DNA from: a candidate division FCPU426 bacterium
Lineage (GTDB): Bacteria; Oederibacteriota; Muellerivitia; Muellerivitales; Muellerivitaceae
NCBI GenBank assembly: GCA_963771075.1
Contig: CAVYSE010000008.1
Span: 34,317-98,316, forward strand
DNA length: 64,000 nt
Direction: 5' to 3'
Shown here: positions 1 through 64,000 of the stretch, piece by piece
Layout of the letters: each line of letters begins with the position of its first letter
Numbering within the stretch: the stretch's first letter is position 1
Translations under genes and position numbers: made by a program
Notes under the pieces: model-generated
What the model saw: the letters and a program-made list of their open reading frames with translations, nothing else
Databases searched by the model: none
Told to the model about the DNA's origin: nothing

Positions 1-189
1 TATGAACGTACCAGCCTGATGGTAACGACGAATCTGCCCTTTGAAAATTGGGTGGAAATCATGGGTTCCGAGAGAATGACGGGAGCGCTTATTGACCGTT
101 TGACCCATCGGGTGCATATTCTAGAGGCGAACGGCCAAAGCTTCAGATTGGGGGAAGCGAAAAAACGGCTCAGGCATAAAGATAAATAG
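1..189 (+). CDS. istB: IS21-family helper ATPase IstB, C-terminal part (5' partial at window edge)
   Basis: Frame 1 reads YERTSLMVTTNLPFENWVEIMGSERMTGALIDRLTHRVHILEANGQSFRL, the typical IstB C-terminus; stop at 187-189. Confidence 0.9.
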   Translation, partial: YERTSLMVTTNLPFENWVEIMGSERMTGALIDRLTHRVHILEANGQSFRLGEAKKRLRHKDK

Positions 190-294
190 GATTGATAAGG
201 CTAACCAACGACCATACACCGTAAGGCGTATGGAAGGCGGGGGGTGTCACACTTTTGGACCGCCCACCGTCACACTTTTCGAGCGGCGCGGACA
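1..294 (+). mobile_element. Right end of an IS21-family element
   Basis: istB is followed by tandem subterminal repeats GTCACACTTTT (246 and 269) and a terminal GACA at 294. Confidence 0.75.
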
Positions 295-457
295 TCCATA
301 CTAGCCTCCACAACATTCATTCCATTTAGACGCCCAACACTTAAATTCAATTCCTGATTTTTAATTCTCTCCTTCTGATTATTGCAAATTTAAGGCATAT
401 CCAGTGTAGTGTTGACACAAAGAAAAAACAAATATAGTCTAACCAACGATATGCATT

Positions 458-655
458 ATGGAATCGAGGGGAAATATCATGGTAAAAGAAGTAAAAAAAC
501 CGCAACAAAATTCTTCTCTTGAAGCGTTCATGGAAGAAATTCACAAGCTTGCGGAAGAGAATTATAAAAAGAGAATCGCGTCCAACAAACCAGGCGATGC
601 GCTCTCCGACTGGTTACAAGCGGAAAAAGAAGTTAAGAAAAAACACAAGCTGTAA
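458..655 (+). CDS. DUF2934-like small protein
   Basis: IHKLAEENY...PGDALSDWLQAEKEV pattern; the true start may be 479. Confidence 0.7.
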   Translation: MESRGNIMVKEVKKPQQNSSLEAFMEEIHKLAEENYKKRIASNKPGDALSDWLQAEKEVKKKHKL

Positions 656-684
656 GCGGAACCATTTTAGCTTTCAAAAACAGT

Positions 685-867
685 TCATTTTCCATTTTTA
701 TAATATTTTGCGTGTGGATGAAGGTCGTGGTAATGCTTTCTATTATCCTCTCTCCATTTCTCCTGAGAATGAATAATACAAAGCCTCCTGTTGTTTATCC
801 TTTTCCCCTTTAACCTGACCCCACAAACTCTACAATCATCTTCTCCCAACTTCTTTGTCTTTTTCAT
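685..867 (-). CDS. Small basic hypothetical protein with CxxC
   Basis: 60-aa ORF with CRVC...C..H and an upstream purine-rich RBS-like stretch. Confidence 0.35.
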   Translation of the reverse strand: MKKTKKLGEDDCRVCGVRLKGKRINNRRLCIIHSQEKWREDNRKHYHDLHPHAKYYKNGK

Positions 868-1693
868 TCCCTGACTCCGTTTAAGAACATCAACATCGCC
901 TTTATAAATTGATCTTTGTATCAGAAATATTCTTCAAAGTTGTTACTCAAGCCTAACCGAGACTGGGTTCATCGGGCGTTAATACCTCTTTTAAAAAACC
1001 GGCCTTTTACGGCACTTAAGTATTTCTTGGCCCGACCCATGTAGTAAACCGGTGACGGGAGTTTGAAAAATCTTTTGATCCCTTTGGATCTATCGGGACA
1101 CACCTACAACCTCTTTTGCGAAATTGCCAGCCGATGCTTCCCTGATGGAAATGAATCCCCCATTTTTTAAAGATTAAATCCCTGACGCGTTCCAGGTTCC
1201 AATGGGCATCTTTAAAACCGAATTTTTTCGGACTGATACCAAGCCAACCAACTACTTCCAGCCATTTTTCCTCGGTTAACGGCGAATTCATGCCCTGGGG
1301 GTACTTCCTTTGCGCCATTTTTCGCCTAAAGGAAGGGGTTCTCCAAAGTTTTTTAAATCTCCGACTGCGCCATCGGCGATACTCCAGGCCCCCCTGCACC
1401 TTTCTCGACATTTCCGACATTTGTTCCCTGTAAACAGGATCAGCCCACTTCTCTTTAAGGTATGCCCGTCTTTTCGTCCGCATCTCACTGGTTTTCCACG
1501 CGTTTTTGATCGCCTGAACAAAATGTTTTTTATATTGCGGATTCTTCCACAGTTTTTTTTGACTTTTGGAGTGTTCCTTGAATTCCCTGGGTGTCCATTT
1601 TCTGCCGGTGTTTGAAATGTTTCCCATGTGGATTGCCGACAGGATTTGCCTGGTTTCCGGGCTGATAATGGTGCGAACCTTAAAATCTTTTTT

Positions 1694-3061
1694 GGGTCTT
1701 CTCCAAAAGTTGTGGGTAAAAAATCATAGCTAAAAGTCAGTTAAGCCTTTCCCTGTAACGAATTTCAGGCCTTGATGGGTCCGAAAAACTTGTCATGCTT
1801 GAGGAATGAAAAACTTCAAGCGTCTGTATGACACCTACCGATTCCCCGGCTTTATCCCCCGAGTCACGCTCAAAGGATTATTTGGTGACCGGTGCGCCCG
1901 GATCATTTCCCTACGCCGCCGGGGAAAAAAACGATTTGTGGAGCCTGTGGAAAGGTTTCTCGGACCTTTTACGACCACAAGACCAGGCTGGTGCGCGACA
2001 AGCCTTGCGGAGACTTGCGTATTTACCTGGAAATGGAAGTCCGGCGTGTGGACTGCAAGGACTGCGGTGCTGTGAAAGGTGAACGGCTTTCCTGGCTGAA
2101 CAACCCCTTCTACACCAAGCGGTTCGCCTATTACGTCGGCAAACGCTGTCAAAACACCACGATCCGCGAAGTGGCCGATGAACTTTGCCTGGATTGGAAG
2201 ACCGTGAAGTCCATGGAAATGGACTACATGCGGGAAAAGTTGAAGCGAGCAGGTAACCCGACACCTCGAGTGTTGGGGATGGATGAAATCTCGGTTCGCA
2301 AGGGGCACAACTACCGGATCGTGGTGAGTGACCTGGAACGTGGTCGGCCCATTTGGTTTGGTGGAAAGGACCGCACGGAAGAAAGTCTGGATCTGTTCTG
2401 GGAGGAATTAGGCCAGAAAAAGGCCGAAAAGGTTCGGTTGGTGGTCATGGACATGTGGGAGGCGTTCGAGAATTCCACGGTTAAAAACGCGACTCAGGCG
2501 GCCATCCTCTACGACAAGTTCCATGTGATGAGAAAACTAGGCGAGGCCATGGACGCCATCCGGCGGTCGGAATATAGCCATCTTCCAAAAGTGGAAAGGG
2601 GTTATCTCAAGGGGAACCGTTACATCCTGCTGTCTCATCGTCAAAACCTGGACTTGAAAGGTCGAAAAAGGTTGAAGGCGCTATTGGCGGTCAACCAGCG
2701 ATTGAATACGGCCTATGTCTTGAAAGAGTCCTTTGGTCAACTTTGGGACTACAAGTACTCGGCCTATGCTGAAAAATTCTTTGAGAATTGGAAGTCATCC
2801 TTGAAGGGTCAAAATCTGAAGCCATATGAGAAATTTTCACAGACGGTGGAGAGGCATTGGGAAGGAATCGTGGCGCACTGCAAGCCGGAGAACAAGGTTT
2901 CATTGGGGTTTGTGGAAGGGTTGAACAACAAGATTAGGGTGATTCAGCGACGGGCTTACGGTCTTCGAGACCCTGAATACCTGCGGCTCAAGGTGCTGAC
3001 TTGTACCCTACCCAACTTCTGAAAATACCCCTAAACTACCCACACGTTTGGGAGAAGACCC
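1694..3061 (+). mobile_element. ISL3-family insertion sequence
   Basis: Imperfect terminal IRs GGGTCTTCTCCAAAAGTTGTGGGTA / TACCCACACGTTTGGGAGAAGACCC; 8-bp TSD TCTTTTTT at 1686-1693 and 3062-3069. Confidence 0.92.
1806..3022 (+). CDS. ISL3 transposase (two overlapping frames, probable -1 frameshift at 1922-1931)
   Basis: CxxC zinc finger, LGMDEISVRKGHNY, VVMDMWEAF, YDKFHV and VEGLNNKIRVIQRRAYG motifs. Confidence 0.9.
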
Positions 3062-3539
3062 TCTTTTTTGTATTCAGCCTGTGTGTAATTGTGTGCGAAC
3101 GTAAGATGGGTATGAGTGATGGCCCTGTAGGATTTATGGCAAATTTTGCATTCAATCATGAGCCCACCAACGGGGACAGGTTGCCCCCATCATTTATTTT
3201 GATCTCTTGTCCAACCCAGTTTCCCGTAGCGGCAAGTTTATTCTTTTTGATTTTAACCTATCCCGGCAGGGTAGGGACGGAAGAAAGCCATCTGGCTTTG
3301 GAGGAATTACCTATCAGACCTTGATGAAATCGAGATGAAGCCCTCGAAGCCAAATCTTTTAACTTTTTTCGCCGTTAATTTCGGACTCGATTCTTTCACA
3401 AGCCGTTATGATTTTCCCGAAACTTGGCGGGTTTAAGATCAATCCCGCCTCCGTTATTACACCGGCTTCATTTCGTAAAATTCGTTGCGAAGTCCCCAAT
3501 CATTCAGCCATAGGTTACCCCTAATATTCCATTGCAGAG

Positions 3540-4736
3540 TTAACTTTGCCCCGCCCAATAAACCACTGGTTTTTCCAGAAACGCTTCAATAGCAATTCCC
3601 TGATTTCCCACCAATAAGGATCGTTTCGGCTTAAAGGCTTTGGTAAAGGAATCAAGCCCGGGCAAAAGATTTTTTCCCATACCGCTTTTCACTTCGATCG
3701 CTGTTAATTCCTTCCCTCTTTTCAAGACGAAGTCCACTTCCTGATTTCTCTCGCGCCAATAAAATATTTCCATGTCCGTTCCAATACAGCCGTTGACCAG
3801 GTGGGCTCCTACCGCCGACTCCACCCATCGGCCCCATGCCTTCGGGTCCTTGCGAGCTTGATCAAATGTCAGGTCCTGGCTGACCGAGTAGAGGGCGGTA
3901 TTCAAAACCTGCCATTTGGGAATGGAACCTCTTTGCCGTACTTTCTGTCCAGAGTATTTAGAAAGCCCCGTTAGCATTCCGACTTTTGACAACAATTCCA
4001 CATAATGAGCCAAGGTGGTGGTATTCCCCGCGTCCTGCAGTTGTCCCACCATTTTCTGGTAAGAAAGAATTTGGCCGGAATACTCGCACCCCAGCTGAAA
4101 TAACCTCCGCAATAGTGCGGGTTTGTCGACACGGGTCAAAAGAAGGACGTCACGCGAGAGGGTTGTTTCGATCAGGGAATCCCGAAGGTACTGGGTCCAT
4201 CTCTCGGGCTCACTAATGAGGGAAGCTGAGCCGGGATACCCACCGTAATAGATATATTTTTCCAAGGTCCATCCAAAGGCCTTTTTCATTTCACTAAAAG
4301 ACCAGTGGGTGATCGGGATGGTTTCAAACCTTCCAGCAAGACTTTCGGTGAGACCTTTCTGAATTAAAAGAGGCGCGGACCCTAAAAGGGCCACTTTGAG
4401 GGACACCCGATGGGCCGTATCCTCGTCCCAAAGACGCTTGATGATTTCCGACCAATCGCCAATTTTTTGAACCTCATCGAGGATCAAAACCGCGCCAGAG
4501 TTCTTCTTTTCCCCGGCCAATAACCGCGCCTGATCCCACTGTTTTTGAATCCACTGAGGGTCACGAAGGGAGGGTTGGTCGGCGGAAGCGTAATGGTGTG
4601 GCGTTTTCAAGGATTTGAGGACCTGCCCCACCAGGGTCGTCTTACCCACCTGGCGGGGACCCGCCAAGACTTGGATAAATCGACGGCTTTCTTCCAACCG
4701 TTCTTTTAGGATTTCCGCCTGATGTCTTTGATACAT
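3540..4736 (-). CDS. AAA+ ATPase (AAA_14 + DUF4143 family)
   Basis: GPRQVGKTT Walker A, LILDEVQ Walker B, ESLAGR, YGGYP and C-terminal EVDFV...AIEVKS. Confidence 0.9.
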   Translation of the reverse strand: MYQRHQAEILKERLEESRRFIQVLAGPRQVGKTTLVGQVLKSLKTPHHYASADQPSLRDPQWIQKQWDQARLLAGEKKNSGAVLILDEVQKIGDWSEIIKRLWDEDTAHRVSLKVALLGSAPLLIQKGLTESLAGRFETIPITHWSFSEMKKAFGWTLEKYIYYGGYPGSASLISEPERWTQYLRDSLIETTLSRDVLLLTRVDKPALLRRLFQLGCEYSGQILSYQKMVGQLQDAGNTTTLAHYVELLSKVGMLTGLSKYSGQKVRQRGSIPKWQVLNTALYSVSQDLTFDQARKDPKAWGRWVESAVGAHLVNGCIGTDMEIFYWRERNQEVDFVLKRGKELTAIEVKSGMGKNLLPGLDSFTKAFKPKRSLLVGNQGIAIEAFLEKPVVYWAGQS

Positions 4737-4929
4737 GGAGCACCTTTACAATTTACTCAATATGGTGAGTTATTTTACTCAACGTCCAGAACGATCGTCA
4801 AGACTCGCTTTCATGGTGCTAAAAAAATCTTTCTAAGGCGTACCGCACCACATCTTCCATTATGTATAGCCCCCACTTTCTTATTCCCCAAAAAAACCAC
4901 CAAGCGCAGCTGAAAGTATGGCACTATTA

Positions 4930-5175
4930 TTACACTGTGATTTTGATATCAATGTCCTCCGAGAATCGGTTGATGGCGTTGTAGGCTTTGGAAAGCGACG
5001 TGCCACCCTTGAAGGTCAGCGATGGGGCAATTGCGGACTTGAACAGCATTGACAGGGTCCAGACGACCCAAACATCCTTTTCCAATAGATAGGCCGGGCG
5101 GCCAATCCTGGCTGAAGCGGCCTTTAGGGCTTCTTTCCGGTCCGCCCGTGAGAGCGAAAAATAGGACTCAGCCAC
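4930..5175 (-). pseudogene. Truncated AbiEii-family nucleotidyltransferase toxin
   Basis: LEKDVWV...FKGGTSLSKAY...RFSEDIDI, then an immediate stop after ~80 aa. Confidence 0.8.
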
Positions 5176-5764
5176 GGTGGCCGGCTTCACCCAGCAATCT
5201 GGCGATCCATTCAGGGAATGAAGCCCTCGACGCGACCAGCAGCTTCCATTCTTCCTTGGAAAGTTTTTGGTGGATTTTGGACAAAGCCTCCTGCCCATGC
5301 GCCTGACCTATCCAAGCCAATGCGCGCACAGCCATTCCAGCAGGACGGTTGCCCAAGGATAATTGCCAGCGTGGGGCATGTGTGAATCGAATAATGCGAT
5401 TCCCAAGTTTCATTGTGCGATTCCTGCCTGAGGTGAAGAACACTTCCTGGACGGGTACCTGAGTAGTCAAACCAAGGGCGTTGGCCGCTACAGCCCCATT
5501 AGGAGCCACTTCCTCGCCTTTTTTAACGGCGATAGACTTAATAACGGATTCCGGAGAGGGAGAACGACTGCCAAAACGGCCTTCCACGGGGACCACATAC
5601 GCTCCGCGCTCAACCCGAATCAATTTCCCTGCTTTCGTCAGGCGGGTAAAAGCCTGGTCCACGGCGGCGCGGGTGTTGGAACCCAAAAATTCCTTGGGGG
5701 ACAATACGCTTCCCTCCGGCATTGCCTTGGACGAACTAAGAATGGCTTCAATGAGGGGACTCAT
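5168..5764 (-). CDS. DUF6088/AbiEi-like antitoxin, transcriptional regulator
   Basis: AAVDQAFTRL...LIRVERGAY and ANALGLTTQVP motifs; overlaps the start of abiEii. Confidence 0.85.
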   Translation of the reverse strand: MSPLIEAILSSSKAMPEGSVLSPKEFLGSNTRAAVDQAFTRLTKAGKLIRVERGAYVVPVEGRFGSRSPSPESVIKSIAVKKGEEVAPNGAVAANALGLTTQVPVQEVFFTSGRNRTMKLGNRIIRFTHAPRWQLSLGNRPAGMAVRALAWIGQAHGQEALSKIHQKLSKEEWKLLVASRASFPEWIARLLGEAGHRG

Positions 5765-5779
5765 GGGAATAAACTCCTT

Positions 5780-5815
5780 TGTCAGAATTATATGTCAGTT
5801 TCTGACATGTTTCAA
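5780..5815 (-). promoter_or_regulatory. Sigma70 promoter with overlapping inverted-repeat operator for the abiE operon
   Basis: Minus strand TTGAAA-17bp-TATAAT; IR TGTCAGAA(5780-5787)...TTCTGACA(5800-5807). Confidence 0.75.
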
Positions 5816-5907
5816 GGGACCATCTTTGGGGGTCTCAGAGGCTGTAATTGGCGCTCGCAGATTGGACAGCTAGAAACCAGGTTTTTGAGGGTGTAACGGA
5901 CAGGAAT

Positions 5908-7359
5908 TCATTTCAACCCCAGCTTGTGCCGTAGGGCAGGAACATCGGGTTTCAGTAGATTGTTTCCACCCCTTTCTGAGTTCCGCTCATATTGATAAAG
6001 AAGCGCTTCCAAAAGTTCGCGTCCCTCGGGAATTTTGGCGGCTTGGCGCGGGGTGAGTCCTCCCAGGGCCGGAATCTTCTCGTCAAACCAACTTTCCCAC
6101 TGCTTCGTAGCCATATGGGCCATGGCTTCCCGGACTTCGGGGCTTTCCTGAAGCTCTCGATCCGGCGCTAATGGTTTCCCTGCCAGCCCGCCCTTCATGT
6201 TTTTTCGGGCCGATTCGGGGGATTGGAGAGTGAGCCCCACGAAGGCGGCGTCCTGGCCCATGCGTTTTTCAATCTCCTGCCTTATCTTTTTCGCGCGCTT
6301 CTCCGAGTTGACTTCCGCTGTGATCTTCCCCGGTTCCAGAACCAGAGCGCCCATGACCGTGCTGGTCCAAGATTTCATTTTCTGGTTGCCCTTCTTTAGC
6401 CATGAGAATTCTAACCGGCAGATGGCACCCGAGGGGTCCCGTGCGGCGTCGTCCCGGATATCTTCAAGTGTCCTCTCGAAACAAAGGGAAGCCAATCGGG
6501 GAAAAGCTGCCTCCACAGTGACCTTCAAATCGAAAGTCGCCTTGCAGAACATCAGGGGGTCGCCGTCGGTGTTGCACAGTTGGGGTGGCAACGGATTTTC
6601 GACGCTTTTTCTCATCCTGAAATAGGTTTCTCGGAAAAACGCATCCATTAACAAAAGCAGGATTTCGTCGGGGATTCCCCGCGACTTTTTGACTTTAGAC
6701 ACATCTTCCCGTAGTTCAAGGATATGGCCCAGGTATTCAGGGGGAAGGGGTATCATCCCGGCTCCCATCAGGATGTTCGCATCGGGAAACCTCAGGACTC
6801 TCGAAAACAGGATGTCCCCTGGTCTAGCGTTTTCGGTGGCGGCAACCTCCGCCACTTCCACTTCGCCGCCTAGGATCGTGTCCCGAAGCAGTAGGGCGGG
6901 TCCCGGTTCCACCCGGCGCACCTGATAAAAGCTATAGCGCGCACGCATCAGAGCTAGTAGGAACCCAGTCTGATCCTCCCGAAGATTTTTCTCTTGTTCA
7001 GCCAGATAGGCGGCAGCTACCGTGGGACGGGGGTAATCCGCCTCTGGGCCTGAGAGCTCAGACGGCGTCCAGATCGAGCCGATCCAGGGCATAAACATAC
7101 CGAAAAAATCAGGGTCATCCTCGGGGATATCGCCGTCGAACAGTCCTTTCGCAAAAACCTTCAGCGCCCGGTCATAATCCTTTGGGTTGAAACGATCCCG
7201 AGCGTAATGGGCCAGTTTTGGGATGAGATCGCCCTCTAGTTCCCGATAACGCCGCCTAGCGAATTCGCGTTCCTCCCCAGATTTCCTCAGGCAACACTGC
7301 TTATATTTTTTGCCGCTTCCACAGGGACAACGATCGTTTCTTCCTGGTGATTTAGACAT
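5908..7359 (-). CDS. SEC-C motif protein with C-terminal DUF2384/MbcA-like domain
   Basis: GRNDRCPCGSGKKYKQCC at the N-terminus; WFDEKIPALGGLTPRQA near the C-terminus. Confidence 0.8.
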   Translation of the reverse strand: MSKSPGRNDRCPCGSGKKYKQCCLRKSGEEREFARRRYRELEGDLIPKLAHYARDRFNPKDYDRALKVFAKGLFDGDIPEDDPDFFGMFMPWIGSIWTPSELSGPEADYPRPTVAAAYLAEQEKNLREDQTGFLLALMRARYSFYQVRRVEPGPALLLRDTILGGEVEVAEVAATENARPGDILFSRVLRFPDANILMGAGMIPLPPEYLGHILELREDVSKVKKSRGIPDEILLLLMDAFFRETYFRMRKSVENPLPPQLCNTDGDPLMFCKATFDLKVTVEAAFPRLASLCFERTLEDIRDDAARDPSGAICRLEFSWLKKGNQKMKSWTSTVMGALVLEPGKITAEVNSEKRAKKIRQEIEKRMGQDAAFVGLTLQSPESARKNMKGGLAGKPLAPDRELQESPEVREAMAHMATKQWESWFDEKIPALGGLTPRQAAKIPEGRELLEALLYQYERNSERGGNNLLKPDVPALRHKLGLK

Positions 7360-7519
7360 GAAAACTCCGGATTCATCTACTTTTCGGGCATGGGGAATTA
7401 TAGATAACAACATTACCACAACAAAGGGCCTTTTATTCCAGGCGAGATATTACAAAGGCAGTATGAACCTTCATTCAATGGCCTTCCCAGGTTAGGGGAT
7501 ATTGTTCGAAAATAACCCT

Positions 7520-7632
7520 CAGCTGCGGTTCTCTTTTTTAAAATCTCCTCCGCGAGCTTTTGAATTTCTACATAGAATGCTTCGAGAGATAGTTTTTGTT
7601 GCGGTTTTTTTTCTTCTTTTGCCGTGATAATA
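7520..7632 (-). pseudogene. Degenerate inverted copy of the DUF2934-like gene at 458-655
   Basis: The reverse complement reads AKEEKKPQQKLSLEAFYVEIQKLAEEILKKR versus VKEVKKPQQNSSLEAFMEEIHKLAEENYKKR; ACG replaces ATG and the 3' part is missing. Confidence 0.65.
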
Positions 7633-7662
7633 ACTCATCTTCTATTCAGCATTACATATTAT

Positions 7663-7889
7663 TCAGATTTCCCTGATAAGCTTCTCTGGAAACGTTGGCA
7701 CTTCATAAACCTGGTACTCCCTTGTCGGAAATAAGGGGTAGCACCAGACGCACCGCCAGGGGAATATCCGCGACATCGACACGGCTCGTCTTGACCAACG
7801 CGACCGACCGCTCCATGGTATCCGCCAACTCGCGTACATTTCCGGGCCAGGCATAGCCGAGCAGTTGTTCCTCGGCCGAGGCAGTAAAT
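7663..7889 (-). pseudogene. C-terminal fragment of a sigma54-dependent (NtrC-like) activator
   Basis: FTASAEEQLLGYAWPGNVRELADTMERSV; cut at the 37-bp element. Confidence 0.75.
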
Positions 7890-7926
7890 GTTGCACACCA
7901 TCCTTTTTGGGAGGGCCATGTGCAGG
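7890..7926. repeat. 37-bp junction hairpin element, copy 1
   Basis: GTTGCACACCATCCTTTTTGGGAGGGCCATGTGCAGG. Confidence 0.9.
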
Positions 7927-8420
7927 GGTCCATCGTCTCGAATAATTCAAAATCGGCCGAAAAGTTCATCCACGGGATTAAGGTCTTAATGGCCAAAAAC
8001 TACGTGGATAACCTCTCTGAGGAAACTCGCAAGGGGATGACTGAAAAGGCGGCGGAAGGGATATGGCCATCCGCCGCTCCCCTTGGTTACAAGAACATTG
8101 CCGGGCGTGACGGCAAGCGAACCATAAAGCCGGATTCCAAAATGAGCAGGATCATTTATTCCCTGTATAAGGACTATTCAACGGGGCGTTATTCCCTCAC
8201 TGAAATAACTAAGAGGGACTGGAATAAAGGGTTGGTGGTCCGGAAAAGCAAAAAGATTCTTTCCAAGAGTACAGTTTATAAAATTCTAACTAACCGGATG
8301 TATACGGGGGTGTTCCAATGGAGAGAGATAAATTATCGGGGTAAGTACAAGCCTATCATTCCGCAAAAACTTTGGGATAAAACCCAGAAGGTTATGGAAA
8401 AACACTTCAAGTTAAGATAA
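7927..8420 (+). pseudogene. 5'-truncated near-identical copy of the serine recombinase at 45686-46519
   Basis: Matches ~46026-46519 from GSIVSNNSKSAEK onward; lacks the catalytic YVRVSS segment. Confidence 0.9.
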
Positions 8421-8434
8421 TCAGTAGTACTGAG

Positions 8435-8462
8435 TGTTCCTTTTGGGTCCCCATCATGGACA
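8435..8462 (+). repeat. att-like dyad site (array 2, site 1)
   Basis: TGTTCC-TTTT-GGG-TC-CCC-ATCA-TGGACA directly after the recombinase copy. Confidence 0.8.
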
Positions 8463-8475
8463 AAACTTTTCTTCA

Positions 8476-9621
8476 TTACGACAGTTTCATCCACCAGGGC
8501 GGTTGAAGTTTATGGGGCTTGCGGCCCACGGCAAATGGTGCGAGATCCATTTCCGTTTTCCCGTCCAAAATCAATTGCGTCATCAGGTGTCCACTAGCGG
8601 CTGCCAGAAGATGCCCATGCGTGTGGTGGCCCGCCGCGATAAAAAGCCCGTCCGTTCCCGGAACCGCGCCCAGGAAAGGGTGGCCGTCCACCGAACCGGG
8701 GCGGAAACCGGCGAAATAACCCGACACTCGTAGCGGCGACAAGGTCGGTGCCATGCGCCTGGCCGCAGTCGCCAGGGTCGCAATGCCTTCAGGTGTCACA
8801 GCCCGCTCAAACCCGGCTTTTTCCAAGGTACTCCCGACGTACAATTCGCCGCCCCGGCGCGGCACCATATAGTACCCGGTCGCGAAGAGGATATGCTTGA
8901 TCCCTGAAGGGGGACCTTGAAGAAGCAGTACCTGTCCCCGAAGGGGATACACCGGCAAATTGATCCCGAGCGGGCTCAATAGTTCCGGCGCCCAAGCCCC
9001 AGTGGCCAACACCACTGCGTCGGCTTCGATCATCCGTTTGCCTGTTTTCACCCCTTGAATTTTTCCGCCGCGAACCACCAACGACTTCACCGGTTCGTTG
9101 GAGTGAATAGGCACTCCGGCTTTCCATACCGCTTTCACCGCCGTCAGACACATGGCTGAGGGGCGAATCTGGATGGTTTCGGGCAGGTACATGGCCTTGC
9201 GGACATCTTTCGGCAAGGCGGGTTCCTTGCGGCGAGCTTCCTTGTTGTTCAACCACCGAACCACCATACCCAATTGCTCCAGGCGTTTCGAAAGCGTCCT
9301 CGCGTTCTTTTCTTCCATCGCAGAAAACAAAAGCCCCATCGAACCCGACTTCTCCCATTCGGGGTCCACCCCGGAGACGCGGTGAAGTTCCTTCACCCAG
9401 GACGGGTACAGGCAGTAGGACAAACGGCTTAGTTCATAGAGTTCCGGGGTATCGAATGCCACACTGTGGAGGGGCAACATCCCCGCACCAGCGGCGGATG
9501 CTTCTTGCGCGGGCTCGTGACGATCCAGAACTACTGGCCGTGCACCGCGTTTTTTGAGGTGCCAAGCGATGGAGAGGCCGACGAGGCCCCCACCCACCAC
9601 GAGAACTTTTGTTTTATTCAT
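8476..9621 (-). CDS. thiO: Glycine oxidase ThiO-like FAD-dependent oxidoreductase
   Basis: VVGGGLVG, EASAAGAGML, PLRGQ, YMVPR and AGFRPGS motifs. Confidence 0.8.
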   Translation of the reverse strand: MNKTKVLVVGGGLVGLSIAWHLKKRGARPVVLDRHEPAQEASAAGAGMLPLHSVAFDTPELYELSRLSYCLYPSWVKELHRVSGVDPEWEKSGSMGLLFSAMEEKNARTLSKRLEQLGMVVRWLNNKEARRKEPALPKDVRKAMYLPETIQIRPSAMCLTAVKAVWKAGVPIHSNEPVKSLVVRGGKIQGVKTGKRMIEADAVVLATGAWAPELLSPLGINLPVYPLRGQVLLLQGPPSGIKHILFATGYYMVPRRGGELYVGSTLEKAGFERAVTPEGIATLATAARRMAPTLSPLRVSGYFAGFRPGSVDGHPFLGAVPGTDGLFIAAGHHTHGHLLAAASGHLMTQLILDGKTEMDLAPFAVGRKPHKLQPPWWMKLS

Positions 9622-9722
9622 GTTTTCTCCCAGGTTCAGAAAAAAAGGGTCGGATCGCGGGCTGGCGCGACGATCTCTTGGTTTGGTTTCCAACCTTCAA
9701 CATTTCGAACATAACATTTGGT

Positions 9723-9750
9723 TGTCCAGGATGGGTCCCCGTCATGGACA
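9723..9750 (+). repeat. att-like dyad site (array 2, site 2)
   Basis: (GT)TGTCCA-GGAT-GGG-TC-CCC-GTCA-TGGACA(AC). Confidence 0.85.
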
Positions 9751-9788
9751 ACCCGTTACATTTAGAGCGAAGTAAAATGGAACAAGGA

Positions 9789-10097
9789 TTAAGCTGTGTG
9801 GGCGTGGATCCGCAGTTCCGTCTTTACCCAGCCAGCGCGTTGAGCAAGGCGAAGATCGTAATCCGATTGAAGTGTGAGCCAGGTTTCGGGCGAAACGCCG
9901 AAATACTTCCCCAGACGTAAAGCAGTGTCAGCCGTAATCGAGCGGCCCGCATTGACGATGCCGCTGATGCGGTTGGGCGGAACGATGATGTCGCGTGCCA
10001 GTTGATTGATACTGATACCCATGGGTTTCATAAATTCCTCTAAAAGCACTTCCCCGGGATGGATGGGATCCAACTTTTTCGCTTTTGTATTCATCAT
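9789..10097 (-). CDS. higA: HigA antitoxin
   Basis: PIHPGEVLLEEFMKP...ITADTALRL...WLTLQSDYDL. Confidence 0.92.
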   Translation of the reverse strand: MMNTKAKKLDPIHPGEVLLEEFMKPMGISINQLARDIIVPPNRISGIVNAGRSITADTALRLGKYFGVSPETWLTLQSDYDLRLAQRAGWVKTELRIHAHTA

Positions 10098-10103
10098 TTC
10101 ACC

Positions 10104-10382
10104 TCAGTGATAATCGACTATCTCAACGTTTATGGCTTCGCCCTCGTGCCAAGTAAAACAAATTCTCCATTGGTCGTTGACGCGGATGCTGTGCTGGCCT
10201 TTTCGATCGCCTTTCAACGCCTCCAACTGATTACCCGGCGGCACCCGTAAATCTTCGAGTCTTTTCGCGGCGTTCAAGTAGAGAAGTTTCCTCCGGGCCA
10301 CGCGTTCAATATTCCTAAAACGCGGAACAACATTGTCCAGAAAAAGGGATTCAACCTCTTTATCTCGAAAAGTTCGAATCAT
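10104..10382 (-). CDS. higB: HigB (RelE/ParE family) toxin
   Basis: MIRTF...PPGNQLEALKGDRKGQHSIRVNDQWRICF...VEIVDYH; lies upstream of higA. Confidence 0.92.
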   Translation of the reverse strand: MIRTFRDKEVESLFLDNVVPRFRNIERVARRKLLYLNAAKRLEDLRVPPGNQLEALKGDRKGQHSIRVNDQWRICFTWHEGEAINVEIVDYH

Positions 10383-10412
10383 AAGTTATGCTATTACGAG
10401 GTGCGTAATAGG

Positions 10413-11228
10413 TCAAGTGAAATTGACAAAATGTCGCGAAAAGAAGGGGTTGCACACCATCCTTTTTGGGAGGGCCATGTGCAGGAAATTCGAATAATCT
10501 GTTTCTTTTAATATATAAAATACATTGTCAAAAGTTTTTTTCTCTCGATTAAACGGCTTACAAATCATTTCCGACCCACGAATATCAATGATCATCGTTT
10601 CTGTTTTGCCCATAATTACCGAATGATTCGTTTCGTGTGCCGCAATGTTTTGCCCATACAAACTGAATAGAGAAGGACAAACATATAAACTCCAAAAAGC
10701 TAAATAGAACGCACGGCCAAATTTATTAATAAACCAGTATTCAAAATCCGAATGAATAATGCTTGGGGACGGTTTTTCAGCTCTGGACCAAATTTTATTA
10801 TGTCTTTCCCAGTAAGGAAGACCCGTACTTTTATAACGAAATGCTGGTAATAAAAACTCGATCGATAAAAAACCCAAAAAAATCAGTAAATAAACCTTCC
10901 AATTTTCCCATCCAAAAACCAATGTACATATAAAAAACAAAGGAAGACAAACGCCCCAAATCAAAAACCCTTTTCTCACCCTCGTATCTTTTCTTGGGAA
11001 ATACATAAATACATAATTCAATGCAAAAACCACAAAAACAATAACTCCCAAAATCGGGTTAGCAATTGTTAAAAGGGATGAAAAATCAAACTCAACGCAG
11101 TTTGCCGGAATGCGGTAATTAGAAAAATAACCAGACTTATATCCAAAAGCACATAAATAAAATAAAGCGGAGATGTAAATTACAAAAAGGCCCTTATCAA
11201 AATTTAGACTTTTATTTTCGTCGGCCAA
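10413..11228 (-). CDS. AT-rich multi-pass membrane protein whose C-terminus runs into the 37-bp element
   Basis: Several hydrophobic helices; the last residues (LHMALPKRMVCN) are encoded by the 37-mer. Confidence 0.6.
   Translation of the reverse strand: MADENKSLNFDKGLFVIYISALFYLCAFGYKSGYFSNYRIPANCVEFDFSSLLTIANPILGVIVFVVFALNYVFMYFPRKDTRVRKGFLIWGVCLPLFFICTLVFGWENWKVYLLIFLGFLSIEFLLPAFRYKSTGLPYWERHNKIWSRAEKPSPSIIHSDFEYWFINKFGRAFYLAFWSLYVCPSLFSLYGQNIAAHETNHSVIMGKTETMIIDIRGSEMICKPFNREKKTFDNVFYILKETDYSNFLHMALPKRMVCNPFFSRHFVNFT
10449..10485. repeat. 37-bp junction hairpin element, copy 2
   Basis: Identical to 7890-7926. Confidence 0.9.
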
Positions 11229-11258
11229 TTTTCAAGCCTTTCTCTTCAGTAAAAGTCT

Positions 11259-12134
11259 CTATTTTAATAAATCATTAAGAACGTACGCCAACCGGAGCCC
11301 CGCCTTCTCGAGTTGTTGGTCCACGATGGGGCGCATTTTATCAAAGTAATTACTCGGGAGGGGGTTAACGGTGTAGTCCTGGGTCCCGGGGCTCATACCC
11401 GGGTAAATCTTCGTTTTGGCGATCATGTAACTCTCAAAAGCCCAATTCTTTTCATTCCCCTTGGTCCAGGCGGCCGCTTGGTCCTTGGGGATCGCATTTT
11501 CAAGGGTGGTGGCCAGCTCCCGGGGATCCTCCCCGGTCTTTGTCTCAATAAGGTGGTCCCAGAGGGCGTGTAGTTTGATTTTAGCCCCGTGGCCCGGCTT
11601 CCCTGGGGCCTTGAAACGAACAAGCTTTTCATTTCCCCCGCGGTCGCTATCGTCCGCGCAATGAAGGGGCTGATGGAGGTCGCCCATGAAATGGACGACG
11701 AATTTAAGGGCCTCTAAACGCTTGGACTTGGGTTGGGATTCATCCCCGAGGATCCCTTGGTTAATTTGGAGCTGGTTTATGACGCAATCATTATTGGGGC
11801 AATAGGCCTGCTCGTCCTTGACCGTGAGCTCTTTCCGGATGGGAAGGTCGATGAAATGCCACGGGGCGGTTTCCGGGCGCCCAAACTGTCTAACATGGTC
11901 GGCCCAATTGGAAATGGTGGCCAGGTCGTCCCCCTGGTCCAGAAGGGTTGTTATTTTCGCTTTGGCGGCCGGGGAGAGGTTGTCCTGGGCGATATAAGCG
12001 ACTGTTTCGTGCCCAACCGGACCCCATGCGGCGGCCGGCATTGCCGGCAGAAAAGCAAAAAGTAGGGGTAGAAGGATACCCGATCGAGGGGTGATCGCCT
12101 TAAAGAAAGGCCTCTGGATGAAAAAATTCTTCAT
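11259..12134 (-). CDS. Secreted S1/P1 nuclease
   Basis: Signal peptide, then WGPVGH, WADH, WHFID, HFMGDLHQPLH, LHALWD and QLEKAGLRLA. Confidence 0.92.
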   Translation of the reverse strand: MKNFFIQRPFFKAITPRSGILLPLLFAFLPAMPAAAWGPVGHETVAYIAQDNLSPAAKAKITTLLDQGDDLATISNWADHVRQFGRPETAPWHFIDLPIRKELTVKDEQAYCPNNDCVINQLQINQGILGDESQPKSKRLEALKFVVHFMGDLHQPLHCADDSDRGGNEKLVRFKAPGKPGHGAKIKLHALWDHLIETKTGEDPRELATTLENAIPKDQAAAWTKGNEKNWAFESYMIAKTKIYPGMSPGTQDYTVNPLPSNYFDKMRPIVDQQLEKAGLRLAYVLNDLLK

Positions 12135-12481
12135 TTTTCATACTCAATTCTCAACTCTTGAAAGTAATCCAGAATCCGCCGTTTGATAAGGTTGATTTCA
12201 ACGTCCTTCAGTTCCCTGCCCAAAAGGCTGACGACTTCCAATCTGGCGTCCCGAAAGACCATATTGAAAGCTAGTTCAAACCATTCGGTTTGTTCTGCGG
12301 GGGTAAGGTCTTGGTATGGTTTGTGGAGACGTTTGGGCCAAGGATAATCCATGAGCAGTTCCGGGCCCAGGAAGCCGTTCATAAAATGAGCAATCCGCTC
12401 AATGTCGGATTTCTTTTTCCCTTTTGGGTTGTACGGAGCGGGTATTTCTGACACAAAAACTCCTTCAAATATCTTCGACAA
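12131..12481 (-). CDS. Hypothetical protein
   Basis: 116-aa ORF translationally coupled (ATGA) to the S1/P1 gene. Confidence 0.55.
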   Translation of the reverse strand: MSKIFEGVFVSEIPAPYNPKGKKKSDIERIAHFMNGFLGPELLMDYPWPKRLHKPYQDLTPAEQTEWFELAFNMVFRDARLEVVSLLGRELKDVEINLIKRRILDYFQELRIEYEK

Positions 12482-12743
12482 TTTCCCAACGGCTCACCTT
12501 TGAAGAGGGTTCTGGTTCGTGGAAACCCAACCCTTTACACCTGGGGCAATCCCTACCTTCGCGGTCCCGCCCGGATCCCCCACAAACCCGGCAGGAGTCG
12601 AACCAAACAGGTTGTTTCCCGGCTCCATTGCAATCCCCGCATGGGAATTTTCCGGAGTAAAAGATTCCTTCCAGCCAAAAGCCAGGCTCGCCCGGTTCGT
12701 CCCCCAACCCTCCGCAATGGTCGCAATCAACTTCGCCCCACAT
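12465..12743 (-). CDS. DnaJ-type CxxCxGxG zinc-finger protein, paralog of 40960-41250
   Basis: Four CxxCxGxG repeats; shares GFHEP.PS..VSRWE.V.D with 40960-41250. Confidence 0.65.
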   Translation of the reverse strand: MWGEVDCDHCGGLGDEPGEPGFWLEGIFYSGKFPCGDCNGAGKQPVWFDSCRVCGGSGRDREGRDCPRCKGLGFHEPEPSSKVSRWEIVEDI

Positions 12744-13092
12744 TAGGTCGAAAGGTACTGTTGACCAGGCCCCGACCAATGGAGCGGTGTGTATTTCATC
12801 AATGACATGACCTAGTAACTGTTGACGACCAGTAATCTTGGTTGGGATGGGTGTTTGGGTCGCATTTGAAACGGTTGCCTGGGGTGTCACCTGAATCGTT
12901 GGGGTTTGGGCGGATGAAAAAGAAGGAATCCCGGCCCAAATGGTAAAAAGAAGGGGTACGAGGCATCTGCGTCGAGGCTTCAAGCCGAGATGCGAGGTTT
13001 GATTGTATTGGAGCCCGAACAAGGCTCCAATGACAAGACATAGAGTAGAGATCGGGGGAAAGAGGGGCCGTAGTGTGAAAGAAAATTTCATA

Positions 13093-15156
13093 TTAGTCGA
13101 CCAAATATCTATCTTTAAGGTATTCAACCCATTTCTCATATTTAGCATCTTTAGATTTCTTCCCCAAAGCATTGAAGAATTTTTCATACGTTATATCCAC
13201 AAATTTCTTGTCGCTGGGTTGTTTCAATAATTTCGAGTATTTAAAACCGACTTTTGTAAATTGGGAATTGCCTTCGGGGTAAATAAGTATAAGAGTTGAA
13301 TGTTTATAAACCCCGGAATCCGCAAGAAGAACACTTTCCCCCAAAATTTGGTTTCTCCAAATCTGGCGCAAGTCATCGCTTTTTAACAAATCCAGGGGGC
13401 CATCAATATAGATAGCCGATTTACTGGTAACTTTCCAATACCTGGAACTGGGGTTGTTGACCTCTTTTTCTTCCTTAGAACCCTCTTTTAACGGGGTATC
13501 TCCCTCCGTGTATTTCATCTCAATGCCAATCAACCCCCTTTTCCCATCCGTGTTCAAATAATCAATAAAGACATCAAAAGCCGTTTTGTCATTCAGGTGC
13601 TTTTCGGGGGGGCCGGGGGCGTATTCGATCCTAATCTCATTTACCTTGTCGATGATATTCCCCACAAAATGATTCAGCGTTTCTTTTGCGTAATCCTTGT
13701 CCTTCATCAAGGGGGCAAAAAAATTGAAAGGAATGTGTTCGCTTCGGAGCATATCCGCATAAACATTTTTGCTGTAATCATGGGCCTTTTTAACTTCTTC
13801 AAAGATCCCCAGCCCCTTATAAAAATTGGCTCCTTTTTCAGCGTCTGCCTTTGCCAACCATGATCCGTAGGTTTCATATCCAGCTTTTAGAACAGAACAC
13901 CGGTATTTGGACTGATGGAGCCGGGCTTTGGCTTTAAACGGGCTGTCGGGGGGGTATTGGGGGCCAAGGTCTTGGTTCTCCAAGTTTGTGCTATCTAATA
14001 CGTTATCAGAAACAGGTTTCCAACCTTTTAAAAGCCCAATAAAAGAAATCCATTTATACGGATTTTTAACGTGGAAAATATAATGTTTTGCTTCATCCCT
14101 TACAAATATCTCGGTCGAATCGAGAAACATCCTGCTGTACGAAACCCGTCCTAGTAAAATACTTTTTTTCGAGCCTTCTATCTCAAATATGATTCTTTTG
14201 GTTGATAAAATAACAACTCCTTCACCTAATAGTTTAATTTCTGAATTATTAAAGTATTCCCCAGCTTCAATCCTAACGGATTTTTCTTTTTCCTTATCTT
14301 TTAAAGTTCCTGAATTAGGGTAAAAGACTTCATAAAAATTTGTGTTTTCAACAAAACAACCATCCTCTCCTTCAACAAGAAAATCTTTAAGCGAAGGAAT
14401 GACAGGAATTTCACCTCTCAATATGCCTTCTTTTAGAATATCCATTTCGGCCACATTTTCAGCCAATTTTGATCTGAATTTCTCAAGGTCGGAAACCCCG
14501 AGTTTTTTTCCGTCAATAAAAAGACTTTCGTCTTCATCATCTTCTATTGTCACATCTATAATTTTGGAATCTTCGTCCGAAATCCTCCCATAACCTTCAC
14601 CAAATTCGTCTTCGTCCAAAGATTCAGAAAAAAGCGTAATGCAGCCATGCCATAAATAAGGATTTCCAACCACAAAATAGGAAATTATGTTAGTTCTGTC
14701 ATTGATGATACCTATGGCATTGGGGTAAAGATTTACAGAGCTAATATCTTTAAGAAAAATCTTCCGGCTTTCCAAACGTCCAACAAATACTAGTCTTTGG
14801 TTGGTAAGGGTTAATGTTCCATGCTCTATGTCTTTGAGGCTTTGGTAAGAAGAAGATTCACTACCACCAACATATAAACCTTTCATAACTCTTACACCAA
14901 CACCACTAGAGACGCGGGTTGATCTTGATTCTTTTAATAAACAAGAATCAAAAAGCCAGGGCATTTCCGCGCTTTTTAATATCACTGGTGTGCGGGGTCG
15001 TTCAATAGGCTCATGCTTTATGAGTTTTTCAACAAAAGCCTTTGCTTCATTCATCAAAATTTCACGATTTTGATTATTGGCTTTGTATTTACGAGAATTT
15101 TTGACTAAAAAAAACACAACGGCCCCAACAAATATTAAACAGATGATAATTTCCAT
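13093..15156 (-). CDS. Membrane-anchored protein with two PH-like segments and a C-terminal PD-(D/E)XK nuclease (PGN_0703-like)
   Basis: N-terminal TM; GTLTLTNQRLVF and GVVILSTKRIIF; MLRSEHIPFNFFAPL, DKTAFDVFI and IGIEMKYTE. Confidence 0.7.
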   Translation of the reverse strand: MEIIICLIFVGAVVFFLVKNSRKYKANNQNREILMNEAKAFVEKLIKHEPIERPRTPVILKSAEMPWLFDSCLLKESRSTRVSSGVGVRVMKGLYVGGSESSSYQSLKDIEHGTLTLTNQRLVFVGRLESRKIFLKDISSVNLYPNAIGIINDRTNIISYFVVGNPYLWHGCITLFSESLDEDEFGEGYGRISDEDSKIIDVTIEDDEDESLFIDGKKLGVSDLEKFRSKLAENVAEMDILKEGILRGEIPVIPSLKDFLVEGEDGCFVENTNFYEVFYPNSGTLKDKEKEKSVRIEAGEYFNNSEIKLLGEGVVILSTKRIIFEIEGSKKSILLGRVSYSRMFLDSTEIFVRDEAKHYIFHVKNPYKWISFIGLLKGWKPVSDNVLDSTNLENQDLGPQYPPDSPFKAKARLHQSKYRCSVLKAGYETYGSWLAKADAEKGANFYKGLGIFEEVKKAHDYSKNVYADMLRSEHIPFNFFAPLMKDKDYAKETLNHFVGNIIDKVNEIRIEYAPGPPEKHLNDKTAFDVFIDYLNTDGKRGLIGIEMKYTEGDTPLKEGSKEEKEVNNPSSRYWKVTSKSAIYIDGPLDLLKSDDLRQIWRNQILGESVLLADSGVYKHSTLILIYPEGNSQFTKVGFKYSKLLKQPSDKKFVDITYEKFFNALGKKSKDAKYEKWVEYLKDRYLVD

Positions 15157-15571
15157 GATCGTTCCTTAGTGAACGCCTTAAAGGGATAAACCCCAATCCC
15201 TCAAAATTGGCTACATTATACGCTTCCAATTAACCGTCGGATAAACCAGCGAAAAGGCCAAAAGCAGGGGTACAAGTATGCCCGGCAGGTGGATGATCTT
15301 CAAAATGCGGAGCCGATAGTGTCCCCTCCATCGAGGCCATTTATCTGCCCTCACTTTCATGGTGAGGGGCAACGGTAGATAATGCCAACTCAATAAGAGT
15401 TGGTACAAGCCGAGAATGCGAGCATTGGGTGTCCCGATTTTTGTTAGAAGGCTTTTAGGTAATCGGGACAATACCGACATCCCTGAAAGCTCATTAAATG
15501 GTCGGCATGTGCCGATTCCTACTAAGAATCGGCGGGGAAAGTTTTTTCAATTTTTGCTCGCGAACTGTCAT

Positions 15572-16276
15572 TTAAAATGATTTAAAGAAGAATTTTATTA
15601 TCCCCAAAATGATCATCAGCCAACCTAATAGTTTTTGGTATTTCATCAGATTGGCAGGTCCCCAAAAAGTGAAGTAACTACCAAATCCCACATAAATCAG
15701 AGCGTAGAAAAGCCTTCCTAAGCTGGTTCCCCTGCCAAAAATAATAAAAAGAGCCCCAAGACCTATACCGATCAAACACAAGAAAAACGCAGGGAGGGGA
15801 TTAGTCCAATTAATTTTACGTTCAATCCTTTTTGTGACCGAAGGGCTCACTTTTTTTACAAACGTCTCCACGATTTCATCCATGTTTTCGTAACCATCCA
15901 CGACAAAATTCTTGCCGTTGGCCTTAAAGGAGATAGCTAGTGGGTTTGTACGAATGGTCATTTGGGTGATGTCGGAGAATAGTATTTTCAAGGGCTGATC
16001 GTTTGAAGTGAATAGGATTTCTTCCGTTGAAATCTCCAATTTTCGGGAGCGGAGGTTTTTTGAGCTGTACTTCCAAGTAAAAAATATAGACCCACCCATC
16101 ATTAGAAAAGTGCCTGTAATTATTATGAGGAACTCTCCCAGGGATCCCCCATGGGCAAGCATGATTGGGAAATAAAGGGCGAAGATTCCCAAAAACAAAC
16201 AAAAACTCGTGATAACGGCTATTCCTAAAGTCATCGCTCTCTTTTGGATTGTCTGTTCAGAAAAGGGATAAATCAT
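15572..16276 (-). CDS. Membrane protein, hypothetical
   Basis: 234 aa with about five TM segments around a small soluble domain. Confidence 0.65.
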   Translation of the reverse strand: MIYPFSEQTIQKRAMTLGIAVITSFCLFLGIFALYFPIMLAHGGSLGEFLIIITGTFLMMGGSIFFTWKYSSKNLRSRKLEISTEEILFTSNDQPLKILFSDITQMTIRTNPLAISFKANGKNFVVDGYENMDEIVETFVKKVSPSVTKRIERKINWTNPLPAFFLCLIGIGLGALFIIFGRGTSLGRLFYALIYVGFGSYFTFWGPANLMKYQKLLGWLMIILGIIKFFFKSF

Positions 16277-16469
16277 GTTGGGCTCCTAAATTAACCGAAT
16301 AAAATAATACCCTTCCCCACGGACATGGGGTACTGATGGGGGTCACTCTAGAAAACCTTTTAATTGCTGAATTATCAGGCGGTTGGGGAGAAGTTGTCGT
16401 GCGACCTGGGGCGAAAACACTATTTGAGCCCCTCGGATTGGCCGTGCCGGTTCCGTAAGAGAACCGGCG

Positions 16470-16615
16470 TCGATATAGGCGACGGTTTCATGGCCAACGG
16501 GGCCCCAAGCGGCCACGGGCCGCGCGACCCAGAAAGCAAAAAACAGGGGTACAAGGATGCCTGATAGGTGGGTGATCTTTGAAATGAGGGGCCGTAGCGT
16601 GGAAGGAATTTTCAC
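16470..16615 (-). pseudogene. 5' fragment of an S1/P1 nuclease gene (leader + WGPVGHETVAYI)
   Basis: Matches the N-terminus of 11259-12134, then diverges. Confidence 0.75.
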
Positions 16616-17390
16616 TTTTTTAATTTATCAATTGCCGGTTGTAAAACATCGTAGAAAATCTTCATTTTCTCGACAGCCCAAACCTTCAATTCTTCAGTAA
16701 TATTCTCATCGTATTCTTTAGATATATAAATCCTAGCCCAGGTTTGGCGGTATTCTTTTTCCACTGTTATAGATTCCCCTAATTTTCGTTCAAGATCATC
16801 CTTTTGGGAAAGAATAGAATCGATCGCTCTAAGATTAGTGTCTCTATTGTTTGATTCAAAATGCAGTTCTACACCTAAACACATTGGCCTCCGATGAAAT
16901 ACCCATTCAAAGTGAATACTTTTAGTATTTCCGACCTGGAAGTAATTCCCACCCCATGTTTCATCCAATTTCAACGAAACAAGAGGTTGAAATTTCAGAG
17001 CCAAATCTTTCCAAAACTTTTTATATTCTTCCTTCCTTAATGATAGGTTGTGCTCGATCTCTTCTTTCTTTTCCGCTTGAATGATGAATTCCTTTGCTTC
17101 GGGTACAGGAATAAGAATATTTGATACTAATGCGATTTTTTGATTATCTAAAACATAAGGCGTTATTTTTACACATCTTATATCAATACCAAATTTCAGT
17201 AGCCACATTACCGAAGCTGTTACTTCTTTGCTGTATTCTCTTGAAACTAAAATAATTCTTGGGCGGCCATTTAATTCTGTAAAATCCGGGTCAACAATGA
17301 AATTTTTTATCTTGTTTCCAGCATCCTCCTCTGAACAACTAATCCCCTTTTTGTTCAAAAAATCTCTGTGGATATTCGAAAGTTGGTCCA
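16612..17390 (-). pseudogene. 3' half of a NucS-like endonuclease/DUF4268 gene
   Basis: RPRIILVSREYSKEV...FW...IHFEW...GVELHF; joins 23392-23718 in frame (NMTMDQL). Confidence 0.8.
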
Positions 17391-17642
17391 TTGGCCATTA
17401 CCCCCTTTGCCCTGGGCAAGGAACTCTGGCGGCTTTATAAGTTCCATCTTTTTTCGGGCCCCGGTCACGACTCCATGCTTCACCTCCTGTTTCCCGGCTT
17501 CATGGGTATGGTTTTCAGTTTCGGGGCCGGGCTTCTGGCCTTACGCTGGCTTTCGAGTTGGTTGGAGAAGGGGAAGTGGAGCTATTTCGGGGTTTATTGC
17601 TTGGGGCTGGCTGCCTTGATTTGGCTCGGGGCCAACCGTTAA
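17391..17642 (+). pseudogene. uppP: C-terminal fragment of undecaprenyl-diphosphatase (BacA/UppP)
   Basis: GMVFSFGAGLLALRWLSSWLEKGKWSYFGVYCLGLA resembles the BacA C-terminal helices; starts at the insertion boundary. Confidence 0.6.
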
Positions 17643-17693
17643 ATTTTCATTTCGTTTACAGTAGCGGCCATCCCCTTCTTTTAGGAGAGAACC

Positions 17694-18041
17694 TTGAAAA
17701 TCACCATTTACCAGAAACCCACCTGCTCCACCTGCCGGGAGGTCTACAAAGCCTTGAAGGAAAGCGGGGTGGATTTCGACTCGGTGAATTACTACCTGGA
17801 TCCCCTCAACCAGTCCCAGATCAAGGGGCTACTCAAAAAGATGGGGATGAAAGCGGCGGATCTTTTGAGAAGAAATGAGGAAATCTACAAAACCCTGAAA
17901 CTATCCGATAAAAATTTGTCTGAGGATCCGGTTGTCGACTTGATGGTGAAATATCCCGACCTGATCCAGCGCCCGATCGTGGAAAAGGGATCGAAGGCGG
18001 TTTTGGCCCGTCCCGCCGAAAGACTCAAAGAAATACTGTAA
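17694..18041 (+). CDS. ArsC/Spx-family thioredoxin-fold protein
   Basis: IYQKPTCSTCR...PDLIQRPIV...RP. Confidence 0.85.
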   Translation: MKITIYQKPTCSTCREVYKALKESGVDFDSVNYYLDPLNQSQIKGLLKKMGMKAADLLRRNEEIYKTLKLSDKNLSEDPVVDLMVKYPDLIQRPIVEKGSKAVLARPAERLKEIL

Positions 18042-18073
18042 TTATTCCTTTTGGCAATCCGTTAATAATTATT

Positions 18074-18460
18074 TCATTTCGATGGAGCGGGGTTTTCCAA
18101 AATATCCCGAATCGTAGCCTTCAATTGGGCCATCGGAACCGGCTTTGACAGGAAGGCACGGATGTTGTAGCCCTTCAGGTGAAAATCGTCCTCCATTCCC
18201 TTGAACGCCGAGACCACGATGATCGGAAGGTCTGGAAATTCGGCCCGCACCTTCGGCACCAATTCAAAGGCGTTCATATCAGGCATCTTGACGTCGGTCA
18301 CCAGCAGGTCCACCTTCTGGTCCTCCAGGGTTCCCAGAACCTGAAGCCCATTCTCAGCCGTGAGCACGTGGTATCCCTCATCGGACAGCTCCTCTAAATA
18401 CAAAAACAGGGAGGCCTTCTCGTCCTCCGCCACCAGCAGGGTGATATCACTTGGCTTCAT
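18074..18460 (-). CDS. Single-domain response regulator
   Basis: LVAEDE, DLLVTDVKMPDM, IIVVSA and FLSKP. Confidence 0.9.
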   Translation of the reverse strand: MKPSDITLLVAEDEKASLFLYLEELSDEGYHVLTAENGLQVLGTLEDQKVDLLVTDVKMPDMNAFELVPKVRAEFPDLPIIVVSAFKGMEDDFHLKGYNIRAFLSKPVPMAQLKATIRDILENPAPSK

Positions 18461-21281
18461 TTCCCGCCTCCTCTTCCAACGGCAGATAAAATATAAAACT
18501 ACTTCCGACGCCCACCTGGCTTTCCACTCTCATTCCTCCCCCGTACGACTCGATGATCTTTTGGCAAATGCTCAGGCCCAGCCCGGACCCGGTGGTTTTG
18601 GTCATGAGCAACGGATTGAAAAGCTTTTGGATGTTTTCCTCCGGGATGCCACGTCCGGTGTCCTTTACGGTAATGGAAGCCATTTTTTTTCGGAAGAAAG
18701 AGGGCTGGAGATGCGACATTTCCGGGGTGTCAGCCTGGACGGAGGGCGGCAAGCCTTCCTCCACCCTTGCCCGCACGGTGAGGGTGCCTCCCGATGCCAT
18801 GGCGTTGATGGCATTGAACATGAGGTTCATAAGAACCTGTTTGATCTTATCCTTGTCGACAGGGATAGGTGGCAGGCTTGGATCGATATCCCGGACAATT
18901 TCGACATTGGACGCGTCGGCTTTTTCGGCGACGATCATCAAGGAACCGTCCAGGATTTCGTTAAAGTCCACCCGTTCTTTGGCGGCGATTGGGGTTTGCG
19001 CCACCTTCTCCTCTTCCAAAGGAAGATAGAAAATAAAATTGCTTCCGGCGCCAACCTGGCTTTCCACCCGCATGAAGCCCCCATGCGACTCGACGATCTT
19101 GTGGCAGATGCTCAAGCCCAGCCCCGTCCCGGTGGTTTTGGTCGTGAAAAAAGGGTTAAAAAGCTTGTGGATATTTTCTTTGGGGATTCCGCACCCGGTA
19201 TCCCTAACGGAAATAGAAGCCATTTTTTTCTGGAAAAATATCTGTTGGACATGCGTCAGTTCCGATTTGGCCATTTGGTCAACGGGCAGCATTCCATCCT
19301 CCACCCGTACTCGCACCGTGAGAGTGCCCCCCGTTTCCATGGCGCTGAGGGCATTAAACATGAGGTTCAAGAAAACCTGCTTGATCTTATCTTTGTCCAT
19401 AGGGATGGAGGGCAGGCCGGGGTCAATCTCCCGCACAATCTTTACCTTGGAAGCGGCGGCCTTTTCTGTAACGATGAGCAGGGCGTCGTTCAAGACTGCA
19501 TTTAAATCCATATTTTCCTTGGTTGCGACCAGGGTCCGGTTATATTCCAGCACGTCGTTGATGGTGGCGCCCAAACGATTGACCTCCTCAACGATGATAT
19601 TGGCGTAATTCTTCAGTTTCGGGTCCGTCAGCTTGTCCGACAGGCGCTGGGAAAAGCCCAAGATGGCGTTCATTGGGTTCTTGATCTCATGCGCCACGCC
19701 CGCCGCCATTTCCCCCAGATTGGCCAGCCGCTCGGACCTAAGGAGTTGTTGTTCCATCTGCTTAACTAGGGTGACGTCTTTCAGGGTCGCTATGACGCCC
19801 AGCGTGGCCGCCTCAGGGCTCTGCAGCAGGGTGCTCTGGAGAGAGATGTAAACGGGTTCAGGCTGTTGCTTATCCAATTCGACGTTTTCCTGGGAGAAGG
19901 ACTTTCCTTCCGCCAGGGTCCGCCTCATGAGATTAGCAATGGGCTGGAAACTGGCGGGCAGTTCTTCCAACGAAGAGCCCACGACACTGCTTTCTTCCAG
20001 GCCGGTGATTCTGCTGGCGGCGACGTTGAATGTTCTTACTTTTTCATCTCCATGAGCTACCACAATACCTGTCTGAATATTTGCCAGAAGGAGGTGGTAG
20101 TAACGGACAAGTTCCTTCAGATGCCTTTCGGACGCCAATAGCTTTTGGGTGACCATATCCGCTTGCTCGGAAATGGACTCGTTGATTTTTCCATAACGCC
20201 TGGCCATATCCTCCCGGATTCTGGAATCGGCGGCGAGAAAACCGCTGAAGGTGGCGACGATCAGGAGGAAGGGGAGCTTGAGAAGGGTGGTCGTATCGGC
20301 GATCAGCCATTGGCCGGTCATTTTGTATTGCAGAAGAAGAAAGATAAAGCAGGCGGCAACACCTACGCCCACGCTGTTTTTGACATCCTTGACCAGGGCG
20401 CAAATGAAAATCGTCAGGAAGTACATTGTCATGAGGTCCCATTGCTTGATACCGGACAAATACAAGCCGCTCGTGACAAAAAGCGTGTCCACGGAGAAGA
20501 CCAGAACCAGGAAGTTCATCTTTTCAAGCCAGGACTGATAAACAAAAAACATGCCGAGAATCGAGGCCAAAAACAGGGCCAACAGGATGATGGCGGCGGT
20601 TTCATCGGACTTGGGGGGCGGGTTGAAAACGAGGAAAGAGGTGATGATGACCAGGGAAAGGAATCGGAGGGTCACCAGTATCCGCCGGCGCCCGTCGGCT
20701 AGGGCTTTGTTCATCTGGCCTTCGGCCTTTTCGGTTCGATCCGCCTTGGCCTGGTCCGCCGCGGCATGGGCGTTCAGGATCTCCTGATCCTGCTCCAGGA
20801 CCCTTTCCTGCATATTCTTGTTATGTTGATCGAGTTCTCGTTGCAGGCGGAAAATCTTCAGGTGGGTTTCCATCCGAGCCAGAAGTTCTTCGGTCTCGAA
20901 GGGACGGGTGATATAGTCCACCCCGCCGACGGCAAAGGCCCGGACCTTGTCGAAGGTCTCATTGTGGCCGCTGATGAACAAAACGGGGATATCGGCGAGT
21001 TGGGGGTCTTTTTTCAGCTCGGCGCAGGTCTCAAAACCATCCATGTCCGGCATGGACACGTCCATCAGGATCAGGTCGGGAGGGTGGTTCCGGGCGGATT
21101 GGAGGGCGAGGAGCCCGGTGTGGACTGGATGGACCTCGTAACCTTGCCGCTTAAGCATTTTCTCCAACAACACCAAGCTGGCCGGAAGATCATCGACGAC
21201 CAGGATGCAGGCCTTCCGGGCGGAATCCACGACTTTTCCCATGGCGGGATCGGTTAAGCCTTCCGGGGAAACGGTCGCCAT
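18447..21281 (-). CDS. Hybrid sensor histidine kinase (REC-TM-PAS-HisKA-HATPase-HATPase)
   Basis: VVDD/LMDVSMPDMDG, TM block, AHEIKNP, and two NLMFNA...DTG.GIP...GLGLSIC blocks. Confidence 0.9.
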   Translation of the reverse strand: MATVSPEGLTDPAMGKVVDSARKACILVVDDLPASLVLLEKMLKRQGYEVHPVHTGLLALQSARNHPPDLILMDVSMPDMDGFETCAELKKDPQLADIPVLFISGHNETFDKVRAFAVGGVDYITRPFETEELLARMETHLKIFRLQRELDQHNKNMQERVLEQDQEILNAHAAADQAKADRTEKAEGQMNKALADGRRRILVTLRFLSLVIITSFLVFNPPPKSDETAAIILLALFLASILGMFFVYQSWLEKMNFLVLVFSVDTLFVTSGLYLSGIKQWDLMTMYFLTIFICALVKDVKNSVGVGVAACFIFLLLQYKMTGQWLIADTTTLLKLPFLLIVATFSGFLAADSRIREDMARRYGKINESISEQADMVTQKLLASERHLKELVRYYHLLLANIQTGIVVAHGDEKVRTFNVAASRITGLEESSVVGSSLEELPASFQPIANLMRRTLAEGKSFSQENVELDKQQPEPVYISLQSTLLQSPEAATLGVIATLKDVTLVKQMEQQLLRSERLANLGEMAAGVAHEIKNPMNAILGFSQRLSDKLTDPKLKNYANIIVEEVNRLGATINDVLEYNRTLVATKENMDLNAVLNDALLIVTEKAAASKVKIVREIDPGLPSIPMDKDKIKQVFLNLMFNALSAMETGGTLTVRVRVEDGMLPVDQMAKSELTHVQQIFFQKKMASISVRDTGCGIPKENIHKLFNPFFTTKTTGTGLGLSICHKIVESHGGFMRVESQVGAGSNFIFYLPLEEEKVAQTPIAAKERVDFNEILDGSLMIVAEKADASNVEIVRDIDPSLPPIPVDKDKIKQVLMNLMFNAINAMASGGTLTVRARVEEGLPPSVQADTPEMSHLQPSFFRKKMASITVKDTGRGIPEENIQKLFNPLLMTKTTGSGLGLSICQKIIESYGGGMRVESQVGVGSSFIFYLPLEEEAGNEAK

Positions 21282-21586
21282 TTTTTTGAACGCCCTTTCA
21301 TCCCATTAATTTATCATTCAGTGACTATGCTAAGGGAAAAGGCCTAAATGTTATTAAAATTCGAGTGCCTTCCCTGGATAAAACTAGTGCCAGCCTAAAA
21401 AGCTAATAAAGTGAACCTTTAATTAAAGAATGTAACCTCTGAAAAACTCAAAAATTTCACCGCCAAGACGCCAAGTTCGCCAGGAAAGTCTTTAATTTTC
21501 AACGAAAACCAAAAGGCGGAAGAACATTAAAAACCCTTTTTCAGAGATTACAGAATACTTATCGCTTCAAAACTAATGGCCTACCC

Positions 21587-21688
21587 TTAAATCGCTTTTT
21601 CCTGGGACACCGCTTCCTTTCGAAGGATGGTCTCCAAGGCAAGTTTTAGCTGTTTCATGTCGACGGGTTTATTGAAAAAGGCCTTAAC
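21587..21688 (-). pseudogene. C-terminal fragment of a response regulator, cut by IS1380
   Basis: VKAFFNKPVDMKQLKLALETIL resembles IRAFLSKPVPMAQLKATIRDIL of 18074-18460. Confidence 0.65.
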
Positions 21689-23391
21689 CCGGAATTTCCC
21701 AGAATGACCTTCTCTGAAAACATTGCCGGGTAATTTGTTTCTCATTATATCGCCCCCCCCCGCTTCTTCCATCCGAATCCGGAATTTTCCGTCCTGGGCC
21801 ACTGAAATAAGCCCCAGGAAAAGGTTTCTGTGCCCAAAAAAGCTGAAATTGACCTTCTGGAAAGCCAATTCTCGTTGTGAGCGCACACCTATCCTGCGGT
21901 AGTCGCTCGGGTTGAAGCCTTGATGCCTTCCTGCGGTTATCGCAGTACTGGCGCTCGCGGCCTTACCATTGCCAGTAGCCGTATCCGATTGAGGATTTCA
22001 GCAAACAGGCGTCGGGAAACCATCACCTCCGCCATCTGGAAAATAACGTACCGCGAATGACGGATGACATTAGCCCCGATCTTGATGAGTTTTTCCCTCA
22101 AGGTCGTTAGCGACCAATGTTTCACCAGTTCTGGCAGTGCCAGTCGGCGCAGGAAGTTGCCCAGATTGTAGGCCAGGGCGAATAGTTGTAAGCGCACTTG
22201 GTTGTCCGCGAAGTCGTGGCAGCTTAGTCTTGTCCACTTCATCGCATACTTTCCCTCTTTGATCCACTGCTCAGCCGTGCCTCTTCCGTTGTAGAATTTC
22301 ACCACCTGGGGTGCCGGTCGTCGCATGTTCGTTACGATGAAACCCACCTTTGGGAACAATTCCCCGTTGTGATGTTCGATCTTCGCCACCACGCGGCGGG
22401 GTTTGTCCCAGCTGACGGCTTGGTATTGGAAGCTGTGAAACCGGACAACCGGCTTGTGGGAGGGGCGGCCCACGGGACGGGTTAAAAATGGCTCGATTTC
22501 CCGTTGGAGTATGGCATTGGCAGGTTGGCGGATCGCGTAAAGATATCCTTCGTCTTCTAGGTATTCGTATAGTTCCTGACGGGCGAAAGCCGCGTCACCC
22601 CGGAAAAACCGGCTGATGGAAAGACCCCGGTAGCGGGCAACTACCGGTTCAAGAACCGAACGCCATTCGTGGGCACTGGCCACATTGCCGTTGCGCAACA
22701 TAGCCCGTTCCAAATCGCCGAACTGGTTGAAGCAAAACAGGGGATGGTAACAGGTACAGCCAAAGTAACCGTTGTACAAGGAACCTTCCTGATCCCCGTA
22801 GGTCTCGCTCACTGAGCTATCCATGTCGAGGATGATCTGTTGTATGGGCTTTTTCTCATGGACTCCATCGATCCATTGGCCCGATAAGTCAATTAAGCCG
22901 GTCAAATTCTTCGACTGGGTGAGGACCTCCGTCTCGAAACGACCCATCTGGCTGGTGGAGGCGGCCTGTTTTTCCCTGGCCCGTCCTCCGATCACATGCC
23001 GCATCGCAGGATCGACACTCAGGCGTTCTGCGTCGTTGGTATCCTCATAACCGGCCAAGCGGCTGAATACCGACTGGCGAAGAAGCGCCGTCATCGTGTG
23101 TTGCGTATTCTTACCGGTCCGCCGATCCCAAAGGATGTTTTCTGTTCTGTCAGTCAAACCAAAAGCTTCGTCGAGTTCGCGATAGGGAATCAACCCGCCA
23201 TCGGAAGTGACCTTCGCACCATGGAACTCCAACTTGAGGCCAGGATCAAAAACCACCCGAAGAGCGTCTTTTCCGCCTTCACCCATTGCATTTCCCCCTC
23301 TCATGTTCCCCAACACGAAGAAAAACCTTTGTTTATATGGCCAAACGTTGTCTTATTATACTCGAAAGGAAATTCCATCTGGGAAATCCGG
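21689..23391 (-). mobile_element. IS1380-family insertion sequence
   Basis: IRs CCGGAATTTCCCAGAATG (21689) and CATCTGGGAAATCCGG (ending 23391) flank the transposase. Confidence 0.85.
21937..23286 (-). CDS. IS1380-family DDE transposase
   Basis: TSDGGL, AGYEDTND, ILDMDSS, RGDAAF and FYNGRGTAEQWIKEGK. Confidence 0.92.
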   Translation of the reverse strand: MGEGGKDALRVVFDPGLKLEFHGAKVTSDGGLIPYRELDEAFGLTDRTENILWDRRTGKNTQHTMTALLRQSVFSRLAGYEDTNDAERLSVDPAMRHVIGGRAREKQAASTSQMGRFETEVLTQSKNLTGLIDLSGQWIDGVHEKKPIQQIILDMDSSVSETYGDQEGSLYNGYFGCTCYHPLFCFNQFGDLERAMLRNGNVASAHEWRSVLEPVVARYRGLSISRFFRGDAAFARQELYEYLEDEGYLYAIRQPANAILQREIEPFLTRPVGRPSHKPVVRFHSFQYQAVSWDKPRRVVAKIEHHNGELFPKVGFIVTNMRRPAPQVVKFYNGRGTAEQWIKEGKYAMKWTRLSCHDFADNQVRLQLFALAYNLGNFLRRLALPELVKHWSLTTLREKLIKIGANVIRHSRYVIFQMAEVMVSRRLFAEILNRIRLLAMVRPRAPVLR

Positions 23392-23718
23392 GTCCATTGT
23401 CATATTAGAACAATAGGCAGCGTATTTAAGCGCCTGAAGTTCTGCGGTTTTTCCGCTGTCGTCGCGCTTTAATTCCACTACAACCAATACTCCATCCCGG
23501 TCGATTGCCAATAAATCTAGTCTTTCATTGGTTTTGTCAAATCCGTCGTATTCAGTCGTAATGATAAGAAGGTCGTCGAGAAGTATTTCGGGGTTTTCTT
23601 CAACCCATTTTTCTATATCCTGTTTTTCTTTAATGTCGTGAGTTTTGAAATCTGTTTCGGGATAGATGTCTATTTTCTTGGTGTTTTTATTAAAAGTGAA
23701 AAGCATGTAAGCCCCCAT
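23392..23718 (-). pseudogene. 5' half of a NucS-like endonuclease/DUF4268 gene
   Basis: EKQDIEKW...RLDLLAIDRDGVLVVVELKR...QALKYAAY. Confidence 0.8.
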
Positions 23719-23945
23719 CCCCTAAATTTCCAACATTATACGCATCATGTCTCGATGTTGGTTTAGCCCAAAAGGCCAAAAGCAGGGGTATGAGGAAGAA
23801 GGCGTAGCGAAGAATATTGTTTCGCGGCCTGCGACGAGGACACAATCCGAGGAGCAATCCTTGGACGTGCCGGTTCCAGAGGTAACCGGCTGGTGAGATC
23901 GCCCAAATGCGGGGCCGTAGCTTGCAAGAAATTTTCATTTTTATA

Positions 23946-25067
23946 TTAATTCCCGAGATTATCGAAATAATAATGTTTCCAACCGTCAGACCACAAAATA
24001 TTAGGAACTTTTACTTCGTCTTTTTTCACGAATTCGCCGTTTTTATATTCCCACGTTTGAAGACGGGTGATTTCGTATAACAAGAGGCCGGCCTTTTTAT
24101 CCGTGTCACCGCTCCCCACTTGAACCGTGCCGTCCGGCAAACGCCGGGCAATACCCGCATAATCGCCGATAAAAGTCTTCACGAGGATTGGTTGCTGGTG
24201 GTCCACGATCTTGAAGATTTGCAAGCACTGAACGAATCCGTCGGCTTTTCCGATGTTATAACGAACCCAAACCATATGGGCTCCGCCCAGGTCGTGGAAC
24301 TCGATGGGCCAAACGAAATGGATATCGCCCCCGGAAACATCCAGCGGAAGGGGCGGAAAATCAACCAACTCACCCTTCTCGTTGATCTTTCCCGTCGAGA
24401 GGTAGGGCGCGGGCGTCCGCGATCCCATCGGGACGACGTAATCGGTCACTTCCCCTTTTAAGTTAATCAAGGCCCAAGTCGAAAGGGAGGGATAGGCGAA
24501 AAGCCGCGCGTAATAGGGGCTGTTGGAATCCTTGTTGGCTGAAATCGCCACCATGCGGTCTTTGTTGATTCGGGTTTGATTTGCAAACCATAATTGATTG
24601 GTTCCGAAAAAATAAAAATCCAAGAAACCTTTGCAATAGAGGGGAGAAATGAATCTGGCTGGATGACATAAATCAACCCGCTTTTTGTAGAGGGGGGTTA
24701 AATCTATAGGGTTCCGTTTGGTGCGGGTGTGAAAAGCAGACGTTAATCCTATATACCGGGCCATCCAATAATCGGATTCTACCCTGTCGTTATTTAGAAC
24801 CGCCGTCTCGGCCTTTTGGTAAAAGGTCTTTAAGATATTTTCCAACTCCGCGTCTGTGGTTTTTTCGTCAATGACGGGTTCTCCTGGGGGTGCGGGGGAA
24901 GACACGGTATAGGTTGTTGTCATTGTCTCTTGGGGTGTTGGTGAAAGGATGGTAGTTCCTTGTGCGATAACACTGACGCTACTTGAAACAAAAAGGAGGG
25001 GTATCAGGACAAGGCATAGGGACGAGATCGGGGAAAAGAGGGGCCGTAGCGTGGAAGAAAAATTCAT
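23946..25067 (-). CDS. Secreted hypothetical protein carrying the recurring leader
   Basis: 373 aa with a signal-peptide-like N-terminus MNFSSTLRPLFSPISSLCLVLIPLLF. Confidence 0.65.
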   Translation of the reverse strand: MNFSSTLRPLFSPISSLCLVLIPLLFVSSSVSVIAQGTTILSPTPQETMTTTYTVSSPAPPGEPVIDEKTTDAELENILKTFYQKAETAVLNNDRVESDYWMARYIGLTSAFHTRTKRNPIDLTPLYKKRVDLCHPARFISPLYCKGFLDFYFFGTNQLWFANQTRINKDRMVAISANKDSNSPYYARLFAYPSLSTWALINLKGEVTDYVVPMGSRTPAPYLSTGKINEKGELVDFPPLPLDVSGGDIHFVWPIEFHDLGGAHMVWVRYNIGKADGFVQCLQIFKIVDHQQPILVKTFIGDYAGIARRLPDGTVQVGSGDTDKKAGLLLYEITRLQTWEYKNGEFVKKDEVKVPNILWSDGWKHYYFDNLGN

Positions 25068-25079
25068 TTAAGGGGTGTA

Positions 25080-25358
25080 TCAGTATTCAAAAGGTGCACT
25101 CCTTAATAAAAACCGGTTCAGGAGTTCCTCGACCATAAGCTTATCCTTTTTGCCCAAAATCAGGGAATTGCCAAGAGAAACTGAAGTAACGATTTCTTCG
25201 AGCATTTTATCGCGTACATCAGAGTCCAATATCTTTTGGTTAGGAGCAAGCTTTTGAAGGTGGGCAAACCACTTTTCAAAGAGGATGAGTCCTTGGTTCT
25301 CGAGAAGATCCGCCACAAAGCGGGTGATGCCTTTATTCCGGTCGGCCCTGGTGCCCAT
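25080..25358 (-). CDS. Hypothetical protein, paralog of 26213-26545
   Basis: Shared KW..H and VRDKML.E.V..V...VEE...FLL pattern. Confidence 0.6.
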   Translation of the reverse strand: MGTRADRNKGITRFVADLLENQGLILFEKWFAHLQKLAPNQKILDSDVRDKMLEEIVTSVSLGNSLILGKKDKLMVEELLNRFLLRSAPFEY

Positions 25359-25747
25359 TATTTCAAGGCTTTCTCAGCCCACCGCAGAACCTTTCCGGCC
25401 AGCTCAACAGCTTTCTCATACTCCGCTGGTTGGATATCCATGAATTCCACGGGATAACGGCCTTTCAAAACATACTCTTCCAAGATGATGGCCTCCATGA
25501 CATCCGGCGGGGCCGAAAGTGGAGGTGGCAGGAGCTTAAACAATTTCTTTAAGCTGTGGGTTGGGGGAAAATCAACGTGGTGACTTAATAAAACGGCCTT
25601 CAAGGCTTTTTCCGCCGATTGCTGGCAATGGTGGCAAAGAGATCCAACGCGAACATCCGGTAATTTTCCGCCACGGGCAAGGGCGAGGTCGCTTTTCGCG
25701 TAATCAAACCATATCGCCGGATCGTTCAAATCCGATTCAAGCGGCAT
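25358..25747 (-). CDS. HEPN-domain protein (MNT-HEPN TA)
   Basis: WFDYAKSDL, HCQQSAEKALKA, PPTHSL and RYP. Confidence 0.88.
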   Translation of the reverse strand: MPLESDLNDPAIWFDYAKSDLALARGGKLPDVRVGSLCHHCQQSAEKALKAVLLSHHVDFPPTHSLKKLFKLLPPPLSAPPDVMEAIILEEYVLKGRYPVEFMDIQPAEYEKAVELAGKVLRWAEKALK

Positions 25748-26054
25748 AAACTTCCCGGCCTTCCTTGAGCGCCCACTTGTAAACAAGGGCGCAATTGTCC
25801 TTATATTTTTCAAGAACCTTCGGGGTGGTTACGATAAGGTCGTAATCTTTTTCCATTACGTCAACGTTAGTATAAAGACTGCGGGTGACGGCCCTGCTGT
25901 CCGTTCCCTCGGGCATGACAATCAAAAGGTCGATATCACTGTCCGGCTCCATGTCTCCCCGGGCCGCAGAGCCGAAAAGGATGATTCTCAGGGGATGGGC
26001 TGTCTCCACGATTTGGTTTATTAACTTTTCAACAACCGACATTTCCACTTGCAC
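25737..26054 (-). CDS. Minimal nucleotidyltransferase (MNT) antitoxin
   Basis: IILFGSAARG...SDIDLLIV. Confidence 0.88.
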   Translation of the reverse strand: MQVEMSVVEKLINQIVETAHPLRIILFGSAARGDMEPDSDIDLLIVMPEGTDSRAVTRSLYTNVDVMEKDYDLIVTTPKVLEKYKDNCALVYKWALKEGREVYAA

Positions 26055-26212
26055 TTAAACCCCCGAATTAGACCCAATAGCCTGTGGGCTGATCCTTGAC
26101 GACTAAAAGTATTTTAGGCTTAATCCCCAATTGCGGCTAGGGTTTGGTTGTCCTGCGGCTTGAGACAAAACCACCATTTGAGCCCCCTAGGCCAGGGCTT
26201 CATTATTAACGT

Positions 26213-26545
26213 CTAAAAAAACTTCATTCCGGTCCCTAAATCGTCATAAGGGGCCATTTTTTTGTGAGCCTGCAAAAGATGAAAGGTTAAAAGAAATTGG
26301 TCGAATATTTCCTCGACCAACCCAATTTCGTCTGTGTTCAAAACGATCCCGCTTGTGTTAGCAACACCCTCGACTAATTCTACGAGCATTTTATCTCGAA
26401 CCATTGAAACCCAGTCTTCAAGACCAGCGCCTTTAAAATCCTTATAGTGATTTGTCCACTTCTGGTAAAGCGCGTGCCCTTTTTCGGAAAGAATATCATT
26501 TGTGATATTACAAATAATTTGTTCGCTATTGTTCATTTTGACCAC
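26213..26545 (-). CDS. Hypothetical protein, paralog of 25080-25358
   Basis: Contains the VRDKML motif. Confidence 0.6.
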   Translation of the reverse strand: MVKMNNSEQIICNITNDILSEKGHALYQKWTNHYKDFKGAGLEDWVSMVRDKMLVELVEGVANTSGIVLNTDEIGLVEEIFDQFLLTFHLLQAHKKMAPYDDLGTGMKFF

Positions 26546-26546
26546 C

Positions 26547-26846
26547 TCAACCGATAGCTTTAACGATCTTCTTTTTCGGGATTGCTTCCCTTACCGCCTT
26601 TAACAAGCGCCTGTGGAAATAACCACCCGTGAAAAAGACGGGGTATGTTGTTCTACGGTGGACCCCGGATGGGAAGTAAATGTTGTAGTTCTTGTCTTTC
26701 TTCTCCTTGGCCAGGCGTATGCCGGTCATTTCAAAATAATTGCCTTTTTGGGGTGGAGAAAGATAAATCCTAGCGGTCACAACCGCGTCGTATCTTTTGT
26801 TCTCCACCCACTCCAAGGTAACTCTGATCCGGTATGAAGAGGCCAT
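26547..26846 (-). CDS. Divergent SpoVG-like protein
   Basis: Beta-rich pattern MTGIRL...NIYFPS followed by a C-terminal helix; adjacent to a clearer SpoVG-like gene. Confidence 0.4.
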   Translation of the reverse strand: MASSYRIRVTLEWVENKRYDAVVTARIYLSPPQKGNYFEMTGIRLAKEKKDKNYNIYFPSGVHRRTTYPVFFTGGYFHRRLLKAVREAIPKKKIVKAIG

Positions 26847-26848
26847 TG

Positions 26849-27121
26849 CTACCCTCTCTTGGATAGCAACTCGATTATCAGCTCCTCGATCTTCTTCTTG
26901 TATTCCTTGCTGACGTAGTAGTGGGGGATATGCGTCCACTTCTCGGTCTTGGCGTCCTTCACGTTCTTGCCGGCTAGCTCCACGAAAATACCCTTCGCGC
27001 CTGAAACGGCCCGCAAATTGGGAAGGATAACGAAGTTAGCCCCTTCAGTTATCTTCGCCGAAAATGTGGCCTTCAAATTGCCCTTTTCACTGAACTTCAC
27101 CTTCTGTAACTCAATCGCCAT
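26849..27121 (-). CDS. SpoVG-family nucleic-acid-binding protein
   Basis: GNLKATFS...LPNLRAVSGAKGIFVEL...KEYKKKIEELII. Confidence 0.6.
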   Translation of the reverse strand: MAIELQKVKFSEKGNLKATFSAKITEGANFVILPNLRAVSGAKGIFVELAGKNVKDAKTEKWTHIPHYYVSKEYKKKIEELIIELLSKRG

Positions 27122-27169
27122 AATTCACCTCCTAAGAAAAAAGTAAACCCGGACCCGGGGTCCGTGCCC

Positions 27170-27574
27170 CTACCTCAAATAATCCTGAGCCAAGGAAATC
27201 CCGTTGTGCTGCCTATAAGCCCACTTGGAATTCCCTTCCTGGGTCTTCTCAAAAACCATGAAAGAAAACTTGTCGGCCCCCGAGAAGTTGGTAAGCATCA
27301 AAAGTTGTTCTTTGGTGAACCCACGGGTCACGAATTTCTTTTTGTCTTCCTCGGTCCTTCTGGCTAAAAAGGAATCCGCCTGGTCCTTCGAAAAGAATAG
27401 GGGGATGGTATTCCCCTCGATCTCACGGAGCATGTAATAGGAACCAGTTATTTTGCCGTCTTTCAATTCCATCAGGCCCCAAAAGGGATCCCCTTTGGTC
27501 TTCTCGTCCGGTAATAGTTTTTGAACCCTAGAACCTAAATCCTGTAAAAATTCCTTCTTCTTTTTTTCCTTCAT
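27170..27574 (-). CDS. Hypothetical protein
   Basis: ORF in the operon with a GGAGGTGG RBS. Confidence 0.55.
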   Translation of the reverse strand: MKEKKKKEFLQDLGSRVQKLLPDEKTKGDPFWGLMELKDGKITGSYYMLREIEGNTIPLFFSKDQADSFLARRTEEDKKKFVTRGFTKEQLLMLTNFSGADKFSFMVFEKTQEGNSKWAYRQHNGISLAQDYLR

Positions 27575-27584
27575 ACCCACCTCC

Positions 27585-29081
27585 CTAAGACGTAGCCCCC
27601 AAAGCCGCTTTCTTATCGACGTCCTCAAGCTTGGAGGCTTCTTCCAATATGGTTTTGACCGTTTTATCGTCCAGGGTTGGCTTTAATTCCCACCAAGACG
27701 CGGCCCCCCGGTCGGAGGCCAGCTTGTTTAAATGCTTAACGAGAATAGAGGTGTAGGGGATCGGCCTCTCGCCTTTTTCGACCAGCTTGAGCTTGAAAAA
27801 AATGGCGTTACGGCCAACGGAGGGAAGCTTGGCCTGGTATTGGTTGGTGTCGGCGGTCTTTTCGGCGTCCTGAAGGGTCGCGTGGGTGGGCCACTCGGAA
27901 AGGCCCTGGCTACATGTGATGTTCCATGGCAGGGTGACCGGCTCGTTGTTCTTGAGGGGGTCCCGGATCGGGGACTGTTTGAGATCGTCCAGGACTCGAG
28001 GGCGTAATTCCGTTTCAATCGCCTTCCTGAAATCCTTGGCCTTCTGGATCGCCTGGCCCTCGGACCCCTCGAAGGCCCATATAAACTCGTCCGCCCCGGC
28101 CCCCCCGCGAAAGGCCCGGTCGGGGAAATGCTCCTTGAGCATGGTTCCAAAGGTCTTGATGACCCGGTCGCCCATGTCGTGGCCCAAGCAATCGTTGACG
28201 CTCTTGAAGTAGTCGATATCGAGCCTTGAAATGTAAAAATTCATCCCCTCTCGGCATTTAGCGTGGAAATTAGGCAGGTAAACCGATATGGCCGCCTTGG
28301 AGTAACAGCCGGTCATGGGGTCGGTATAAAGAACCTCCGTCTCCTTCTGTTTGGAGACGACACCCAAAACGTAGGTGTTGATCCGGTCCACGGCCCAATA
28401 GGGGATCAAACGAAGCAGCCACTTCTCCAAGAAGTTCATGGATTTGTCTTCTTTGATGACTATTTCGTTGACGTGCTTCCGGGCTTTTTTGAAAGTCCGG
28501 TTAATCTCCGTGTCTGACTCCCCTATCTTTTTCAATTCGTTAAGGTAGTGGTAGGCGTGGGGGTATTCACCGTTTTGAAGGTGGGCGTATCCGAGCGAGT
28601 AATACATCTGGGTCGTGTTGTGGTTGCGGTTTAAGAGGCTCAAATAGATTTTGATGGCTTCCTTGTACTGCTTCTTCTCGACCTTTATGTCCGCTTGGAG
28701 CTCCACGGCGTCCAGGTAGTCGTGCTTGATCTCAAGAATCCGGTTAAGGACGGCCAGGCAGTCCGGGTATCCCTTGTTCATGAATTTGGCCCGGGCGGTG
28801 CAATAAAGGAATTCCAGCTCGTCGTCCGAGTAGTCCTTGGGTTGTTTCTCGGCCAGCTTGTAAATATTCAAAACGTCCTCGGCTTCCTTCGCCTTGCCCG
28901 AGTCTAAAAAGATGTTCCCGGCCAGGATGTAAGCCTTGATGTTGGTCGGCTCGTACTTATTGATGATCTCCTCAAGAAGGTCGAGGGACTTGTCATATTT
29001 GCCGTCGTCGGCAAAGAGCTTGGCCTGGCTCAACTGAGTCCGGGCCCGCTCCGGGTTTAACTGAAAAATATCCTGGCTCAT
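27585..29081 (-). CDS. TPR-repeat + GGDEF-like (GADEF) protein
   Basis: TPR helices, then DPMTG, DIDYFKSVND.LGHDMGD, GADEF and AD...YQAK...GRN. Confidence 0.8.
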   Translation of the reverse strand: MSQDIFQLNPERARTQLSQAKLFADDGKYDKSLDLLEEIINKYEPTNIKAYILAGNIFLDSGKAKEAEDVLNIYKLAEKQPKDYSDDELEFLYCTARAKFMNKGYPDCLAVLNRILEIKHDYLDAVELQADIKVEKKQYKEAIKIYLSLLNRNHNTTQMYYSLGYAHLQNGEYPHAYHYLNELKKIGESDTEINRTFKKARKHVNEIVIKEDKSMNFLEKWLLRLIPYWAVDRINTYVLGVVSKQKETEVLYTDPMTGCYSKAAISVYLPNFHAKCREGMNFYISRLDIDYFKSVNDCLGHDMGDRVIKTFGTMLKEHFPDRAFRGGAGADEFIWAFEGSEGQAIQKAKDFRKAIETELRPRVLDDLKQSPIRDPLKNNEPVTLPWNITCSQGLSEWPTHATLQDAEKTADTNQYQAKLPSVGRNAIFFKLKLVEKGERPIPYTSILVKHLNKLASDRGAASWWELKPTLDDKTVKTILEEASKLEDVDKKAALGATS

Positions 29082-29650
29082 TATTTCTGGTCCGTGACCA
29101 GATAAAAGCCAACGACCTTAAATCCCTCGGGAAATTTCTGGATGATGAGACGGAAAGAAAAAGGGATACGGATGGATGAATTGGTCAGGTGAGACGTGTA
29201 CTCCATGTCCCCCGTGAACCAATCGGAAACCTGGTTGTTTTTGACCTTCGTTTCCGCCGAAACCACGTCCTCGGCGGTGCAGTAAAGCTGCTGGTCCGAA
29301 ATCTGCCTTTGAAGGTCGAGGGTGAAAAAGCTGTTCTGGAACTGGTACACCTGGTCCTGGGAAAAATACTTGCTGTTGTCGGCCAGGTAGGTCTGGATAT
29401 TGTGAAAGCCGATGTTGCAAATGCTGATGGCGACCTTCTTGGCGAAAGCTTCATATTGGGGGATTTCCTCGGCTGGGATCGAACCGTCCTGTTTTTGCGT
29501 AGCCTGGAACAGCGAGGAAAGGTTGAACGACCCCTTCACATGAACGAAGGTCAAAGCGCTAAAAACGGCTATCGCAAGAGCCCAAAGGGCAATCTTTGCC
29601 CAGCCCGGTAAAGACGTATCCGATTTTTCCACCCGTCCTAATTTGTGCAT
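29081..29650 (-). CDS. VirB8-like bitopic protein
   Basis: Single N-terminal TM plus an NTF2-like alpha/beta pattern, directly after virB4. Confidence 0.5.
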   Translation of the reverse strand: MHKLGRVEKSDTSLPGWAKIALWALAIAVFSALTFVHVKGSFNLSSLFQATQKQDGSIPAEEIPQYEAFAKKVAISICNIGFHNIQTYLADNSKYFSQDQVYQFQNSFFTLDLQRQISDQQLYCTAEDVVSAETKVKNNQVSDWFTGDMEYTSHLTNSSIRIPFSFRLIIQKFPEGFKVVGFYLVTDQK

Positions 29651-29654
29651 GGCT

Positions 29655-32219
29655 TTAGCTCCTTAAAAAATCCGGGTCGTTTCCGGTGAATTCGTCTTGA
29701 GTGAGTCGAAGGATGGCTTCCCAAGCCCCCTCCTGGTTTTCATCAGGGTTGTAATACTCCATGTATTTCGCCCTGCGGTTCTTGTCCACCGGGTAGCTGG
29801 TGGCGATCCACCTGATCACCGGGTCCGGGCAAACGTAAGCGAGGCCCTGCCGGGCCGAACTGTGGATGAAGCATTGGGAATAAACGTTCCTGACCTGGTG
29901 GAGGCCTCCGATAATGGCGGACTCCTTTTCCCCCAGCTCGAAGGCCCCCACGCACAAAGCCCGGTCGGCGTCCCCAAGCTTCATGAAAATCTTGGTGGCG
30001 GCGTTGTCCAAGGCGGTCTTAGCCTTCTCAGAAGCCATGCAATCGGCTATTTTTTGGGTTGCGAAAATGTTGACGAGGGAAAGATGGCGGGAAGTCCTCG
30101 AAAGAATATCCGCGAAATCCTGGCCAGCCGAAAAGGATAGTAAGTCCCAAAACTCATCTATCCCGATGATCGGGTATTCGCCTTCCTGCTGGGCCTTCCG
30201 GGCCTGGGCAAAGCAATAAGTCGAGACAATGTAGGTCACCATGGCCTTGACCTTCTCCCGCTTGGCCGCAAGGGACGTGTCGAAGACGATAAAGCGGGTT
30301 TTCCGGTCGATGTTGGTTTCCCGGTCGGTGATGTTGGCGAAAGTCCCGTCCTCCGTGTATTGGGTCAAAACTTCGGCATAGGTCGAGCAAAGCTCCGCGC
30401 CCTGGGCGGATCGGTCGGCATCCTTGGCCATTGCGATAAGTTGTTTCCTCAAGTCCCTTAGCAAGGGGGGTGGGAGTTCCACACCTTCCTTCTTCTCTCT
30501 GTCGAATTTAGCCTTGTATGTCTTCTTGATGGCCTCCAAAAGGACGGAGTTGGCCACGTTTGAAAGTGAAGATTCCCCCGTCTCGGTCAAAAGGGTCGTC
30601 AAGAAACCAAGGATGGTTTCCTCCTGGTCCTCGGAGACGATTCCCTTCTTCTGGTAGCTTTCCTCGGGGCAATCGAAGGCGTTGATGTGCTTCTCGCACT
30701 TCAAATCGAAATAGATGTATTCCCCACCCGCCACCAAACAGGATGTTTTGTAGGCCCCGGATCGGTCGATGAGCATGACCTTGGGATCGGACGGCATGAG
30801 CCGGTCGAGGATCGTCTGGATGATGAAACTCTTGCCCGTCCCGGGCTGGCCAAAAACGCCTATGTTGTAGTTTTCCGCCTGGGGATTCCAAAGGTTCAGG
30901 GAGAGAGGTTCATTCGAGGCCGTATGGCCAAGAATGACGCCCTTCTCGACCGTCAAGCTGTCGAAGAAAAAGGGCCAAAGATTGCAAAGGTCCACGGTCA
31001 TTTGGAGCCGTTCAACCCGGTCCCTGACCTGGTTGCTCATGAGGGGGAGGGTCGAATAGAAAAGTTCCTCCTGCTGGTAGTAACCGTCGTAACGGTGGAT
31101 GCCCTCGAACCGGGAAGTAAAATTCTCGTAGTTGTTCTTAAGCTCCTTCTCGGAGTTTCCGTATACGGAAATGAACAAGGAAACCTGGCCCAAGCCGGTT
31201 TCCTTTTGGGCGATAGCGGCCAGGACGGAGTCCCGCTTCCGCCAATTCGCGGCGGCGTCATAGTTGGGGGTCGTGCCGTCGTCCCCGGTGGCCTGGTCTA
31301 TCCTGAGCTGGGAACGAATGAGACTTTTCCCCAGCTCCTGGTCCATGCCACGGATGAAGAAAGTAACCTTGAAGTCCTCTTTCTGGTAAAGGAATTCCGA
31401 AAGGAAATGATCGGGCCTCCCCACTTCGGGGAAATTGGTAACACTCATGGTCCTAACGTATTTCTCCCCCACCTTCACGAAAGCCGGGTCGGAAAGAACC
31501 GGCTGGGCCGAAATGGCCTCGCGGAGGGTTTCCAGGCCCCCGGGCCCTGCAGAAACCGGCGCCGCTTTCCTAAAGCCCCGGGTTTCTCCCTTGAAATCCA
31601 TCAAATTGATCTCGGAGTAAAGAAGCCTGTAAATTTCGTCCTCTTTAAGCTCCGTGGCCACGACCCCGGTCACGCCTAAAATGTGGGTCCAGGTTTTCGC
31701 GCGTCTTTTGACTTCCTCCAGGTGGGCGGACCGGGTTTCGGAGTCTTCCACCTTGTTCTTTTTCTTTCCAAAAACGTTTGAGAGGAAACCCACGGCCATT
31801 TCCGACAAAGGCAATAGGTTGAAGTCTATCGAGAAAAGCAAAAAGACCTCGTAACCGCATAGCCGGTTGTTGAGGAGAAAATCCGAAATCCAACCCTCGT
31901 AATAGGGGGCGAAATGATGCTGGTATCCATCCGGGGCGCTTTCCTTGATGGTTTCCTTGAAGTGACTGATAAGCCCGGTGGGATCGGCGGGGACCCGCCT
32001 CAAGATGACCTGGATTTCCTCGTTGGGCCTTAATTGCCGGATGGCGTTCTCGAAGGAACCAAGCTTGACGTTGGTCGATCCCCGGTCCTCGATGAGGGGG
32101 TTGATTCCCCCCGTAATCCTGTAAACGGAAGAAAAGCGCCCTCTCCTGGATTCAATAAATCCATCCCCCACCCGGGCCAGGTCGATGGATTCCGCCGGGA
32201 CGTTAGTTGAATAAGGCAT
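29655..32219 (-). CDS. virB4: VirB4/TraC-family conjugative ATPase
   Basis: 854 aa; GQPGTGKS, LIDRSG.Y, HINAFD, IVFDTS, GIDEFW and SRH...ATQ. Confidence 0.88.
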   Translation of the reverse strand: MPYSTNVPAESIDLARVGDGFIESRRGRFSSVYRITGGINPLIEDRGSTNVKLGSFENAIRQLRPNEEIQVILRRVPADPTGLISHFKETIKESAPDGYQHHFAPYYEGWISDFLLNNRLCGYEVFLLFSIDFNLLPLSEMAVGFLSNVFGKKKNKVEDSETRSAHLEEVKRRAKTWTHILGVTGVVATELKEDEIYRLLYSEINLMDFKGETRGFRKAAPVSAGPGGLETLREAISAQPVLSDPAFVKVGEKYVRTMSVTNFPEVGRPDHFLSEFLYQKEDFKVTFFIRGMDQELGKSLIRSQLRIDQATGDDGTTPNYDAAANWRKRDSVLAAIAQKETGLGQVSLFISVYGNSEKELKNNYENFTSRFEGIHRYDGYYQQEELFYSTLPLMSNQVRDRVERLQMTVDLCNLWPFFFDSLTVEKGVILGHTASNEPLSLNLWNPQAENYNIGVFGQPGTGKSFIIQTILDRLMPSDPKVMLIDRSGAYKTSCLVAGGEYIYFDLKCEKHINAFDCPEESYQKKGIVSEDQEETILGFLTTLLTETGESSLSNVANSVLLEAIKKTYKAKFDREKKEGVELPPPLLRDLRKQLIAMAKDADRSAQGAELCSTYAEVLTQYTEDGTFANITDRETNIDRKTRFIVFDTSLAAKREKVKAMVTYIVSTYCFAQARKAQQEGEYPIIGIDEFWDLLSFSAGQDFADILSRTSRHLSLVNIFATQKIADCMASEKAKTALDNAATKIFMKLGDADRALCVGAFELGEKESAIIGGLHQVRNVYSQCFIHSSARQGLAYVCPDPVIRWIATSYPVDKNRRAKYMEYYNPDENQEGAWEAILRLTQDEFTGNDPDFLRS

Positions 32220-32504
32220 TTAGATTTCCGATCTTTCCCTGCCAGGAATCTTCACCCTGGGCGAAACATGAAATTTGAGCATCCCCCGGAAAAAGCCCCG
32301 GGGAAAAATGTTCTTCAAGAGGGCCGCGATAATGACTCCCAAAAAAATGCTGGCCGTCAAAACAAAGGAAGGGAGAAACGGGAATTTTTTCGTCATGAGG
32401 ATGAAAAGAAGCCCGTCCAAAAATAGGATCACGACGATGATTAAGGCGTCCGAGAAAGGAATAACGCCTAAGACCTTCGTTGGTTCGTTAAGAGGCCGTC
32501 CCAT
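32220..32504 (-). CDS. VirB3-like small membrane protein
   Basis: RPLNEPTKVLG plus two TMs immediately upstream of virB4. Confidence 0.6.
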   Translation of the reverse strand: MGRPLNEPTKVLGVIPFSDALIIVVILFLDGLLFILMTKKFPFLPSFVLTASIFLGVIIAALLKNIFPRGFFRGMLKFHVSPRVKIPGRERSEI

Positions 32505-32506
32505 GA

Positions 32507-34588
32507 TTAAGCTGTACCCCTGTTATCAAGAATGGATTTCCAGCGGTCCTGGGAATGGCCGGGCTTGGGCTTATCCAGCCATTCGTCCGGGCTCCCGGTT
32601 ATAGATCTCCTCCATTGGGCGTCCCGCTCGGCGTATTCCCGCTTGCTTCCAAGGGGGGTGGGGTTGAAGTTCGTTCCAAGCTTCTTGTTGATGTTCGCGT
32701 AGCCCTGGGCCGTGGGCCATCCGCCTTTGGTGAAATCAACCTTCGTCCCCCCGGCCTTGATGGAGCTGAAAGCCTTGCTGGTCCCGCCACGGGAACCCTG
32801 GCCGCCCCCGTCCGGGGTGACAAGCTTGTTCAAGTATTGGGAAATACCCGGGCGATCCTTGCCGGATTTCCCTGCCAAGGAATTAGAAACGGCGTTGAGG
32901 GCTTTTGTGCCGTGTTCACCAACCATGGAACCGGCTTTGTATCCCATGTTCCCAAAAGCCTTAGCGGCGGCCATGGATACTCCTGGTCCACCTAACATGC
33001 CTAATGCCCCAGCTCCTCCCCCCAAAATAGCCGCCCCAGCTCCCCCAGCTCCAAACTTGGCCACCTTCTGGCCAAACTCCCCGCTGACAGCCGATGCTCC
33101 CAGGGCCACCGTCCTTACGGTGGACATGGCGTCCTTCATAAAGCCGTGGGCGCTGCTCCCTGAACCCCAATTAAAGTTTGTGAAGATGTTCGCAAAGTCG
33201 GAGGCATTTTGAACAATCGAAAGCCCCGCAAGGATGGTGAAAGTCGTCATGATCGAACCGGCCCCTCCCCCGCCCTCGGGTCCCCAATTCATGAAAATAA
33301 CGAGATTGAAAACGAGGAGTGTCAAAGCCCACATAGGGGCATATAGGTGGAGTTTTATCCAAAGCTTCAAGGCGTTTACCGGGATATGTTCGGTTGCCGG
33401 ATGGCCGAAACAACCGATAATCGGAAAGCCTAAAAGGAATAAAACGAGAATTGAAATGACCTGGTAGCACTTGGCGATTAGAACGCCAATGACAATAAAG
33501 ATTCCCCATATCGCCACAAAGACCTTTATGAGACTCGCGCAAAGGTCCTGGAAGGTGTCCTGGTTGGGATCGTACTGGTCCTGGGGGCCAGGTCCGGGCA
33601 AAGTGGGAGCCGGGGCGGGATTAACATAAACGCTCGTGGTTTGGCTCTGCTCGGCGGGTAAGTTTGGAAAGGGGTTAGTATTTGGGTTCATGGGCAAGGC
33701 AGGGTTTTGGGGCCTTATAGGATTCGCATTAGGTTCAATGGAGGAACTGCCGACGTTGTTTGCTTGCCCTGTGTAAGAAAAATAGGTTATGAGTGAAGGG
33801 GTGAAGTAAATCATGAAAAGGGCGGCGACAGCCGTCAAAATAATCTGGTATCCCCCGCCTTTGCCGTCGTGAATCCTGGATAAGCCGATCTTGATCCCGA
33901 TTGCGGCCAAAAACGTCGAGAGAGCGAAAGCGAAAAGCTTTAAATAACTAAGCTCGTAACCCAGCCAGTATTTGTGCGCGGAACCTACGGCGGATCCCCC
34001 ACTCCCCGACGTGGGAGGATTGAAGTTGTTGAGGCCCTGCAAAATGTCCTTCGGCTGGTAGGGGTTAAGGTTGTAGATGTAATAAGCGAGGTTGGTGCAA
34101 ATCCTCGCCGCTTCGGAACATATATACGGCCAGGAGAAAATCAAAAAGACGGGTAATAGAAGTCGGCCTATGGTGTAGAAGGTGAAGGTTTGGCCGGAAA
34201 TTCCTAAAGCCAAACGCCCCATGTAAAAAATAAAAAGGACCGCTAAAAGGAAAAATCCCAGGAACTCCATAACCTGCATGGCGTTCTGAACCACCGGGGA
34301 AGCGTCTATCCCGATGACTCCGGTATAGGTGCTCCTATCCGTCACGTCCGGGATGTAAAGAAGCCTAGTTCCAAGCCACCCATAAATCATAAAGAGTCCC
34401 TGGACGCAAATATCCGCGATCCAGCGGGACCCTTTACAGAAGTAGTGCCAGGTGTGGGCAACGATGAAATTTTGAATTCCAGTCGTTACAGAGCCAGGAT
34501 CATCCCCGAGCAACCCGGCGTAAGCCGGTTGGATGAAGTACACAAAGATAAAAAGCCCTAAAGGAAATAGGGCCTTTCTTCTCTTCAT
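32507..34588 (-). CDS. VirB6/TrbL-like polytopic membrane protein
   Basis: Many TMs followed by a Gly/Ala-rich tail; start MKRRKALF overlaps the upstream stop. Confidence 0.65.
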   Translation of the reverse strand: MKRRKALFPLGLFIFVYFIQPAYAGLLGDDPGSVTTGIQNFIVAHTWHYFCKGSRWIADICVQGLFMIYGWLGTRLLYIPDVTDRSTYTGVIGIDASPVVQNAMQVMEFLGFFLLAVLFIFYMGRLALGISGQTFTFYTIGRLLLPVFLIFSWPYICSEAARICTNLAYYIYNLNPYQPKDILQGLNNFNPPTSGSGGSAVGSAHKYWLGYELSYLKLFAFALSTFLAAIGIKIGLSRIHDGKGGGYQIILTAVAALFMIYFTPSLITYFSYTGQANNVGSSSIEPNANPIRPQNPALPMNPNTNPFPNLPAEQSQTTSVYVNPAPAPTLPGPGPQDQYDPNQDTFQDLCASLIKVFVAIWGIFIVIGVLIAKCYQVISILVLFLLGFPIIGCFGHPATEHIPVNALKLWIKLHLYAPMWALTLLVFNLVIFMNWGPEGGGGAGSIMTTFTILAGLSIVQNASDFANIFTNFNWGSGSSAHGFMKDAMSTVRTVALGASAVSGEFGQKVAKFGAGGAGAAILGGGAGALGMLGGPGVSMAAAKAFGNMGYKAGSMVGEHGTKALNAVSNSLAGKSGKDRPGISQYLNKLVTPDGGGQGSRGGTSKAFSSIKAGGTKVDFTKGGWPTAQGYANINKKLGTNFNPTPLGSKREYAERDAQWRRSITGSPDEWLDKPKPGHSQDRWKSILDNRGTA

Positions 34589-34935
34589 TACCGGCCATCC
34601 CAAGCGTTCGACCCGGAAACAGCCCCGGTCGTGAAAAACTCGTTGTAAAGGTATTGGACAAACGAAGGGACCATGGGGACCAAAAGAATTGAAGCGGCGA
34701 TAAGTAAGCACTTCTCTTTTTCGCCCTGCATACCCTTGTGCATCATCCCTAAGTGGAAGATGAGGCTGTAAACAAGATAGGTTTCTATGATCCCGATGAA
34801 AATAAGCGAAAGGATGCCAAAGGCCGTATTGAGGGCGGGGAAACCCGGGACCCCCAAAGCGTAAGAATTCTGTGCCCATGAGAAAATCATCATGGCCATC
34901 CATCCACCCGCGATAAGGTTAGTTTGTTTGAGCAT
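34588..34935 (-). CDS. VirB2/TrbC pilin-like protein
   Basis: Signal peptide plus two hydrophobic helices, about 115 aa. Confidence 0.5.
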   Translation of the reverse strand: MLKQTNLIAGGWMAMMIFSWAQNSYALGVPGFPALNTAFGILSLIFIGIIETYLVYSLIFHLGMMHKGMQGEKEKCLLIAASILLVPMVPSFVQYLYNEFFTTGAVSGSNAWDGR

Positions 34936-34952
34936 CTTTAATCCTTTCAAAA

Positions 34953-35795
34953 TTAATTTCCTGCGGACGGCAAAGACCCTGAATTACTAACCGGCTTCGA
35001 AGAAGGCGCGGTAATTGACTGAATCTGCATTTGAGCCGGTTGCGCTGCGGCCGAGATACCCTGGACGGTGGCATTGGTCCCCACGCTAGCGGCGGGTTGT
35101 CCGCTGACAAGGCCGTTGGCCGACGAAGAAGTTATGTTCTTAGCCGTGATGTTGTTGATGCCTAAACCGCTTAAAAGCTGGTTAGCCAAAGCCGAATCCA
35201 AAATGCCCACTGTGGACATGGCTATGCCGGTCAAAACTGAACTTATCGCCTGAAGGAAAGCAGATTCTTGGGGGCCGGGCGTGTAACCCGGGCTGACATA
35301 GGGCTGGGGAGTGGATGCGATCTGTGACGCGATTTGAGTGGCCTGGTCCCGGTTCCCGCTGTCGATCGCGTCCGCTTCCTGGTTGAGCTGGGAGGCCATG
35401 GTTTGGAGTTGGGGATCGTTTGAGGCGTTGAGCTGGGTGGCCTGTTGTCTTAATTGCGTGGCGTCCTGGAAAGCCAAAGCGGTCCCGGCGCTCTGAGCGA
35501 GGGCCTGGGCCAGGGTCCCCACCTGTTGCATGATCTGTCCTTTGACGTAATTCCTCGAATCACCTGCCGGAAACTGGTTCACGTTGTAAGAGGATTTGGC
35601 AGGGGAAGCGGCTTGGTAGCTGGCCACAACGGCGGGTGAGTTGTAGCGGACATATCCGACCTGGGGATCGTTCTTGAACTGTGAGAATTTGTCTTGGAGG
35701 TAACGACCAAACTGGTCGTAACCGTTCTGGTCCGGGTCGTTTCCGAAACCAAAACAAGGCGCGACAATTAGGAAAAATAGAATGAACTGTTTCAT
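34953..35795 (-). CDS. Secreted Gln/Ala-rich helical protein (possibly VirB5-like)
   Basis: Signal peptide and Q/A-rich helices within the transfer operon. Confidence 0.45.
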   Translation of the reverse strand: MKQFILFFLIVAPCFGFGNDPDQNGYDQFGRYLQDKFSQFKNDPQVGYVRYNSPAVVASYQAASPAKSSYNVNQFPAGDSRNYVKGQIMQQVGTLAQALAQSAGTALAFQDATQLRQQATQLNASNDPQLQTMASQLNQEADAIDSGNRDQATQIASQIASTPQPYVSPGYTPGPQESAFLQAISSVLTGIAMSTVGILDSALANQLLSGLGINNITAKNITSSSANGLVSGQPAASVGTNATVQGISAAAQPAQMQIQSITAPSSKPVSNSGSLPSAGN

Positions 35796-35814
35796 AAAAC
35801 CTCCTCTTCCCCGC

Positions 35815-36345
35815 CTAGTGAAGTGCTAAGAGGCTGGGGTACTGAGTTTCGTCCTTAATGACCATGATCGTTAGGTCCAGGCCGGGTTTGAATTCCCCTG
35901 GAATGTCGAAAGTGAAGTTGTACACGTCGTTAATGCTTCCCGATGAAACCAATGTTTCCCCGTTCTTGAGGATCCACTTTTCAGCCGGGGCGGTAGTCTC
36001 CACCTTGCCGACATAGTGAGTGTGGTAATTGGTGACGGTGCATTTCATGTCCGACCAGGCGGACTTCCCGGAAAAAGATTGCGTGGTGGGTGGGGGTATA
36101 ACCGGGCCGGTGGCCGTGGCCGGCGCGGATACTGTCTTGGATTTAGCCCCTCTCCCGGTCCCCTGGGATCGGTAGGAAACCTTTTGCCCTGGGTAACGGC
36201 TCAATTTATAGGCCGTGCGGTCGTTATATCGCCTTAAAAGCTGTTGGAACATTTCGGCATGGCCACTCATGAAAGTGGCTATGTCGGATTGGTCTGCGAG
36301 GAGGAGAGAGGGAGATAGTAGGGCTAAAAGAATTAAAAGCTTCAA
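35815..36345 (-). CDS. Secreted hypothetical protein
   Basis: AGGAGGAG RBS, TTG start and signal peptide. Confidence 0.55.
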   Translation of the reverse strand: MKLLILLALLSPSLLLADQSDIATFMSGHAEMFQQLLRRYNDRTAYKLSRYPGQKVSYRSQGTGRGAKSKTVSAPATATGPVIPPPTTQSFSGKSAWSDMKCTVTNYHTHYVGKVETTAPAEKWILKNGETLVSSGSINDVYNFTFDIPGEFKPGLDLTIMVIKDETQYPSLLALH

Positions 36346-36353
36346 GGCTCCTC

Positions 36354-37607
36354 CTAGAAATCGACTCCGAAAGACAAGGCCCAAACCCAAGAACCATAAC
36401 CGGATGAATAAAGGGGAACGTCCAGGCCGGGGATCTGATTAGCCAAGCCAATTGGGGAAGTCAAAGGAAAGGATGAGTTGGCGCTATTCACCCTGGCAAA
36501 GGTGAAGTCTCCTGGCGTGTCGGTGATGCTGAAATTGATCTTTAACTCCTCAAGCCGGGCCTGAACCTGGGCGAAAATTGTTTTTTGAGCTTGGGTAGCA
36601 AGTGATTGGTCGAAGTTGTTCCCCCCAGCGAAAATGTTTTCTTCGGTGGACGTAAAAGGAAACTGCACTTCGATAGCGGCCAAGTCAAATGACAGGGGGC
36701 CGAAAGTATAAATACTCTTGGCCCTGATCCCCACGCTTAACGCGCTGGTGTCATTCCAGTAATTCGGGTTTTGAACGCCGTATTCACCATAAAGCATGAA
36801 ATCTTTCTCAATGGTGGCCTCAACCGCACCCGAAAGGGTCAGGTTCCCATTGAGGGAGGACATGGAGAAGTATTGGGTCGAGTCTGCTCCGGCGTTAACC
36901 CTAAAGACCAACGGAATACCAGAAATCTCTGTGCCAATCCTGAGCTGGGAAAGGAAGAAGGCTTGTGATGTGTCGTAACTGGCGTATTCAGCCGAAAGAA
37001 GGCTTGGGAAATAGAAAAAACTTAAAGCGGACGAGGAAGACTCAACCTTTGTTAAATCCTGAACGCCTAAGCTAAAAGTCAAAGGAAGGGACATTTCAAT
37101 ACCGTCCGCCCGGACAATCCCCATAGTGGCGTAATTCCCAAAAAATCGCATGGGGCTTAAAGAGCTACCAATGTCAAAGCGGCCAGCCGAAAAGGTAAGA
37201 AACAAGGCGGAATAGGACACCTTGGCCGTGAGAAGGTCTATGGTGTCAGCCGTGTCGTTCGATGAAAAAGACTTTCCTATCCTTACGTCACCTTCTGCGC
37301 TGGTGTTGTACTGGTCCAGGCGTTTACGGAAAAGAATATCCCCATAGGTGTTTAGGTTGGTCCCGTTGTTGTTGGAAAGCAAATAGGTGTCCACCTGGTA
37401 CTTCAAGAAACGGTTCTCCTCACTGATCGGCGGGGCGGGTATATACCTGGGAGCTGGTGTAGGCGTCTCCGTGGCCGTTATCGTGACCGACTCCGTGGCC
37501 GTGGGTGAAGGGGTGGGCTTAGATACCTTTGCCTCTTCACCGTATGAAAAGGAAGCCACAAAAAAACCAATAGCTAAAAACGATAAAACAATATTCCAAT
37601 TCTTCAT
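36354..37607 (-). CDS. Probable outer-membrane beta-barrel protein
   Basis: Signal peptide, alternating amphipathic strands and a terminal aromatic residue (SFGVDF). Confidence 0.55.
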   Translation of the reverse strand: MKNWNIVLSFLAIGFFVASFSYGEEAKVSKPTPSPTATESVTITATETPTPAPRYIPAPPISEENRFLKYQVDTYLLSNNNGTNLNTYGDILFRKRLDQYNTSAEGDVRIGKSFSSNDTADTIDLLTAKVSYSALFLTFSAGRFDIGSSLSPMRFFGNYATMGIVRADGIEMSLPLTFSLGVQDLTKVESSSSALSFFYFPSLLSAEYASYDTSQAFFLSQLRIGTEISGIPLVFRVNAGADSTQYFSMSSLNGNLTLSGAVEATIEKDFMLYGEYGVQNPNYWNDTSALSVGIRAKSIYTFGPLSFDLAAIEVQFPFTSTEENIFAGGNNFDQSLATQAQKTIFAQVQARLEELKINFSITDTPGDFTFARVNSANSSFPLTSPIGLANQIPGLDVPLYSSGYGSWVWALSFGVDF

Positions 37608-37625
37608 AAAGAAACCCTCCAAAAA

Positions 37626-38366
37626 TTATTGGTAAGAAACGATAAGCAACGGAGAGGTCCCGGTGGCCCCGTTGTAGGGGTAGAAATCAACATTCGAAAC
37701 GGATTCGTTGAACTCACCTTCGCTACGCAAAACAAGTCCCTGGTTGGTTCCCGTAAGCCAACCCTGAACGATTGAAGGGGTTATGGTAAATTCGTAAACC
37801 TTGGAAGTACCGGTGGCCGTGGTGGGAAAAACAACCGTGCTGATGGGCGTTAAATTCATAATACCTTGTTGACCATTAGACACATCACCGTCACAAGTAT
37901 TCCAACCGGTGGTCCCACTATAAAAACCCCAAGTCGCGGAAGTAGTCCACAAACAAGAAGGGATTAAAGAACTAGCAAGTTGATGTATGCCTATTGTCAC
38001 TGGATTCGTATTAACAGATGTAGCTGTCTCGGTGGTAAGGTCGATAGCCGCTGAAATGATCTGTGCATTAACAGGTAAAGAAGAAACATCGAATTTTAAT
38101 AAGACTCTTCCATAAGAAGATAAAGCTGAACCGGTTTTAATACGGCGATAAGACGTTGAATATTGGCTTGTAGAAGGTGCATTACAATCAAGCCATGTAT
38201 CAGTTTCTCCACTGTAAAAGGAATTAGGGTAAACGCCATTTTGGAAAGTGGCCTGGAAAGCGATGACTGGGGAACCAGTAGAACCTGCCGGACCAGCCGG
38301 GCCAGTTTTACCATCACACCCAACTAAAATTAAAGCCGACACTAAAATTGAATAAAGAAGTTTCAT
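37626..38366 (-). CDS. Lipoprotein with short collagen-like repeat and DNRLRE-like domain
   Basis: LVGC lipobox, GPAGPAG, DTWL, LLKFDVSSLP...SAAIDL and VQGWL..NQGLVL. Confidence 0.7.
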   Translation of the reverse strand: MKLLYSILVSALILVGCDGKTGPAGPAGSTGSPVIAFQATFQNGVYPNSFYSGETDTWLDCNAPSTSQYSTSYRRIKTGSALSSYGRVLLKFDVSSLPVNAQIISAAIDLTTETATSVNTNPVTIGIHQLASSLIPSCLWTTSATWGFYSGTTGWNTCDGDVSNGQQGIMNLTPISTVVFPTTATGTSKVYEFTITPSIVQGWLTGTNQGLVLRSEGEFNESVSNVDFYPYNGATGTSPLLIVSYQ

Positions 38367-38381
38367 CCAGGTCTCCTTTTT

Positions 38382-39440
38382 TTAATAACTGGTGTTAAGA
38401 ACAGCGGTAGTCCCTGTACCACCCGGCATATAATTACCATTCAAGACATGGTTATCGGGTGTTGTTAAAGTCAAATAACAAGCGACTTGGCCCAACCAAT
38501 TAGCGGCGAAGGAAACAGGAGCGGTAGTGGAACTATTTGAAATGGTGTATGTGCCGTTATAAAAATTATTACCGGTAGATGGAATTACTAAGCTCACACC
38601 TAAAGAGTAAGAATCATTGCAATCATTCGAAGAGACCATACTAAAACTAAATGTATCTTTTGCAGGATAAGAACCGGTGGCAGAAACGATGGAGTTAACA
38701 ACTACCGGGACAGAGTAACCCCTCTGTAATGAAGAAAAAGGATAAGGGAAAATAAAAGTTGAAGAAAAATTGGTGCAAGTCCATGTCAAAGGTAACGAAC
38801 CTACATAGCAATTATTTTTAGAAATGGTAACGGGGGCAGTTGTAACCCCTGCACCTAAAATAAGGTTGGGCGTCGAATATAAAAATTGGCTAGGTAATGA
38901 ATTAAGCGTAATGGATATAGGAGAATAAAGCGGATATACAGGTACGTTCGAGTTGTAATTAAGTGTAAAAATAAAACTGCTGTTGTTAACTGTGTAGGAT
39001 TGAGGAGCAGAAGAAACCAAAGAAATACTTTCAACTCCGCCCTGAAACGTGACGGAAGCCGCTGGGCCGTTGGTTACTTCAGTGATCGCGGCAGAAGATA
39101 GGTAATATTTCCCCTGCGTCGGAATAGTCACGGTATAAACCCCTGCCAAAATCGGGTATGGGTTAAACGCAACCGGCCCGTAAGTAGAAGAAACAACAGT
39201 CGTGGATTTAGAACTAGGATCGGTTAAAACAACCGTAACCCCTCCAACCTCGCCACCGTCCTGAATATAGGCGTTAATAGCTCCCACGGCAGGAGTAGGT
39301 GTTCCGGTGGGAAAATCAAAACCCAACGGGGCGTTGACGCCGAAAGGTTGGGTGTCTTTTTTGCAACCTTCAAACAACGTGAAAGCAATAATGGGCAAAA
39401 GTGAAAAGATAACAGCGAAACTAATAGGCCGAAACTTCAT
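38382..39440 (-). CDS. Ser/Thr-rich beta-sandwich lipoprotein (adhesin-like)
   Basis: FEGC lipobox-like motif and beta-rich sequence. Confidence 0.6.
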   Translation of the reverse strand: MKFRPISFAVIFSLLPIIAFTLFEGCKKDTQPFGVNAPLGFDFPTGTPTPAVGAINAYIQDGGEVGGVTVVLTDPSSKSTTVVSSTYGPVAFNPYPILAGVYTVTIPTQGKYYLSSAAITEVTNGPAASVTFQGGVESISLVSSAPQSYTVNNSSFIFTLNYNSNVPVYPLYSPISITLNSLPSQFLYSTPNLILGAGVTTAPVTISKNNCYVGSLPLTWTCTNFSSTFIFPYPFSSLQRGYSVPVVVNSIVSATGSYPAKDTFSFSMVSSNDCNDSYSLGVSLVIPSTGNNFYNGTYTISNSSTTAPVSFAANWLGQVACYLTLTTPDNHVLNGNYMPGGTGTTAVLNTSY

Positions 39441-39643
39441 AACTCCCTCCCTGTATCTACTTTCCTTCGGTTAGAAAAATAACGGTTGTCCAGCTCCTCA
39501 CGAATGATGTCGGAGGTAGTGATCTTCCGCCCTACCAAAGCCGCTTGATGGATTTCTTCGTAGAGTTTCTTTTTGTGAATCGGGGAGATGGTCGCATCCA
39601 AACGAACGTATTTTATTTTTTTGTAAGCTTGGGTAGATTTCAT
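39437..39643 (-). CDS. Ribbon-helix-helix-like regulator at the head of the transfer operon
   Basis: VRLDATIS...TTSDIIREELDNRY. Confidence 0.5.
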   Translation of the reverse strand: MKSTQAYKKIKYVRLDATISPIHKKKLYEEIHQAALVGRKITTSDIIREELDNRYFSNRRKVDTGREL

Positions 39644-39853
39644 TCATCCTCGCAAGATCACAAACTATGTGGAGTTATTCTGAAAGAATTGGAGACGGGG
39701 GAATATTTAACACGAATAAAAAATTGAGAAAAGAAAAAATTGAATTCCAAAGAAAAAAACTTAGGCCACTTTTTAGGCTAAAATTGTTTTCAGAAAATAA
39801 TCGAGGCAAATTTATTTTTGGACCGGGTTTAAGTTTGATCGTGAGAAAGTATT

Positions 39854-40066
39854 TCAAAGCCTTCTTTCAGAAATGAATTTAATCTCGTCCATCTGGCTAA
39901 TAAAATCCGGGCTATCAACAATGACCGCCCGGCCAAGGTAAACAATGCCTTTGTTAATGTCCCAGCCCGTTTCTTTTAAACAAAGGGTTAAGGCTTTATC
40001 GGAGTTTTCAGCCTCTCCCTTGAACCTTTGACCAGTTTTTCCACACTCAAACACGTATTCGGTCAT
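39854..40066 (-). CDS. Small hypothetical protein
   Basis: 70-aa ORF divergent from the XRE gene. Confidence 0.45.
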   Translation of the reverse strand: MTEYVFECGKTGQRFKGEAENSDKALTLCLKETGWDINKGIVYLGRAVIVDSPDFISQMDEIKFISERRL

Positions 40067-40086
40067 AAAAAACCGCCAAAAATGAG

Positions 40087-40104
40087 TAGTAAGTATACTT
40101 ACTA
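40087..40104. promoter_or_regulatory. Perfect 18-bp palindrome, probable operator
   Basis: TAGTAAGTATACTTACTA between divergent genes. Confidence 0.6.
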
Positions 40105-40137
40105 TGAAAATTACACCCCGCCTTTACCCTTGTCAAC

Positions 40138-40353
40138 GTGAAAGACAAAACATCGGCAATCTTCGGGCAAAATCTGAAAAAGCGGCGGTTACAGAAAAAA
40201 CTCTCCCAAAAAGTCGTGGGGGAGTTGGCGGGATTGACAATGACCTACATTGGACAGTTAGAGCGGGGGAAAATGGGTGTTTCGCTTAGGACTGCCAAGA
40301 GGATCGCGGACGCCCTGGGATGCCGTTTAGAAGATTTAATTCAAGGTTTGTAA
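40138..40353 (+). CDS. XRE-family HTH regulator
   Basis: FGQNLKKRR...LSQ...YIGQLERG...IADAL. Confidence 0.85.
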   Translation: MKDKTSAIFGQNLKKRRLQKKLSQKVVGELAGLTMTYIGQLERGKMGVSLRTAKRIADALGCRLEDLIQGL

Positions 40354-40409
40354 ACAAAGGGCGGGGTATCTGGTCCACCCGGTCCTAAAAACTCTCAACT
40401 GGTGGCCAG

Positions 40410-40604
40410 CTAGGGGCCTTGTTTTGGGATGGGACGCTCTAAAAACGCCGTTTCTTCAGAAATCCAAAATCTTTCATGGCCGTTCACGTCCACCAAAAGC
40501 CCCTCGCCGTGATTCGATCCCACGGTCCAGGGCATGGTTTTAATGAATGTTCCTTCTTCCCCGGTGATGAGGTGTTTCAACTTGTCGCCGGGCTCAAGGA
40601 TCAT
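40410..40604 (-). CDS. Small SH3-like hypothetical protein
   Basis: LEPGDKLKHLITGEEGTF pattern. Confidence 0.45.
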   Translation of the reverse strand: MILEPGDKLKHLITGEEGTFIKTMPWTVGSNHGEGLLVDVNGHERFWISEETAFLERPIPKQGP

Positions 40605-40948
40605 CGGCGGGGGCCGAAAAGCTGTCTCTCGGCGATATTAACCTCAAGGCTGATTGCGGCCCAAGAGATAAGCCAGGCCACCAACCAACCCCAAGCCGCA
40701 AGGGGGATGTATGAAAAAGGTATGTTGCCAAGGGCCACCTTAAAGGCCAGCCCCAAGAAGTGATAAACGAAGAAAATCTTGTAAAAAGCAACGCAAAAAA
40801 TAAACACGAGAAGCAAAAAAAAGGCGAAAGAAAAGGCTCGGATCAAAAGGGCCTTCGCGTACCGCGCAAACCATTCCGCGAAGGGCTGCCGTTCGTTTGT
40901 TGGCTCCTCGATCATCGTGTTTTCCGTCTTTTCTAACTCGTTCTCCAT
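40601..40948 (-). CDS. Two-TM membrane protein
   Basis: Hydrophobic segments, in operon. Confidence 0.5.
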   Translation of the reverse strand: MENELEKTENTMIEEPTNERQPFAEWFARYAKALLIRAFSFAFFLLLVFIFCVAFYKIFFVYHFLGLAFKVALGNIPFSYIPLAAWGWLVAWLISWAAISLEVNIAERQLFGPRR

Positions 40949-40959
40949 AACCAAGCTCC

Positions 40960-41250
40960 TTAAACATCCACTACGGTTTCCCACCGGCTCACCCTGGGGG
41001 AAGGGTCCGGCTCATGAAAACCTAAACCATTACACCTGGGGCAAACACTCCCAGCCGGTCCCCTGCCGGTACCTCCACAAGGTTTGCAGGTGTCAAACCA
41101 AGCGTCCTGGTGGCCGGACCCGTTGCAATCGCAACAAGGAAACCGGCTCGAATAATAAATCCCCTCCATCCAATAGCCATCTGGTCCAGGCTCAAAGCCC
41201 GTCCCCTTGCAAGAGGGGCAATCGACCAAACCCCACGTCCCAGACTCCAT
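40960..41250 (-). CDS. DnaJ-type CxxCxGxG zinc-finger protein
   Basis: Four CxxCxGxG repeats. Confidence 0.65.
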   Translation of the reverse strand: MESGTWGLVDCPSCKGTGFEPGPDGYWMEGIYYSSRFPCCDCNGSGHQDAWFDTCKPCGGTGRGPAGSVCPRCNGLGFHEPDPSPRVSRWETVVDV

Positions 41251-41616
41251 TTAAGCCGTCGAATCCCGGGCGGTAGGTTGGCGCTCTAAAGAAACGTTAA
41301 CTCCCAAAAAGTCATAAATCTGTGAGGCTACAAGGGTCCACCCCGCACGGTATCCACGGTCGTCCAGGTCCTCGATGAATCGTTTCACGAATGAAGTGGC
41401 CAGCTCCTCCGCCTTCTTCTCGTCTTCTAAAAAATCGTAAAGGATACTCATAGCCAAAAGCCTGTGGCCTAAGTGGTTGCCCTTACCCCAATCCAGGACA
41501 TGGGGGTCAGAAAATAAGGCTGTGGATCCCTTTGGCCTCAAGGCCGTAACCCCGTCTTTTAAAATCCGGACCGTGCCGTCCTTGCTCCTAAGTCCAATGT
41601 AAATGGTTTCTTTCAT
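41251..41616 (-). CDS. DUF6166-like protein
   Basis: DWG...LAMSILYD...A...F...FI..L...WTL pattern. Confidence 0.55.
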   Translation of the reverse strand: MKETIYIGLRSKDGTVRILKDGVTALRPKGSTALFSDPHVLDWGKGNHLGHRLLAMSILYDFLEDEKKAEELATSFVKRFIEDLDDRGYRAGWTLVASQIYDFLGVNVSLERQPTARDSTA

Positions 41617-42050
41617 CGGATAGCCTCTCCAATAAGCCGTTCAACGGTTTCAACTTGAAGGTGTTTCCACTTCGGGTTGAAAAATGCCTTCCCGTTCCAA
41701 TCAAACGAAACAAGGTCGAAAGTGTCCCGGGGCCGGTCCTTGTAAAACCCTCCCGGGTAACGCTCAATCCAAACGAAGTCAGACGGGGAAAGTATTCGGT
41801 CCTCTGCCGGCACGTTGCCAACGTAGGGAAAAAGGTTTTTACCCCGCTTGATCTCGACATAGTTAAAAGCCATGGTGGCCAGGTGGGCGGCGCTGTTGGT
41901 GATTGAAGTTCCGGTGTCAGGGCCTAAGTCGCTGGCAATCGCCACAACCCGCCTTTCGTGATAAAACACCTGCAAAAAGCATTTTGATTCCCACGTCCCG
42001 GGTCCCAACCCCTGCCCTTTCCAGTTGAATAATTCTTGGATCAAAACCAT
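41613..42050 (-). CDS. Mobile-element-type hypothetical protein
   Basis: GTSITNSA...WIERYP...FDLVSF...PKWKHL. Confidence 0.6.
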   Translation of the reverse strand: MVLIQELFNWKGQGLGPGTWESKCFLQVFYHERRVVAIASDLGPDTGTSITNSAAHLATMAFNYVEIKRGKNLFPYVGNVPAEDRILSPSDFVWIERYPGGFYKDRPRDTFDLVSFDWNGKAFFNPKWKHLQVETVERLIGEAIR

Positions 42051-42072
42051 AAACCCCTCAAAGGTTCGTTAG

Positions 42073-42441
42073 TTATGTTGTAAGAGTTAATTTTCCAGGC
42101 CCCAAAAGAAACTCGGCCAGGCTCACGTCATAAGACCCGGCTATCCGGCAAAGAACCGAGTAGCTGGGGTTAACTCCCTTCCTGCATTCCTCGATGTGCT
42201 GGTAGGTGGCCAGGCTGCACCCGACCAGATCGGCGGCCTGGTCCTGGGTCCTGCCGGTGGTCAATCTCCACCCCCAAGCGGCCCGCGCGAGGATCGCTAC
42301 GGGCGTCTCCTGGGTGATTTTTTTGTAAACGTCCGGCTTGTTCTCCTTCACCCACCCAAGCCAGGTATCGGCATTGAGATAGGTTTTAGACGCTTCCGGA
42401 TCGGCTAAGAATCGTGTTCCCTTTTTATGGGCGGTTTTCAT
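42073..42441 (-). CDS. XRE-family HTH protein
   Basis: TQDQAADLVGCSLATYQHIEE...NPS...RIA. Confidence 0.75.
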   Translation of the reverse strand: MKTAHKKGTRFLADPEASKTYLNADTWLGWVKENKPDVYKKITQETPVAILARAAWGWRLTTGRTQDQAADLVGCSLATYQHIEECRKGVNPSYSVLCRIAGSYDVSLAEFLLGPGKLTLTT

Positions 42442-42447
42442 GCGTCA

Positions 42448-42476
42448 ATGCTACACCTAATATATTAGGTGTTCAA
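42448..42476 (-). promoter_or_regulatory. Leaderless-type sigma70 promoter with a perfect 20-bp palindromic operator
   Basis: TTGAAC-17bp-TAGCAT, 6 nt before the ATG; palindrome ACACCTAATATATTAGGTGT at 42453-42472. Confidence 0.7.
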
Positions 42477-42517
42477 TAAAAAAGGTTTTAAGCCGGTCCC
42501 CCGCGAGGGGGGTCTGA

Positions 42518-42850
42518 TCACTCCCCTCTGGTTTTGAAAAGCTCGATGAAAGCCATGGGTTTAAAATCCAGGTCCAACATAACGGGCACGCCATTAACCT
42601 CCACAAAGGCCATTTCGTTCAAGGAAAAGTAACCCCACTCGGGGTAGGCGGACGGTCCCTCCACCCAGCCAAAAAAGAGGCGGTTTTCTAGATCGTACTC
42701 CACCGCATACCAAGCGTGGCGGGAAAGAGGATGATAAAACCTCATCCTTAAAATCTTCTCGTTAAGCCCCTTCTTCTCGGTGGAATAAAGCGGGGGCATA
42801 TCGGCCAAGGCCTCCGGGTGGTCCAGTAACGTCTCACAAGGTTTAAACAT
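42518..42850 (-). CDS. DUF2958-family protein
   Basis: PPLYSTE...WYAVEYD...FFGWV...EWGYFSLNE...DLDFKP. Confidence 0.75.
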   Translation of the reverse strand: MFKPCETLLDHPEALADMPPLYSTEKKGLNEKILRMRFYHPLSRHAWYAVEYDLENRLFFGWVEGPSAYPEWGYFSLNEMAFVEVNGVPVMLDLDFKPMAFIELFKTRGE

Positions 42851-42874
42851 GAAAAGCCTCCTTAAGATAATTAT

Positions 42875-43069
42875 TCAAGATTCAAAAATCGTTTGGCAAT
42901 CCGCACAAAAACCGGTTTCGAAGTTGGGGGAAGCCTCGGGTTTACCGCAAACCAAGCAAACCCCATGGCAAGCCGGGCAAGGGCCTTCCTTGATCTCGTC
43001 CCAGCCGTGGGAGCAACCCCAAGCGGCCCATGGGAAGTGGAGTTCTACTTTTAAAGTTTTGGCTTCCAT
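42875..43069 (-). CDS. Small Cys-rich zinc-finger protein
   Basis: Several CxxC motifs. Confidence 0.5.
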   Translation of the reverse strand: MEAKTLKVELHFPWAAWGCSHGWDEIKEGPCPACHGVCLVCGKPEASPNFETGFCADCQTIFES

Positions 43070-43078
43070 GGATCGTCC

Positions 43079-43255
43079 TTAGTTGAGGATGAAGTCGTTG
43101 GCGTTACGGCTTCCAAGGTAGGAAACGTCCTCAAGCCTCCAATTAAAAGTTTCAATGAGCTGGCCGACGGCCTTCCCTAAAGCAAACTGGCCATCCTCCA
43201 AAATCACTTTGATCTCGGCGGTGCCCCTGTTCTTGAAGATGAAAAACTTTTTCAT
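43079..43255 (-). CDS. Small hypothetical protein, first gene after structured repeat A
   Basis: AAGGAG RBS; start MKKFFIF. Confidence 0.5.
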   Translation of the reverse strand: MKKFFIFKNRGTAEIKVILEDGQFALGKAVGQLIETFNWRLEDVSYLGSRNANDFILN

Positions 43256-43274
43256 TGTTGAGACTCCTTGCTGA

Positions 43275-43753
43275 TTGATTAGAGGAGGGAGCGGCCTCCG
43301 GGGACCGCCCCCCCAAAAGACTTGGGGGCGGGCCACGGAGCGAAAAGAGGTGTTCGTCTTTGGAAAACTTTTGTTCCGGGGGAGTGCGTCTAGGTGTCAG
43401 CATCATCCGGGCAAAGCCCGTCCCGTCTGTGCTGGCCGGATAGCCGACGGAGGAGGCCCGGCCAGGGACGGGGTTTAGGGGCGGAGGCCCCGGCCCGGAC
43501 GGCAAAGCCGCCCGGAAAATAGTTTTCTACAGGATTTGCGTCTCTGGGATTGTCAGGGGGCACTCCCCCTGACTAGGGTAGGGCTTGGTGACGGGGATCT
43601 TCCCGGCCCAAAGGGGGTTCCGGGGGGCTGTGCCCACCCGGGCCAGGAAAAGGTGAAGGGAAGGGGGTGTTCCCTGCCCTTCGAGTTAAAAATCTTTTGA
43701 GGAAACCTACACGTCCCCGGGAAGCCTTCCGGCCCGGGGACGGCGAGGTTTCC
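43275..43753. repeat. ~480-bp structured repeat, copy A
   Basis: Homologous to 45120-45597 and 55119-55597; many hairpins. Confidence 0.88.
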
Positions 43754-43816
43754 GACCCGCGCGGCGCTGGGTCCGTGGCCAGGCCCTTTAGGGCCCGGCC
43801 TGGTCCTCGGGGTTCT

Positions 43817-44002
43817 TTAATAAAACCTTGCCCCGTAAGTTCTTTGAAGGTTGAGCCGGTGCTTAGCCCGGTCCACCGCTTCTTTTTTTGTGGTGCCGTA
43901 TCCAAAGACTCCGGGTTTGCCCTCATCCTTGAACCAAGCTCCAAAGGTCGTCCTGTTCTCCCACCAAACCTTGAATCCGTTTCCCTGTTCCAAAATCCTC
44001 AT
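43817..44002 (-). CDS. Small hypothetical protein
   Basis: AAGGAG RBS; GYGTTKKEAV motif. Confidence 0.45.
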   Translation of the reverse strand: MRILEQGNGFKVWWENRTTFGAWFKDEGKPGVFGYGTTKKEAVDRAKHRLNLQRTYGARFY

Positions 44003-44011
44003 GGCGGCTCC

Positions 44012-44212
44012 TTAGTTGAATTCCCATTGCTCCCGGATATCCGGGGAACAGTCAGGGCAAAGGTGGTGGCTGTGATGAGGGGTGGCTTTCATTCGAACCC
44101 CGCACCCTGGGCAGGTGAATTCGGATAGATGGGGCGTTTCCCGCCCCATCCTTTCCGGTATGTAGTCGAACCCCATCTTGTGTTGTAGCGTCCTGGGCTT
44201 ATTCCCGCTCAT
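44012..44212 (-). CDS. Small zinc-ribbon protein
   Basis: CPGC...CPDC; coupled to the ardC stop. Confidence 0.5.
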   Translation of the reverse strand: MSGNKPRTLQHKMGFDYIPERMGRETPHLSEFTCPGCGVRMKATPHHSHHLCPDCSPDIREQWEFN

Positions 44213-45102
44213 TGGGCGGCTTCCTTCTTTTCGTGTTTCACCTTGAGGATGAAATCGACGGCCCTCTGTGCGTGGGAAGCGGCGTGAATGATCGCCTGTT
44301 TGTCGTCTTTCAAAACCTTGAGCCAAGAGGCGATATAAGATGAGTGGGCGCTGTTGTAAGCGAGGCCAATATGTGACGAGAGAAAAGACCCCCCCAACTC
44401 CGCCACTAATTCCTCGAATGCGTAAGCCTCTGAACCAAACCGGCCTGAAAAATTCCGGTTGAGCCTCGAAACGTGGCCGCTGGCGTGGGTCAATTCGTGA
44501 AAAACCGTGTTGTAAAGCCCTTGGGTGGATTTGAAGGAATCCCTCGAAGGAAGGGTGATCTTGTCGGTGGCCGGGGAATAAAAAGCCTTATCCATGCCGC
44601 TGAAAGAAATGCTCACCCCGGAATCGGCCATGATCTTCTCGCCCTCCTCGATGGGGTCCACGGTCATGAGAATGTTCTTCGCCTTGAGGGCGTCCAGTCC
44701 CTCGGTCTGGTCCAGGTTGAAAACGTGGTAAACCTTGAGAAGGGGGAAGCTCTCGATCTTGGCTTTGCCCTGGTCGTCCAGTTCCTCGCCCTTGTGGGTC
44801 AAAATGTCATAAAAAACAATCTCGCTTGATTTCTCGCCCTTCTTGATTCGTCCCCCTAAGTCGGTGGCCTGTTTGAAGGTCAGCCAGGCCGGGCACGAAT
44901 ACTGCTTGAAAGCCCTGACGTAGGAAAGAATCAGGATATTTACTCCCCGGTATTCCTTCCCCGTGGATGCGTTCTTTGGGATTGCGCTGAACCAATCCTT
45001 TTCCCACGGCATGACGCCTTTGGCCAGGTCGCTCAAAACCCTTTCCGTGATTTCCTCCATGGCCGCTGTTGATTTGTTTTGCTTCGTACCCGTCTTTTCC
45101 AT
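44209..45102 (-). CDS. ardC: ArdC antirestriction protein (ssDNA-binding + zincin domain)
   Basis: PWEKDW, YRGVN, WLTFKQA, VFNLDQ, AFYSP..D.I, HELTHASGH..RL.R, YAFEELVAE and SYIASW. Confidence 0.92.
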   Translation of the reverse strand: MEKTGTKQNKSTAAMEEITERVLSDLAKGVMPWEKDWFSAIPKNASTGKEYRGVNILILSYVRAFKQYSCPAWLTFKQATDLGGRIKKGEKSSEIVFYDILTHKGEELDDQGKAKIESFPLLKVYHVFNLDQTEGLDALKAKNILMTVDPIEEGEKIMADSGVSISFSGMDKAFYSPATDKITLPSRDSFKSTQGLYNTVFHELTHASGHVSRLNRNFSGRFGSEAYAFEELVAELGGSFLSSHIGLAYNSAHSSYIASWLKVLKDDKQAIIHAASHAQRAVDFILKVKHEKKEAAQ

Positions 45103-45119
45103 ATCGCTTCTCCTTTGTT

Positions 45120-45597
45120 TGATTAGAGGAGAGAGCGGCCTCCGGGACCGCCCCCCCACAAAGACTTGGGGGCGGTCACGGAGCGAAAGAGGTGTTCGCC
45201 TATAGAAAATCGAAGTCCGGGGGTTGTGCGCTTAGGTGTTAGCAAACGGGGATTTCTCTCCCCCATCTGTGCTGGCCGGATAAGACGACGGAGGAGTCCC
45301 GGCCAGGGGGAGAGAAAAGGCGCTGACCGGTCCCCGCCACGAAGTGGCCCCCGGATTCGGTTTTCGTCCACGTTGCTGTGCGACGCCGGGCATATCAGGG
45401 GTTACTTCCCCTGATTAGGGAAGAGTTTGATGACGGGGATCTTCCCGTCTCAAGGGGAGACGGAGGGGCTAACAGCCCACTCGGGCTAGGAAAAGGTGAA
45501 GGGAAGGGGTTCTTCCCTGCCCTTCGAGTTTAAAAGCCTTTAGAGGAAACCTACACGGCCCACGGGAAGCCTTACCGCCCTGGGACGGCGAGGTTTC
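45120..45597. repeat. ~480-bp structured repeat, copy B
   Basis: Directly upstream of ardC. Confidence 0.85.
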
Positions 45598-45685
45598 TTT
45601 CACCATGGCCGTTACGATGTCGGGTGGGCTAAAAAGCCAAAGAAGATAATCCTCTCTGAATAACCCTTATCTCAAAGGAGAGGAA

Positions 45686-46519
45686 ATGAAAACTGCCATC
45701 GTCCCCAAACAGCCAACCCAAGCGGTTCTTTATGTCCGGGTATCTTCCAAGGAACAGGAAAAAGGGGGGTTCTCCATCCCGGCCCAATTGAGATTGCTTC
45801 GGCAATATGGTGAAACCCAAGGGTTCACCATCATCAAAGAATTTCGGGACGTTGAAACGGCCAAGCAATCTGGCCGTGAAGGCTTTGGTGAGATGGTTAA
45901 TTACCTTCTGAATAATTCAAACTGCAAATATTTATTGGTCGAGAAAACTGATCGCCTTTACCGGAATTTCAAGGATTACGTTTCGTTGGAAGATATGGAT
46001 GTTGAGATCCACCTGGTTAAAGAAGGTTCCATCGTTTCGAATAATTCTAAATCGGCCGAAAAGTTCATCCACGGGATTAAGGTCTTAATGGCCAAAAACT
46101 ACGTGGATAACCTCTCTGAGGAAACTCGCAAGGGGATGACTGAAAAGGCGGCGGAAGGGATATGGCCATCCGCCGCTCCCCTTGGTTACAAGAACATTGC
46201 CGGGCGTGACGGCAAGCGAACCATAAAGCCGGATTCCAAAATGAGCAGGATTATTTATTCACTTTATAAGGACTATTCGACGGGGCGTTATTCCCTCAAG
46301 GAAATAACTAAGAGGTACTGGAATAAAGGGTTGGTGGTCCGGAAAAGCAAAAAGATTCTTTCCAAGAGTACGGTTTATAAAATACTAACTAACCGGATGT
46401 ATACGGGGGTGTTCCAATGGAGAGAGATAAATTACCGGGGTAAGTACAAGCCTATCATTCCGCAAAAACTTTGGGATAAAACCCAGAAGGTAATGGAAAA
46501 ACACTTCAAGTTAAGATAA
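45686..46519 (+). CDS. Short serine recombinase (resolvase catalytic + recombinase domain; no zinc ribbon/coiled coil)
   Basis: YVRVSSKEQ, KTDRLYRN, APLGY, ILTNRMYTG and KPIIPQKLWDKTQ, then stop at 277 aa. Confidence 0.9.
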   Translation: MKTAIVPKQPTQAVLYVRVSSKEQEKGGFSIPAQLRLLRQYGETQGFTIIKEFRDVETAKQSGREGFGEMVNYLLNNSNCKYLLVEKTDRLYRNFKDYVSLEDMDVEIHLVKEGSIVSNNSKSAEKFIHGIKVLMAKNYVDNLSEETRKGMTEKAAEGIWPSAAPLGYKNIAGRDGKRTIKPDSKMSRIIYSLYKDYSTGRYSLKEITKRYWNKGLVVRKSKKILSKSTVYKILTNRMYTGVFQWREINYRGKYKPIIPQKLWDKTQKVMEKHFKLR

Positions 46520-46533
46520 TCAGTAGTACTGAG

Positions 46534-46561
46534 TGTTCCTTTTGGGTCCCCGTCGTGGACA
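46534..46561 (+). repeat. att-like dyad site 1
   Basis: TGTTCC-TTTT-GGG-TC-CCC-GTCG-TGGACA. Confidence 0.85.
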
Positions 46562-46623
46562 AGTTTAGAACGCTGGGTTACCAGGGATAAATGTTCGGTT
46601 CCCACTAAATTCCCACATTCCAA

Positions 46624-46651
46624 TATTTGAAATAGCTCCCCGTCGTGGACA
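46624..46651 (+). repeat. att-like site 2 (left arm degenerate)
   Basis: TATTTG-AAAT-AGC-TC-CCC-GTCG-TGGACA. Confidence 0.7.
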
Positions 46652-46666
46652 AACAAATATTTCTAT

Positions 46667-47332
46667 TTATCGTTGGCGTCGTTTAAATATTGGCAAGTTA
46701 AACAGATCAGCCAAGGTATACTTTTCCTCTGTTATTAACTTAACTTCCGCTTCTAGCTTTTTTACTATTTCGCCTAATCTCAATTCAACCACATCTTCTT
46801 TGCTACTTCGCCATATTAGATCTCCAGCTTGTTCTATTAACTGTAAATCAGCTTCTGATTGAACATAAACTTGGTTTGTCGCCTTCTCGTACCAATGCTC
46901 CCTCATAATATCCGCACCCCAAATTATGTCATTCCATAACTTGTTCGCGTCGGTATAAATTTCTTCCGCAGGTTTTCCAAACCTCGCCATCGTTGTGTAT
47001 TTAAGCTTAAAAAAATTATTAATGTATTCTTTTCCGGAATTATAGCGTGCATAAAATACATAGCCTTGGTCTTTTGCATGAACAACTTCAGGTGGATCGC
47101 TTTTCTCTTTTTCTGATTTAGGTCTCGAAGCGCTTTCTGCTGTTGACGAAAGTGGGTTTCTTATATTCCAAATTGAATCTTTGAAAGCGTAAATCGAAGC
47201 CAACCATTCTTCAGCCAATTCAATTCTTCGTTTAGAAATAAATTCTTGCCGCCAAATACTTAAAGTTGCAATACCCACCCAAATCCCCACCAAAATAGAA
47301 ATCGATTGAAGAATTTGGATCGCCTCATTCAT
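46667..47332 (-). CDS. Cassette gene: N-terminally anchored hypothetical protein
   Basis: AT-rich 221-aa ORF with one TM followed by helices. Confidence 0.7.
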   Translation of the reverse strand: MNEAIQILQSISILVGIWVGIATLSIWRQEFISKRRIELAEEWLASIYAFKDSIWNIRNPLSSTAESASRPKSEKEKSDPPEVVHAKDQGYVFYARYNSGKEYINNFFKLKYTTMARFGKPAEEIYTDANKLWNDIIWGADIMREHWYEKATNQVYVQSEADLQLIEQAGDLIWRSSKEDVVELRLGEIVKKLEAEVKLITEEKYTLADLFNLPIFKRRQR

Positions 47333-47390
47333 TTAATTTATCCTTTTCCAAGAACAGCGAATGAAAAACCAAAACCATTTCTACAATTCT

Positions 47391-47418
47391 TGTTTTTTCA
47401 GGGTTCGGGACGTGGACA
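47391..47418 (+). repeat. att-like site 3 (degenerate)
   Basis: TGTTTT-TTCA-GGG-TT-CGG-GACG-TGGACA, same 16-bp spacing. Confidence 0.55.
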
Positions 47419-47477
47419 ATTTAATTACCACGATTTAAAACAACTAAATGTCTAAATATTCTTGCTAAAGGTTTTTT

Positions 47478-49155
47478 TCAGTTATTGGCCAATTGTATTT
47501 TGCGAATTAAGTGGTTTAATAATTCTGTCACATAAATATTATTAGAAGCATCAACTGCGATACCAACGGGACAATTAAATGAAGAGGAATTTCTTTTTCC
47601 ATTTCTAGAGCCTTCTTTTCCTGAACCGGCTAATGTTTTTACCATACCATCAGTAGTTATTTCCCGAATTAGGTTATTATTCCTATCAACCACAAGGATA
47701 GACCCCGTTTTTTCCACGGCGATTCCATCAGGATGATTAAAAGTTGCAATGGCAACCTTCCCATTTCTTGACCCTCTAATTTTTGCTTGCCCAGCAACTG
47801 TGCTTACAACCCCATTTATATTTATTTTTCTAATTAAATTGTTCACCGAATCTGCTACAAAAACTTCGCCAGCAGAATTTACTGCAATTCCTTCTGGGTT
47901 GTAGAATGAAGCGGAAATCCCTTCCCCGTTTTCTGAACCTTTTGAGCCTGATCCTGCAATTGTTGTCACCAATCCAGCCGGAGTAATTTTTCTTATGAGT
48001 TCATTTTGAGTATCCGCAACATAGATATTACCCGAAGAATCCACAGTAATTCCTTCCGGAGAATGAAACATCGCGTAACATTGAATCCCATTAGCGGACC
48101 CAGGTTTTCCATTTCCCGCTAAAATTGTAAGCTTTCCATCACAAGTGATTTTAAAAATTGCGTTTTCAGCTGAATCCGCCACATAAATATTATCCTTGGA
48201 ATCAATCGCAACTCCTACAGGGCTAACAAATAAAGAATCAGAATGATTTTCCCTTAAACGACACATCAAATTTTGTTACCAAACCATTAGGATTAATTTT
48301 TCGAATTGATTCCCCTGATGCAACAAAAATGTTTCCGTGGGAATCTAAAGCGATGCCCCTTGGGTGAGAGAATGAGGCCTCAATTCCTAAACCATTCTTG
48401 TAACCAATTTCGCCTGAACCTGCGAAAGTCGTAACAATCCCACCATTTTTTTCTTCCGATCCATTTGAAAATAAAGGGAAGGCATGAAAATGCTGTTGAA
48501 TGAATATGCCAGCAATCACAAGGAAAATAATTATTACAGGCAAACGGTTCCTAAAAATCAAATGCTGGACTTCCTCATTCCTAAAATTGAACCCGCACTC
48601 CAAACAATAGGCAGCTTTAATCGGGTTTTTGGTTTTACATTCTGGACAGGCTTTGACTTGGCCTTTTACTGTTGTGGCCGGGTGTTCTCTATTTTCCATC
48701 CCTTCTTCCACTGCTTCTTTTAGAACCATTAATTTTGGAACTGATTTTGTTACTCTTATCACTTTGGTTCCGGTGATCCGGTCATGCCATCCTCGGGGAG
48801 TTTCATCGCCACTTAAAAAAGAGAATGGCTCAAAAGGTATACAACGACACATAGCGCGGGTTAAAACATTCCAAATATTCAAATTTGTCCCGTCTTCCTT
48901 GACGGCTTTGGTCCTAGTGATTATTTTCCCAATGGTTCTTCCCCCAAAAATTTCCTGGGAGAAATAAATGACCGCCAATATAAAACCGAGACTGTATTGA
49001 CCTAAATGTTTTGTGAGTTCGGCCAAACCGATCGAACCCAAGAAATAACCGATGCCATATCCAATTTCTTTCCCAAAAACGTTTATGAGGAGGTAGAAAA
49101 TAAATATATCGATCAGGTAATTGGCTAGTCTTTGGTTTTTTGTGGCCAGTTCCAT
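47478..49155 (-). CDS. Cassette gene: RDD + zinc ribbon + NHL-repeat protein, split by one frameshift near 48245
   Basis: RLANYLID, GRTIGK and RGWHDRITGT; CPEC/CLEC; repeated P.GIAVD..GNIYVAD. Confidence 0.8.
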
Positions 49156-49297
49156 TTGCTTTCCTAAAATGAATAAGAACCGAGATTTATTCTAAAAATC
49201 AAAGGATAGGCCTTCCTTGCCGTTTTCCAAGCAATCTAGAATTATAATTCGGCTTTAACTACCCTTCTTCTGAAGCCTTTTGTTCTCGTAATTTTCA

Positions 49298-49325
49298 TGT
49301 CCAAGAAGGGTCCCCGTCGTGGACA
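49298..49325 (+). repeat. att-like dyad site 4
   Basis: TGTCCA-AGAA-GGG-TC-CCC-GTCG-TGGACA. Confidence 0.88.
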
Positions 49326-49368
49326 CCCCAAAAATGGTTAATGGGGGCCTGACCTCGTTTTTTTAGAG

Positions 49369-50289
49369 TCACGCCAGGATCATATCAATCTTGTTCAAGT
49401 CATCGTCGGTCAAGTGCCAGTCGGCGGCAGCGGCGTTCTTGGCGATCTGTTCGGACTTGGTTGCACCGGCGATGACCGAGGCGACGGACTTCCGAGTGAG
49501 CAGCCAAGAAAAGGCGAGTTCGAGGATTGTGTGGCCCCGCGATTCAGCGAAAACAATCAGCTTCTCGACGATGTCCAGGTTCTTGTCGGTCAATAGGTTC
49601 GAGAAGTTATTATCGGACTTGATGCGTGCGCCTTCGGGAAGGCGCTGCCCTTGGCGGTATTTGCCCGTGAGCAGGCCGCTAGCAAGGGGGAAGTAGGGCA
49701 GAAACGCGATTCCGAGTTTCTCGCACTCGGGGAGCACCTCGGCCTCGGGGTCGCGTTTCAACAGGCTGTAGTCGTTCTGGACACTGACGAAGTGCACCGC
49801 GCCCCGCGTGACGGCGGCCCTGGCCTCTCGCAGTTGTGCGGCGGAGAAATTAGAGCAGCCAATCTCACGAACCTTACCGGCCTGGACGAGTTCATTGAGA
49901 ACTCCTAGCGTGTCGGCGATGGGTATCGTGTCGTCGGGCAGGTGCAATTGATACAGATCAATGCGATCGGTATTGAGTCGCCGCAGGCTGTCCTCGACGG
50001 CCCTGCGGATGTACTCAGGTTTGGCCCCGCCGGGCATGGCGTCGTTGATGGGAGCGCCGAACTTTGATGCCAGTATCACCTGATCTCGACGCATCCCCAG
50101 CGCGTTCCCCAGAAACTCCTCGCTCTTGGTGCCGCCGTAGATGTCGGCGGTGTCGAAGAAGTTGATGCCGGCGTCGAGACTGGCGTCAATGACGCTTTTT
50201 GTGGCGTCGGCGTCAATGCGCCCGCCGAAGTTGTTGCAGCCCAGCCCAACGACCGAAACGTTGAGCGACCCAATCTTGCGTGTCTCCAT
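49369..50289 (-). CDS. Cassette gene: aldo/keto reductase
   Basis: GLGCNNFG, FFDTADIYG, SLRRL.TDRIDLYQLH and PLASGLLTGKY. Confidence 0.92.
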   Translation of the reverse strand: METRKIGSLNVSVVGLGCNNFGGRIDADATKSVIDASLDAGINFFDTADIYGGTKSEEFLGNALGMRRDQVILASKFGAPINDAMPGGAKPEYIRRAVEDSLRRLNTDRIDLYQLHLPDDTIPIADTLGVLNELVQAGKVREIGCSNFSAAQLREARAAVTRGAVHFVSVQNDYSLLKRDPEAEVLPECEKLGIAFLPYFPLASGLLTGKYRQGQRLPEGARIKSDNNFSNLLTDKNLDIVEKLIVFAESRGHTILELAFSWLLTRKSVASVIAGATKSEQIAKNAAAADWHLTDDDLNKIDMILA

Positions 50290-50380
50290 GTGATATTCTC
50301 TCGTGTTCTAAAATCAACTTCGTGAAGTCGTATGCTCTCAGAATACCCCGAATCACCGGAGGGTTTCGTTCATATTTTAT

Positions 50381-50407
50381 TGTCCAATCCGGGTCCCGTC
50401 GTGGACA
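50381..50407 (+). repeat. att-like dyad site 5
   Basis: TGTCCA-ATCC-GGG-TC-CC-GTCG-TGGACA (1 bp short). Confidence 0.82.
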
Positions 50408-50517
50408 AGGAAAGAATCCTAAATTAATAAAAGACTTGGTTTAAGTTTGCTGAGTCTTTAAATGTTAAAAGTTTCTCCCCTTATCGTGGGTGTAATCTTT
50501 TTAATGGCAGATTTAGC

Positions 50518-51285
50518 TCAGGCAAGCGTCAGAACCCTGGGACCTTTTTTTGTAATAGCAACGCTGTGTTCCCAGTGAGCGGCCAGTCCCCCTTCTCGGC
50601 TGACCACCGTCCAACCGTCTTGGAGAATCCGAACCGCGCCGCTACCCAAGACCAACATCGGTTCGATCGCCAAGACCATTCCAACCTTCAGTTCCGGACC
50701 GGAACCCCGGCGCCCATAATTAGGTACCATAGGGTCTTCGTGCATTTCGCGGCCAATGCCGTGGCCCACGAAATCCCTGACAATGCCATAGCCTTTTTCA
50801 TTGGCCAAAGCTTCGATGGCGGCCCCCAAATCGCCGAGGTGTTTTCCAGGCTGGCATTCGCGAATCGCGGCATCAAGCGCTATCCGGGTGTTGTCCAGGA
50901 GATCTCGTGCAGGAGCGCTGATAACGCCCACCGCGATGGTACGGGCCGCATCCGCACTGTAACCGTTCTTTTGGCAGGCAAAGTCGATGCCGATGATGTC
51001 CCCTTCTTGAAGAATCGCTGCCTTATCGGGAATGCCATGTACGACAACATCATTGATCGAGGTACAAAGAACAGCTGGGTAAGGCGAAACCGGCCCAGGT
51101 TGATAACCCAAGAACGACGATCGCGCCCGTTCCCGGCTCAAGATATCAAAAGCGATCTCATTCAACCGGGCCGTCGTGGTTCCAGGCACGCAAGCGGCTT
51201 CAACCGCGTCCAGCACAGCCGCAACAACGCGTCCCGTTTCGCCCATAAGATTAATTTCTTCCCCGGTCTTTAAAACGATACCCAT
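50518..51285 (-). CDS. map: Cassette gene: type I methionine aminopeptidase
   Basis: CTSINDVVVHGIP, GHGIG..MHEDP, AIEPM and AHWEHSV. Confidence 0.92.
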   Translation of the reverse strand: MGIVLKTGEEINLMGETGRVVAAVLDAVEAACVPGTTTARLNEIAFDILSRERARSSFLGYQPGPVSPYPAVLCTSINDVVVHGIPDKAAILQEGDIIGIDFACQKNGYSADAARTIAVGVISAPARDLLDNTRIALDAAIRECQPGKHLGDLGAAIEALANEKGYGIVRDFVGHGIGREMHEDPMVPNYGRRGSGPELKVGMVLAIEPMLVLGSGAVRILQDGWTVVSREGGLAAHWEHSVAITKKGPRVLTLA

Positions 51286-51433
51286 GACCCCTCCTTGAAC
51301 TAAGAAAAATTATGCCGGTCTCCATCTTGAAGTACAACACCTTGGGGAGGGAGGTTCATCTCCTACCGACCTTTTCTTGAAACCATCCCAAACCCTCGTT
51401 GGGATCAGGGATTGGCCAAACACTGCTTTTCCC

Positions 51434-51462
51434 TGTCCACTGCTGGGTCCCCGTCGTGAACA
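51434..51462 (+). repeat. att-like dyad site 6
   Basis: TGTCCA-CTGCT-GGG-TC-CCC-GTCG-TGAACA. Confidence 0.8.
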
Positions 51463-51648
51463 AGGATCATGCTATTTAACTTCAAAATCCTTCAACCCTT
51501 TTGGCCAAAGTACCATTAATTCATCTCCTTCAATAAACGAAAAAGGCATTTGCCGGTTCCAAATCGGACAGGCGGCTATTTTATTCTTCCGGTTGCGCAA
51601 CGTCCAAGGCTGCGCGATGGATTGCGCCAAGACCGAGATTACTCCAAG

Positions 51649-52245
51649 TCAGGGCCGAACGGTGGTTGCCTTAAGACCGTCAAGGATCACCGTGAACAGC
51701 TGTCGCTGGCGCGCCGAAAGGTACGGCTCCTGATCGCCGATCCATGCCATGGCGTTGACAAGCGCAAAGAGGTCATTCACTCCGATATCGGGGCGTATTT
51801 GTCCGCTCGCCTGCGCGCGCTTGAGCATAAGGTCGAGCCCTTGGCGGACAGCCACGCAGGAGGAGTGGAGCGGCGACTTCGTGTCCTTGAAGCTGCCCAT
51901 GAGAGAGGAGGCGACGCCCCGATAAATGGCAACGGCGGCCATATACTCACGCAAACAAGTCGTCAAGGCCGCGCCAGGATCGTCAGCCGATGCGGCCAAT
52001 CGTGTCTTTTCCGCGAACACCTCAAGGCGCTCACGAAGTAGCGCCTCAAGCAAAGCCTCACGTGAGGGGAAGTGACGATAGAGCGTACCTAGGCCGACGC
52101 CCGCCCGGCGTGCGATGTCGCGCAAAGAAGCGTTCGTGCCACGCTCGGCTATCACGGTATGTGCGACCCGCAGTAACCGGGAGTAGTTACTTCGCGCGTC
52201 GGCGCGTTTACCGTCTGGGCCGTCCAACATTGTTTTCTTTTTCAA
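51649..52245 (-). CDS. TetR-family regulator
   Basis: RADARSN...IARRAGVGLGTLYRHFPSREAL. Confidence 0.9.
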   Translation of the reverse strand: MKKKTMLDGPDGKRADARSNYSRLLRVAHTVIAERGTNASLRDIARRAGVGLGTLYRHFPSREALLEALLRERLEVFAEKTRLAASADDPGAALTTCLREYMAAVAIYRGVASSLMGSFKDTKSPLHSSCVAVRQGLDLMLKRAQASGQIRPDIGVNDLFALVNAMAWIGDQEPYLSARQRQLFTVILDGLKATTVRP

Positions 52246-52260
52246 GGTTTAAATCCTCGA

Positions 52261-52312
52261 TTGACAAACGGTTCGCTGCTCCGTATATATTGTAAGCGGA
52301 GCGGTGATCCGT
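52261..52312. promoter_or_regulatory. Divergent promoter/TetR operator region
   Basis: TTGACA-17bp-TATATA; two CGG-N9-CCG imperfect palindromes. Confidence 0.55.
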
Positions 52313-52327
52313 ATAAAGTATATCACC

Positions 52328-52528
52328 CCGGATTTCCCAAATGAAATTTCTATACGAGTATAAGTTGAATTTTCTGCCTTTTGGATCTGTTGGGATTTCG
52401 GTTTGGATGATTTCGACAGCTGGATTTGATCGGAGATGTCAAATTCCGGTGGAAAATATGGAGGGCAGTATTATGAACGCCAACTTACCCGGCAACGATG
52501 CTGGACAACTTCATCCGGGAAATCCCGG
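52328..52528 (+). mobile_element. ~200-bp MITE related to the IS1380 element
   Basis: The left end CCGGATTTCCCAAATGAAATTTC...CGAGTATAA and right end TTACCCGGCAA...CATCCGGGAAATCCCGG resemble both ends of 21689-23391. Confidence 0.75.
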
Positions 52529-52595
52529 TTTGAATGTTTGGCTCAACTGCTCTTCCCAATCGCAATGGGGATGGGATTTGGGCAAGGAGGCCTAA

Positions 52596-53495
52596 ATGGA
52601 AAAAAACATCATCTATGTGTTTTCTGGAACCGGAAATAGCTTGAAGGCGGCAAGGGACATCTCGGCGGCGCTGGGGGATTGCAGGCTCATCTCAATGGGC
52701 ACCCGAGGCCAAGGCGAACCAGCGCGTGGGCTTGACACCATCGGATTCGTGTTCCCCACCTACTTCCGCGGCGAGCCAAAACAGGTGCGGGAGTTCATCC
52801 GGCGGCTTGATCTGCGGACGAACAAGGACGCCTATTTCTATGCCGTGACGACAATGGGACGCTATGACGGCAATTCGTTGAACCACATCATGAGGCTGCT
52901 GAAGAAAAAGGATGTCACGTTGAACTATTCCCGCGCGTTGGATATGTATTCGAACTACATCATCTCTTACGATATGAAGGACACGGTCGCGGAAGAAACA
53001 AGGCGGTCGGACGTGGCTCTAGGGCCAATCATCCAAGACATCAAGAACAGGACCACCAACAAAGCCGCCGGATGCGAGCCGCTACAAGAAGTCGCCTACA
53101 GGTCGCTGATCGCCTTCGCGCATGACATGGACAGGTATTACACTGTTTCAGGAGCATGTTCTGGTTGTGGAATCTGTGAAAAAGTCTGCCCAGTTGACAA
53201 CATTTGCCTGGATGACGCGGGCCATCCGAGCTTCCAACATCGCTGCGAGCAATGCGTGGCGTGTATCCAGTTCTGCCCAACGAGGGCGATCAACTACAAG
53301 GACCGAACCCAGAACCGGAAGCGTTACACCCATCCCGCGATCAATTACAAGGACCTGGCCGCGTTGAACGGCAAGAACGGCCCCAGACTGGGATGGGCCA
53401 AAGCTGTCGTTTATTCTTCGGTCGGCAACCAGTCGCGTCGCTCCGTTGTTTCAACGCTCCTCGCCAGGGCTCTATGGAAAATCTACGGCATGTGA
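52596..53495 (+). CDS. EFR1-family flavodoxin-fold/4Fe-4S ferredoxin protein
   Basis: FSGTGNS, GFVFPTY, CSGCGICEKVCP and CEQCVACIQFCP. Confidence 0.88.
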   Translation: MEKNIIYVFSGTGNSLKAARDISAALGDCRLISMGTRGQGEPARGLDTIGFVFPTYFRGEPKQVREFIRRLDLRTNKDAYFYAVTTMGRYDGNSLNHIMRLLKKKDVTLNYSRALDMYSNYIISYDMKDTVAEETRRSDVALGPIIQDIKNRTTNKAAGCEPLQEVAYRSLIAFAHDMDRYYTVSGACSGCGICEKVCPVDNICLDDAGHPSFQHRCEQCVACIQFCPTRAINYKDRTQNRKRYTHPAINYKDLAALNGKNGPRLGWAKAVVYSSVGNQSRRSVVSTLLARALWKIYGM

Positions 53496-53599
53496 CGTGA
53501 CTTGCTGTTCAGGCACGCCTGTTCCTGTAAATAAGAGGCCAAACCTGACCCCGTATTTCTTCCTCGGCGGCTTGTAGTTTCAGTAGCACAAGCAAGTAT

Positions 53600-54172
53600 C
53601 TAGGTTGGGCCGGACATTCGCGAGAGCTTCTCCTCAGAGTCGCTAGGTACGCGGCATGCGCTTTCATAGCGGTTCACGAGATTGAACCAACTCAGCATTA
53701 GAATCAATTTCCGCGTGTTATCCACGCCCCAACGCTCGATGGCCGCTTTCAGCAAATCGTCTCCGAGGGTCGCGTTATCCGCGATGTCGTCCGCCATCCG
53801 CGCGATCAAAACGACGGCTGAGTCTATTCCCGTGACTGGACCGTCAGCGGTGAGCGCCTCCACCTCGGTTTTTGAAAGCCCGCTATTGAGCGCTATACGA
53901 GTGGAAGCACGCATGGCATAAACGCAATTCAAGCGCACGGCGGTTCGCACGATCATGGCTTCCCGCAACCTGGCGTCGGCAGCGGAGCAGGCGAAGACCG
54001 CCTTCATTAGCGCGACAGCCGGGCCCGCGAGATCCCCCGCCGCCGCCAACGCGATTGCCCCATTGAGCGTTTTGTCAGGATTGAAATCACTTCCTAAGAC
54101 GGCTCGCGCTTCCTCGGCGGTTGGCATCGGCAAACAGATATCGGTCATTGCTCTCCTTAGTGGATCAGACAT
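53600..54172 (-). CDS. Carboxymuconolactone decarboxylase/AhpD-like protein
   Basis: RLREAMIVRTA...CVY...ALNSGL...WFNLVNR. Confidence 0.65.
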   Translation of the reverse strand: MSDPLRRAMTDICLPMPTAEEARAVLGSDFNPDKTLNGAIALAAAGDLAGPAVALMKAVFACSAADARLREAMIVRTAVRLNCVYAMRASTRIALNSGLSKTEVEALTADGPVTGIDSAVVLIARMADDIADNATLGDDLLKAAIERWGVDNTRKLILMLSWFNLVNRYESACRVPSDSEEKLSRMSGPT

Positions 54173-54229
54173 GAAAAATGGGGTCGGGCATCCATTATCC
54201 TGGCTACTACACCCTTGATCCTGGCACGG

Positions 54230-54257
54230 TGTCCACCCTGGGTCCCCATCGTGGACG
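54230..54257 (+). repeat. att-like dyad site 7 (array end)
   Basis: TGTCCA-CCCT-GGG-TC-CCC-ATCG-TGGACG. Confidence 0.8.
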
Positions 54258-54377
54258 ACCTTTTCCCTTTTGGTCCGACAATTTTACGCCTGATCGATTA
54301 AGAGCGAGATGCAATATTTTCTTAAATGAGCGCCGATTTATAAGGGCAAAGCCAAAATCGGCGCGATAAAAAAGGGG

Positions 54378-54403
54378 AGCGGGGGCAAAGCCCCCGCTTT
54401 TTT
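54378..54403 (+). terminator. Rho-independent terminator, possibly bidirectional
   Basis: AGCGGGGGC-AAA-GCCCCCGCT followed by a T run; A run upstream. Confidence 0.65.
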
Positions 54404-54475
54404 GATTTCCCTCAAAAGCTGAAAGCCCCGGCCTGGTGGCCAGGGCTCCGCTTCTAGTAAATTTTGAATTCCTTG

Positions 54476-54970
54476 TTAAGCCAAAAGCCCGGCTTGTCGG
54501 AAAGAAAAGTGGCCCTCATGGGTCACGATAACGTGGTCATGGACGGTGATTCCAAGCGCACGGCAAGCGGTGACAATCTGGCGTGTGAGCTGGCGGTCGC
54601 CCTCTGAGGCTTCAAGGCTTCCTCCGGGGTGGACGTGGCTCAAGATGATTCCAGAAGCGTCTAGCTCCAAAGCCTTCTTGAGGACTTCCCTCGGGTAGAC
54701 GGCGGTATGGTCAACGGTTCCCTCTCCTCCGGCGATTACGTCCAAAACGTGGTTGCGGTGGTCAACGTACATGGTCAAGAAAATCTCGACCTTCTTCCCG
54801 CCTATCCATTTGCGGAAATAATCGGCTGCGTCTCCGGGGCCGGATAAAGCGGGTCCCCTCTTGTAATCGGCTCGAGCTTCAGCCCATGAAACCGGAATAG
54901 TGGTCGGAGGTATTTTGAACATCACGTCTAAAGTCATTTCGAGTTGTTTGGGTTTCCTGTTCATGACCAT
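54476..54970 (-). CDS. RadC-family JAB-domain protein
   Basis: GTVDHTAVYPREVLK, LSHVHPGG...SEGD and VHDHVIV. Confidence 0.88.
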   Translation of the reverse strand: MVMNRKPKQLEMTLDVMFKIPPTTIPVSWAEARADYKRGPALSGPGDAADYFRKWIGGKKVEIFLTMYVDHRNHVLDVIAGGEGTVDHTAVYPREVLKKALELDASGIILSHVHPGGSLEASEGDRQLTRQIVTACRALGITVHDHVIVTHEGHFSFRQAGLLA

Positions 54971-55092
54971 TCCCTCCCTTCCACCAAAACCATTTCCAAA
55001 GCCCTGTCAATTTCGGCTTCTGGAACGGGATGCTTTATCTCCTCCTCAAGAATCAATTTCGTTTCGATAAACTTCGTCATGAACTCGTTCAT
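54961..55092 (-). CDS. Small acidic protein, first gene after structured repeat C
   Basis: GGAGG RBS; overlaps the radC-like start. Confidence 0.4.
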   Translation of the reverse strand: MNEFMTKFIETKLILEEEIKHPVPEAEIDRALEMVLVEGREWS

Positions 55093-55118
55093 GTCACCCT
55101 CCGCATGATTTATTTGTT

Positions 55119-55597
55119 GGAGGGGAGCGGCCTCCGGGGACCGCCCCCCCAAAAGACTTGGGGGCGGTACACGGAGCGAAAAGGTGGGCGCTGTTGGTTC
55201 CAGAAATTCTTTGTTCCGGGGGAGTGCGTCTAGGTGTCAGCATCATCCGGGCAAAGCCCGTCCCATCTGTGCTGGCCGGATAGCCGACGGAGGAGGCCCG
55301 GCCAGGGACGGGGTTTAGGGGCGGAGGCCCCGGCCCGGACGGCGAAGCCGCCCGGAAAAAGGATTTCTTCCACGTTGTCGTACGCTGTGGGGGCTCCGGG
55401 GGTTACTTCCCCCGGGCTAGGGTGGGGAAAAAGGGGAGGGGGTTTTTCGTCCCTCCCCCTGGGGGGGTCCGGGGGATCTCCACCCGGGCCAGGAAAAGGT
55501 GAAGGGAAGGGGTTTCCCCCTTCCCTTCTTGGAAAAATTTTTAAAGGAAACCTACACGGCCCCGGGAAGACTTCCGCCCGGGGACGGCGAGGTTTCC
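55119..55597. repeat. ~480-bp structured repeat, copy C
   Basis: Near-identical to copy A over ~55209-55358. Confidence 0.88.
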
Positions 55598-55610
55598 TAC
55601 CTGCGCGAAA

Positions 55611-55931
55611 TTATTTGTAGCGGTGGGGCCTTACCAACCGGTCGGAAATCATATCCTTGGGATTCGTCTCCCTCATCTTTTTCAAAATCCGCTCATGGGT
55701 TCTTTGGTTGGGCTTGAGGAGTTTGACCCCCATGTGTTCCACCACGACACGTTTTAAATCTTCCGTCAAAGCATCCACGTCCCCCCCTCTCTTCCCGATT
55801 TCGTCCTGGTGGATTTTCTCGATAAGCGCAAACTCAATTAAGCGGTTTAAGTTGGTTCCCTTCTTCCTGGCGATTCCCCTTAATTGGTCAACACTGTATT
55901 TTTTCGGCCTGTAGGTAAATGTGTTCGCCAT
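55611..55931 (-). CDS. RHH-like DNA-binding protein (possible antitoxin)
   Basis: TFTYRP...LRGIARKKGTNLNRLIEFAL. Confidence 0.5.
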   Translation of the reverse strand: MANTFTYRPKKYSVDQLRGIARKKGTNLNRLIEFALIEKIHQDEIGKRGGDVDALTEDLKRVVVEHMGVKLLKPNQRTHERILKKMRETNPKDMISDRLVRPHRYK

Positions 55932-55934
55932 TTT

Positions 55935-56202
55935 TTATCCTTTCTCTATGTTGAAAAAGTAGATGTGAACCACACCATCTACAAAAGCCCCCTGGATTTC
56001 CGCCATCTGGTCATTTTCCAATTGGAAAGTGACCGTCCCATCCTTTTGATTCCTTAAGTCGAACCACCTTTTCGGTGGCCACCACCTTAAAGCGTCAATC
56101 CGCTGGTCCAAAAGGTCTTTTTGAAACTTCGTCAATCCGTTCTTACGGTCTGACATCAAAAAGTCGTAATTCTTTCTCGCTTCCACGTCCCATATAATTT
56201 CA
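55935..56202 (-). pseudogene. Possible RelE-like toxin clipped at its start by the 37-bp element
   Basis: EIIWDVEARKNYDFL..., about 88 aa, upstream of the RHH gene. Confidence 0.35.
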
Positions 56203-56239
56203 GTTGCACACCATCCTTTTTGCGAGGGCCATGTGCAGG
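56203..56239. repeat. 37-bp junction hairpin element, copy 3
   Basis: One mismatch (TTTTTGCGAGG) versus copies 1 and 2. Confidence 0.9.
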
Positions 56240-56716
56240 CGAGTAATTGGGAATCATGGTTGGAGTATAGGTGGCGGTTGGCAGGACCGAAGGCCCATCG
56301 GTGATCGAAACCGAGGCTATATTGACAGTGACAGGCCCGACATGCGCGTAATTCGATGCCCCGCCGCCGTATAAGAGTTGCATCCCGATTTCCGTGACGC
56401 CTGTTGCGGCACTGCTGATCGTAATTCCACACTGGCTCCAAGTTGTGGAAAGGGTGTTTACCCAGCCGCCAGGAAGAGACCCCCCGGAGGCGCTACCAGT
56501 GGCCGCATATAAGTTGAGGTTTCCCATGTGGACTTTTGAAAGAATTTGCTTGGTTTCCGGACTGATAATGGTGCGAATTTTAAAATCTTTTATGTATTCA
56601 GCCTGTGTGAGGGAATGTTTGAAAAAAAGATGGGTGTGGCTGATGCTCCTGAAGGATTTATGGCAGATTTTGCAGTCGATCAAGGGTATTCCAGTCAAGG
56701 TTAGATTCACGACCAA
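56240..56716 (-). pseudogene. Chimera: MucR-like zinc-finger N-terminus fused to a secreted-protein fragment
   Basis: CKICHKSFRSISHTHL...HMGN matches the ISL3-split gene; it is followed by unrelated G/S/T-rich sequence ending PTATYTPT. Confidence 0.6.
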
Positions 56717-56743
56717 TGATGTGGGCGAAGCATGCCAAATAAG

Positions 56744-57102
56744 TCATTCAGGCTGGTCTTTTCCGAAAGGAACCGCCCCAGCGGTCCTTTTACTTGATTG
56801 GAGAACCCAACCGATACCTGATTTGTAATAATGCCCCAGCCATTGTTGGATACGGCCTCGGTTAAGTCCAAGCCTTTTCCCGACCTCTTTGACTTTCATT
56901 CCTTTCGCGAGCCAGGCAAGCGCCTGTAGTTTTCTTTGACCCATGGCCGGGCTTCTTTATGAAGAAAAGATTCAATTTCTTGAAGGTCCATATCCCTTTC
57001 AACCTCGTCTTGAGTACCACCGATTGCAATAGTTAACAACTCGTGACGTGGAATTTTTCTTTCAATTTGCATTTCCCTATTTGGGTAAGTGGTTACCGTC
57101 AA
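56744..57102 (-). pseudogene. HTH fragment resembling IS630-type N-terminal HTH
   Basis: KLQALAWLAKGMKVKEVGKRLG...IQQWL..Y...G. Confidence 0.4.
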
Positions 57103-57262
57103 ATCTTTCGCGAAAACCCATAAGGCCGGACTGCTTATGAAATCTTTTAAGGCAGAAAGTCCTTATCAACCACGATATGAACCTTTTTACAAAGTTATCC
57201 TCGGCCGTACAAGGCTACAAATCGCGAGGCCTTTCAACTTTTGGAATTTCGACCATGGCTCA

Positions 57263-59179
57263 TTATTTTGTTTTGAAGCCTTCCGGGCCCTCTTCAAGCC
57301 CGAGGCCATCCAGCTCCAGCAAAACACCTTCGACCGCCGATATCACCCAGGCGTTGCTGTCGAACCCTCTTTGGGCCACGATCATGTTGGTCATCTCCAC
57401 GGTCAGGTTCACGTTGGAGTTTTCCAAGGACCCGCCTCGCACCAGTCCAAAGCCGTTGGTGCCCGCCAGTCCGGTCGTGATGGGACCTGTATTTGCGGCG
57501 ACCGTGAAATAATTGTTCCCCGCCTGGACAAGGCCCCCGGAATTGACAGGACTGGACAGGGCCAATTGGGCCAGGGGAGCCGTTTGGCCGTTGGAAAAAG
57601 TACCGATCAAAGTTCCGTCCGTTTGAAAATCCATGGATTGTAACAGCCCATCGCCGTAACCGTTTTGGGAAGCCGCCTGGACGTCGTTATGTGGCACATA
57701 GGTGTTGACCCCATTGACGATCTTGTAGCTCCCTTCCGCGTCGCTGTGGAGTCCGTTCCTTTGTCCCACCCCAATAATTCCATAAGTTCCGAAATTCAAC
57801 TGGACCGCCGTGATCTCCGCCCCTTCGCTGGGGAGGGGCGAAAGGGGTGGCCAGTCGGGGTTATAGGCGGGTAAAAAAACAGTGGGGACATCCATGATGT
57901 TCGGCGTTCCAGGCGGAGAGGGAGGTCCCTCGATGCCTCCGCTGGAGGCGAGAGACCCATCCGTGTTAAACCAGATAAAATCTCCCGCCCAACCCGAGAA
58001 GGGGAGCCCGTGATCGTATCCTTGAACCGCGAAGGGATTGGGGTTGTTCTCCATGTCCCCTTCCTGGATGGCCGTTCCACCCAGCAGGTGCGCGGTGTTG
58101 ATGGCCTGGCCTCCCGTGGTATCGAAGGCGTACCATGCGTAACACACCTGGTTCGGCCCAGGGGCGGGGTTGATGCCCGCGTTACCCAGGTCGTTCACCT
58201 GGTAAAAAAGGACCGTGATCTGCCGCGGGTTGCCCGTGGAATCATAGACCGTCTCGGTGGCCTGGGCCGCCGGGGAAATTGGGGGATTCTGTTCCCAGGC
58301 GTAATTGCCGCTGTCGTTCATCACTACATCCGTGAGGGGAATGATTCCGTTGATGATTGGTTCGGCGACCGGTTTGGGATTGTAATTAGGTGTGGACAGG
58401 TCATTGACTTGCTTGAGGGCAAATCCCCCTCCCGGCAAGTTTACGGTGGTCATCCTGGAAGTATCGATTCCGGCAGGCGCTGGAATTTGGGGGGGGCTGA
58501 GCATAAGCCCTACGGGCAGGACCGGCCCAGAATTGTTGTAGATGGCCAATACATTGGGTTGCTGAAAGGAATCCAAATTTCCGGTGAAGTTAACCAGGGT
58601 GGTGGCTTTCGGCGGAATGGTCATCTGCGGGTCAAGGCGGATATTTTGCGTTACGGATAGGTTCGAGTTATCCAGGGCTAATTGGCCATCAGTGATCTGG
58701 GCGTAACCCCCGTCCACAGGCGTATTGATCACGGTATCGGTATACTGTTCCAAGGCGTTGTAGCCCTGCACATAGGCCCCGTTCGAGTCTACTAAATAAC
58801 CCTGGCTGTCCAGGGAGAGTACCCCGGCACGAGTGAAAAAAACTTGGTTGCCTTGTTTGACGGTCAAAAATCCAATTCCATCGATGGCCACATCAAGGGA
58901 ACTCCCGGTACTTTGAATGACCCCTTGGGTGAAATCCGTTTGTATGGATTCCAGCCGGGTGCCGGTTCCAATTTCCATGGAGTCGGCGCCGCCTTTGCCA
59001 GTCAGGGGGGAATCCGAGGTGCCTGGGTATAGGGCCAAAGATAGCTGGGTGGCAAATTCCGTACGACTCGATTTAAAGGCCGTGGTATTCACGTTAGCGA
59101 TGTTATTACCAATCACGTCAAGCCAGGCACTGTCCGATTCGAGGCCGGTAATGGCGCTATTTAGTGAATCCAGGCTCAT
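57263..59179 (-). CDS. flgE: Flagellar hook protein FlgE-like
   Basis: DVIGNNIANVNT.AFK, LDVAIDG.GF, FTRAG, VYDSTG and LENSNVNL..EMTNMIVAQRGF. Confidence 0.85.
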   Translation of the reverse strand: MSLDSLNSAITGLESDSAWLDVIGNNIANVNTTAFKSSRTEFATQLSLALYPGTSDSPLTGKGGADSMEIGTGTRLESIQTDFTQGVIQSTGSSLDVAIDGIGFLTVKQGNQVFFTRAGVLSLDSQGYLVDSNGAYVQGYNALEQYTDTVINTPVDGGYAQITDGQLALDNSNLSVTQNIRLDPQMTIPPKATTLVNFTGNLDSFQQPNVLAIYNNSGPVLPVGLMLSPPQIPAPAGIDTSRMTTVNLPGGGFALKQVNDLSTPNYNPKPVAEPIINGIIPLTDVVMNDSGNYAWEQNPPISPAAQATETVYDSTGNPRQITVLFYQVNDLGNAGINPAPGPNQVCYAWYAFDTTGGQAINTAHLLGGTAIQEGDMENNPNPFAVQGYDHGLPFSGWAGDFIWFNTDGSLASSGGIEGPPSPPGTPNIMDVPTVFLPAYNPDWPPLSPLPSEGAEITAVQLNFGTYGIIGVGQRNGLHSDAEGSYKIVNGVNTYVPHNDVQAASQNGYGDGLLQSMDFQTDGTLIGTFSNGQTAPLAQLALSSPVNSGGLVQAGNNYFTVAANTGPITTGLAGTNGFGLVRGGSLENSNVNLTVEMTNMIVAQRGFDSNAWVISAVEGVLLELDGLGLEEGPEGFKTK

Positions 59180-59233
59180 ATTTCCCTATCTGGAGGGGAT
59201 GGTGGGTGTGGTAAGGAATAGGCACCTATACTA

Positions 59234-59398
59234 ATGCGTAAAGCCCGGTTATCGAAAGCCGAATCTCTCTTGAAAGAGGGTGACTTGACACTAGAAAGGA
59301 TCGCGCAGGAATGCGGCTTCGCTTCGGCCAGTACCTTTTCCATCATTTTCCGTAGAACTTTCGGAACTTCCCCGAGGAAATATATTAAGAAAGGGTAG
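59234..59398 (+). pseudogene. AraC-type C-terminal HTH fragment
   Basis: MRKARLSKAESLLKEGDLTLERIAQECGFASASTFSIIFRRTFGTSPRKY (not in the ORF track). Confidence 0.7.
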
Positions 59399-59675
59399 AA
59401 TGGATTCCACGTGATTTTTTTTAGGCATCTCAAAATCCGGGTCCAATATCCTTTTTTCTTGCAGAGTAGAGCACTGGCGCGAATGCCTTAGAGTACGATG
59501 GCTAATCCAACCCTTTTGAATTGGGCCTCAGTCCGGCTCTTATAACCAAGTTTCCAGCGCCACCCTTCTTGAGTGCACATAGTTGAAGCAGCGCCTTTGC
59601 ATAAGACGTGGCTTAACAATACATATTTGGACACTCTTTTCCAAAATAAACGTTAAAGTATCGCAGCCTGTTCCT

Positions 59676-62600
59676 TCACCGCAAAACCAGCAGTTTGCCA
59701 ATGGACTTGCCGCCCTTCGTATCCACCACCACGTAATAAAGGCCGTTCGCAAGGGTGGTTCCCCATTTGCTCGTCAGGTTGACGGTCACACTGGTTCCGG
59801 ATGGTACGGAATAGAAGGTCTCATCCACGACCATCCGGTAATTCACCGTGAAGATCTCCACCCTCACCGTCGAGATTCCCGTGTAACTGGGCGGCAGCAC
59901 ATTCACCGTCGGTCCGGTCACCGGGTTGGGATAAAGGATCAGTATCTTTTGGGGTATCGGCGTTTGCGTAAAGGTCGGGGTGATCGTTCCGGTCGTCGTG
60001 GCCGAGATCGTCCAGGTGGAGGTCGCGGTCCATGTCACCGAGGGGGTCAGCGTCGATGTGGCGGTATAGGTGTAGGTGTTGGTAGGGGTGGATGTTTGGG
60101 TGGGCGTGGACGTGGCTTGCTGGCAGTTCACCGTGTTGCCCGAAACCGGCAATCCCGTGATCGACACCGGCTGTCCCCCGTTATTCATGCTAGTTCCCGT
60201 CAGGCCGCTGATTGAGAACTCATAGGTCCCAACCGCCGAACCCGAGAAGTTCACCAGGACCTGCAGGCTGTTGGAGGTAGACGTGATCAAGTCGTTGTTC
60301 AGGCTCAGCGTGGCCGTATTGCCGGTGAACCCGGGAACGGAAGCCTGCAGTATTCCATTCAAATAAACACTGACGGATGTGACATTCCCCGCGTTGCCGC
60401 CCAGGTCGCTGACCGTGATATTCGTAAGGTTAACCCCTAATGCGCTTGGATCGCTGAGGTTCGCGGATACTGCCGTGACACCGGCGGACCCGGAAAGCGT
60501 ATTGAAGGTGGATGAGGTCGAGCTGATATTCACGATTGCCGAGGTGGGCGTGAAGGTCGTGGTCAAGGTGGGGGTGGAGGTTGGCGTCGAAGTGGCGGTG
60601 GAAGTATGACTGGACGTCGAAGTTGAAGTGGGGGTCGATGTTGGGGTGGCCGTGGCGGTTGAGGTGAATGTGTGGGTCGAAGTCGAAGTAAAGGTGGAGG
60701 TTGAAGTGTCGGTCCAAGTGGGGGTCGCCGTATCCGTACCAGTGTAAGTGGTCGTGGGGGACAGGGTCACCGTCGGACTATAGGGGAAGGTGGCCGTGGG
60801 AGACCCCGTCTGGGTGTTGGTTGCCGTCGGGCTAAAGGTCGGAGTTTTCGTGTCAGTCCATGTATTGGTGGGCGTTAGGGAATGGGTCGAGGTCGGGGTA
60901 GAACTCGAAGTCAAGGTGGTGGTGGCGGTCGGAGTGGAAGACGAGGTAGATGTCAGCGTTACAGTCGGCGAAAGGGTGACCGTAGGGGTGAAGGGGAAGG
61001 TGGCCGTGGGCGACCCTGTTGGGGTGTTGGTTGCCGTCGAGCTAAAGGTTGGGGTATTCGTGGGCGTCAAGGTATGGGTGGCCGTCGGCGTGGAGGTTTC
61101 GGTACCTGTAAAAGTTGCGGTGGAGGTGTGGGTCGGGGTAAAGGTTGAGGTGGATGTTGCCGTACCCGTGAAAGTTCCCGTGGAGGTGCGGGTCACGGTC
61201 ATAGTTCCGGTAAAAGAAGAGGTAGGCGATGAAGTCACCGTCGGGCTGAAGGGGAAAGTGGCAGTTGAGGTTCCGGTGACCGTTGGCGTCAGGGTGTGGG
61301 TGGCCGTCGGCGTAAAGGTTCCGGTACCTGTAAATGTGGAAGTGACCGTGAGTGTCGCGGTTGGGGTATTCGTGCGAGTCACAGTCGAAGTGTTGGTCAA
61401 AGTTACCGTGGGGGTGAAAGTAGAGCTGTTCACCATTGTATTCGTCCGGGTAGCGGTCGAGGTTTGAGTTGATGTCACGGTCAGGGTTTGGGTTGGCGTG
61501 GAGGTTCCTGTCACCGTGGATGTATTCGTGCTGGTTCTCGTTGGGGTGGAGGTAGGGGTCGCGGTGTTGGTATTGCCCAAAGTCGCCGTCAACGTGACCG
61601 TGGGAGTGGAAGTTCGAGTGGTAGTGGGTGTAACCGTGGTTGTATTCGTTGGAGTGGTGGTTCGAGTGGTGGTTGGGGTCACCGTCGGTGTATTCGTCTG
61701 GGTATTGGTACGGGTGGTCGTCGGTGTGACCGTCGGGGTATTGGTCGCCCCCGAGGAAACATCCCCATACAGGATACCCCGCCCATTAGTGCCGACGTAC
61801 ATGCGTCCATAGACGGTTTCGTCGCCCCCGGCATAACCCGCGGCTCCGAACTGGTGGTTGGCGTCGTTAATCCGGGTCCAGGTCGTTCCCACCCCGTCGT
61901 CACATCGGAAGAAGCCATAGGTTCCACTGACGGTCCCGACCAGATAAACGGCCGGGTGGTTAGTGGGGGGCGCTCCGCTGGAGGATATTCCAAACCCTAG
62001 CGCAATCGCGCTGGAGACATTGGCAATCGTGGCCTTGGTGCTTCCCCCGTTGGTAAAGCGGAATAGTCCGCTTCCACCCGCGGGAACCCAAACCTCACCG
62101 GCTTCTCCAAAAACTGACCGGGGCATCCCGTTCCCCGTGAAGGTGTTGACCACGCTAAAACTGGAACCACTGTTGGTGCTGATATAAAGATTGCTTCCAT
62201 TTGTGGCGTAGAAAGTCGTCGCATTGGCCCGGTCGGATGCGAGTTGGGACCCGCTGGGAAGGCCCGTGCAGGTGGTCCAAGCGCCACCCAGTGAAGAGGC
62301 AAAGGCCGGAGAACCATAACCATTGTAAGGAGAAACAACCACATGGGAGCCATTCGCGGCCACGGCTACTGACCCCATTTGGTTGGCGGTGCCATAGCCC
62401 GGCGGAGCGCTACCCCAAGGAGTCCAGGTTTGACCGTTGTTAGTCGAATAGGCCACATCGGAGGTGGTTGTGCTGCTGTTCCCCACCCGGACTACGTCGT
62501 TGGTATTCGACTCAGCAAAATCCACGGAATTGGTGTTGGTGAAGCCAGGATTGCAGTACATCCCTCCCGCAGGCGATTGGGTCAGGTTCGTGTGGCGCAT

Positions 62601-63969
62601 TCCCGCGATATCGCCGACCGCGCTGAAAAAGATCCCGCCAGCGGAAGCGGCGTTGATGGCCAGCACGGCGGTTTCCTCCAGGCCGTAATCTTTGAAGGTC
62701 CAGGTGACGCCTGCGGGCTGGGTCCCGGCGGTGATGTTGGAACTGTCCCAAACCCCACCCCCCGTGGTGTAAATGGCGTGGCCCGAGTTGAAGGGGTCGA
62801 TCTTGACGTCCCCTTGCCAACCCACTCCCCCGTCATAGGTCGTGCAAAAGCGGGTCCATAATGCGCCGTTGTTGTTGTAATTGGCGAAGGGTCCGGCGTC
62901 CCAGCTGTTTTGCCGCGTTTCCAATGACCGACCAACTCGTCCCGCCATTGTTCGTGCTATAGATATGGTCAGGCCCGCCCCACCAATCAAGGGTGGAGAC
63001 CACCACATGTTGGGCATTTTCAGGATCCACGCTGATTCCGCCATACCCTCCACTACCGGCGGCAGGATTTGGCAACGTTACGTGCGTCCATGCCAGGGTG
63101 CTGGTATTTAACTTCCAGATTTGTCCCGTGGTAATGCCGTTGGGACCGTATCCGCCGCTGTCATAAACAATCCACAAGGTTCCATCCGTTCCGAGGGAAG
63201 CGTGGGGGGTAATCATGTTGGTGGGACCGCCCGGAACCACGGCCCAACTCCCGCCAGCGTTGGCGGAGCGGTATAGATTGCTGTTTCCAGAGCTCGTCGG
63301 TATCCACACCGACGAAGAGGGTCTCGGCCCCGCTCGCTGGGTTTCCGCCGGGCAGGAAAATCTCATAACTCAAGCCGTAATTGGCGTCGCCGTTGACCGG
63401 GAAGGCGGCCACCTGGGCCCATGTGCCCGCCGAATTGGTGCTTCTTCCAAAGTCCGTTATTACGGGAACCGAAATAGAGGTAGGCTGTTAAATTTGGGTC
63501 GACCGCCAGGCGTTCCCCAGCTTCCCGGCCATCATTGTTGCCGCCCATGGGAACGGCGATGGTATTGATGGTCCAGGAATTTCCCTGGTTGGTGGAACTG
63601 AGGATCGCGCCATTGCCGTTGGTCAGGTACATCCCGGCCGCTATATAGACGTTGTTGGCGTTGACCGGGTCCGGCGCGATGCTTTCCCCGCCGTAATAGG
63701 TGTACTGGCTGTTGCTGAACTGGTCGGTGAGGGGAACCCAGACGTTGTTGGCGTTATCCCAACGGTAGAAACCGCCCATGTCGGTGCGGGCGTAATAGAA
63801 GACCCTGGGACACGGGACTGTAATCCACCCCAGCCACGAAACCACCGGCTGGAACTGTGACATTTTTCCAGGTATAGGTTTGGGCAAAGGCGTGAGTGGC
63901 TAGAAAACCCAACCCCAATATCAGTGTTTTCACTAAATGAGACTTCAATCTCTTGTTCACTTCAGCCAA
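59676..63969 (-). CDS. GH74 xyloglucanase-like secreted protein with Thr/Pro linker and YPNP-type C-terminal domain; at least 4 frameshifts
   Basis: [42 protein letters not shown] and [12 protein letters not shown], spread over five ORF pieces. Confidence 0.85.
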
Positions 63970-64000
63970 TCCTCTGTAAGAAGCTAAAACGTTATGAGCC

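Follow-up and report, generated by a model that had tools for sequence, protein, structure and literature searches.

The 64,000-nt stretch of contig CAVYSE010000008.1 analyzed here (the window) comes from a candidate division FCPU426 bacterium whose genome we refer to as G000. Its positions 7890 to 10485 are occupied by a unit bounded on both sides by identical copies of a 37-bp repeat of CRISPR type, repeat B (7890-7926 and 10449-10485, both on the minus strand when the strand is stated along the cas1-cas2 direction). Adjoining the left copy on its inner side is the 3' part of a short serine recombinase gene (7927-8420, plus strand, about codons 114 to 277), which shows 97% identity with positions 46026-46519 of the window and is followed by a first, docking site (8435-8462, plus strand) of the type that we call site A. 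This attI-like site consists of a platform-specific left arm, a TC centre and a cassette-derived right arm. Next comes a minus-strand gene for a glycine oxidase of 381 aa, thiO (8476-9621, with its ATG at 9621 and its TAA at 8476). A second site A (9723-9750, plus strand, or 9721-9752 with the outer GT/AC) closes the thiO cassette and opens a higBA cassette (9789-10382, minus strand), in which higA (9789-10097) and higB (10104-10382) match the Pfam families HTH_3 and HigB-like_toxin. This cassette is cut before its closing site, and the repeat at 10449 forms the right boundary of the captured unit of 2,522 bp. The two sites A of the unit had no matches in 100 shuffles.

The initial annotation of this region had described positions ~7927-8462 as a duplicate of ~46026-46561, followed by a thiO-like gene that is closed by another site at 9721-9752. 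The pairwise alignment that it had proposed gave 97.0% identity over 538 nt without gaps (7926-8463 against 46025-46562), and both the minus-strand thiO gene, above the TIGR02352 cut-off, and its closing site were found as described. Just outside the duplication only 10 of 50 and 7 of 50 nt matched, which is the chance level. The identity had been thought to end just after the TGGACA motif of the first site; it merely appears to do so because this motif is common to all sites. Two of the 16 mismatches of the duplication (8453 and 8456) fall within the right arm of the first site, and the exchange maps to site positions 13 to 18, as detailed below. Nor is the left end of the duplication placed at random: it adjoins the repeat B whose twin closes the unit. 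The recombinase copy begins at about codon 114 of 277, past the catalytic domain, and matched PF07508 without PF00239 in Pfam; with this domain missing, it is presumably inactive. Between the fragment and the intact gene 12 of 164 codons differ, 10 by synonymous and 2 by non-synonymous changes, one of the changes (K205T) being common to P0001. Since the divergence is mostly synonymous, the fragment likely derives from a functional sibling allele. The locus had been taken for a second array of the same kind. However, it is cut through both the recombinase gene and higBA and is bounded by repeats linked to Cas1-Cas2, and the unit 7927-10448 is best read as a dead array fragment stored between CRISPR-type repeats, not as a working second platform.

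The intact gene (45686-46519, plus strand) encodes a short serine recombinase of 277 aa that carries PF00239 and PF07508, without zinc ribbon or coiled coil, and is the sole PF00239 match in the genome. Residues Y16, R18, S20, R90 and R93 are invariant in all 14 rows of the alignment, in which the short form ends just before the zinc ribbon Cys motifs of its long relatives. The short clade comprises 19 clusters of 275 to 283 aa that are 68-96% identical, and PF13408 is absent from all 19; the next relative is 58% identical and has a zinc ribbon. In G000 (4 copies), G044, G024, G004, G021 and L181, the short form is followed by a site A at 9 to 35 nt from its stop codon. The short form of G046 is frameshifted, with a site near the gene end, and G020 has half a site only after its short recombinase gene. 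No site was found with the long relatives, which have at least 220 extra residues (0 of 7 in one set and 0 of 8 closed ones in another). L012 and L013 are the same DNA as G044:C17 and G004:C2 and were counted once. The short recombinase occurs in only 7 of the 31 family genomes, fewer than carry sites, and G002 and G008 have many sites and no short recombinase match; such recombinase-poor, site-rich genomes might be explained by a mobile platform acting in trans or by genome incompleteness. IntI was considered as the driver and rejected, as none of five genomes had a TIGR02249 match above the cut-off (the best scored 73.9 bits against 265). Matches to tyrosine recombinases in the source genome numbered eight.

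For LI integrase, the published description states that the recombinase domain contacts attP half-site positions 9-11 and the zinc domain positions 16-24, and that exchange is efficient only with parallel alignment of the central dinucleotide (PMC3783163). By analogy, a protein without the zinc domain would fit arms of 13 bp. All four recombinase ends of the source genome have an identical left arm in their first site (8435-8462 here); the right arm differs from that of the intact copy in two of the other three. The variable cassette content that had been deduced from two loci holds for all four copies, and also for G044, G024, G004 and G021. Besides the window fragment, truncated recombinase ends lie at G000:C6:158408-158967 and G000:C28:107694-108019, each with a first site and cassettes of its own. 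These two do not start at repeat B, which is thus not the only route to such ends. A 13-bp palindrome lies between the recombinase stop and the first site at window 8420-8433 and 46519-46532. It is possibly a candidate binding site; a similar palindrome occurs in G044, G021 and L181, and was missing from G004:C2, G024 and G020.

A profile derived from the genome has as its consensus a 28-bp palindrome, site A, in which 13-bp inverted arms flank a central TC. The source genome contained 107 matches, against none in one block-shuffled copy. They fall in 28 clusters, 16 of them with at least two sites, and adjacent sites are co-oriented in 76 of 79 pairs. Of the 77 segments that hold an ORF of at least 70 aa, 67 have an antisense first ORF; the first ORF ends a median of 19 nt from the site. 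TC occupies the centre of 381 of 401 sites from eight genomes, partly by construction of the profile. A pattern search located site A in 21 of 24 family genomes and, beyond the family, in the single genome of another family of the order and in 0 of 15 others of the phylum. The main array of the window (46534-54257, plus strand) begins with the first site at 46534-46561 and continues with sites near 46624, 47391 (degenerate), 49298, 50380, 51435 and 54230; its cassette genes are mostly on the minus strand, and array genes point towards the enzyme gene. Site A folds as a hairpin. A promoter borne by the site was looked for in 363 flanks, and no peak of -10 boxes appeared at a fixed distance. Rfam searches yielded group II intron models only, in four sources, and no match for site A or repeat B. 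About 12 copies of a 1,980-bp group II intron were observed in G000 (for example L001:7662-9641), located some 2 nt from site A, to one side of the palindrome or the other. The intron encodes a reverse transcriptase/maturase of 529 aa above the TIGR04416 cut-off.

The exchange point was sought in the same 401 sites, for which array regions were taken from seven relatives; these were picked from match lists and represent selected arrays rather than whole genomes. After 12 sites beside the intron were dropped, we searched for pairs sharing one flank and differing in the other, and found changed neighbours in 27 left-flank and 29 right-flank families. Breakpoints were counted on flanks at least 98% identical, with one pair per flank family and without left flanks ending in the intron motif. 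The 13 left-shared pairs had no mismatches in the left arm and eight in the right arm, the earliest at position 18. The 17 right-shared pairs showed 43 left-arm mismatches, the last at position 13, and five in the right arm, with none at positions 14 to 18. Left arms thus go together with their left flanks without exception, and most right arms with their right flanks. This places the exchange point inside the site, bracketed by these mismatches to positions 13 to 18 around the TC at 14-15. Three observations run counter to a clean exchange model, however. Five right-arm mismatches persist in right-shared pairs, the opening arm of the thiO cassette differs at several positions between G000 and G020, and predicted circle junctions of 56 cassettes were no more palindromic than chance (3.5 mismatches, against 3.6 in shuffled ones and 3.36 in the linear sites). 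The initial annotation had seen in the captured unit a natural experiment on cassette content, and the comparison of the two loci does support cassette exchange, apparently within the site rather than at its edge.

The thiO product of the window scored 273.1 bits with TIGR02352, against a cut-off of 250.8, which two core-clade ThiO copies that were checked also clear narrowly. Its stop codon lies 13 nt from the site. ThiO-like genes are present in 29 of the 31 family genomes, and a tree was built with 31 proteins, namely 30 loci plus the host copy on contig C28 read with an X at its break. This phylogeny, which had been suggested as a check, separated with 100/100 support a core clade of 25, the host copy among them, from a smaller one of six to which the window gene belongs. 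The cassette gene is thus not a copy of the host's own thiO. Two members of the smaller clade are flanked by sites A (G000 and G020) and four have no site within 1.5 kb; the G014 member sits between thiG and a ThiF-family gene. The cassette thiO was likely recruited from such an ordinary chromosomal context in a relative. The host core gene itself (G000:C28:391798-392872) is split in two frames, perhaps by a sequencing error or a real break, and thiS-thiG-like genes were noted on C1 near 73.7-74.9 kb.

Both cassettes recur with changed neighbours in a different genus. In G020 the thiO cassette lies between the same kind of sites, with 88% identity over window 8457-9750 and different surroundings; the left arm that closes it is identical to that of the 9723 site and the right flank differs. 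The thiO and higBA cassettes stand there in the other order, with a CAAX-protease cassette between them, and the higBA copy extends about 63 nt more, up to its closing site. In one public contig higBA continues for 94 nt beyond 10449, and 99% identical higBA copies with different left neighbours occur in public runs.

Repeat B is partly palindromic, direct, and present in 29 copies in the source genome. The two cuts of the captured unit coincide with its identical copies at 7890 and 10449. The contig of the window has no cas genes; a cas1-cas2 pair lies on contig C1, with one repeat B about 20 nt 3' of cas2. The cas1 product scored 240.8 bits with TIGR00287 (cut-off 71.7). The cas2-like gene directly after it encodes 111 aa and matches PF09827 weakly (E 0.006, 17.2 bits against 23.8), with no NCBIfam match. 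In the full loci of G000, G004, G014 and G044 a constant short spacing separates cas2 from the repeat behind it, the G001 contig ending at that point, and no effector genes were recognised by eye among the ORFs of C1:36-56 kb. Among the 31 family genomes nine carry repeat B; this Cas1, 96-100% identical, occurs in five of the 31, every one of them a carrier of the repeat. The 54 inter-repeat segments of five genomes range from 30 to 14,100 bp with a median of about 1.7 kb, a count that leaves out G000 segments longer than 15 kb; two are of canonical size and three contain sites A. Canonical spacers of 30-38 nt thus occur among the long ones, and one public contig has a repeat-32 nt-repeat arrangement. 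Several segments begin or end in the middle of genes of which full copies exist elsewhere. For instance, a 559-bp piece of an IS1380 transposase gene has repeats at both ends, whereas three full copies have none, and in G044 a cas1 fragment is found among the segments. Exact donors were few, and the spacer ends showed no strong base bias. A separate CRISPR locus of type I-E-like organization, with 61-bp periodicity and a cas1 matched in two pieces, was observed at G000:C3:181.9-195 kb.

The third repeat B of the window (56203-56239, minus strand, one mismatch) forms the junction between sequence also present on contig C12 and 274 bp identical to C16. Between 10486 and 56202 extends a 45.7-kb stretch with repeat B at both ends, whose contents include ardC, radC, the intact platform and genes resembling those of conjugation (TraG P-loop). 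At 10486 an ORF continues into the repeat, and at 56202 the homology with C12 breaks off at the repeat. This stretch could be one very large inserted segment. A 379-bp spacer, L125 (G002:C4), is 100% identical to G000:C12 and 99% identical to window 54398-54776, in the radC region, so the platform-carrying element has been sampled as spacer DNA in another genome. Beyond the third repeat, window 56240-61391 is a mosaic of near-identical host pieces from C16 (274 bp), C7 (2.2 kb, including a gene for the flagellar hook) and C11 (2.1 kb), possibly an assembly chimera of the contig end. No repeat marks the junction of C7 and C11 at 59234; such a mosaic indicates that local chimeras exist in this assembly.

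The two likely capture systems are nested in one another. In five of seven full-length loci (G004, G014 and three times in G044) cas1 is preceded, at about 75 nt, by a site A, and these five sites share the same left arm and have five different right flanks; the cas1 loci of G000 and G001 lack it. Judged from its cas1-side site, the cas1-cas2 module constitutes a site-A cassette of its own in those five loci. Remnants made of repeat plus leader and closed by a site A were found in G000, G002 and G004. In G000, 6 of the 29 repeats lie within 2 kb of a site A, against 1.5 expected from random placement, a proximity that could also come from shared residence on islands.

Taken together, these comparisons favour, with a probability of about 0.63, the reading that the unit 7927-10448 is a cassette-array fragment likely inserted whole by Cas1-Cas2 as a 2.5-kb spacer, from a source array likely built by the short serine recombinase cutting its 28-bp sites at TC. 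Recognition of the two 13-bp arms would fall to the recombinase domain, and with an asymmetric TC sites could be joined in one orientation only, which fits the co-oriented sites observed. Without a coiled coil any two sites could recombine, and cassettes could be excised as circles and re-inserted. Cas1-Cas2 would insert a piece of DNA at the repeat and duplicate the repeat. The synonymous bias suggests that the captured piece came from a sibling platform allele with thiO as its first cassette. The fragment cannot shuffle itself, but its two sites could be served in trans by the intact recombinase at a distance of 37 kb. Each system would also carry and spread the other, because the cas1-cas2-repeat module has a site A before cas1 and varying neighbours beyond it. 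A broader view, which we hold tentatively and at slightly less than even odds, is that two undescribed capture machines feed each other: a reversible serine platform without zinc ribbon, one of whose cassettes would be a Cas1-Cas2 without a length ruler, filing pieces from 30 bp to tens of kb (possibly the whole of 10486-56202), platform pieces included. Orphan arrays would then be scattered through the genome, and ordinary genes such as thiO would become mobile cassettes. A literature search judged from titles and the beginnings of abstracts, with subscription journals largely outside its coverage, found no description of a site-A or long-spacer Cas1-Cas2 system.

Other explanations differ in which of these steps they replace. 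The recombinase may shuffle the site A arrays while the unit moved in another way, either through repeat B as a transposon end or recombination sequence, or through homologous exchange between repeats that rearranges arrays. We consider this unlikely, in spite of the weak Cas2 match, the repeats of four genomes where Cas1 was not found, the leader-repeat pieces with deleted cas genes that spread as A cassettes and the two truncated recombinase ends without repeat B. Recombination between repeats reorders segments and cannot make new junctions from repeat to mid-gene. Moreover, the IS1380 piece of 559 bp is bounded by repeats that the full copies lack, the repeat keeps a constant short distance after cas2, and canonical spacers of 30-38 nt are present. 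Marginally less probable is that the cassettes are real and owe their movement to a different enzyme (a tyrosine recombinase, an HUH protein or a host factor that acts on the hairpin), the serine recombinase merely being located beside the site. The geometry of the site is of the serine type, with a symmetric sequence, an asymmetric 2-bp centre and a crossover at positions 13-18; the site comes after the short form's stop codon in five genomes and never after that of the long form, and no IntI exceeded the cut-off. Yet many site-bearing genomes have no detectable short recombinase, the site folds as a hairpin and is a group II intron target, the genome has eight tyrosine recombinase matches and the circle-junction test was null.

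The remaining two alternatives concern the origin of the second copy. A local duplication of the platform end, giving a second equivalent array that acquired thiO in place, would account for the same recombinase end and left arm with a different cassette. It is very improbable: repeats that belong to another system truncate the copy at either end, 10 of the 12 changed codons are synonymous, a pattern that suits a functional sibling allele better than a decaying local duplicate, and K205T is shared with P0001. An assembly artefact, in which strain variants were joined chimerically at repeats, seems a shade more improbable still. The genome is derived from a metagenome and has fold-back and mosaic stretches (an inverted copy on C26; the contig end), and none of the public runs that were found spans the unit: the best ones contain about 20% of its words, with no contig bridging it and no read spanning it. 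Such a lack of coverage does not count as evidence. Nevertheless, the artefact is an unlikely source of the duplication because the codon differences between copy and intact gene are synonymous in 10 cases and non-synonymous in 2, and 97% identity with such a bias is not that of a collapsed copy. A mis-join at a repeat would itself require a real repeat-to-fragment junction, and the layout of repeat plus fragment is the same in five genomes.

The proposed cassette system resembles integrons, which use IntI and attC, and their orphan clusters, the CALINs, as these are described in PMC4889954. The points in common with that description are a docking site beside the enzyme gene, arrays of mostly single-gene cassettes with ORFs ending near the sites, co-oriented and chimeric sites, cassettes that change position, enzyme-less orphan clusters, toxin-antitoxin cassettes and a group II intron beside the sites (PMC4889954). 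In contrast, site A is a fixed, near-perfect palindrome of 28 bp and attC is variable and folded, a difference judged by eye against the same description (PMC4889954). The enzyme here is a serine recombinase instead of IntI, the exchange maps to the centre of the site, and no promoter motif was found at a fixed distance from site A. Also, attI is located on the 5' side of intI, whereas the docking site here lies 3' of the enzyme stop and the cassette genes face the enzyme gene.

The enzyme resembles large serine recombinases such as the LI/A118 integrase (PMC3783163) in having a resolvase-type catalytic domain followed by PF07508 and an asymmetric central dinucleotide. The short recombinase is 45-60% identical to full-length relatives, and CcrA/B and XisF gave weak profile matches. 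Unlike those large enzymes, the short form has no zinc domain or coiled coil, and about 100 copies of one short symmetric site take the place of a single attP/attB pair. The repeat B loci share with CRISPR adaptation modules cas1, a cas2-like gene, a short leader, a 37-bp direct repeat and a few spacers of 30-38 nt. They differ in that most inter-repeat segments measure 0.2-14 kb and cut through genes, the arrays are spread across many contigs, inspection by eye showed no effector gene beside the pair, and the cas1-cas2 module travels as a site-A cassette. According to bioRxiv 10.1101/602623, the E. coli Cas1-Cas2 integrates only precisely sized prespacers. A Cas1-Cas2 that inserts kilobases would break this rule of fixed spacers and would bear on the origin of CRISPR from transposon-like integrases. 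Integron-style capture is known from tyrosine recombinases, and a serine version would represent a convergent second solution. An enzyme of 277 aa with one 28-bp site would make a compact and reversible tool for DNA assembly, and the short recombinase would be a natural test of the role of the zinc and coiled-coil domains in serine integrases. The exact junctions of the captured unit tie both systems together, and both are testable with short, defined substrates.

Two further families of repeated elements were observed in the window. Dispersed repeats of 60-85 bp, the third such family here, occur between 12050 and 25072 (near 12050, 13032, 15254, 16534, 23770-23943 and 24986) and lie between genes of nuclease type (S1/P1, PD-(D/E)XK, DUF4268); a strict pattern retrieved only two copies in the genome, both in the window. 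In addition, three homologous non-coding blocks of 500 bp (43264-43763, 45110-45597 and 55106-55607), 72-82% identical and also present on C12, are placed upstream of ardC, DUF2958 and radC-side genes. They are presumably repeated promoter elements of the leading region of a conjugative element.

Follow-up and report, generated by a model that had tools for sequence, protein, structure and literature searches.

The locus raises the question of whether the short repeats that follow a gene for a short serine recombinase divide the DNA into mobile gene cassettes, and of which enzyme would move them. A preliminary description, made from the letters alone, had proposed a gene-capture or gene-shuffling platform run by the serine recombinase. 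The window, meaning the whole stretch of 64,000 nucleotides analysed here, derives from the genome (G000) of an uncultured bacterium of soil and peat and contains the following features, with sites scored by a matrix trained on the genome:

7920..8420, forward strand: 5'-truncated second recombinase copy, 97% DNA identity
8435..8462, forward strand: site after the truncated copy
8476..9693, reverse strand: thiO (glycine oxidase) cassette between two sites
9723..9750, forward strand: second site of this small array
29655..32219, reverse strand: context, VirB4/TraC-like conjugation ATPase, below curated cut-offs
44209..45159, reverse strand: context, ArdC anti-restriction gene of a conjugative-element leading region (Pfam)
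45686..46519, forward strand: short serine recombinase, 277 aa, catalytic domain and recombinase domain (RD; Pfam)
46520..46533, forward strand: trailer of 14 nt from the recombinase stop codon to the first site
46534..46561, forward strand: site 1, 36.7 bits
46562..46623, no strand: 62-bp unit without an open reading frame
46624..46651, forward strand: site 2, 24.9 bits, left arm degenerate, TC and right arm intact
46667..47332, reverse strand: cassette gene, 221 aa, no family match
47391..47418, forward strand: site 3, decayed, 8.6 bits, which is background level
47478..49155, reverse strand: RDD and NHL-repeat cassette gene, two overlapping open reading frames split near 48238-48269
49298..49325, forward strand: site 4, 44.7 bits, where GC rises
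49369..50289, reverse strand: aldo/keto reductase cassette (Pfam)
50381..50407, forward strand: site 5, 27 bp, one C missing
50518..51285, reverse strand: type I methionine aminopeptidase (map) cassette
51434..51462, forward strand: site 6, 29 bp, one extra base
51649..54172, mixed strands: unit of tetR (reverse), flavodoxin/ferredoxin (forward) and a CMD-family gene (reverse; Pfam)
54230..54257, forward strand: site 7, 36.2 bits
54476..54970, reverse strand: context, RadC/JAB gene (Pfam)

All seven sites first recognised beside the recombinase were confirmed, in one orientation and between open reading frames, one being weak (47391) and two carrying a 1-nt indel (50381 and 51434); contigs of other runs carry 28-bp forms at the places of the latter two, perhaps from further copies of the site. 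The consensus first proposed matches the window five times, against 0.03 matches expected, and gave way to a better one, TGTCCACGAYGGG-TC-CCCRTCGTGGACA, a 28-bp dyad with a central TC. The first spacer, put at about 60 bp, measures exactly 62 bp, and the switch in base composition noted at site 4 is real, because the GC content between successive sites is 0.44, 0.36 and 0.38, then 0.57, 0.53 and 0.55. Pfam recovered the unit contents as first read (RDD, NHL, aldo/keto reductase, M24 peptidase, TetR, flavodoxin/ferredoxin and CMD), except that RDD-NHL is two overlapping open reading frames. The 221-aa frame, a putative membrane protein as first read, had no match in Pfam or NCBIfam, a second map gene on contig C9 is 43% identical to the cassette map, and Rfam gave no match in 40000-58000. 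The backbone downstream of site 7 has a 98.7% identical copy on contig C12, likewise starting at a site. A promoter scan gave chance-level results, and the site was rejected as a -35 box, there being no -10 enrichment downstream.

Beyond the array first described, the motif proved to be genome-wide and order-wide, in co-oriented clusters instead of scatter. G000 carries 103 sites at 16 bits or more, 92 of them in clusters, while its reversed sequence, used as a control, carries none at this threshold. Neighbouring sites are co-oriented in 160 of 165 pairs and cassette open reading frames are antisense to the site in 123 of 132 cases; the median unit between sites is 800 bp, 83 units hold a single gene, with the start codon a median of 59 nt from the site centre, and the arrays cover about 136 kb in one genome. 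Sites are present in 29 of the 32 genomes of the order, being absent from G010, G019 and G022, and most arrays have no adjacent recombinase; G003 (99% complete, 20 site matches) has neither a recombinase gene nor a remnant. The first site after the recombinase is a variant of the same 28-mer, with no distinct attI-like class, and a single class of 28-30 bp was found, in which base conservation reaches no further than about 14 bp per arm. Exact matches to the site pattern were absent from viral contigs, and a variant pattern occurs at two metagenome loci and in 0 of the 32 genomes. An empty-site comparison at five chromosomal loci found 15 of 18 orthologous regions without the site, the insertion point being unmappable there because the flanks (70-85% identity) are too diverged.

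The units between sites are mobile, with joints inside the sites: the same units turn up again, flanked by sites but beside different neighbours, in other arrays, other genera and other samples, which supports the cassette behaviour first proposed. G000 and G024, the latter of another genus, share a 416-bp cassette without a difference from site position 14 onward, with mismatches at positions 5, 7, 9, 12 and 13 of the site, a pattern compatible with strand exchange at the TC in the centre. Each arm moves together with the flank on its own side, as the left arm of site 1 does with the recombinase. Among 14 left-degenerate sites, chosen by positions 16-28 only, a hand count found TC kept in 11 and G13 in three; the right limit of the crossover was mapped no more finely than to position 18 or lower, because positions 16-18 hardly vary. 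Contigs of other runs (those with a word share of at least 0.2) diverge from the window at or inside sites 1, 4, 5, 6 and 7, joints with sides of 20-31 letters, where site matches site, being left aside. No excised-circle junction appeared in these contigs, and none of the 11 joints listed goes back. The first site of G020, considered as a TC crossover junction, was rejected as crossover evidence because a group II intron at 17|18 interrupts what is otherwise a full site.

The recombinase was confirmed as a short serine enzyme, with the Resolvase (PF00239, E 5e-22) and Recombinase (PF07508, E 3e-11) domains, and is the only resolvase-family gene in G000, which has no full-length large serine recombinase (LSR). 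Its zinc-ribbon and coiled-coil domains are lost, the stop codon lying right after the RD in 20 of 20 clade members, and the zinc ribbon PF13408 is restricted to longer relatives; Y16, R18 and S20 are invariant across 20 clade sequences. Foldseek searches with the predicted model gave serine integrase-DNA complexes as best matches, the modelled RD superposing on 4kis/6dnw at about 3 A over 131 columns (model pLDDT 67). Nineteen homologs of 275-283 aa share 67-96% identity with the recombinase, and short homologs form one clade (22 rows, SH-aLRT 100) in a tree made by a quick method, its outgroup weakened by four genome rows (L013, L029, L014 and L030) read in the wrong orientation, two of which dropped out and two of which are meaningless. 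This clade is conserved and under purifying selection, with pairwise dN/dS of 0.05-0.16 where computable and the catalytic half the most constrained part (0.02-0.09). An intact gene is found in only five of the 32 genomes; a metagenome scan gave two short-clade loci among the 80 matches listed, and among 50% representatives the top matches included no separate short-clade representative. Full-length tRNA-targeting LSRs of about 520 aa share 53-60% identity with the short protein.

Gene and site are linked. Of 19 places where a short-clade gene or remnant ends, 16 have a site after that 3' end; the 16 include near-identical kin and one place (G002) found from the site side, and the trailer with its site is present in 10 of the 32 genomes. 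Also in favour of the link, none of 102 loci (691 kb) of other homologs reaches 12 bits. The right part of the site resembles the tRNA-Asn junction at the end of full-length relatives: a matrix of positions 14-28, trained on arrays only, placed the C-terminal LSR/tRNA junction in the top 1% of the locus in 25 of 54 relatives, a count of loci that are kin, and ranked tRNA-Asn best, in the same register, among the 46 tRNAs of the genome. Position, site geometry and this likeness to the relatives' attachment junction support the link at the level of sequence, and with it the proposal that the platform is run by the serine recombinase; the short enzyme, on a conjugative element, is the best candidate for the cassette mover.

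The locus is probably best explained as a gene-cassette system run by a cut-down LSR. A tRNA-targeting LSR would have lost its zinc-ribbon and coiled-coil domains, and because the remaining catalytic domain and RD would read only the inner 13 bp per arm, attP and attB would have collapsed into one site, a symmetric 13-TC-13 derived from the 3' end of tRNA-Asn. We infer that the short recombinase is the exchanger: a dimer would bind each site and two sites would swap strands at the TC overhang, so that the DNA between co-oriented sites would be excised as a circle with one site, able to reinsert at any site. The intact gene would ride conjugative elements together with its own array, and arrays elsewhere would be served in trans or left behind. 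To our knowledge, no natural LSR without a zinc ribbon has been shown to be active, a point against the model. The RD contacts 13 bp (PMC3783163), and loss of the coiled coil removes LSR directionality (PMC5499577), but LSRs without it integrate poorly (PMC5499577), which counts against the model, as does the presence of sites in 29 genomes against an intact short recombinase in five. The one-way facing of the cassette genes is not explained by the model itself. On balance, the wider history appears to be that of an independently evolved 'serine integron', in which a tRNA-Asn-targeting integrase shed its directionality domains, its target became the symmetric 28-bp site, and both came to run an order-wide, cross-genus cassette pool, disseminated on conjugative elements, with site-homing group II introns as its parasites and perhaps also its suppliers.

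If the 28-mer, which also divides as 11-6-11, were instead a dif-like site for the one Xer-like tyrosine recombinase of the host, in the manner of pdif modules, and the serine recombinase a linked passenger, the arrays of genomes lacking the serine enzyme would be accounted for. The Xer-like gene (G000:C6:114198-115232) is present in 23 of 24 genomes of the family, in the one other member of the order and in none of 15 genomes outside it (E<=1e-30), a range that matches that of the site, but as a core gene of the order it co-occurs trivially, is also found in the three site-less genomes, and has its nearest site 26 kb away. A search for a classical dif of this enzyme found none, a dif-consensus pattern having no match in G000. 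The pdif sites likewise measure 28 bp and have one arm more strongly conserved than the other (PMC6449649), whereas their central 6-mers vary and the centre here is conserved, its symmetry broken at only 2 bp, with partner sites differing at positions 12-13. The Xer explanation is unlikely, and leaves the LSR/tRNA-Asn junction match and the fixed place after the serine gene unexplained.

It is also improbable that the sites are LSR-derived and served by a full-length tRNA-targeting LSR, or by the short protein with a missing partner, the short gene being a regulator or conjugative-element resolvase and the arrays tandem piles of small integrated elements. Full-length relatives (47-56% identity) live in the same order (G004, G014, G023, G024 and G025), loss of the zinc ribbon should reduce affinity, and the arrays are not simply at the ancestral target, because in G000 they lie away from tRNA genes; against this, G000 shares its identical cassette with another genus despite having no full-length LSR, base conservation ends at about 14 bp per arm, before where a zinc ribbon would bind, and the catalytic half is the most constrained part of the short protein. 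That the 28-mer is a palindrome of the REP or intron-target kind, dispersed by group II introns or a Y1 (RAYT) transposase, with foreign genes collecting nearby, is very improbable and largely refuted by arm swapping. In its favour, the 28-mer can form a DNA hairpin and is an insertion point for two families of group II introns, and G000 has 20 Y1_Tnp matches. Against it, Y1_Tnp has no match in site-rich G021 (83 matches) or G020 (38), a different 36-bp repeat borders the RAYT-like genes of G000, arm pairing in 133 sites shows no compensatory covariation beyond shuffles, and arms travel separately with their own flanks, unlike a transposed palindrome.

Cassette capture is known from textbooks through integrons, which use one tyrosine enzyme and hairpin sites. 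The cassette system described here behaves as an integron does without belonging to that class. It shares with integrons and CALINs (PMC8618304) tandem, co-oriented, mostly single-gene units with little flanking DNA, arrays without an enzyme, group II introns targeting the sites, cassettes common to genera, and toxin-antitoxin-like pairs (seen by eye in open reading frame lists, with HigA confirmed once, outside a site pair). It differs in its sequence-conserved 28-bp dyad, apparently exchanged mid-site and without structural covariation, where attC is recognised as a folded single strand and keeps its structure rather than its sequence, and in cassette genes that point towards the recombinase gene. 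No distinct attI or Pc was found. The best TIGR02249 score for IntI in G000 was 41.8 bits against a cut-off of 265, and none of the 32 genomes had IntI at E<=1e-40, in a search in which no control genome gave a signal.

Small serine resolvases and invertases (Tn3, gamma-delta, Hin) have a crossover site of about 28 bp with a central 2-bp overlap, and delete DNA between direct repeats. The site here is alike in length and in its central 2 bp, whereas the DNA would be bound by an LSR-type RD rather than a short HTH, no accessory sites were seen, and many sites delimit cassettes. With LSRs (LI/A118, Bxb1, phiC31 and SPbeta; CcrA/B and XisF) the short recombinase shares the catalytic domain, the RD and its 13-bp footprint, but it lacks the zinc ribbon and coiled coil and is accompanied by about 100 symmetric sites of one class per genome, where LSRs have one pair and distinguish attP, attB, attL and attR (attP and attB 40-50 bp). 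The pdif modules of Acinetobacter (XerC/XerD; PMC6449649) also have accessory genes bounded by 28-bp sites with one better conserved arm; the sites here are unrelated in sequence, have a conserved rather than variable centre, are all in direct orientation and are linked to a serine recombinase.

No published description of a serine-recombinase cassette array was found. A second solution to cassette capture, arising from a serine integrase, would show convergent evolution of cassette arrays, and tools based on IntI and attC would miss the whole class. The short recombinase is a natural test of the need for zinc-ribbon and coiled-coil domains, and if the model holds, it would represent a minimal serine recombinase of 277 aa that acts bidirectionally on a 28-bp site, a compact recombinase-site pair directly assayable in E. 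coli.

A matrix scan of the whole source genome (G000), as suggested in the preliminary description, found 103 copies of the 28-bp site, a dyad of two 13-bp arms around a central TC (positions 14-15), at a threshold of 16 bits or more, and none in the reversed genome used as control. The matrix was built by iteration and gives the G000 consensus TGTCCACGAYGGG-TC-CCCRTCGTGGACA. The sites form 27 groups, and 92 of the 103 share their group with at least one other site. Of the sampled Muellerivitales genomes, 23 of 26 contain the pattern, as do 29 of 32 when the full order is considered; it is absent from 15 genomes elsewhere in the phylum and gave no match in the viral contigs searched.

The window spans C8:34317-98316 of G000. 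All seven sites first noticed in it are present, in one shared orientation and all between genes, and the pattern originally proposed for them matches five times in the window against 0.03 expected. Under the genome-trained matrix four sites are clear (24.9-44.7 bits) and site 3 is decayed (8.6 bits), while sites 5 and 6 carry a 1-nt indel each. The reported compositional switch is borne out by GC contents of 0.44, 0.36, 0.38, 0.57, 0.53 and 0.55 for the successive units. The gene calls agree with Pfam and NCBIfam except for a 221-aa cassette ORF, which has no match in either database; RDD-NHL turns out to be split.

Features of the window, of other G000 contigs (C) and of fetched loci of relatives (L)
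Window ~7892, ~10451, ~56205: separate 36-bp imperfect palindrome, REP-like, often beside Y1/RAYT-like transposase genes; ~30 copies in G000
Window 8476-9693: thiO, second copy of a housekeeping-type gene, carried as a cassette
Window 43272-43763, 45110-45597, 55106-55607: three related ~500-bp intergenic repeats, also on C12
Window 45686-46519 (+): serine recombinase, 277 aa
Window 50518-51285: map, second copy of a housekeeping-type gene, carried as a cassette
Window 59676-63053: large secreted protein containing long repeats rich in Thr and Pro
C6:114198-115232: sole Xer-like recombinase, a core gene of the order
C26:138321-144686: three cassettes and an intron duplicated in inverted orientation, at the end of the contig
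C26:73627, 134325, 135891, 136818; C11:133945; C3:347198; C5:98258; others (~13 in all): sites with a near-constant 37-nt hairpin inside the right arm, making a 65-nt site
C2:54781, C5:78024, C21:9639 (examples): ~2-kb group II intron abutting the outer edge of the site on either side; 12 copies in G000
L130 (genome G020) after the recombinase; C5:94174; C3:168479-169975: second group II intron family, inserted within the site, at 17|18 in G020
L201 (G014), L203 (G020), L206/L215 (G044), L204, L210: recombinase trailer (the 14 nt between stop codon and first site), sometimes with the last ~30 nt of the gene, plus left arm, persisting as the end of other cassettes

The ~500-bp repeats are 73-83% identical, lie upstream of small leading-region genes and gave no match in an Rfam search. 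A diverged form of the hairpin-bearing site occurs in L143 (G002).

G000 and the 23 loci fetched from relatives together give 165 pairs of neighbouring sites less than 7 kb apart, and in 160 of them both sites point the same way. The median unit length is 800 bp; the C26 inverted duplication, possibly an assembly artefact, accounts for some of the few opposite pairs. The longest ORF runs antisense to the site as written in 123 of 132 ORF-bearing units of 250-2500 bp, eight intron-bearing and three ORF-less units being set aside. ORF lists inspected by eye for part of the units contain small unrelated genes and toxin-antitoxin-like pairs. No promoter signal was found that would account for the one-way orientation of the cassette genes; possible explanations are selection for read-through and cassette genesis through site-homing group II introns, an idea from the integron literature. 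Two such intron families home to the site, and in the ~2-kb edge-abutting one two extra letters precede a usual-looking 5' end.

Comparison of cassette order and content, also proposed at the outset, revealed movement of units. A 416-bp unit that is second in a G000 array stands first after the recombinase in G024, from another genus. From position 14 of the unit's first site through to the last base of the next site the two copies agree throughout; within the first site they differ at positions 5, 7, 9, 12 and 13, and their flanks are unrelated. Although both assemblies come from metagenomes, an error of binning would not make the identity end at sites. Six or more other units are shared at 67-87% identity, with ends at or near sites. 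Where sites have the left flank in common, the left arm is common too and divergence sets in at position 19; where only the right flank is common, the differences fall mostly in the left arm. Contigs from four public runs, none of them spanning the window region, follow the window as far as sites 1, 4, 5, 6 and 7 and there, at the site or within it, pass into other DNA; no joint of an excised circle, which the preliminary description had thought worth seeking, is listed among them. In orthologous chromosomal regions 15 of 18 lack a site, at a divergence too high for insertion points to be mapped. The cassette system is real.

The window recombinase has Resolvase and Recombinase (RD) domains, and ends before the zinc ribbon (Pfam). 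G000 has no other resolvase-family gene, but does contain three copies of this one that are truncated at the 5' end. Termination at this point is shared by 19 homologs (275-283 aa, 67-96% identity), and the next-best homologs (52-61%) include large serine recombinases (LSRs) with the zinc ribbon. In a quick tree with a flawed outgroup the short forms make one clade (22 rows, support 100), and their pairwise dN/dS, where computable, is 0.05-0.16, which indicates a maintained short form and not a fresh pseudogene. The structure model is moderate (pLDDT 67), its best matches being serine integrase-DNA complexes. The intact gene lies near other window-like DNA in G024 and G004 and among ArdC- and RadC-like genes in G000, G044 and G020; these neighbours, together with a VirB4-like ATPase encoded in the window, suggest that it probably travels on conjugative elements.

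When homolog neighbourhoods were scanned, a full site directly followed the short-clade 3' end in 16 of 19 places, several of them close kin, at 9-37 nt from intact stop codons; one of these sites is intron-split, and the other three places show a contig edge inside the site, a left arm only, and no site (a 29-nt match). No score reaches 12 bits in the loci of 102 other homologs (691 kb), where the two best (11.5 and 10.6) are LSR/tRNA junctions themselves, places where the gene of a full-length relative runs, in antisense, into the 3' end of a tRNA. Scored with an array-trained matrix over positions 14-28, with position 14 partly fixed by the choice of anchor, the junction is in the top 1% of its own locus in 25 of 54 cases; the same positions select tRNA-Asn among 46 tRNAs. 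The resemblance to a tRNA had been noticed before this scoring. The RD of LI integrase contacts 13 bp and positions 16-24 are read by the zinc domain (PMC3783163), and coiled-coil deletion permits excision in both directions and impairs integration (PMC5499577). An enzyme of catalytic domain and RD would therefore be predicted to use a symmetric 13-2-13 site, as observed. The recombinase trailers at the ends of other cassettes may be a clue to cassette making.

A serine-recombinase mechanism is, on this evidence, the likely driver of the system. The intact short gene is present in only 5 of 32 genomes, with DNA matches to its 3' end in 9 and trailer plus site in 10, and G003 and G041 carry many sites with none of the three. 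Genomes that have sites but lack the recombinase require that the enzyme acts in trans or visited in the past, a scheme put forward for CALINs (PMC8618304). Action of the host core Xer-like recombinase on the site, as in pdif modules, is improbable, although that gene has the same taxonomic range as the site and pdif sites are likewise 28 bp (PMC6449649); a classical dif was sought in G000 and not found. The 416-bp unit places the left crossover limit at 13|14. Fourteen left-degenerate sites were chosen on positions 16-28 alone from 41 listed, leaving out rows that were duplicates, read in reverse, carried an indel, had the long form or lay next to the recombinase. Of the 14, 13 keep T14, 11 keep TC and 3 keep G13. 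The right limit is position 18 or lower, so that the junctions alone are compatible with one-strand tyrosine exchange at 17|18. A RAYT/REP origin of the site is unlikely; the separate 36-bp palindrome at window ~7892 marks the cut end of a second recombinase copy.

The cassette system works like an integron but has neither IntI nor attC and so falls outside that class; IntI searches found none in G000 and none in the wider genome set, the latter run without a positive control. The recombinase is LSR-derived but lacks the defining LSR domains. A literature search at title and abstract level, in which subscription papers were thinly covered, found no description of such a system, which would be categorically new if the serine-recombinase mechanism is true.

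Follow-up and report, generated by a model that had tools for sequence, protein, structure and literature searches.

What does a serine integrase do when its chain ends where the zinc domain (ZD, or DBD2) and coiled coil (CC) of its long relatives would begin? This question is raised by a 277-aa recombinase encoded in the 64,000-nucleotide stretch of a candidate division FCPU426 genome analysed here (the window), and by the short palindromic sites beside its gene. The features of the window are collected in Table 1, in which positions are those of the window. G000 denotes the genome of this stretch, other G numbers related genomes, and L numbers loci.

Table 1. Recombinase gene, relic, 28-bp sites, cassettes and neighbouring features of the window
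Feature	Coordinates	Strand	Basis or further copies
Second-system repeat of 37 bp, directly next to the truncated 5' end of the relic	7890..7926	+	also 10449-10485, 56203-56239
5'-truncated recombinase relic, codons ~114-277, without the catalytic serine	7927..8420	+	
28-bp site after the relic	8435..8462	+	
28-bp site	9723..9750	+	
VirB4/TraC-like ATPase, conjugative-element marker	29658..32219	-	below NCBIfam cut-offs
ICE-like leading region with ArdC gene and ~480-bp repeated leader, in divergent orientation to the recombinase gene	44209..45600	-	
Short serine recombinase, 277 aa: catalytic domain, helix E and RD	45686..46519	+	ORF, Pfam, structure match
First 28-bp site (13+TC+13), 14 nt past the stop; left arm degenerate	46534..46561	+	
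Half-site, 90 bp past the first site; right arm perfect, left arm decayed	46624..46651	+	
Cassette cargo: 221-aa ORF without Pfam match, NHL-repeat protein, RDD protein; 38-40% GC	46667..49155	-	
28-bp site	49298..49325	+	
Cassette cargo: aldo-keto reductase	49369..50289	-	Pfam
Site with 1-bp deletion near the centre	50381..50407	+	
Cassette cargo: M24 peptidase, methionine aminopeptidase-like	50518..51285	-	Pfam
Site with 1-bp insertion in the left arm	51434..51462	+	
28-bp site, RadC side	54230..54257	+	

Domains, length and charge of the recombinase

The first-pass annotation had described a protein that stops at 277 aa directly after its recombinase domain (RD, or DBD1) and leaves no C-terminal remnant, and the ORF and domain searches agree with it on both points. 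The translated ORF ends in ...KTQKVMEKHFKLR*, and Pfam placed Resolvase (PF00239) at residues 13–159 (E 5e-22) and Recombinase (PF07508), which is the RD, at 189–272. The ZD family Zn_ribbon_recom (PF13408), located at 287–338 in a long relative, was absent from the 277-aa protein in the same search, and the chain terminates before the CC. Alignment with long relatives showed that the short proteins end within the RD–ZD linker, ahead of the first CxxC; in the long proteins this linker is short and is followed by CxxC...C motifs. An HMM of the C-terminal half, built from 60 long relatives, was run against a six-frame translation of the complete G000 genome and gave no match with E<1. A split gene or a trans-acting ZD/CC was rejected on this result, with tblastn returning RD overlap or weak matches (best other 8e-4). 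No HTH family matched the 277-aa protein, for which Pfam gives the RD instead, and the IS607 model NF033518 scored 38 against a cut-off of 110, with the catalytic domain beginning at residue 13.

The predicted structure was of modest quality (pLDDT 67, with helix E below 50). Its best Foldseek matches were serine integrase–DNA complexes (9dxd, E 2.5e-11), the model superposed on 4kis with an rmsd of 3.1 over 131 columns, and the predicted RD fold matched 4kis and 6dnw. R18-V19-S20 was invariant across 128 aligned sequences, as were R90 and R93, indicating an intact active site, and we infer from the family motif that S20 is the nucleophile.

The short length proved to be a property of a clade. 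Among the 120 matches listed, the 19 closest relatives (68–96% identical) were all 275–283 aa long and contained PF13408 in no case, after which identity fell to 61% or less; the best of the 120 longer proteins listed was 60% identical. All eight loci of at least 68% identity in the fetched DNA stop at 276–281 (L004 and L013 among them are one gene), and most others reach 500–550. A search among 50%-identity representatives returned mainly long proteins and nothing further. The short proteins formed one group (SH-aLRT 99) nested inside the long family in a quick, midpoint-rooted ML tree of 86 rows (20 short proteins, 60 of the 120 long proteins listed, and 6 locus proteins), and the two long integrases nearest to this group have hosts of the same family and order. 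The dN/dS ratio was 0.04–0.13 in 10 of 15 full-length short pairs, the remaining five being saturated; judged by these ratios, the short clade is under purifying selection. Such comparisons confirmed the 277-aa length as a stable, clade-wide loss of the C-terminal half. A recent lesion, which the first-pass annotation had named as the finding that would overturn it, was ruled out, since no full-length relative exceeds about 60% identity among those listed, selection is purifying, and the C-terminal remnant is missing. The other overturning outcome that it named, an inactive protein, was likewise not upheld at the genomic level. Two 289-aa members of the long family, P0036 and P0049, have odd tails and an RD charge of +9, and are possibly independent truncations or frameshifts.

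The RD of the short clade is strongly basic. Its net charge is 9–25, about +19, and at least 15 in 19 of 20 proteins, against about +4 in the long proteins (at most 11 in 117 of 120 measured), and the charge of the catalytic domain is nearly equal (+2.4 short, +0.1 long). Base composition leaves this extra charge unexplained, because long relatives from 10 loci of equally low GC have an RD charge of only +1 to +8. Lysines at 181, 195, 214, and 261 occur in 17–19 of the 20 short proteins and in 0–1 of the 120 long ones; these four are Glu/Ala-to-Lys changes. The LI integrase without its ZD (1–264) binds about 25-fold more weakly, as described in PMC3783163, where the CC-less enzyme acts as an unregulated resolvase whose synapsis needs help. 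A CC-less LI integrase is promiscuous yet nearly inactive in intermolecular recombination, giving little integration product (PMC5499577). Plain loss of the C-terminal part is thus probably insufficient by itself, and the extra RD charge fits the weaker binding of the cut LI integrase. The basic RD likely offsets the lost zinc domain, which would restore affinity.

Sites, cassettes and their movement

The site is a symmetric palindrome of 28 bp (13+TC+13) without bulged bases. At a threshold of 18 bits, 96 sites were found in G000 and 0 in the reversed control; the G000 sites make up 15 arrays plus 11 singletons. Across these 96 sites the information was about 1.4–1.5 bits at ±13 and at most 0.53 beyond, and nothing that could serve as an accessory site was conserved past ±13 within 26 bp of the core. 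The half-site 90 bp past the first site was rejected as an accessory site, because its spacing is not conserved in other loci. The LI RD contacts 13 bp, with helix H reading positions 9–11, and its ZD reads positions 16–24 in attP and 11–19 in attB, according to PMC3783163. G9-G10-A11 is strongly conserved in the 28-bp site, which occurs as one type only; a pair of different att sites, with outer ZD motifs offset by 5 bp, was not seen. By this analogy, the idea that the site has the maximum length readable by an RD-only enzyme is supported, and the earlier inference that loss of the module fits short symmetric sites is supported as well; conservation stops at the 13-bp RD footprint. The TC was retained in 249 of 262 pooled sites, and position −1 varied in 29, though such core conservation is partly circular as the sites were selected by consensus. 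Forty-seven of the 262 vary inside the central six bases, and left arms carry more mismatches than right arms (2.3 vs. 0.8).

A site lies 8–36 nt 3' of the stop in all six full-length short genes having downstream DNA (G000, G004, G020, G024, G044, and L094), compared with none of four long relatives from the host family. This first site has a degenerate left arm in most loci. In G020 it is cut, immediately to the right of its core, by the reverse transcriptase gene of a group II intron (L207:15608-17200). The exact site was absent from the viral contigs searched, and no Rfam match was found in 43–57 kb of the window.

Long relatives point to where such a site may have come from. Of 126 of their loci examined, 83 have a tRNA gene on the opposite strand at the integrase stop, for Asn in 35 cases and for Gln in 40. 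On the integrase strand, the site agrees with the tip of the host tRNA-Asn at 13 of 18 positions, compared with at most 9 for the other 27 parsed tRNAs, and it is the right arm of the site that resembles this tip targeted by the long relatives. In long junctions without the tRNA arm, CGAAC was found at +19 in 5 of 29 candidate rows (4 exact cases of what looks like the attP form); this is five bases further out than its +14 position in the tRNA arm, the shift that a ZD motif should show. The +14 count and the GGAY positions in long junctions were forced by the search pattern and are not evidence. The G000 sites have CGAAC at +14 in 0 of 96 and at +19 in 2 of 96. Few as these cases are, they suggest that protein and DNA of the short system both retain what belongs to RD reading and have lost what belongs to ZD reading. 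Derivation of the left arm from the P arm of long relatives was rejected (score −15.0 vs. −17.4 for the control, no resemblance), and a search for attL of the long relatives, covering 50 loci with at least 3 kb of upstream sequence as well as 25 kb of G004, found none.

The segments between sites are organized as cassettes. In G000 and the fetched parts of relatives there are 192 inter-site segments; 144 hold a dominant ORF, and 136 of these point one way. A scan for a common cassette promoter remained at chance level (3 vs. 1.6 ± 1.3). The product of the cassette adjoining the recombinase at L196:15835-17961 (G004) is 709 aa long and contains PF00144, a domain of the beta-lactamase family. 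An inverted duplication of an array stands at a contig end of G000 (C26:136000-144686) and may be an assembly artefact.

Comparison of whole segments yielded 21 homologous pairs, of which 17 have unrelated flanks on both sides, two represent a two-cassette block moved together, and two belong to the inverted duplication on C26. Four of the 17 are 100% identical, i.e., a 414-bp cassette shared by G000 and G024, one of 1001 bp shared by G004 and G044, one of 1243 bp within G004, and one of 889 bp within G044; all genomes with such cassettes hold the full enzyme. The any-site-by-any-site exchange proposed in the first-pass annotation appears to hold in direct orientation only, in which 68 of 70 adjacent sites of G000 stand, with inversion seen in none of the 21 shared cassettes.

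Linkage between arms and flanks was examined after intron-flanked sites were dropped and pairs dereplicated (right-shared from 23 to 13, left-shared from 48 to 10). The 13 site pairs sharing a right flank differ at 41 positions in their left arms and at 2 in their right arms (169 positions each), right-arm variants thus going with the right flank, and the 10 pairs sharing a left flank gave no linkage signal (16 left vs. 13 right mismatches). A single pair on the left, and two cases on the right, confine the crossover to TC..+2. The recombinase and its first site are covered in pieces by contigs from four runs, none of the listed holders being RNA; site–site joints, from one run with sides of 24–34 nt, were indistinguishable from repeat matches.

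Distribution and mobile surroundings

The site pattern was found in 28 of 31 genomes of the host family, in the one other genome of the order, and in 0 of 67 others of the phylum. Full-length enzyme occurs in only 5 of the 31 family genomes. Each of the six genomes richest in sites holds a recombinase gene or a 3' relic; the site-rich G002, G003, G008, and G018 gave no PF07508 match, and in G041–G046, searched at E 1e-20 only, small relics could be missed. The copy at 7927-8420 has the same stop and the same downstream site, 14 nt later, as first described, but the catalytic serine is missing, which makes it a relic rather than a second enzyme. It is 97% identical to the full gene over 538 nt, and the two sites that follow it bracket an FAD oxidoreductase gene (8476-9693, minus strand). 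Two further 3' relics lie on contigs C6 and C28. The differences of the C8 and C28 relics from the full gene are mostly silent (10.5:2.5 and 8.5:3.5), which suggests separate arrivals of working alleles.

The recombinase gene appears to travel on mobile DNA. Leading-region genes or the leader repeat lie upstream of it in G000, G020, G024, and G044, and the upstream genes in G004 are chromosomal; no neighbouring gene is common to all five full-length loci. The recombinase of G044 sits within a 7.0-kb stretch between two direct sites, together with ArdC, RadC, a toxin–antitoxin pair, and an IS. A 1959-bp segment with RadC and the leader (54244-56202), running from the core of a site to the 37-bp repeat, is 98.8% identical on contig C12.

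Several observations concern the surroundings themselves. An ICE-like run of minus-strand genes, most without a Pfam match, occupies 26216-45159, and a region on C3 related to this run adjoins a tyrosine recombinase. The GC-rich leader of about 480 bp occurs three times (43250-43740, 45110-45600, and 55090-55580), upstream of ArdC, RadC, and small ORFs, and also on C12 and in G024 and G044; it resembles the conserved upstream repeats of conjugative plasmids. An IS1380-type element at 21689-23393 is 99.9% identical to a copy in G044 and matches one in G004, both of other genera; on sequence grounds, this is a recent exchange between genera. A third family of repeats (50–85 bp) stands before short genes at 12050-25072, with its core motif present four times, in this region only, plus one weak match. 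Beside a flagellar hook gene, the 1125-aa protein encoded at 59679-63053 combines long Thr-rich repeats with a sorting-like domain at its C terminus.

The 37-bp repeat is CRISPR-like, with 29 copies in G000, and occurs in 9 of 31 family genomes; C1:40747-45656 and C3:410875-414235 of G000 and L244, L245, and L252 are further loci of this system. In all six genomes with at least 10 such repeats, a single type of Cas1 is encoded, and the ORF after it (110 aa) matches Cas2 weakly (E 0.006–0.018, below cut-off); the repeat directly follows this ORF in several genomes. The segments between repeats measure from about 70 bp up to several kb, and some stretches in them are identical to other genome loci, such as an IS interior and the 3' part of the recombinase gene. 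Cas1 begins beside a 28-bp site in G004 and G044. The system is possibly one of Cas1-driven capture of long DNA fragments.

A proposed mechanism and known systems

Taken together, we consider it quite probable, from the sequences and by analogy with integrases of known structure, that the short enzyme carries out reversible, orientation-preserving recombination between any two equivalent direct 28-bp sites, moving cassettes in and out. As judged from large serine integrase structures, a dimer would use helix E and the RD to read each 13-bp arm, two sites would synapse, and Ser20 would cut around the central TC before subunit rotation swaps the arms, a chemistry based on serine recombinase structures (PMC11722253). 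Because TC is asymmetric, sites could align only in direct orientation. A system with a single site type and no CC would have neither attP/attB identity nor an RDF, and we propose that expression, supercoiling, and arm quality would then decide the outcome. Synapsis between separate molecules would be the weak step. The reaction may also be biased by a helper or by asymmetry of the arms.

It is unlikely that the enzyme handles only its own element and that cassettes are moved by a tyrosine recombinase (e.g., Xer, 11+6+11) or by homologous recombination. Many genomes hold arrays without the enzyme, the palindrome can form a hairpin (−14.4 kcal/mol), and 28 bp also fits the length of dif (PMC6449649). 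However, the eight tyrosine recombinase matches in G000 lie at least 26.9 kb from any site, the centre, variable in dif, is conserved here with TC kept as described above, and the sites are direct, not inverted. Enzyme-free arrays also have a parallel in CALINs, half of which lie in genomes without IntI (PMC4889954).

Rather improbable is a hidden directionality, by which a host or element protein, or the arm sequence, replaces the CC and favours insertion at the degenerate site adjoining the gene. The decayed left arm of most first sites, the greater variation of left arms, and the help that a CC-less LI integrase needs for synapsis would fit this, but the genome encodes no ZD/CC-like protein, conservation like that of an accessory site is missing beyond ±13, and the five full-length loci share no neighbouring gene. 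A resolvase-like enzyme that only deletes within one supercoiled molecule, while cassettes enter by another route, recalls the unregulated resolvase activity of the CC-less LI integrase and is very unlikely here: identical cassettes ending exactly at sites stand in different arrays and genera, so that insertion at sites is needed. That the enzyme is a recently broken or inactive integrase and its sites passive repeats is scarcely credible. Several copies are 5'-truncated or frameshifted relics, which would fit it, but the short length is clade-wide with deep synonymous divergence and dN/dS of about 0.1, catalytic residues are invariant, and the C-terminal remnant is absent.

Returning to the reversible exchange of cassettes by the short enzyme, its origin may have been a tRNA-tip integrase that lost its C-terminal half, upon which the RD-read, tRNA-Asn-type arm would have become a two-fold symmetric site. 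The gene would travel on mobile DNA, visit genomes, and decay, leaving arrays without enzyme. On balance we lean towards the wider reading of a family-wide serine-recombinase cassette system on the scale of sedentary integrons, in which a tRNA-targeting integrase lost its directionality module, recharged its RD, and made the tRNA-Asn arm a symmetric site. Without any accessory factor, this site would capture, store, and exchange genes, among them the integrase gene itself and a cas1-cas2-like unit. If so, the integron strategy was invented independently with another chemistry, and a 277-aa enzyme with a 28-bp site would make a compact, Cre-like, reversible serine recombinase tool.

Natural loss of ZD and CC makes testable whether an integrase core binds and synapses without its C-terminal half, with the four Glu/Ala-to-Lys changes in the RD, for example, as candidate enabling changes. 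We found no paper on a natural family member without ZD and CC, or on cassette arrays of a serine recombinase; most subscription papers and supplements were outside the scope of this search, and the catalogues of large serine recombinases there could list such proteins. Two mining pipelines retain, in their selection step, only proteins of 400–650 or 400–700 aa (PMC10083194 and PMC12016792), so the short class would have been lost from both.

The likeness to small serine resolvases and invertases and to IS607 transposases is that of short serine recombinases acting on short two-fold sites. In resolvases and invertases, a C-terminal HTH, not an RD, binds DNA, and accessory sites or an enhancer are used; the HTH of IS607 transposases is N-terminal to the catalytic domain. 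Large serine integrases (LI/A118, Bxb1, phiC31, and SPbeta) share the catalytic domain, helix E, and RD, and a site that follows or overlaps the 3' end of the gene. However, their attP and attB are longer than the one 28-bp type found about 100 times per genome here, and they possess the ZD and, within it, the CC that the short enzyme, under selection and with a strongly basic RD, naturally lacks. Their reaction runs in one direction and is reversed by an RDF. The short enzyme is the natural counterpart of the engineered delta-ZD (LI 1–264) and delta-CC mutants (PMC3783163 and PMC5499577). The tRNA-tip serine integrases (about 510–530 aa) are closest, with 50–60% identity over the common part and the same arm register GG-x-TC-CCC-N5-GGA, but they keep ZD and CC and the CGAAC motif, which all but 2 of the 96 G000 sites lack.

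Integrons and CALINs resemble the short system in a recombinase with an adjoining site, co-oriented cassettes between direct sites, many arrays without the enzyme, and group II introns that home to sites (PMC4889954). They differ in that the short-system gene reads towards the first site and its cassettes point back at it. IntI is a tyrosine recombinase, unlike the serine enzyme here, and attC, with features such as bulged bases, differs from the perfect, fixed 28-bp palindrome. The pdif modules of Acinetobacter likewise have 28-bp sites bracketing accessory genes, but these are 11+6+11 sites with a variable centre, in inverse orientation, and served by XerC/D, whereas the centre is conserved and the sites are direct here (PMC6449649). 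The short system thus falls outside large serine integrases, integrons, and pdif modules, joining a serine integrase core to an integron-like use.
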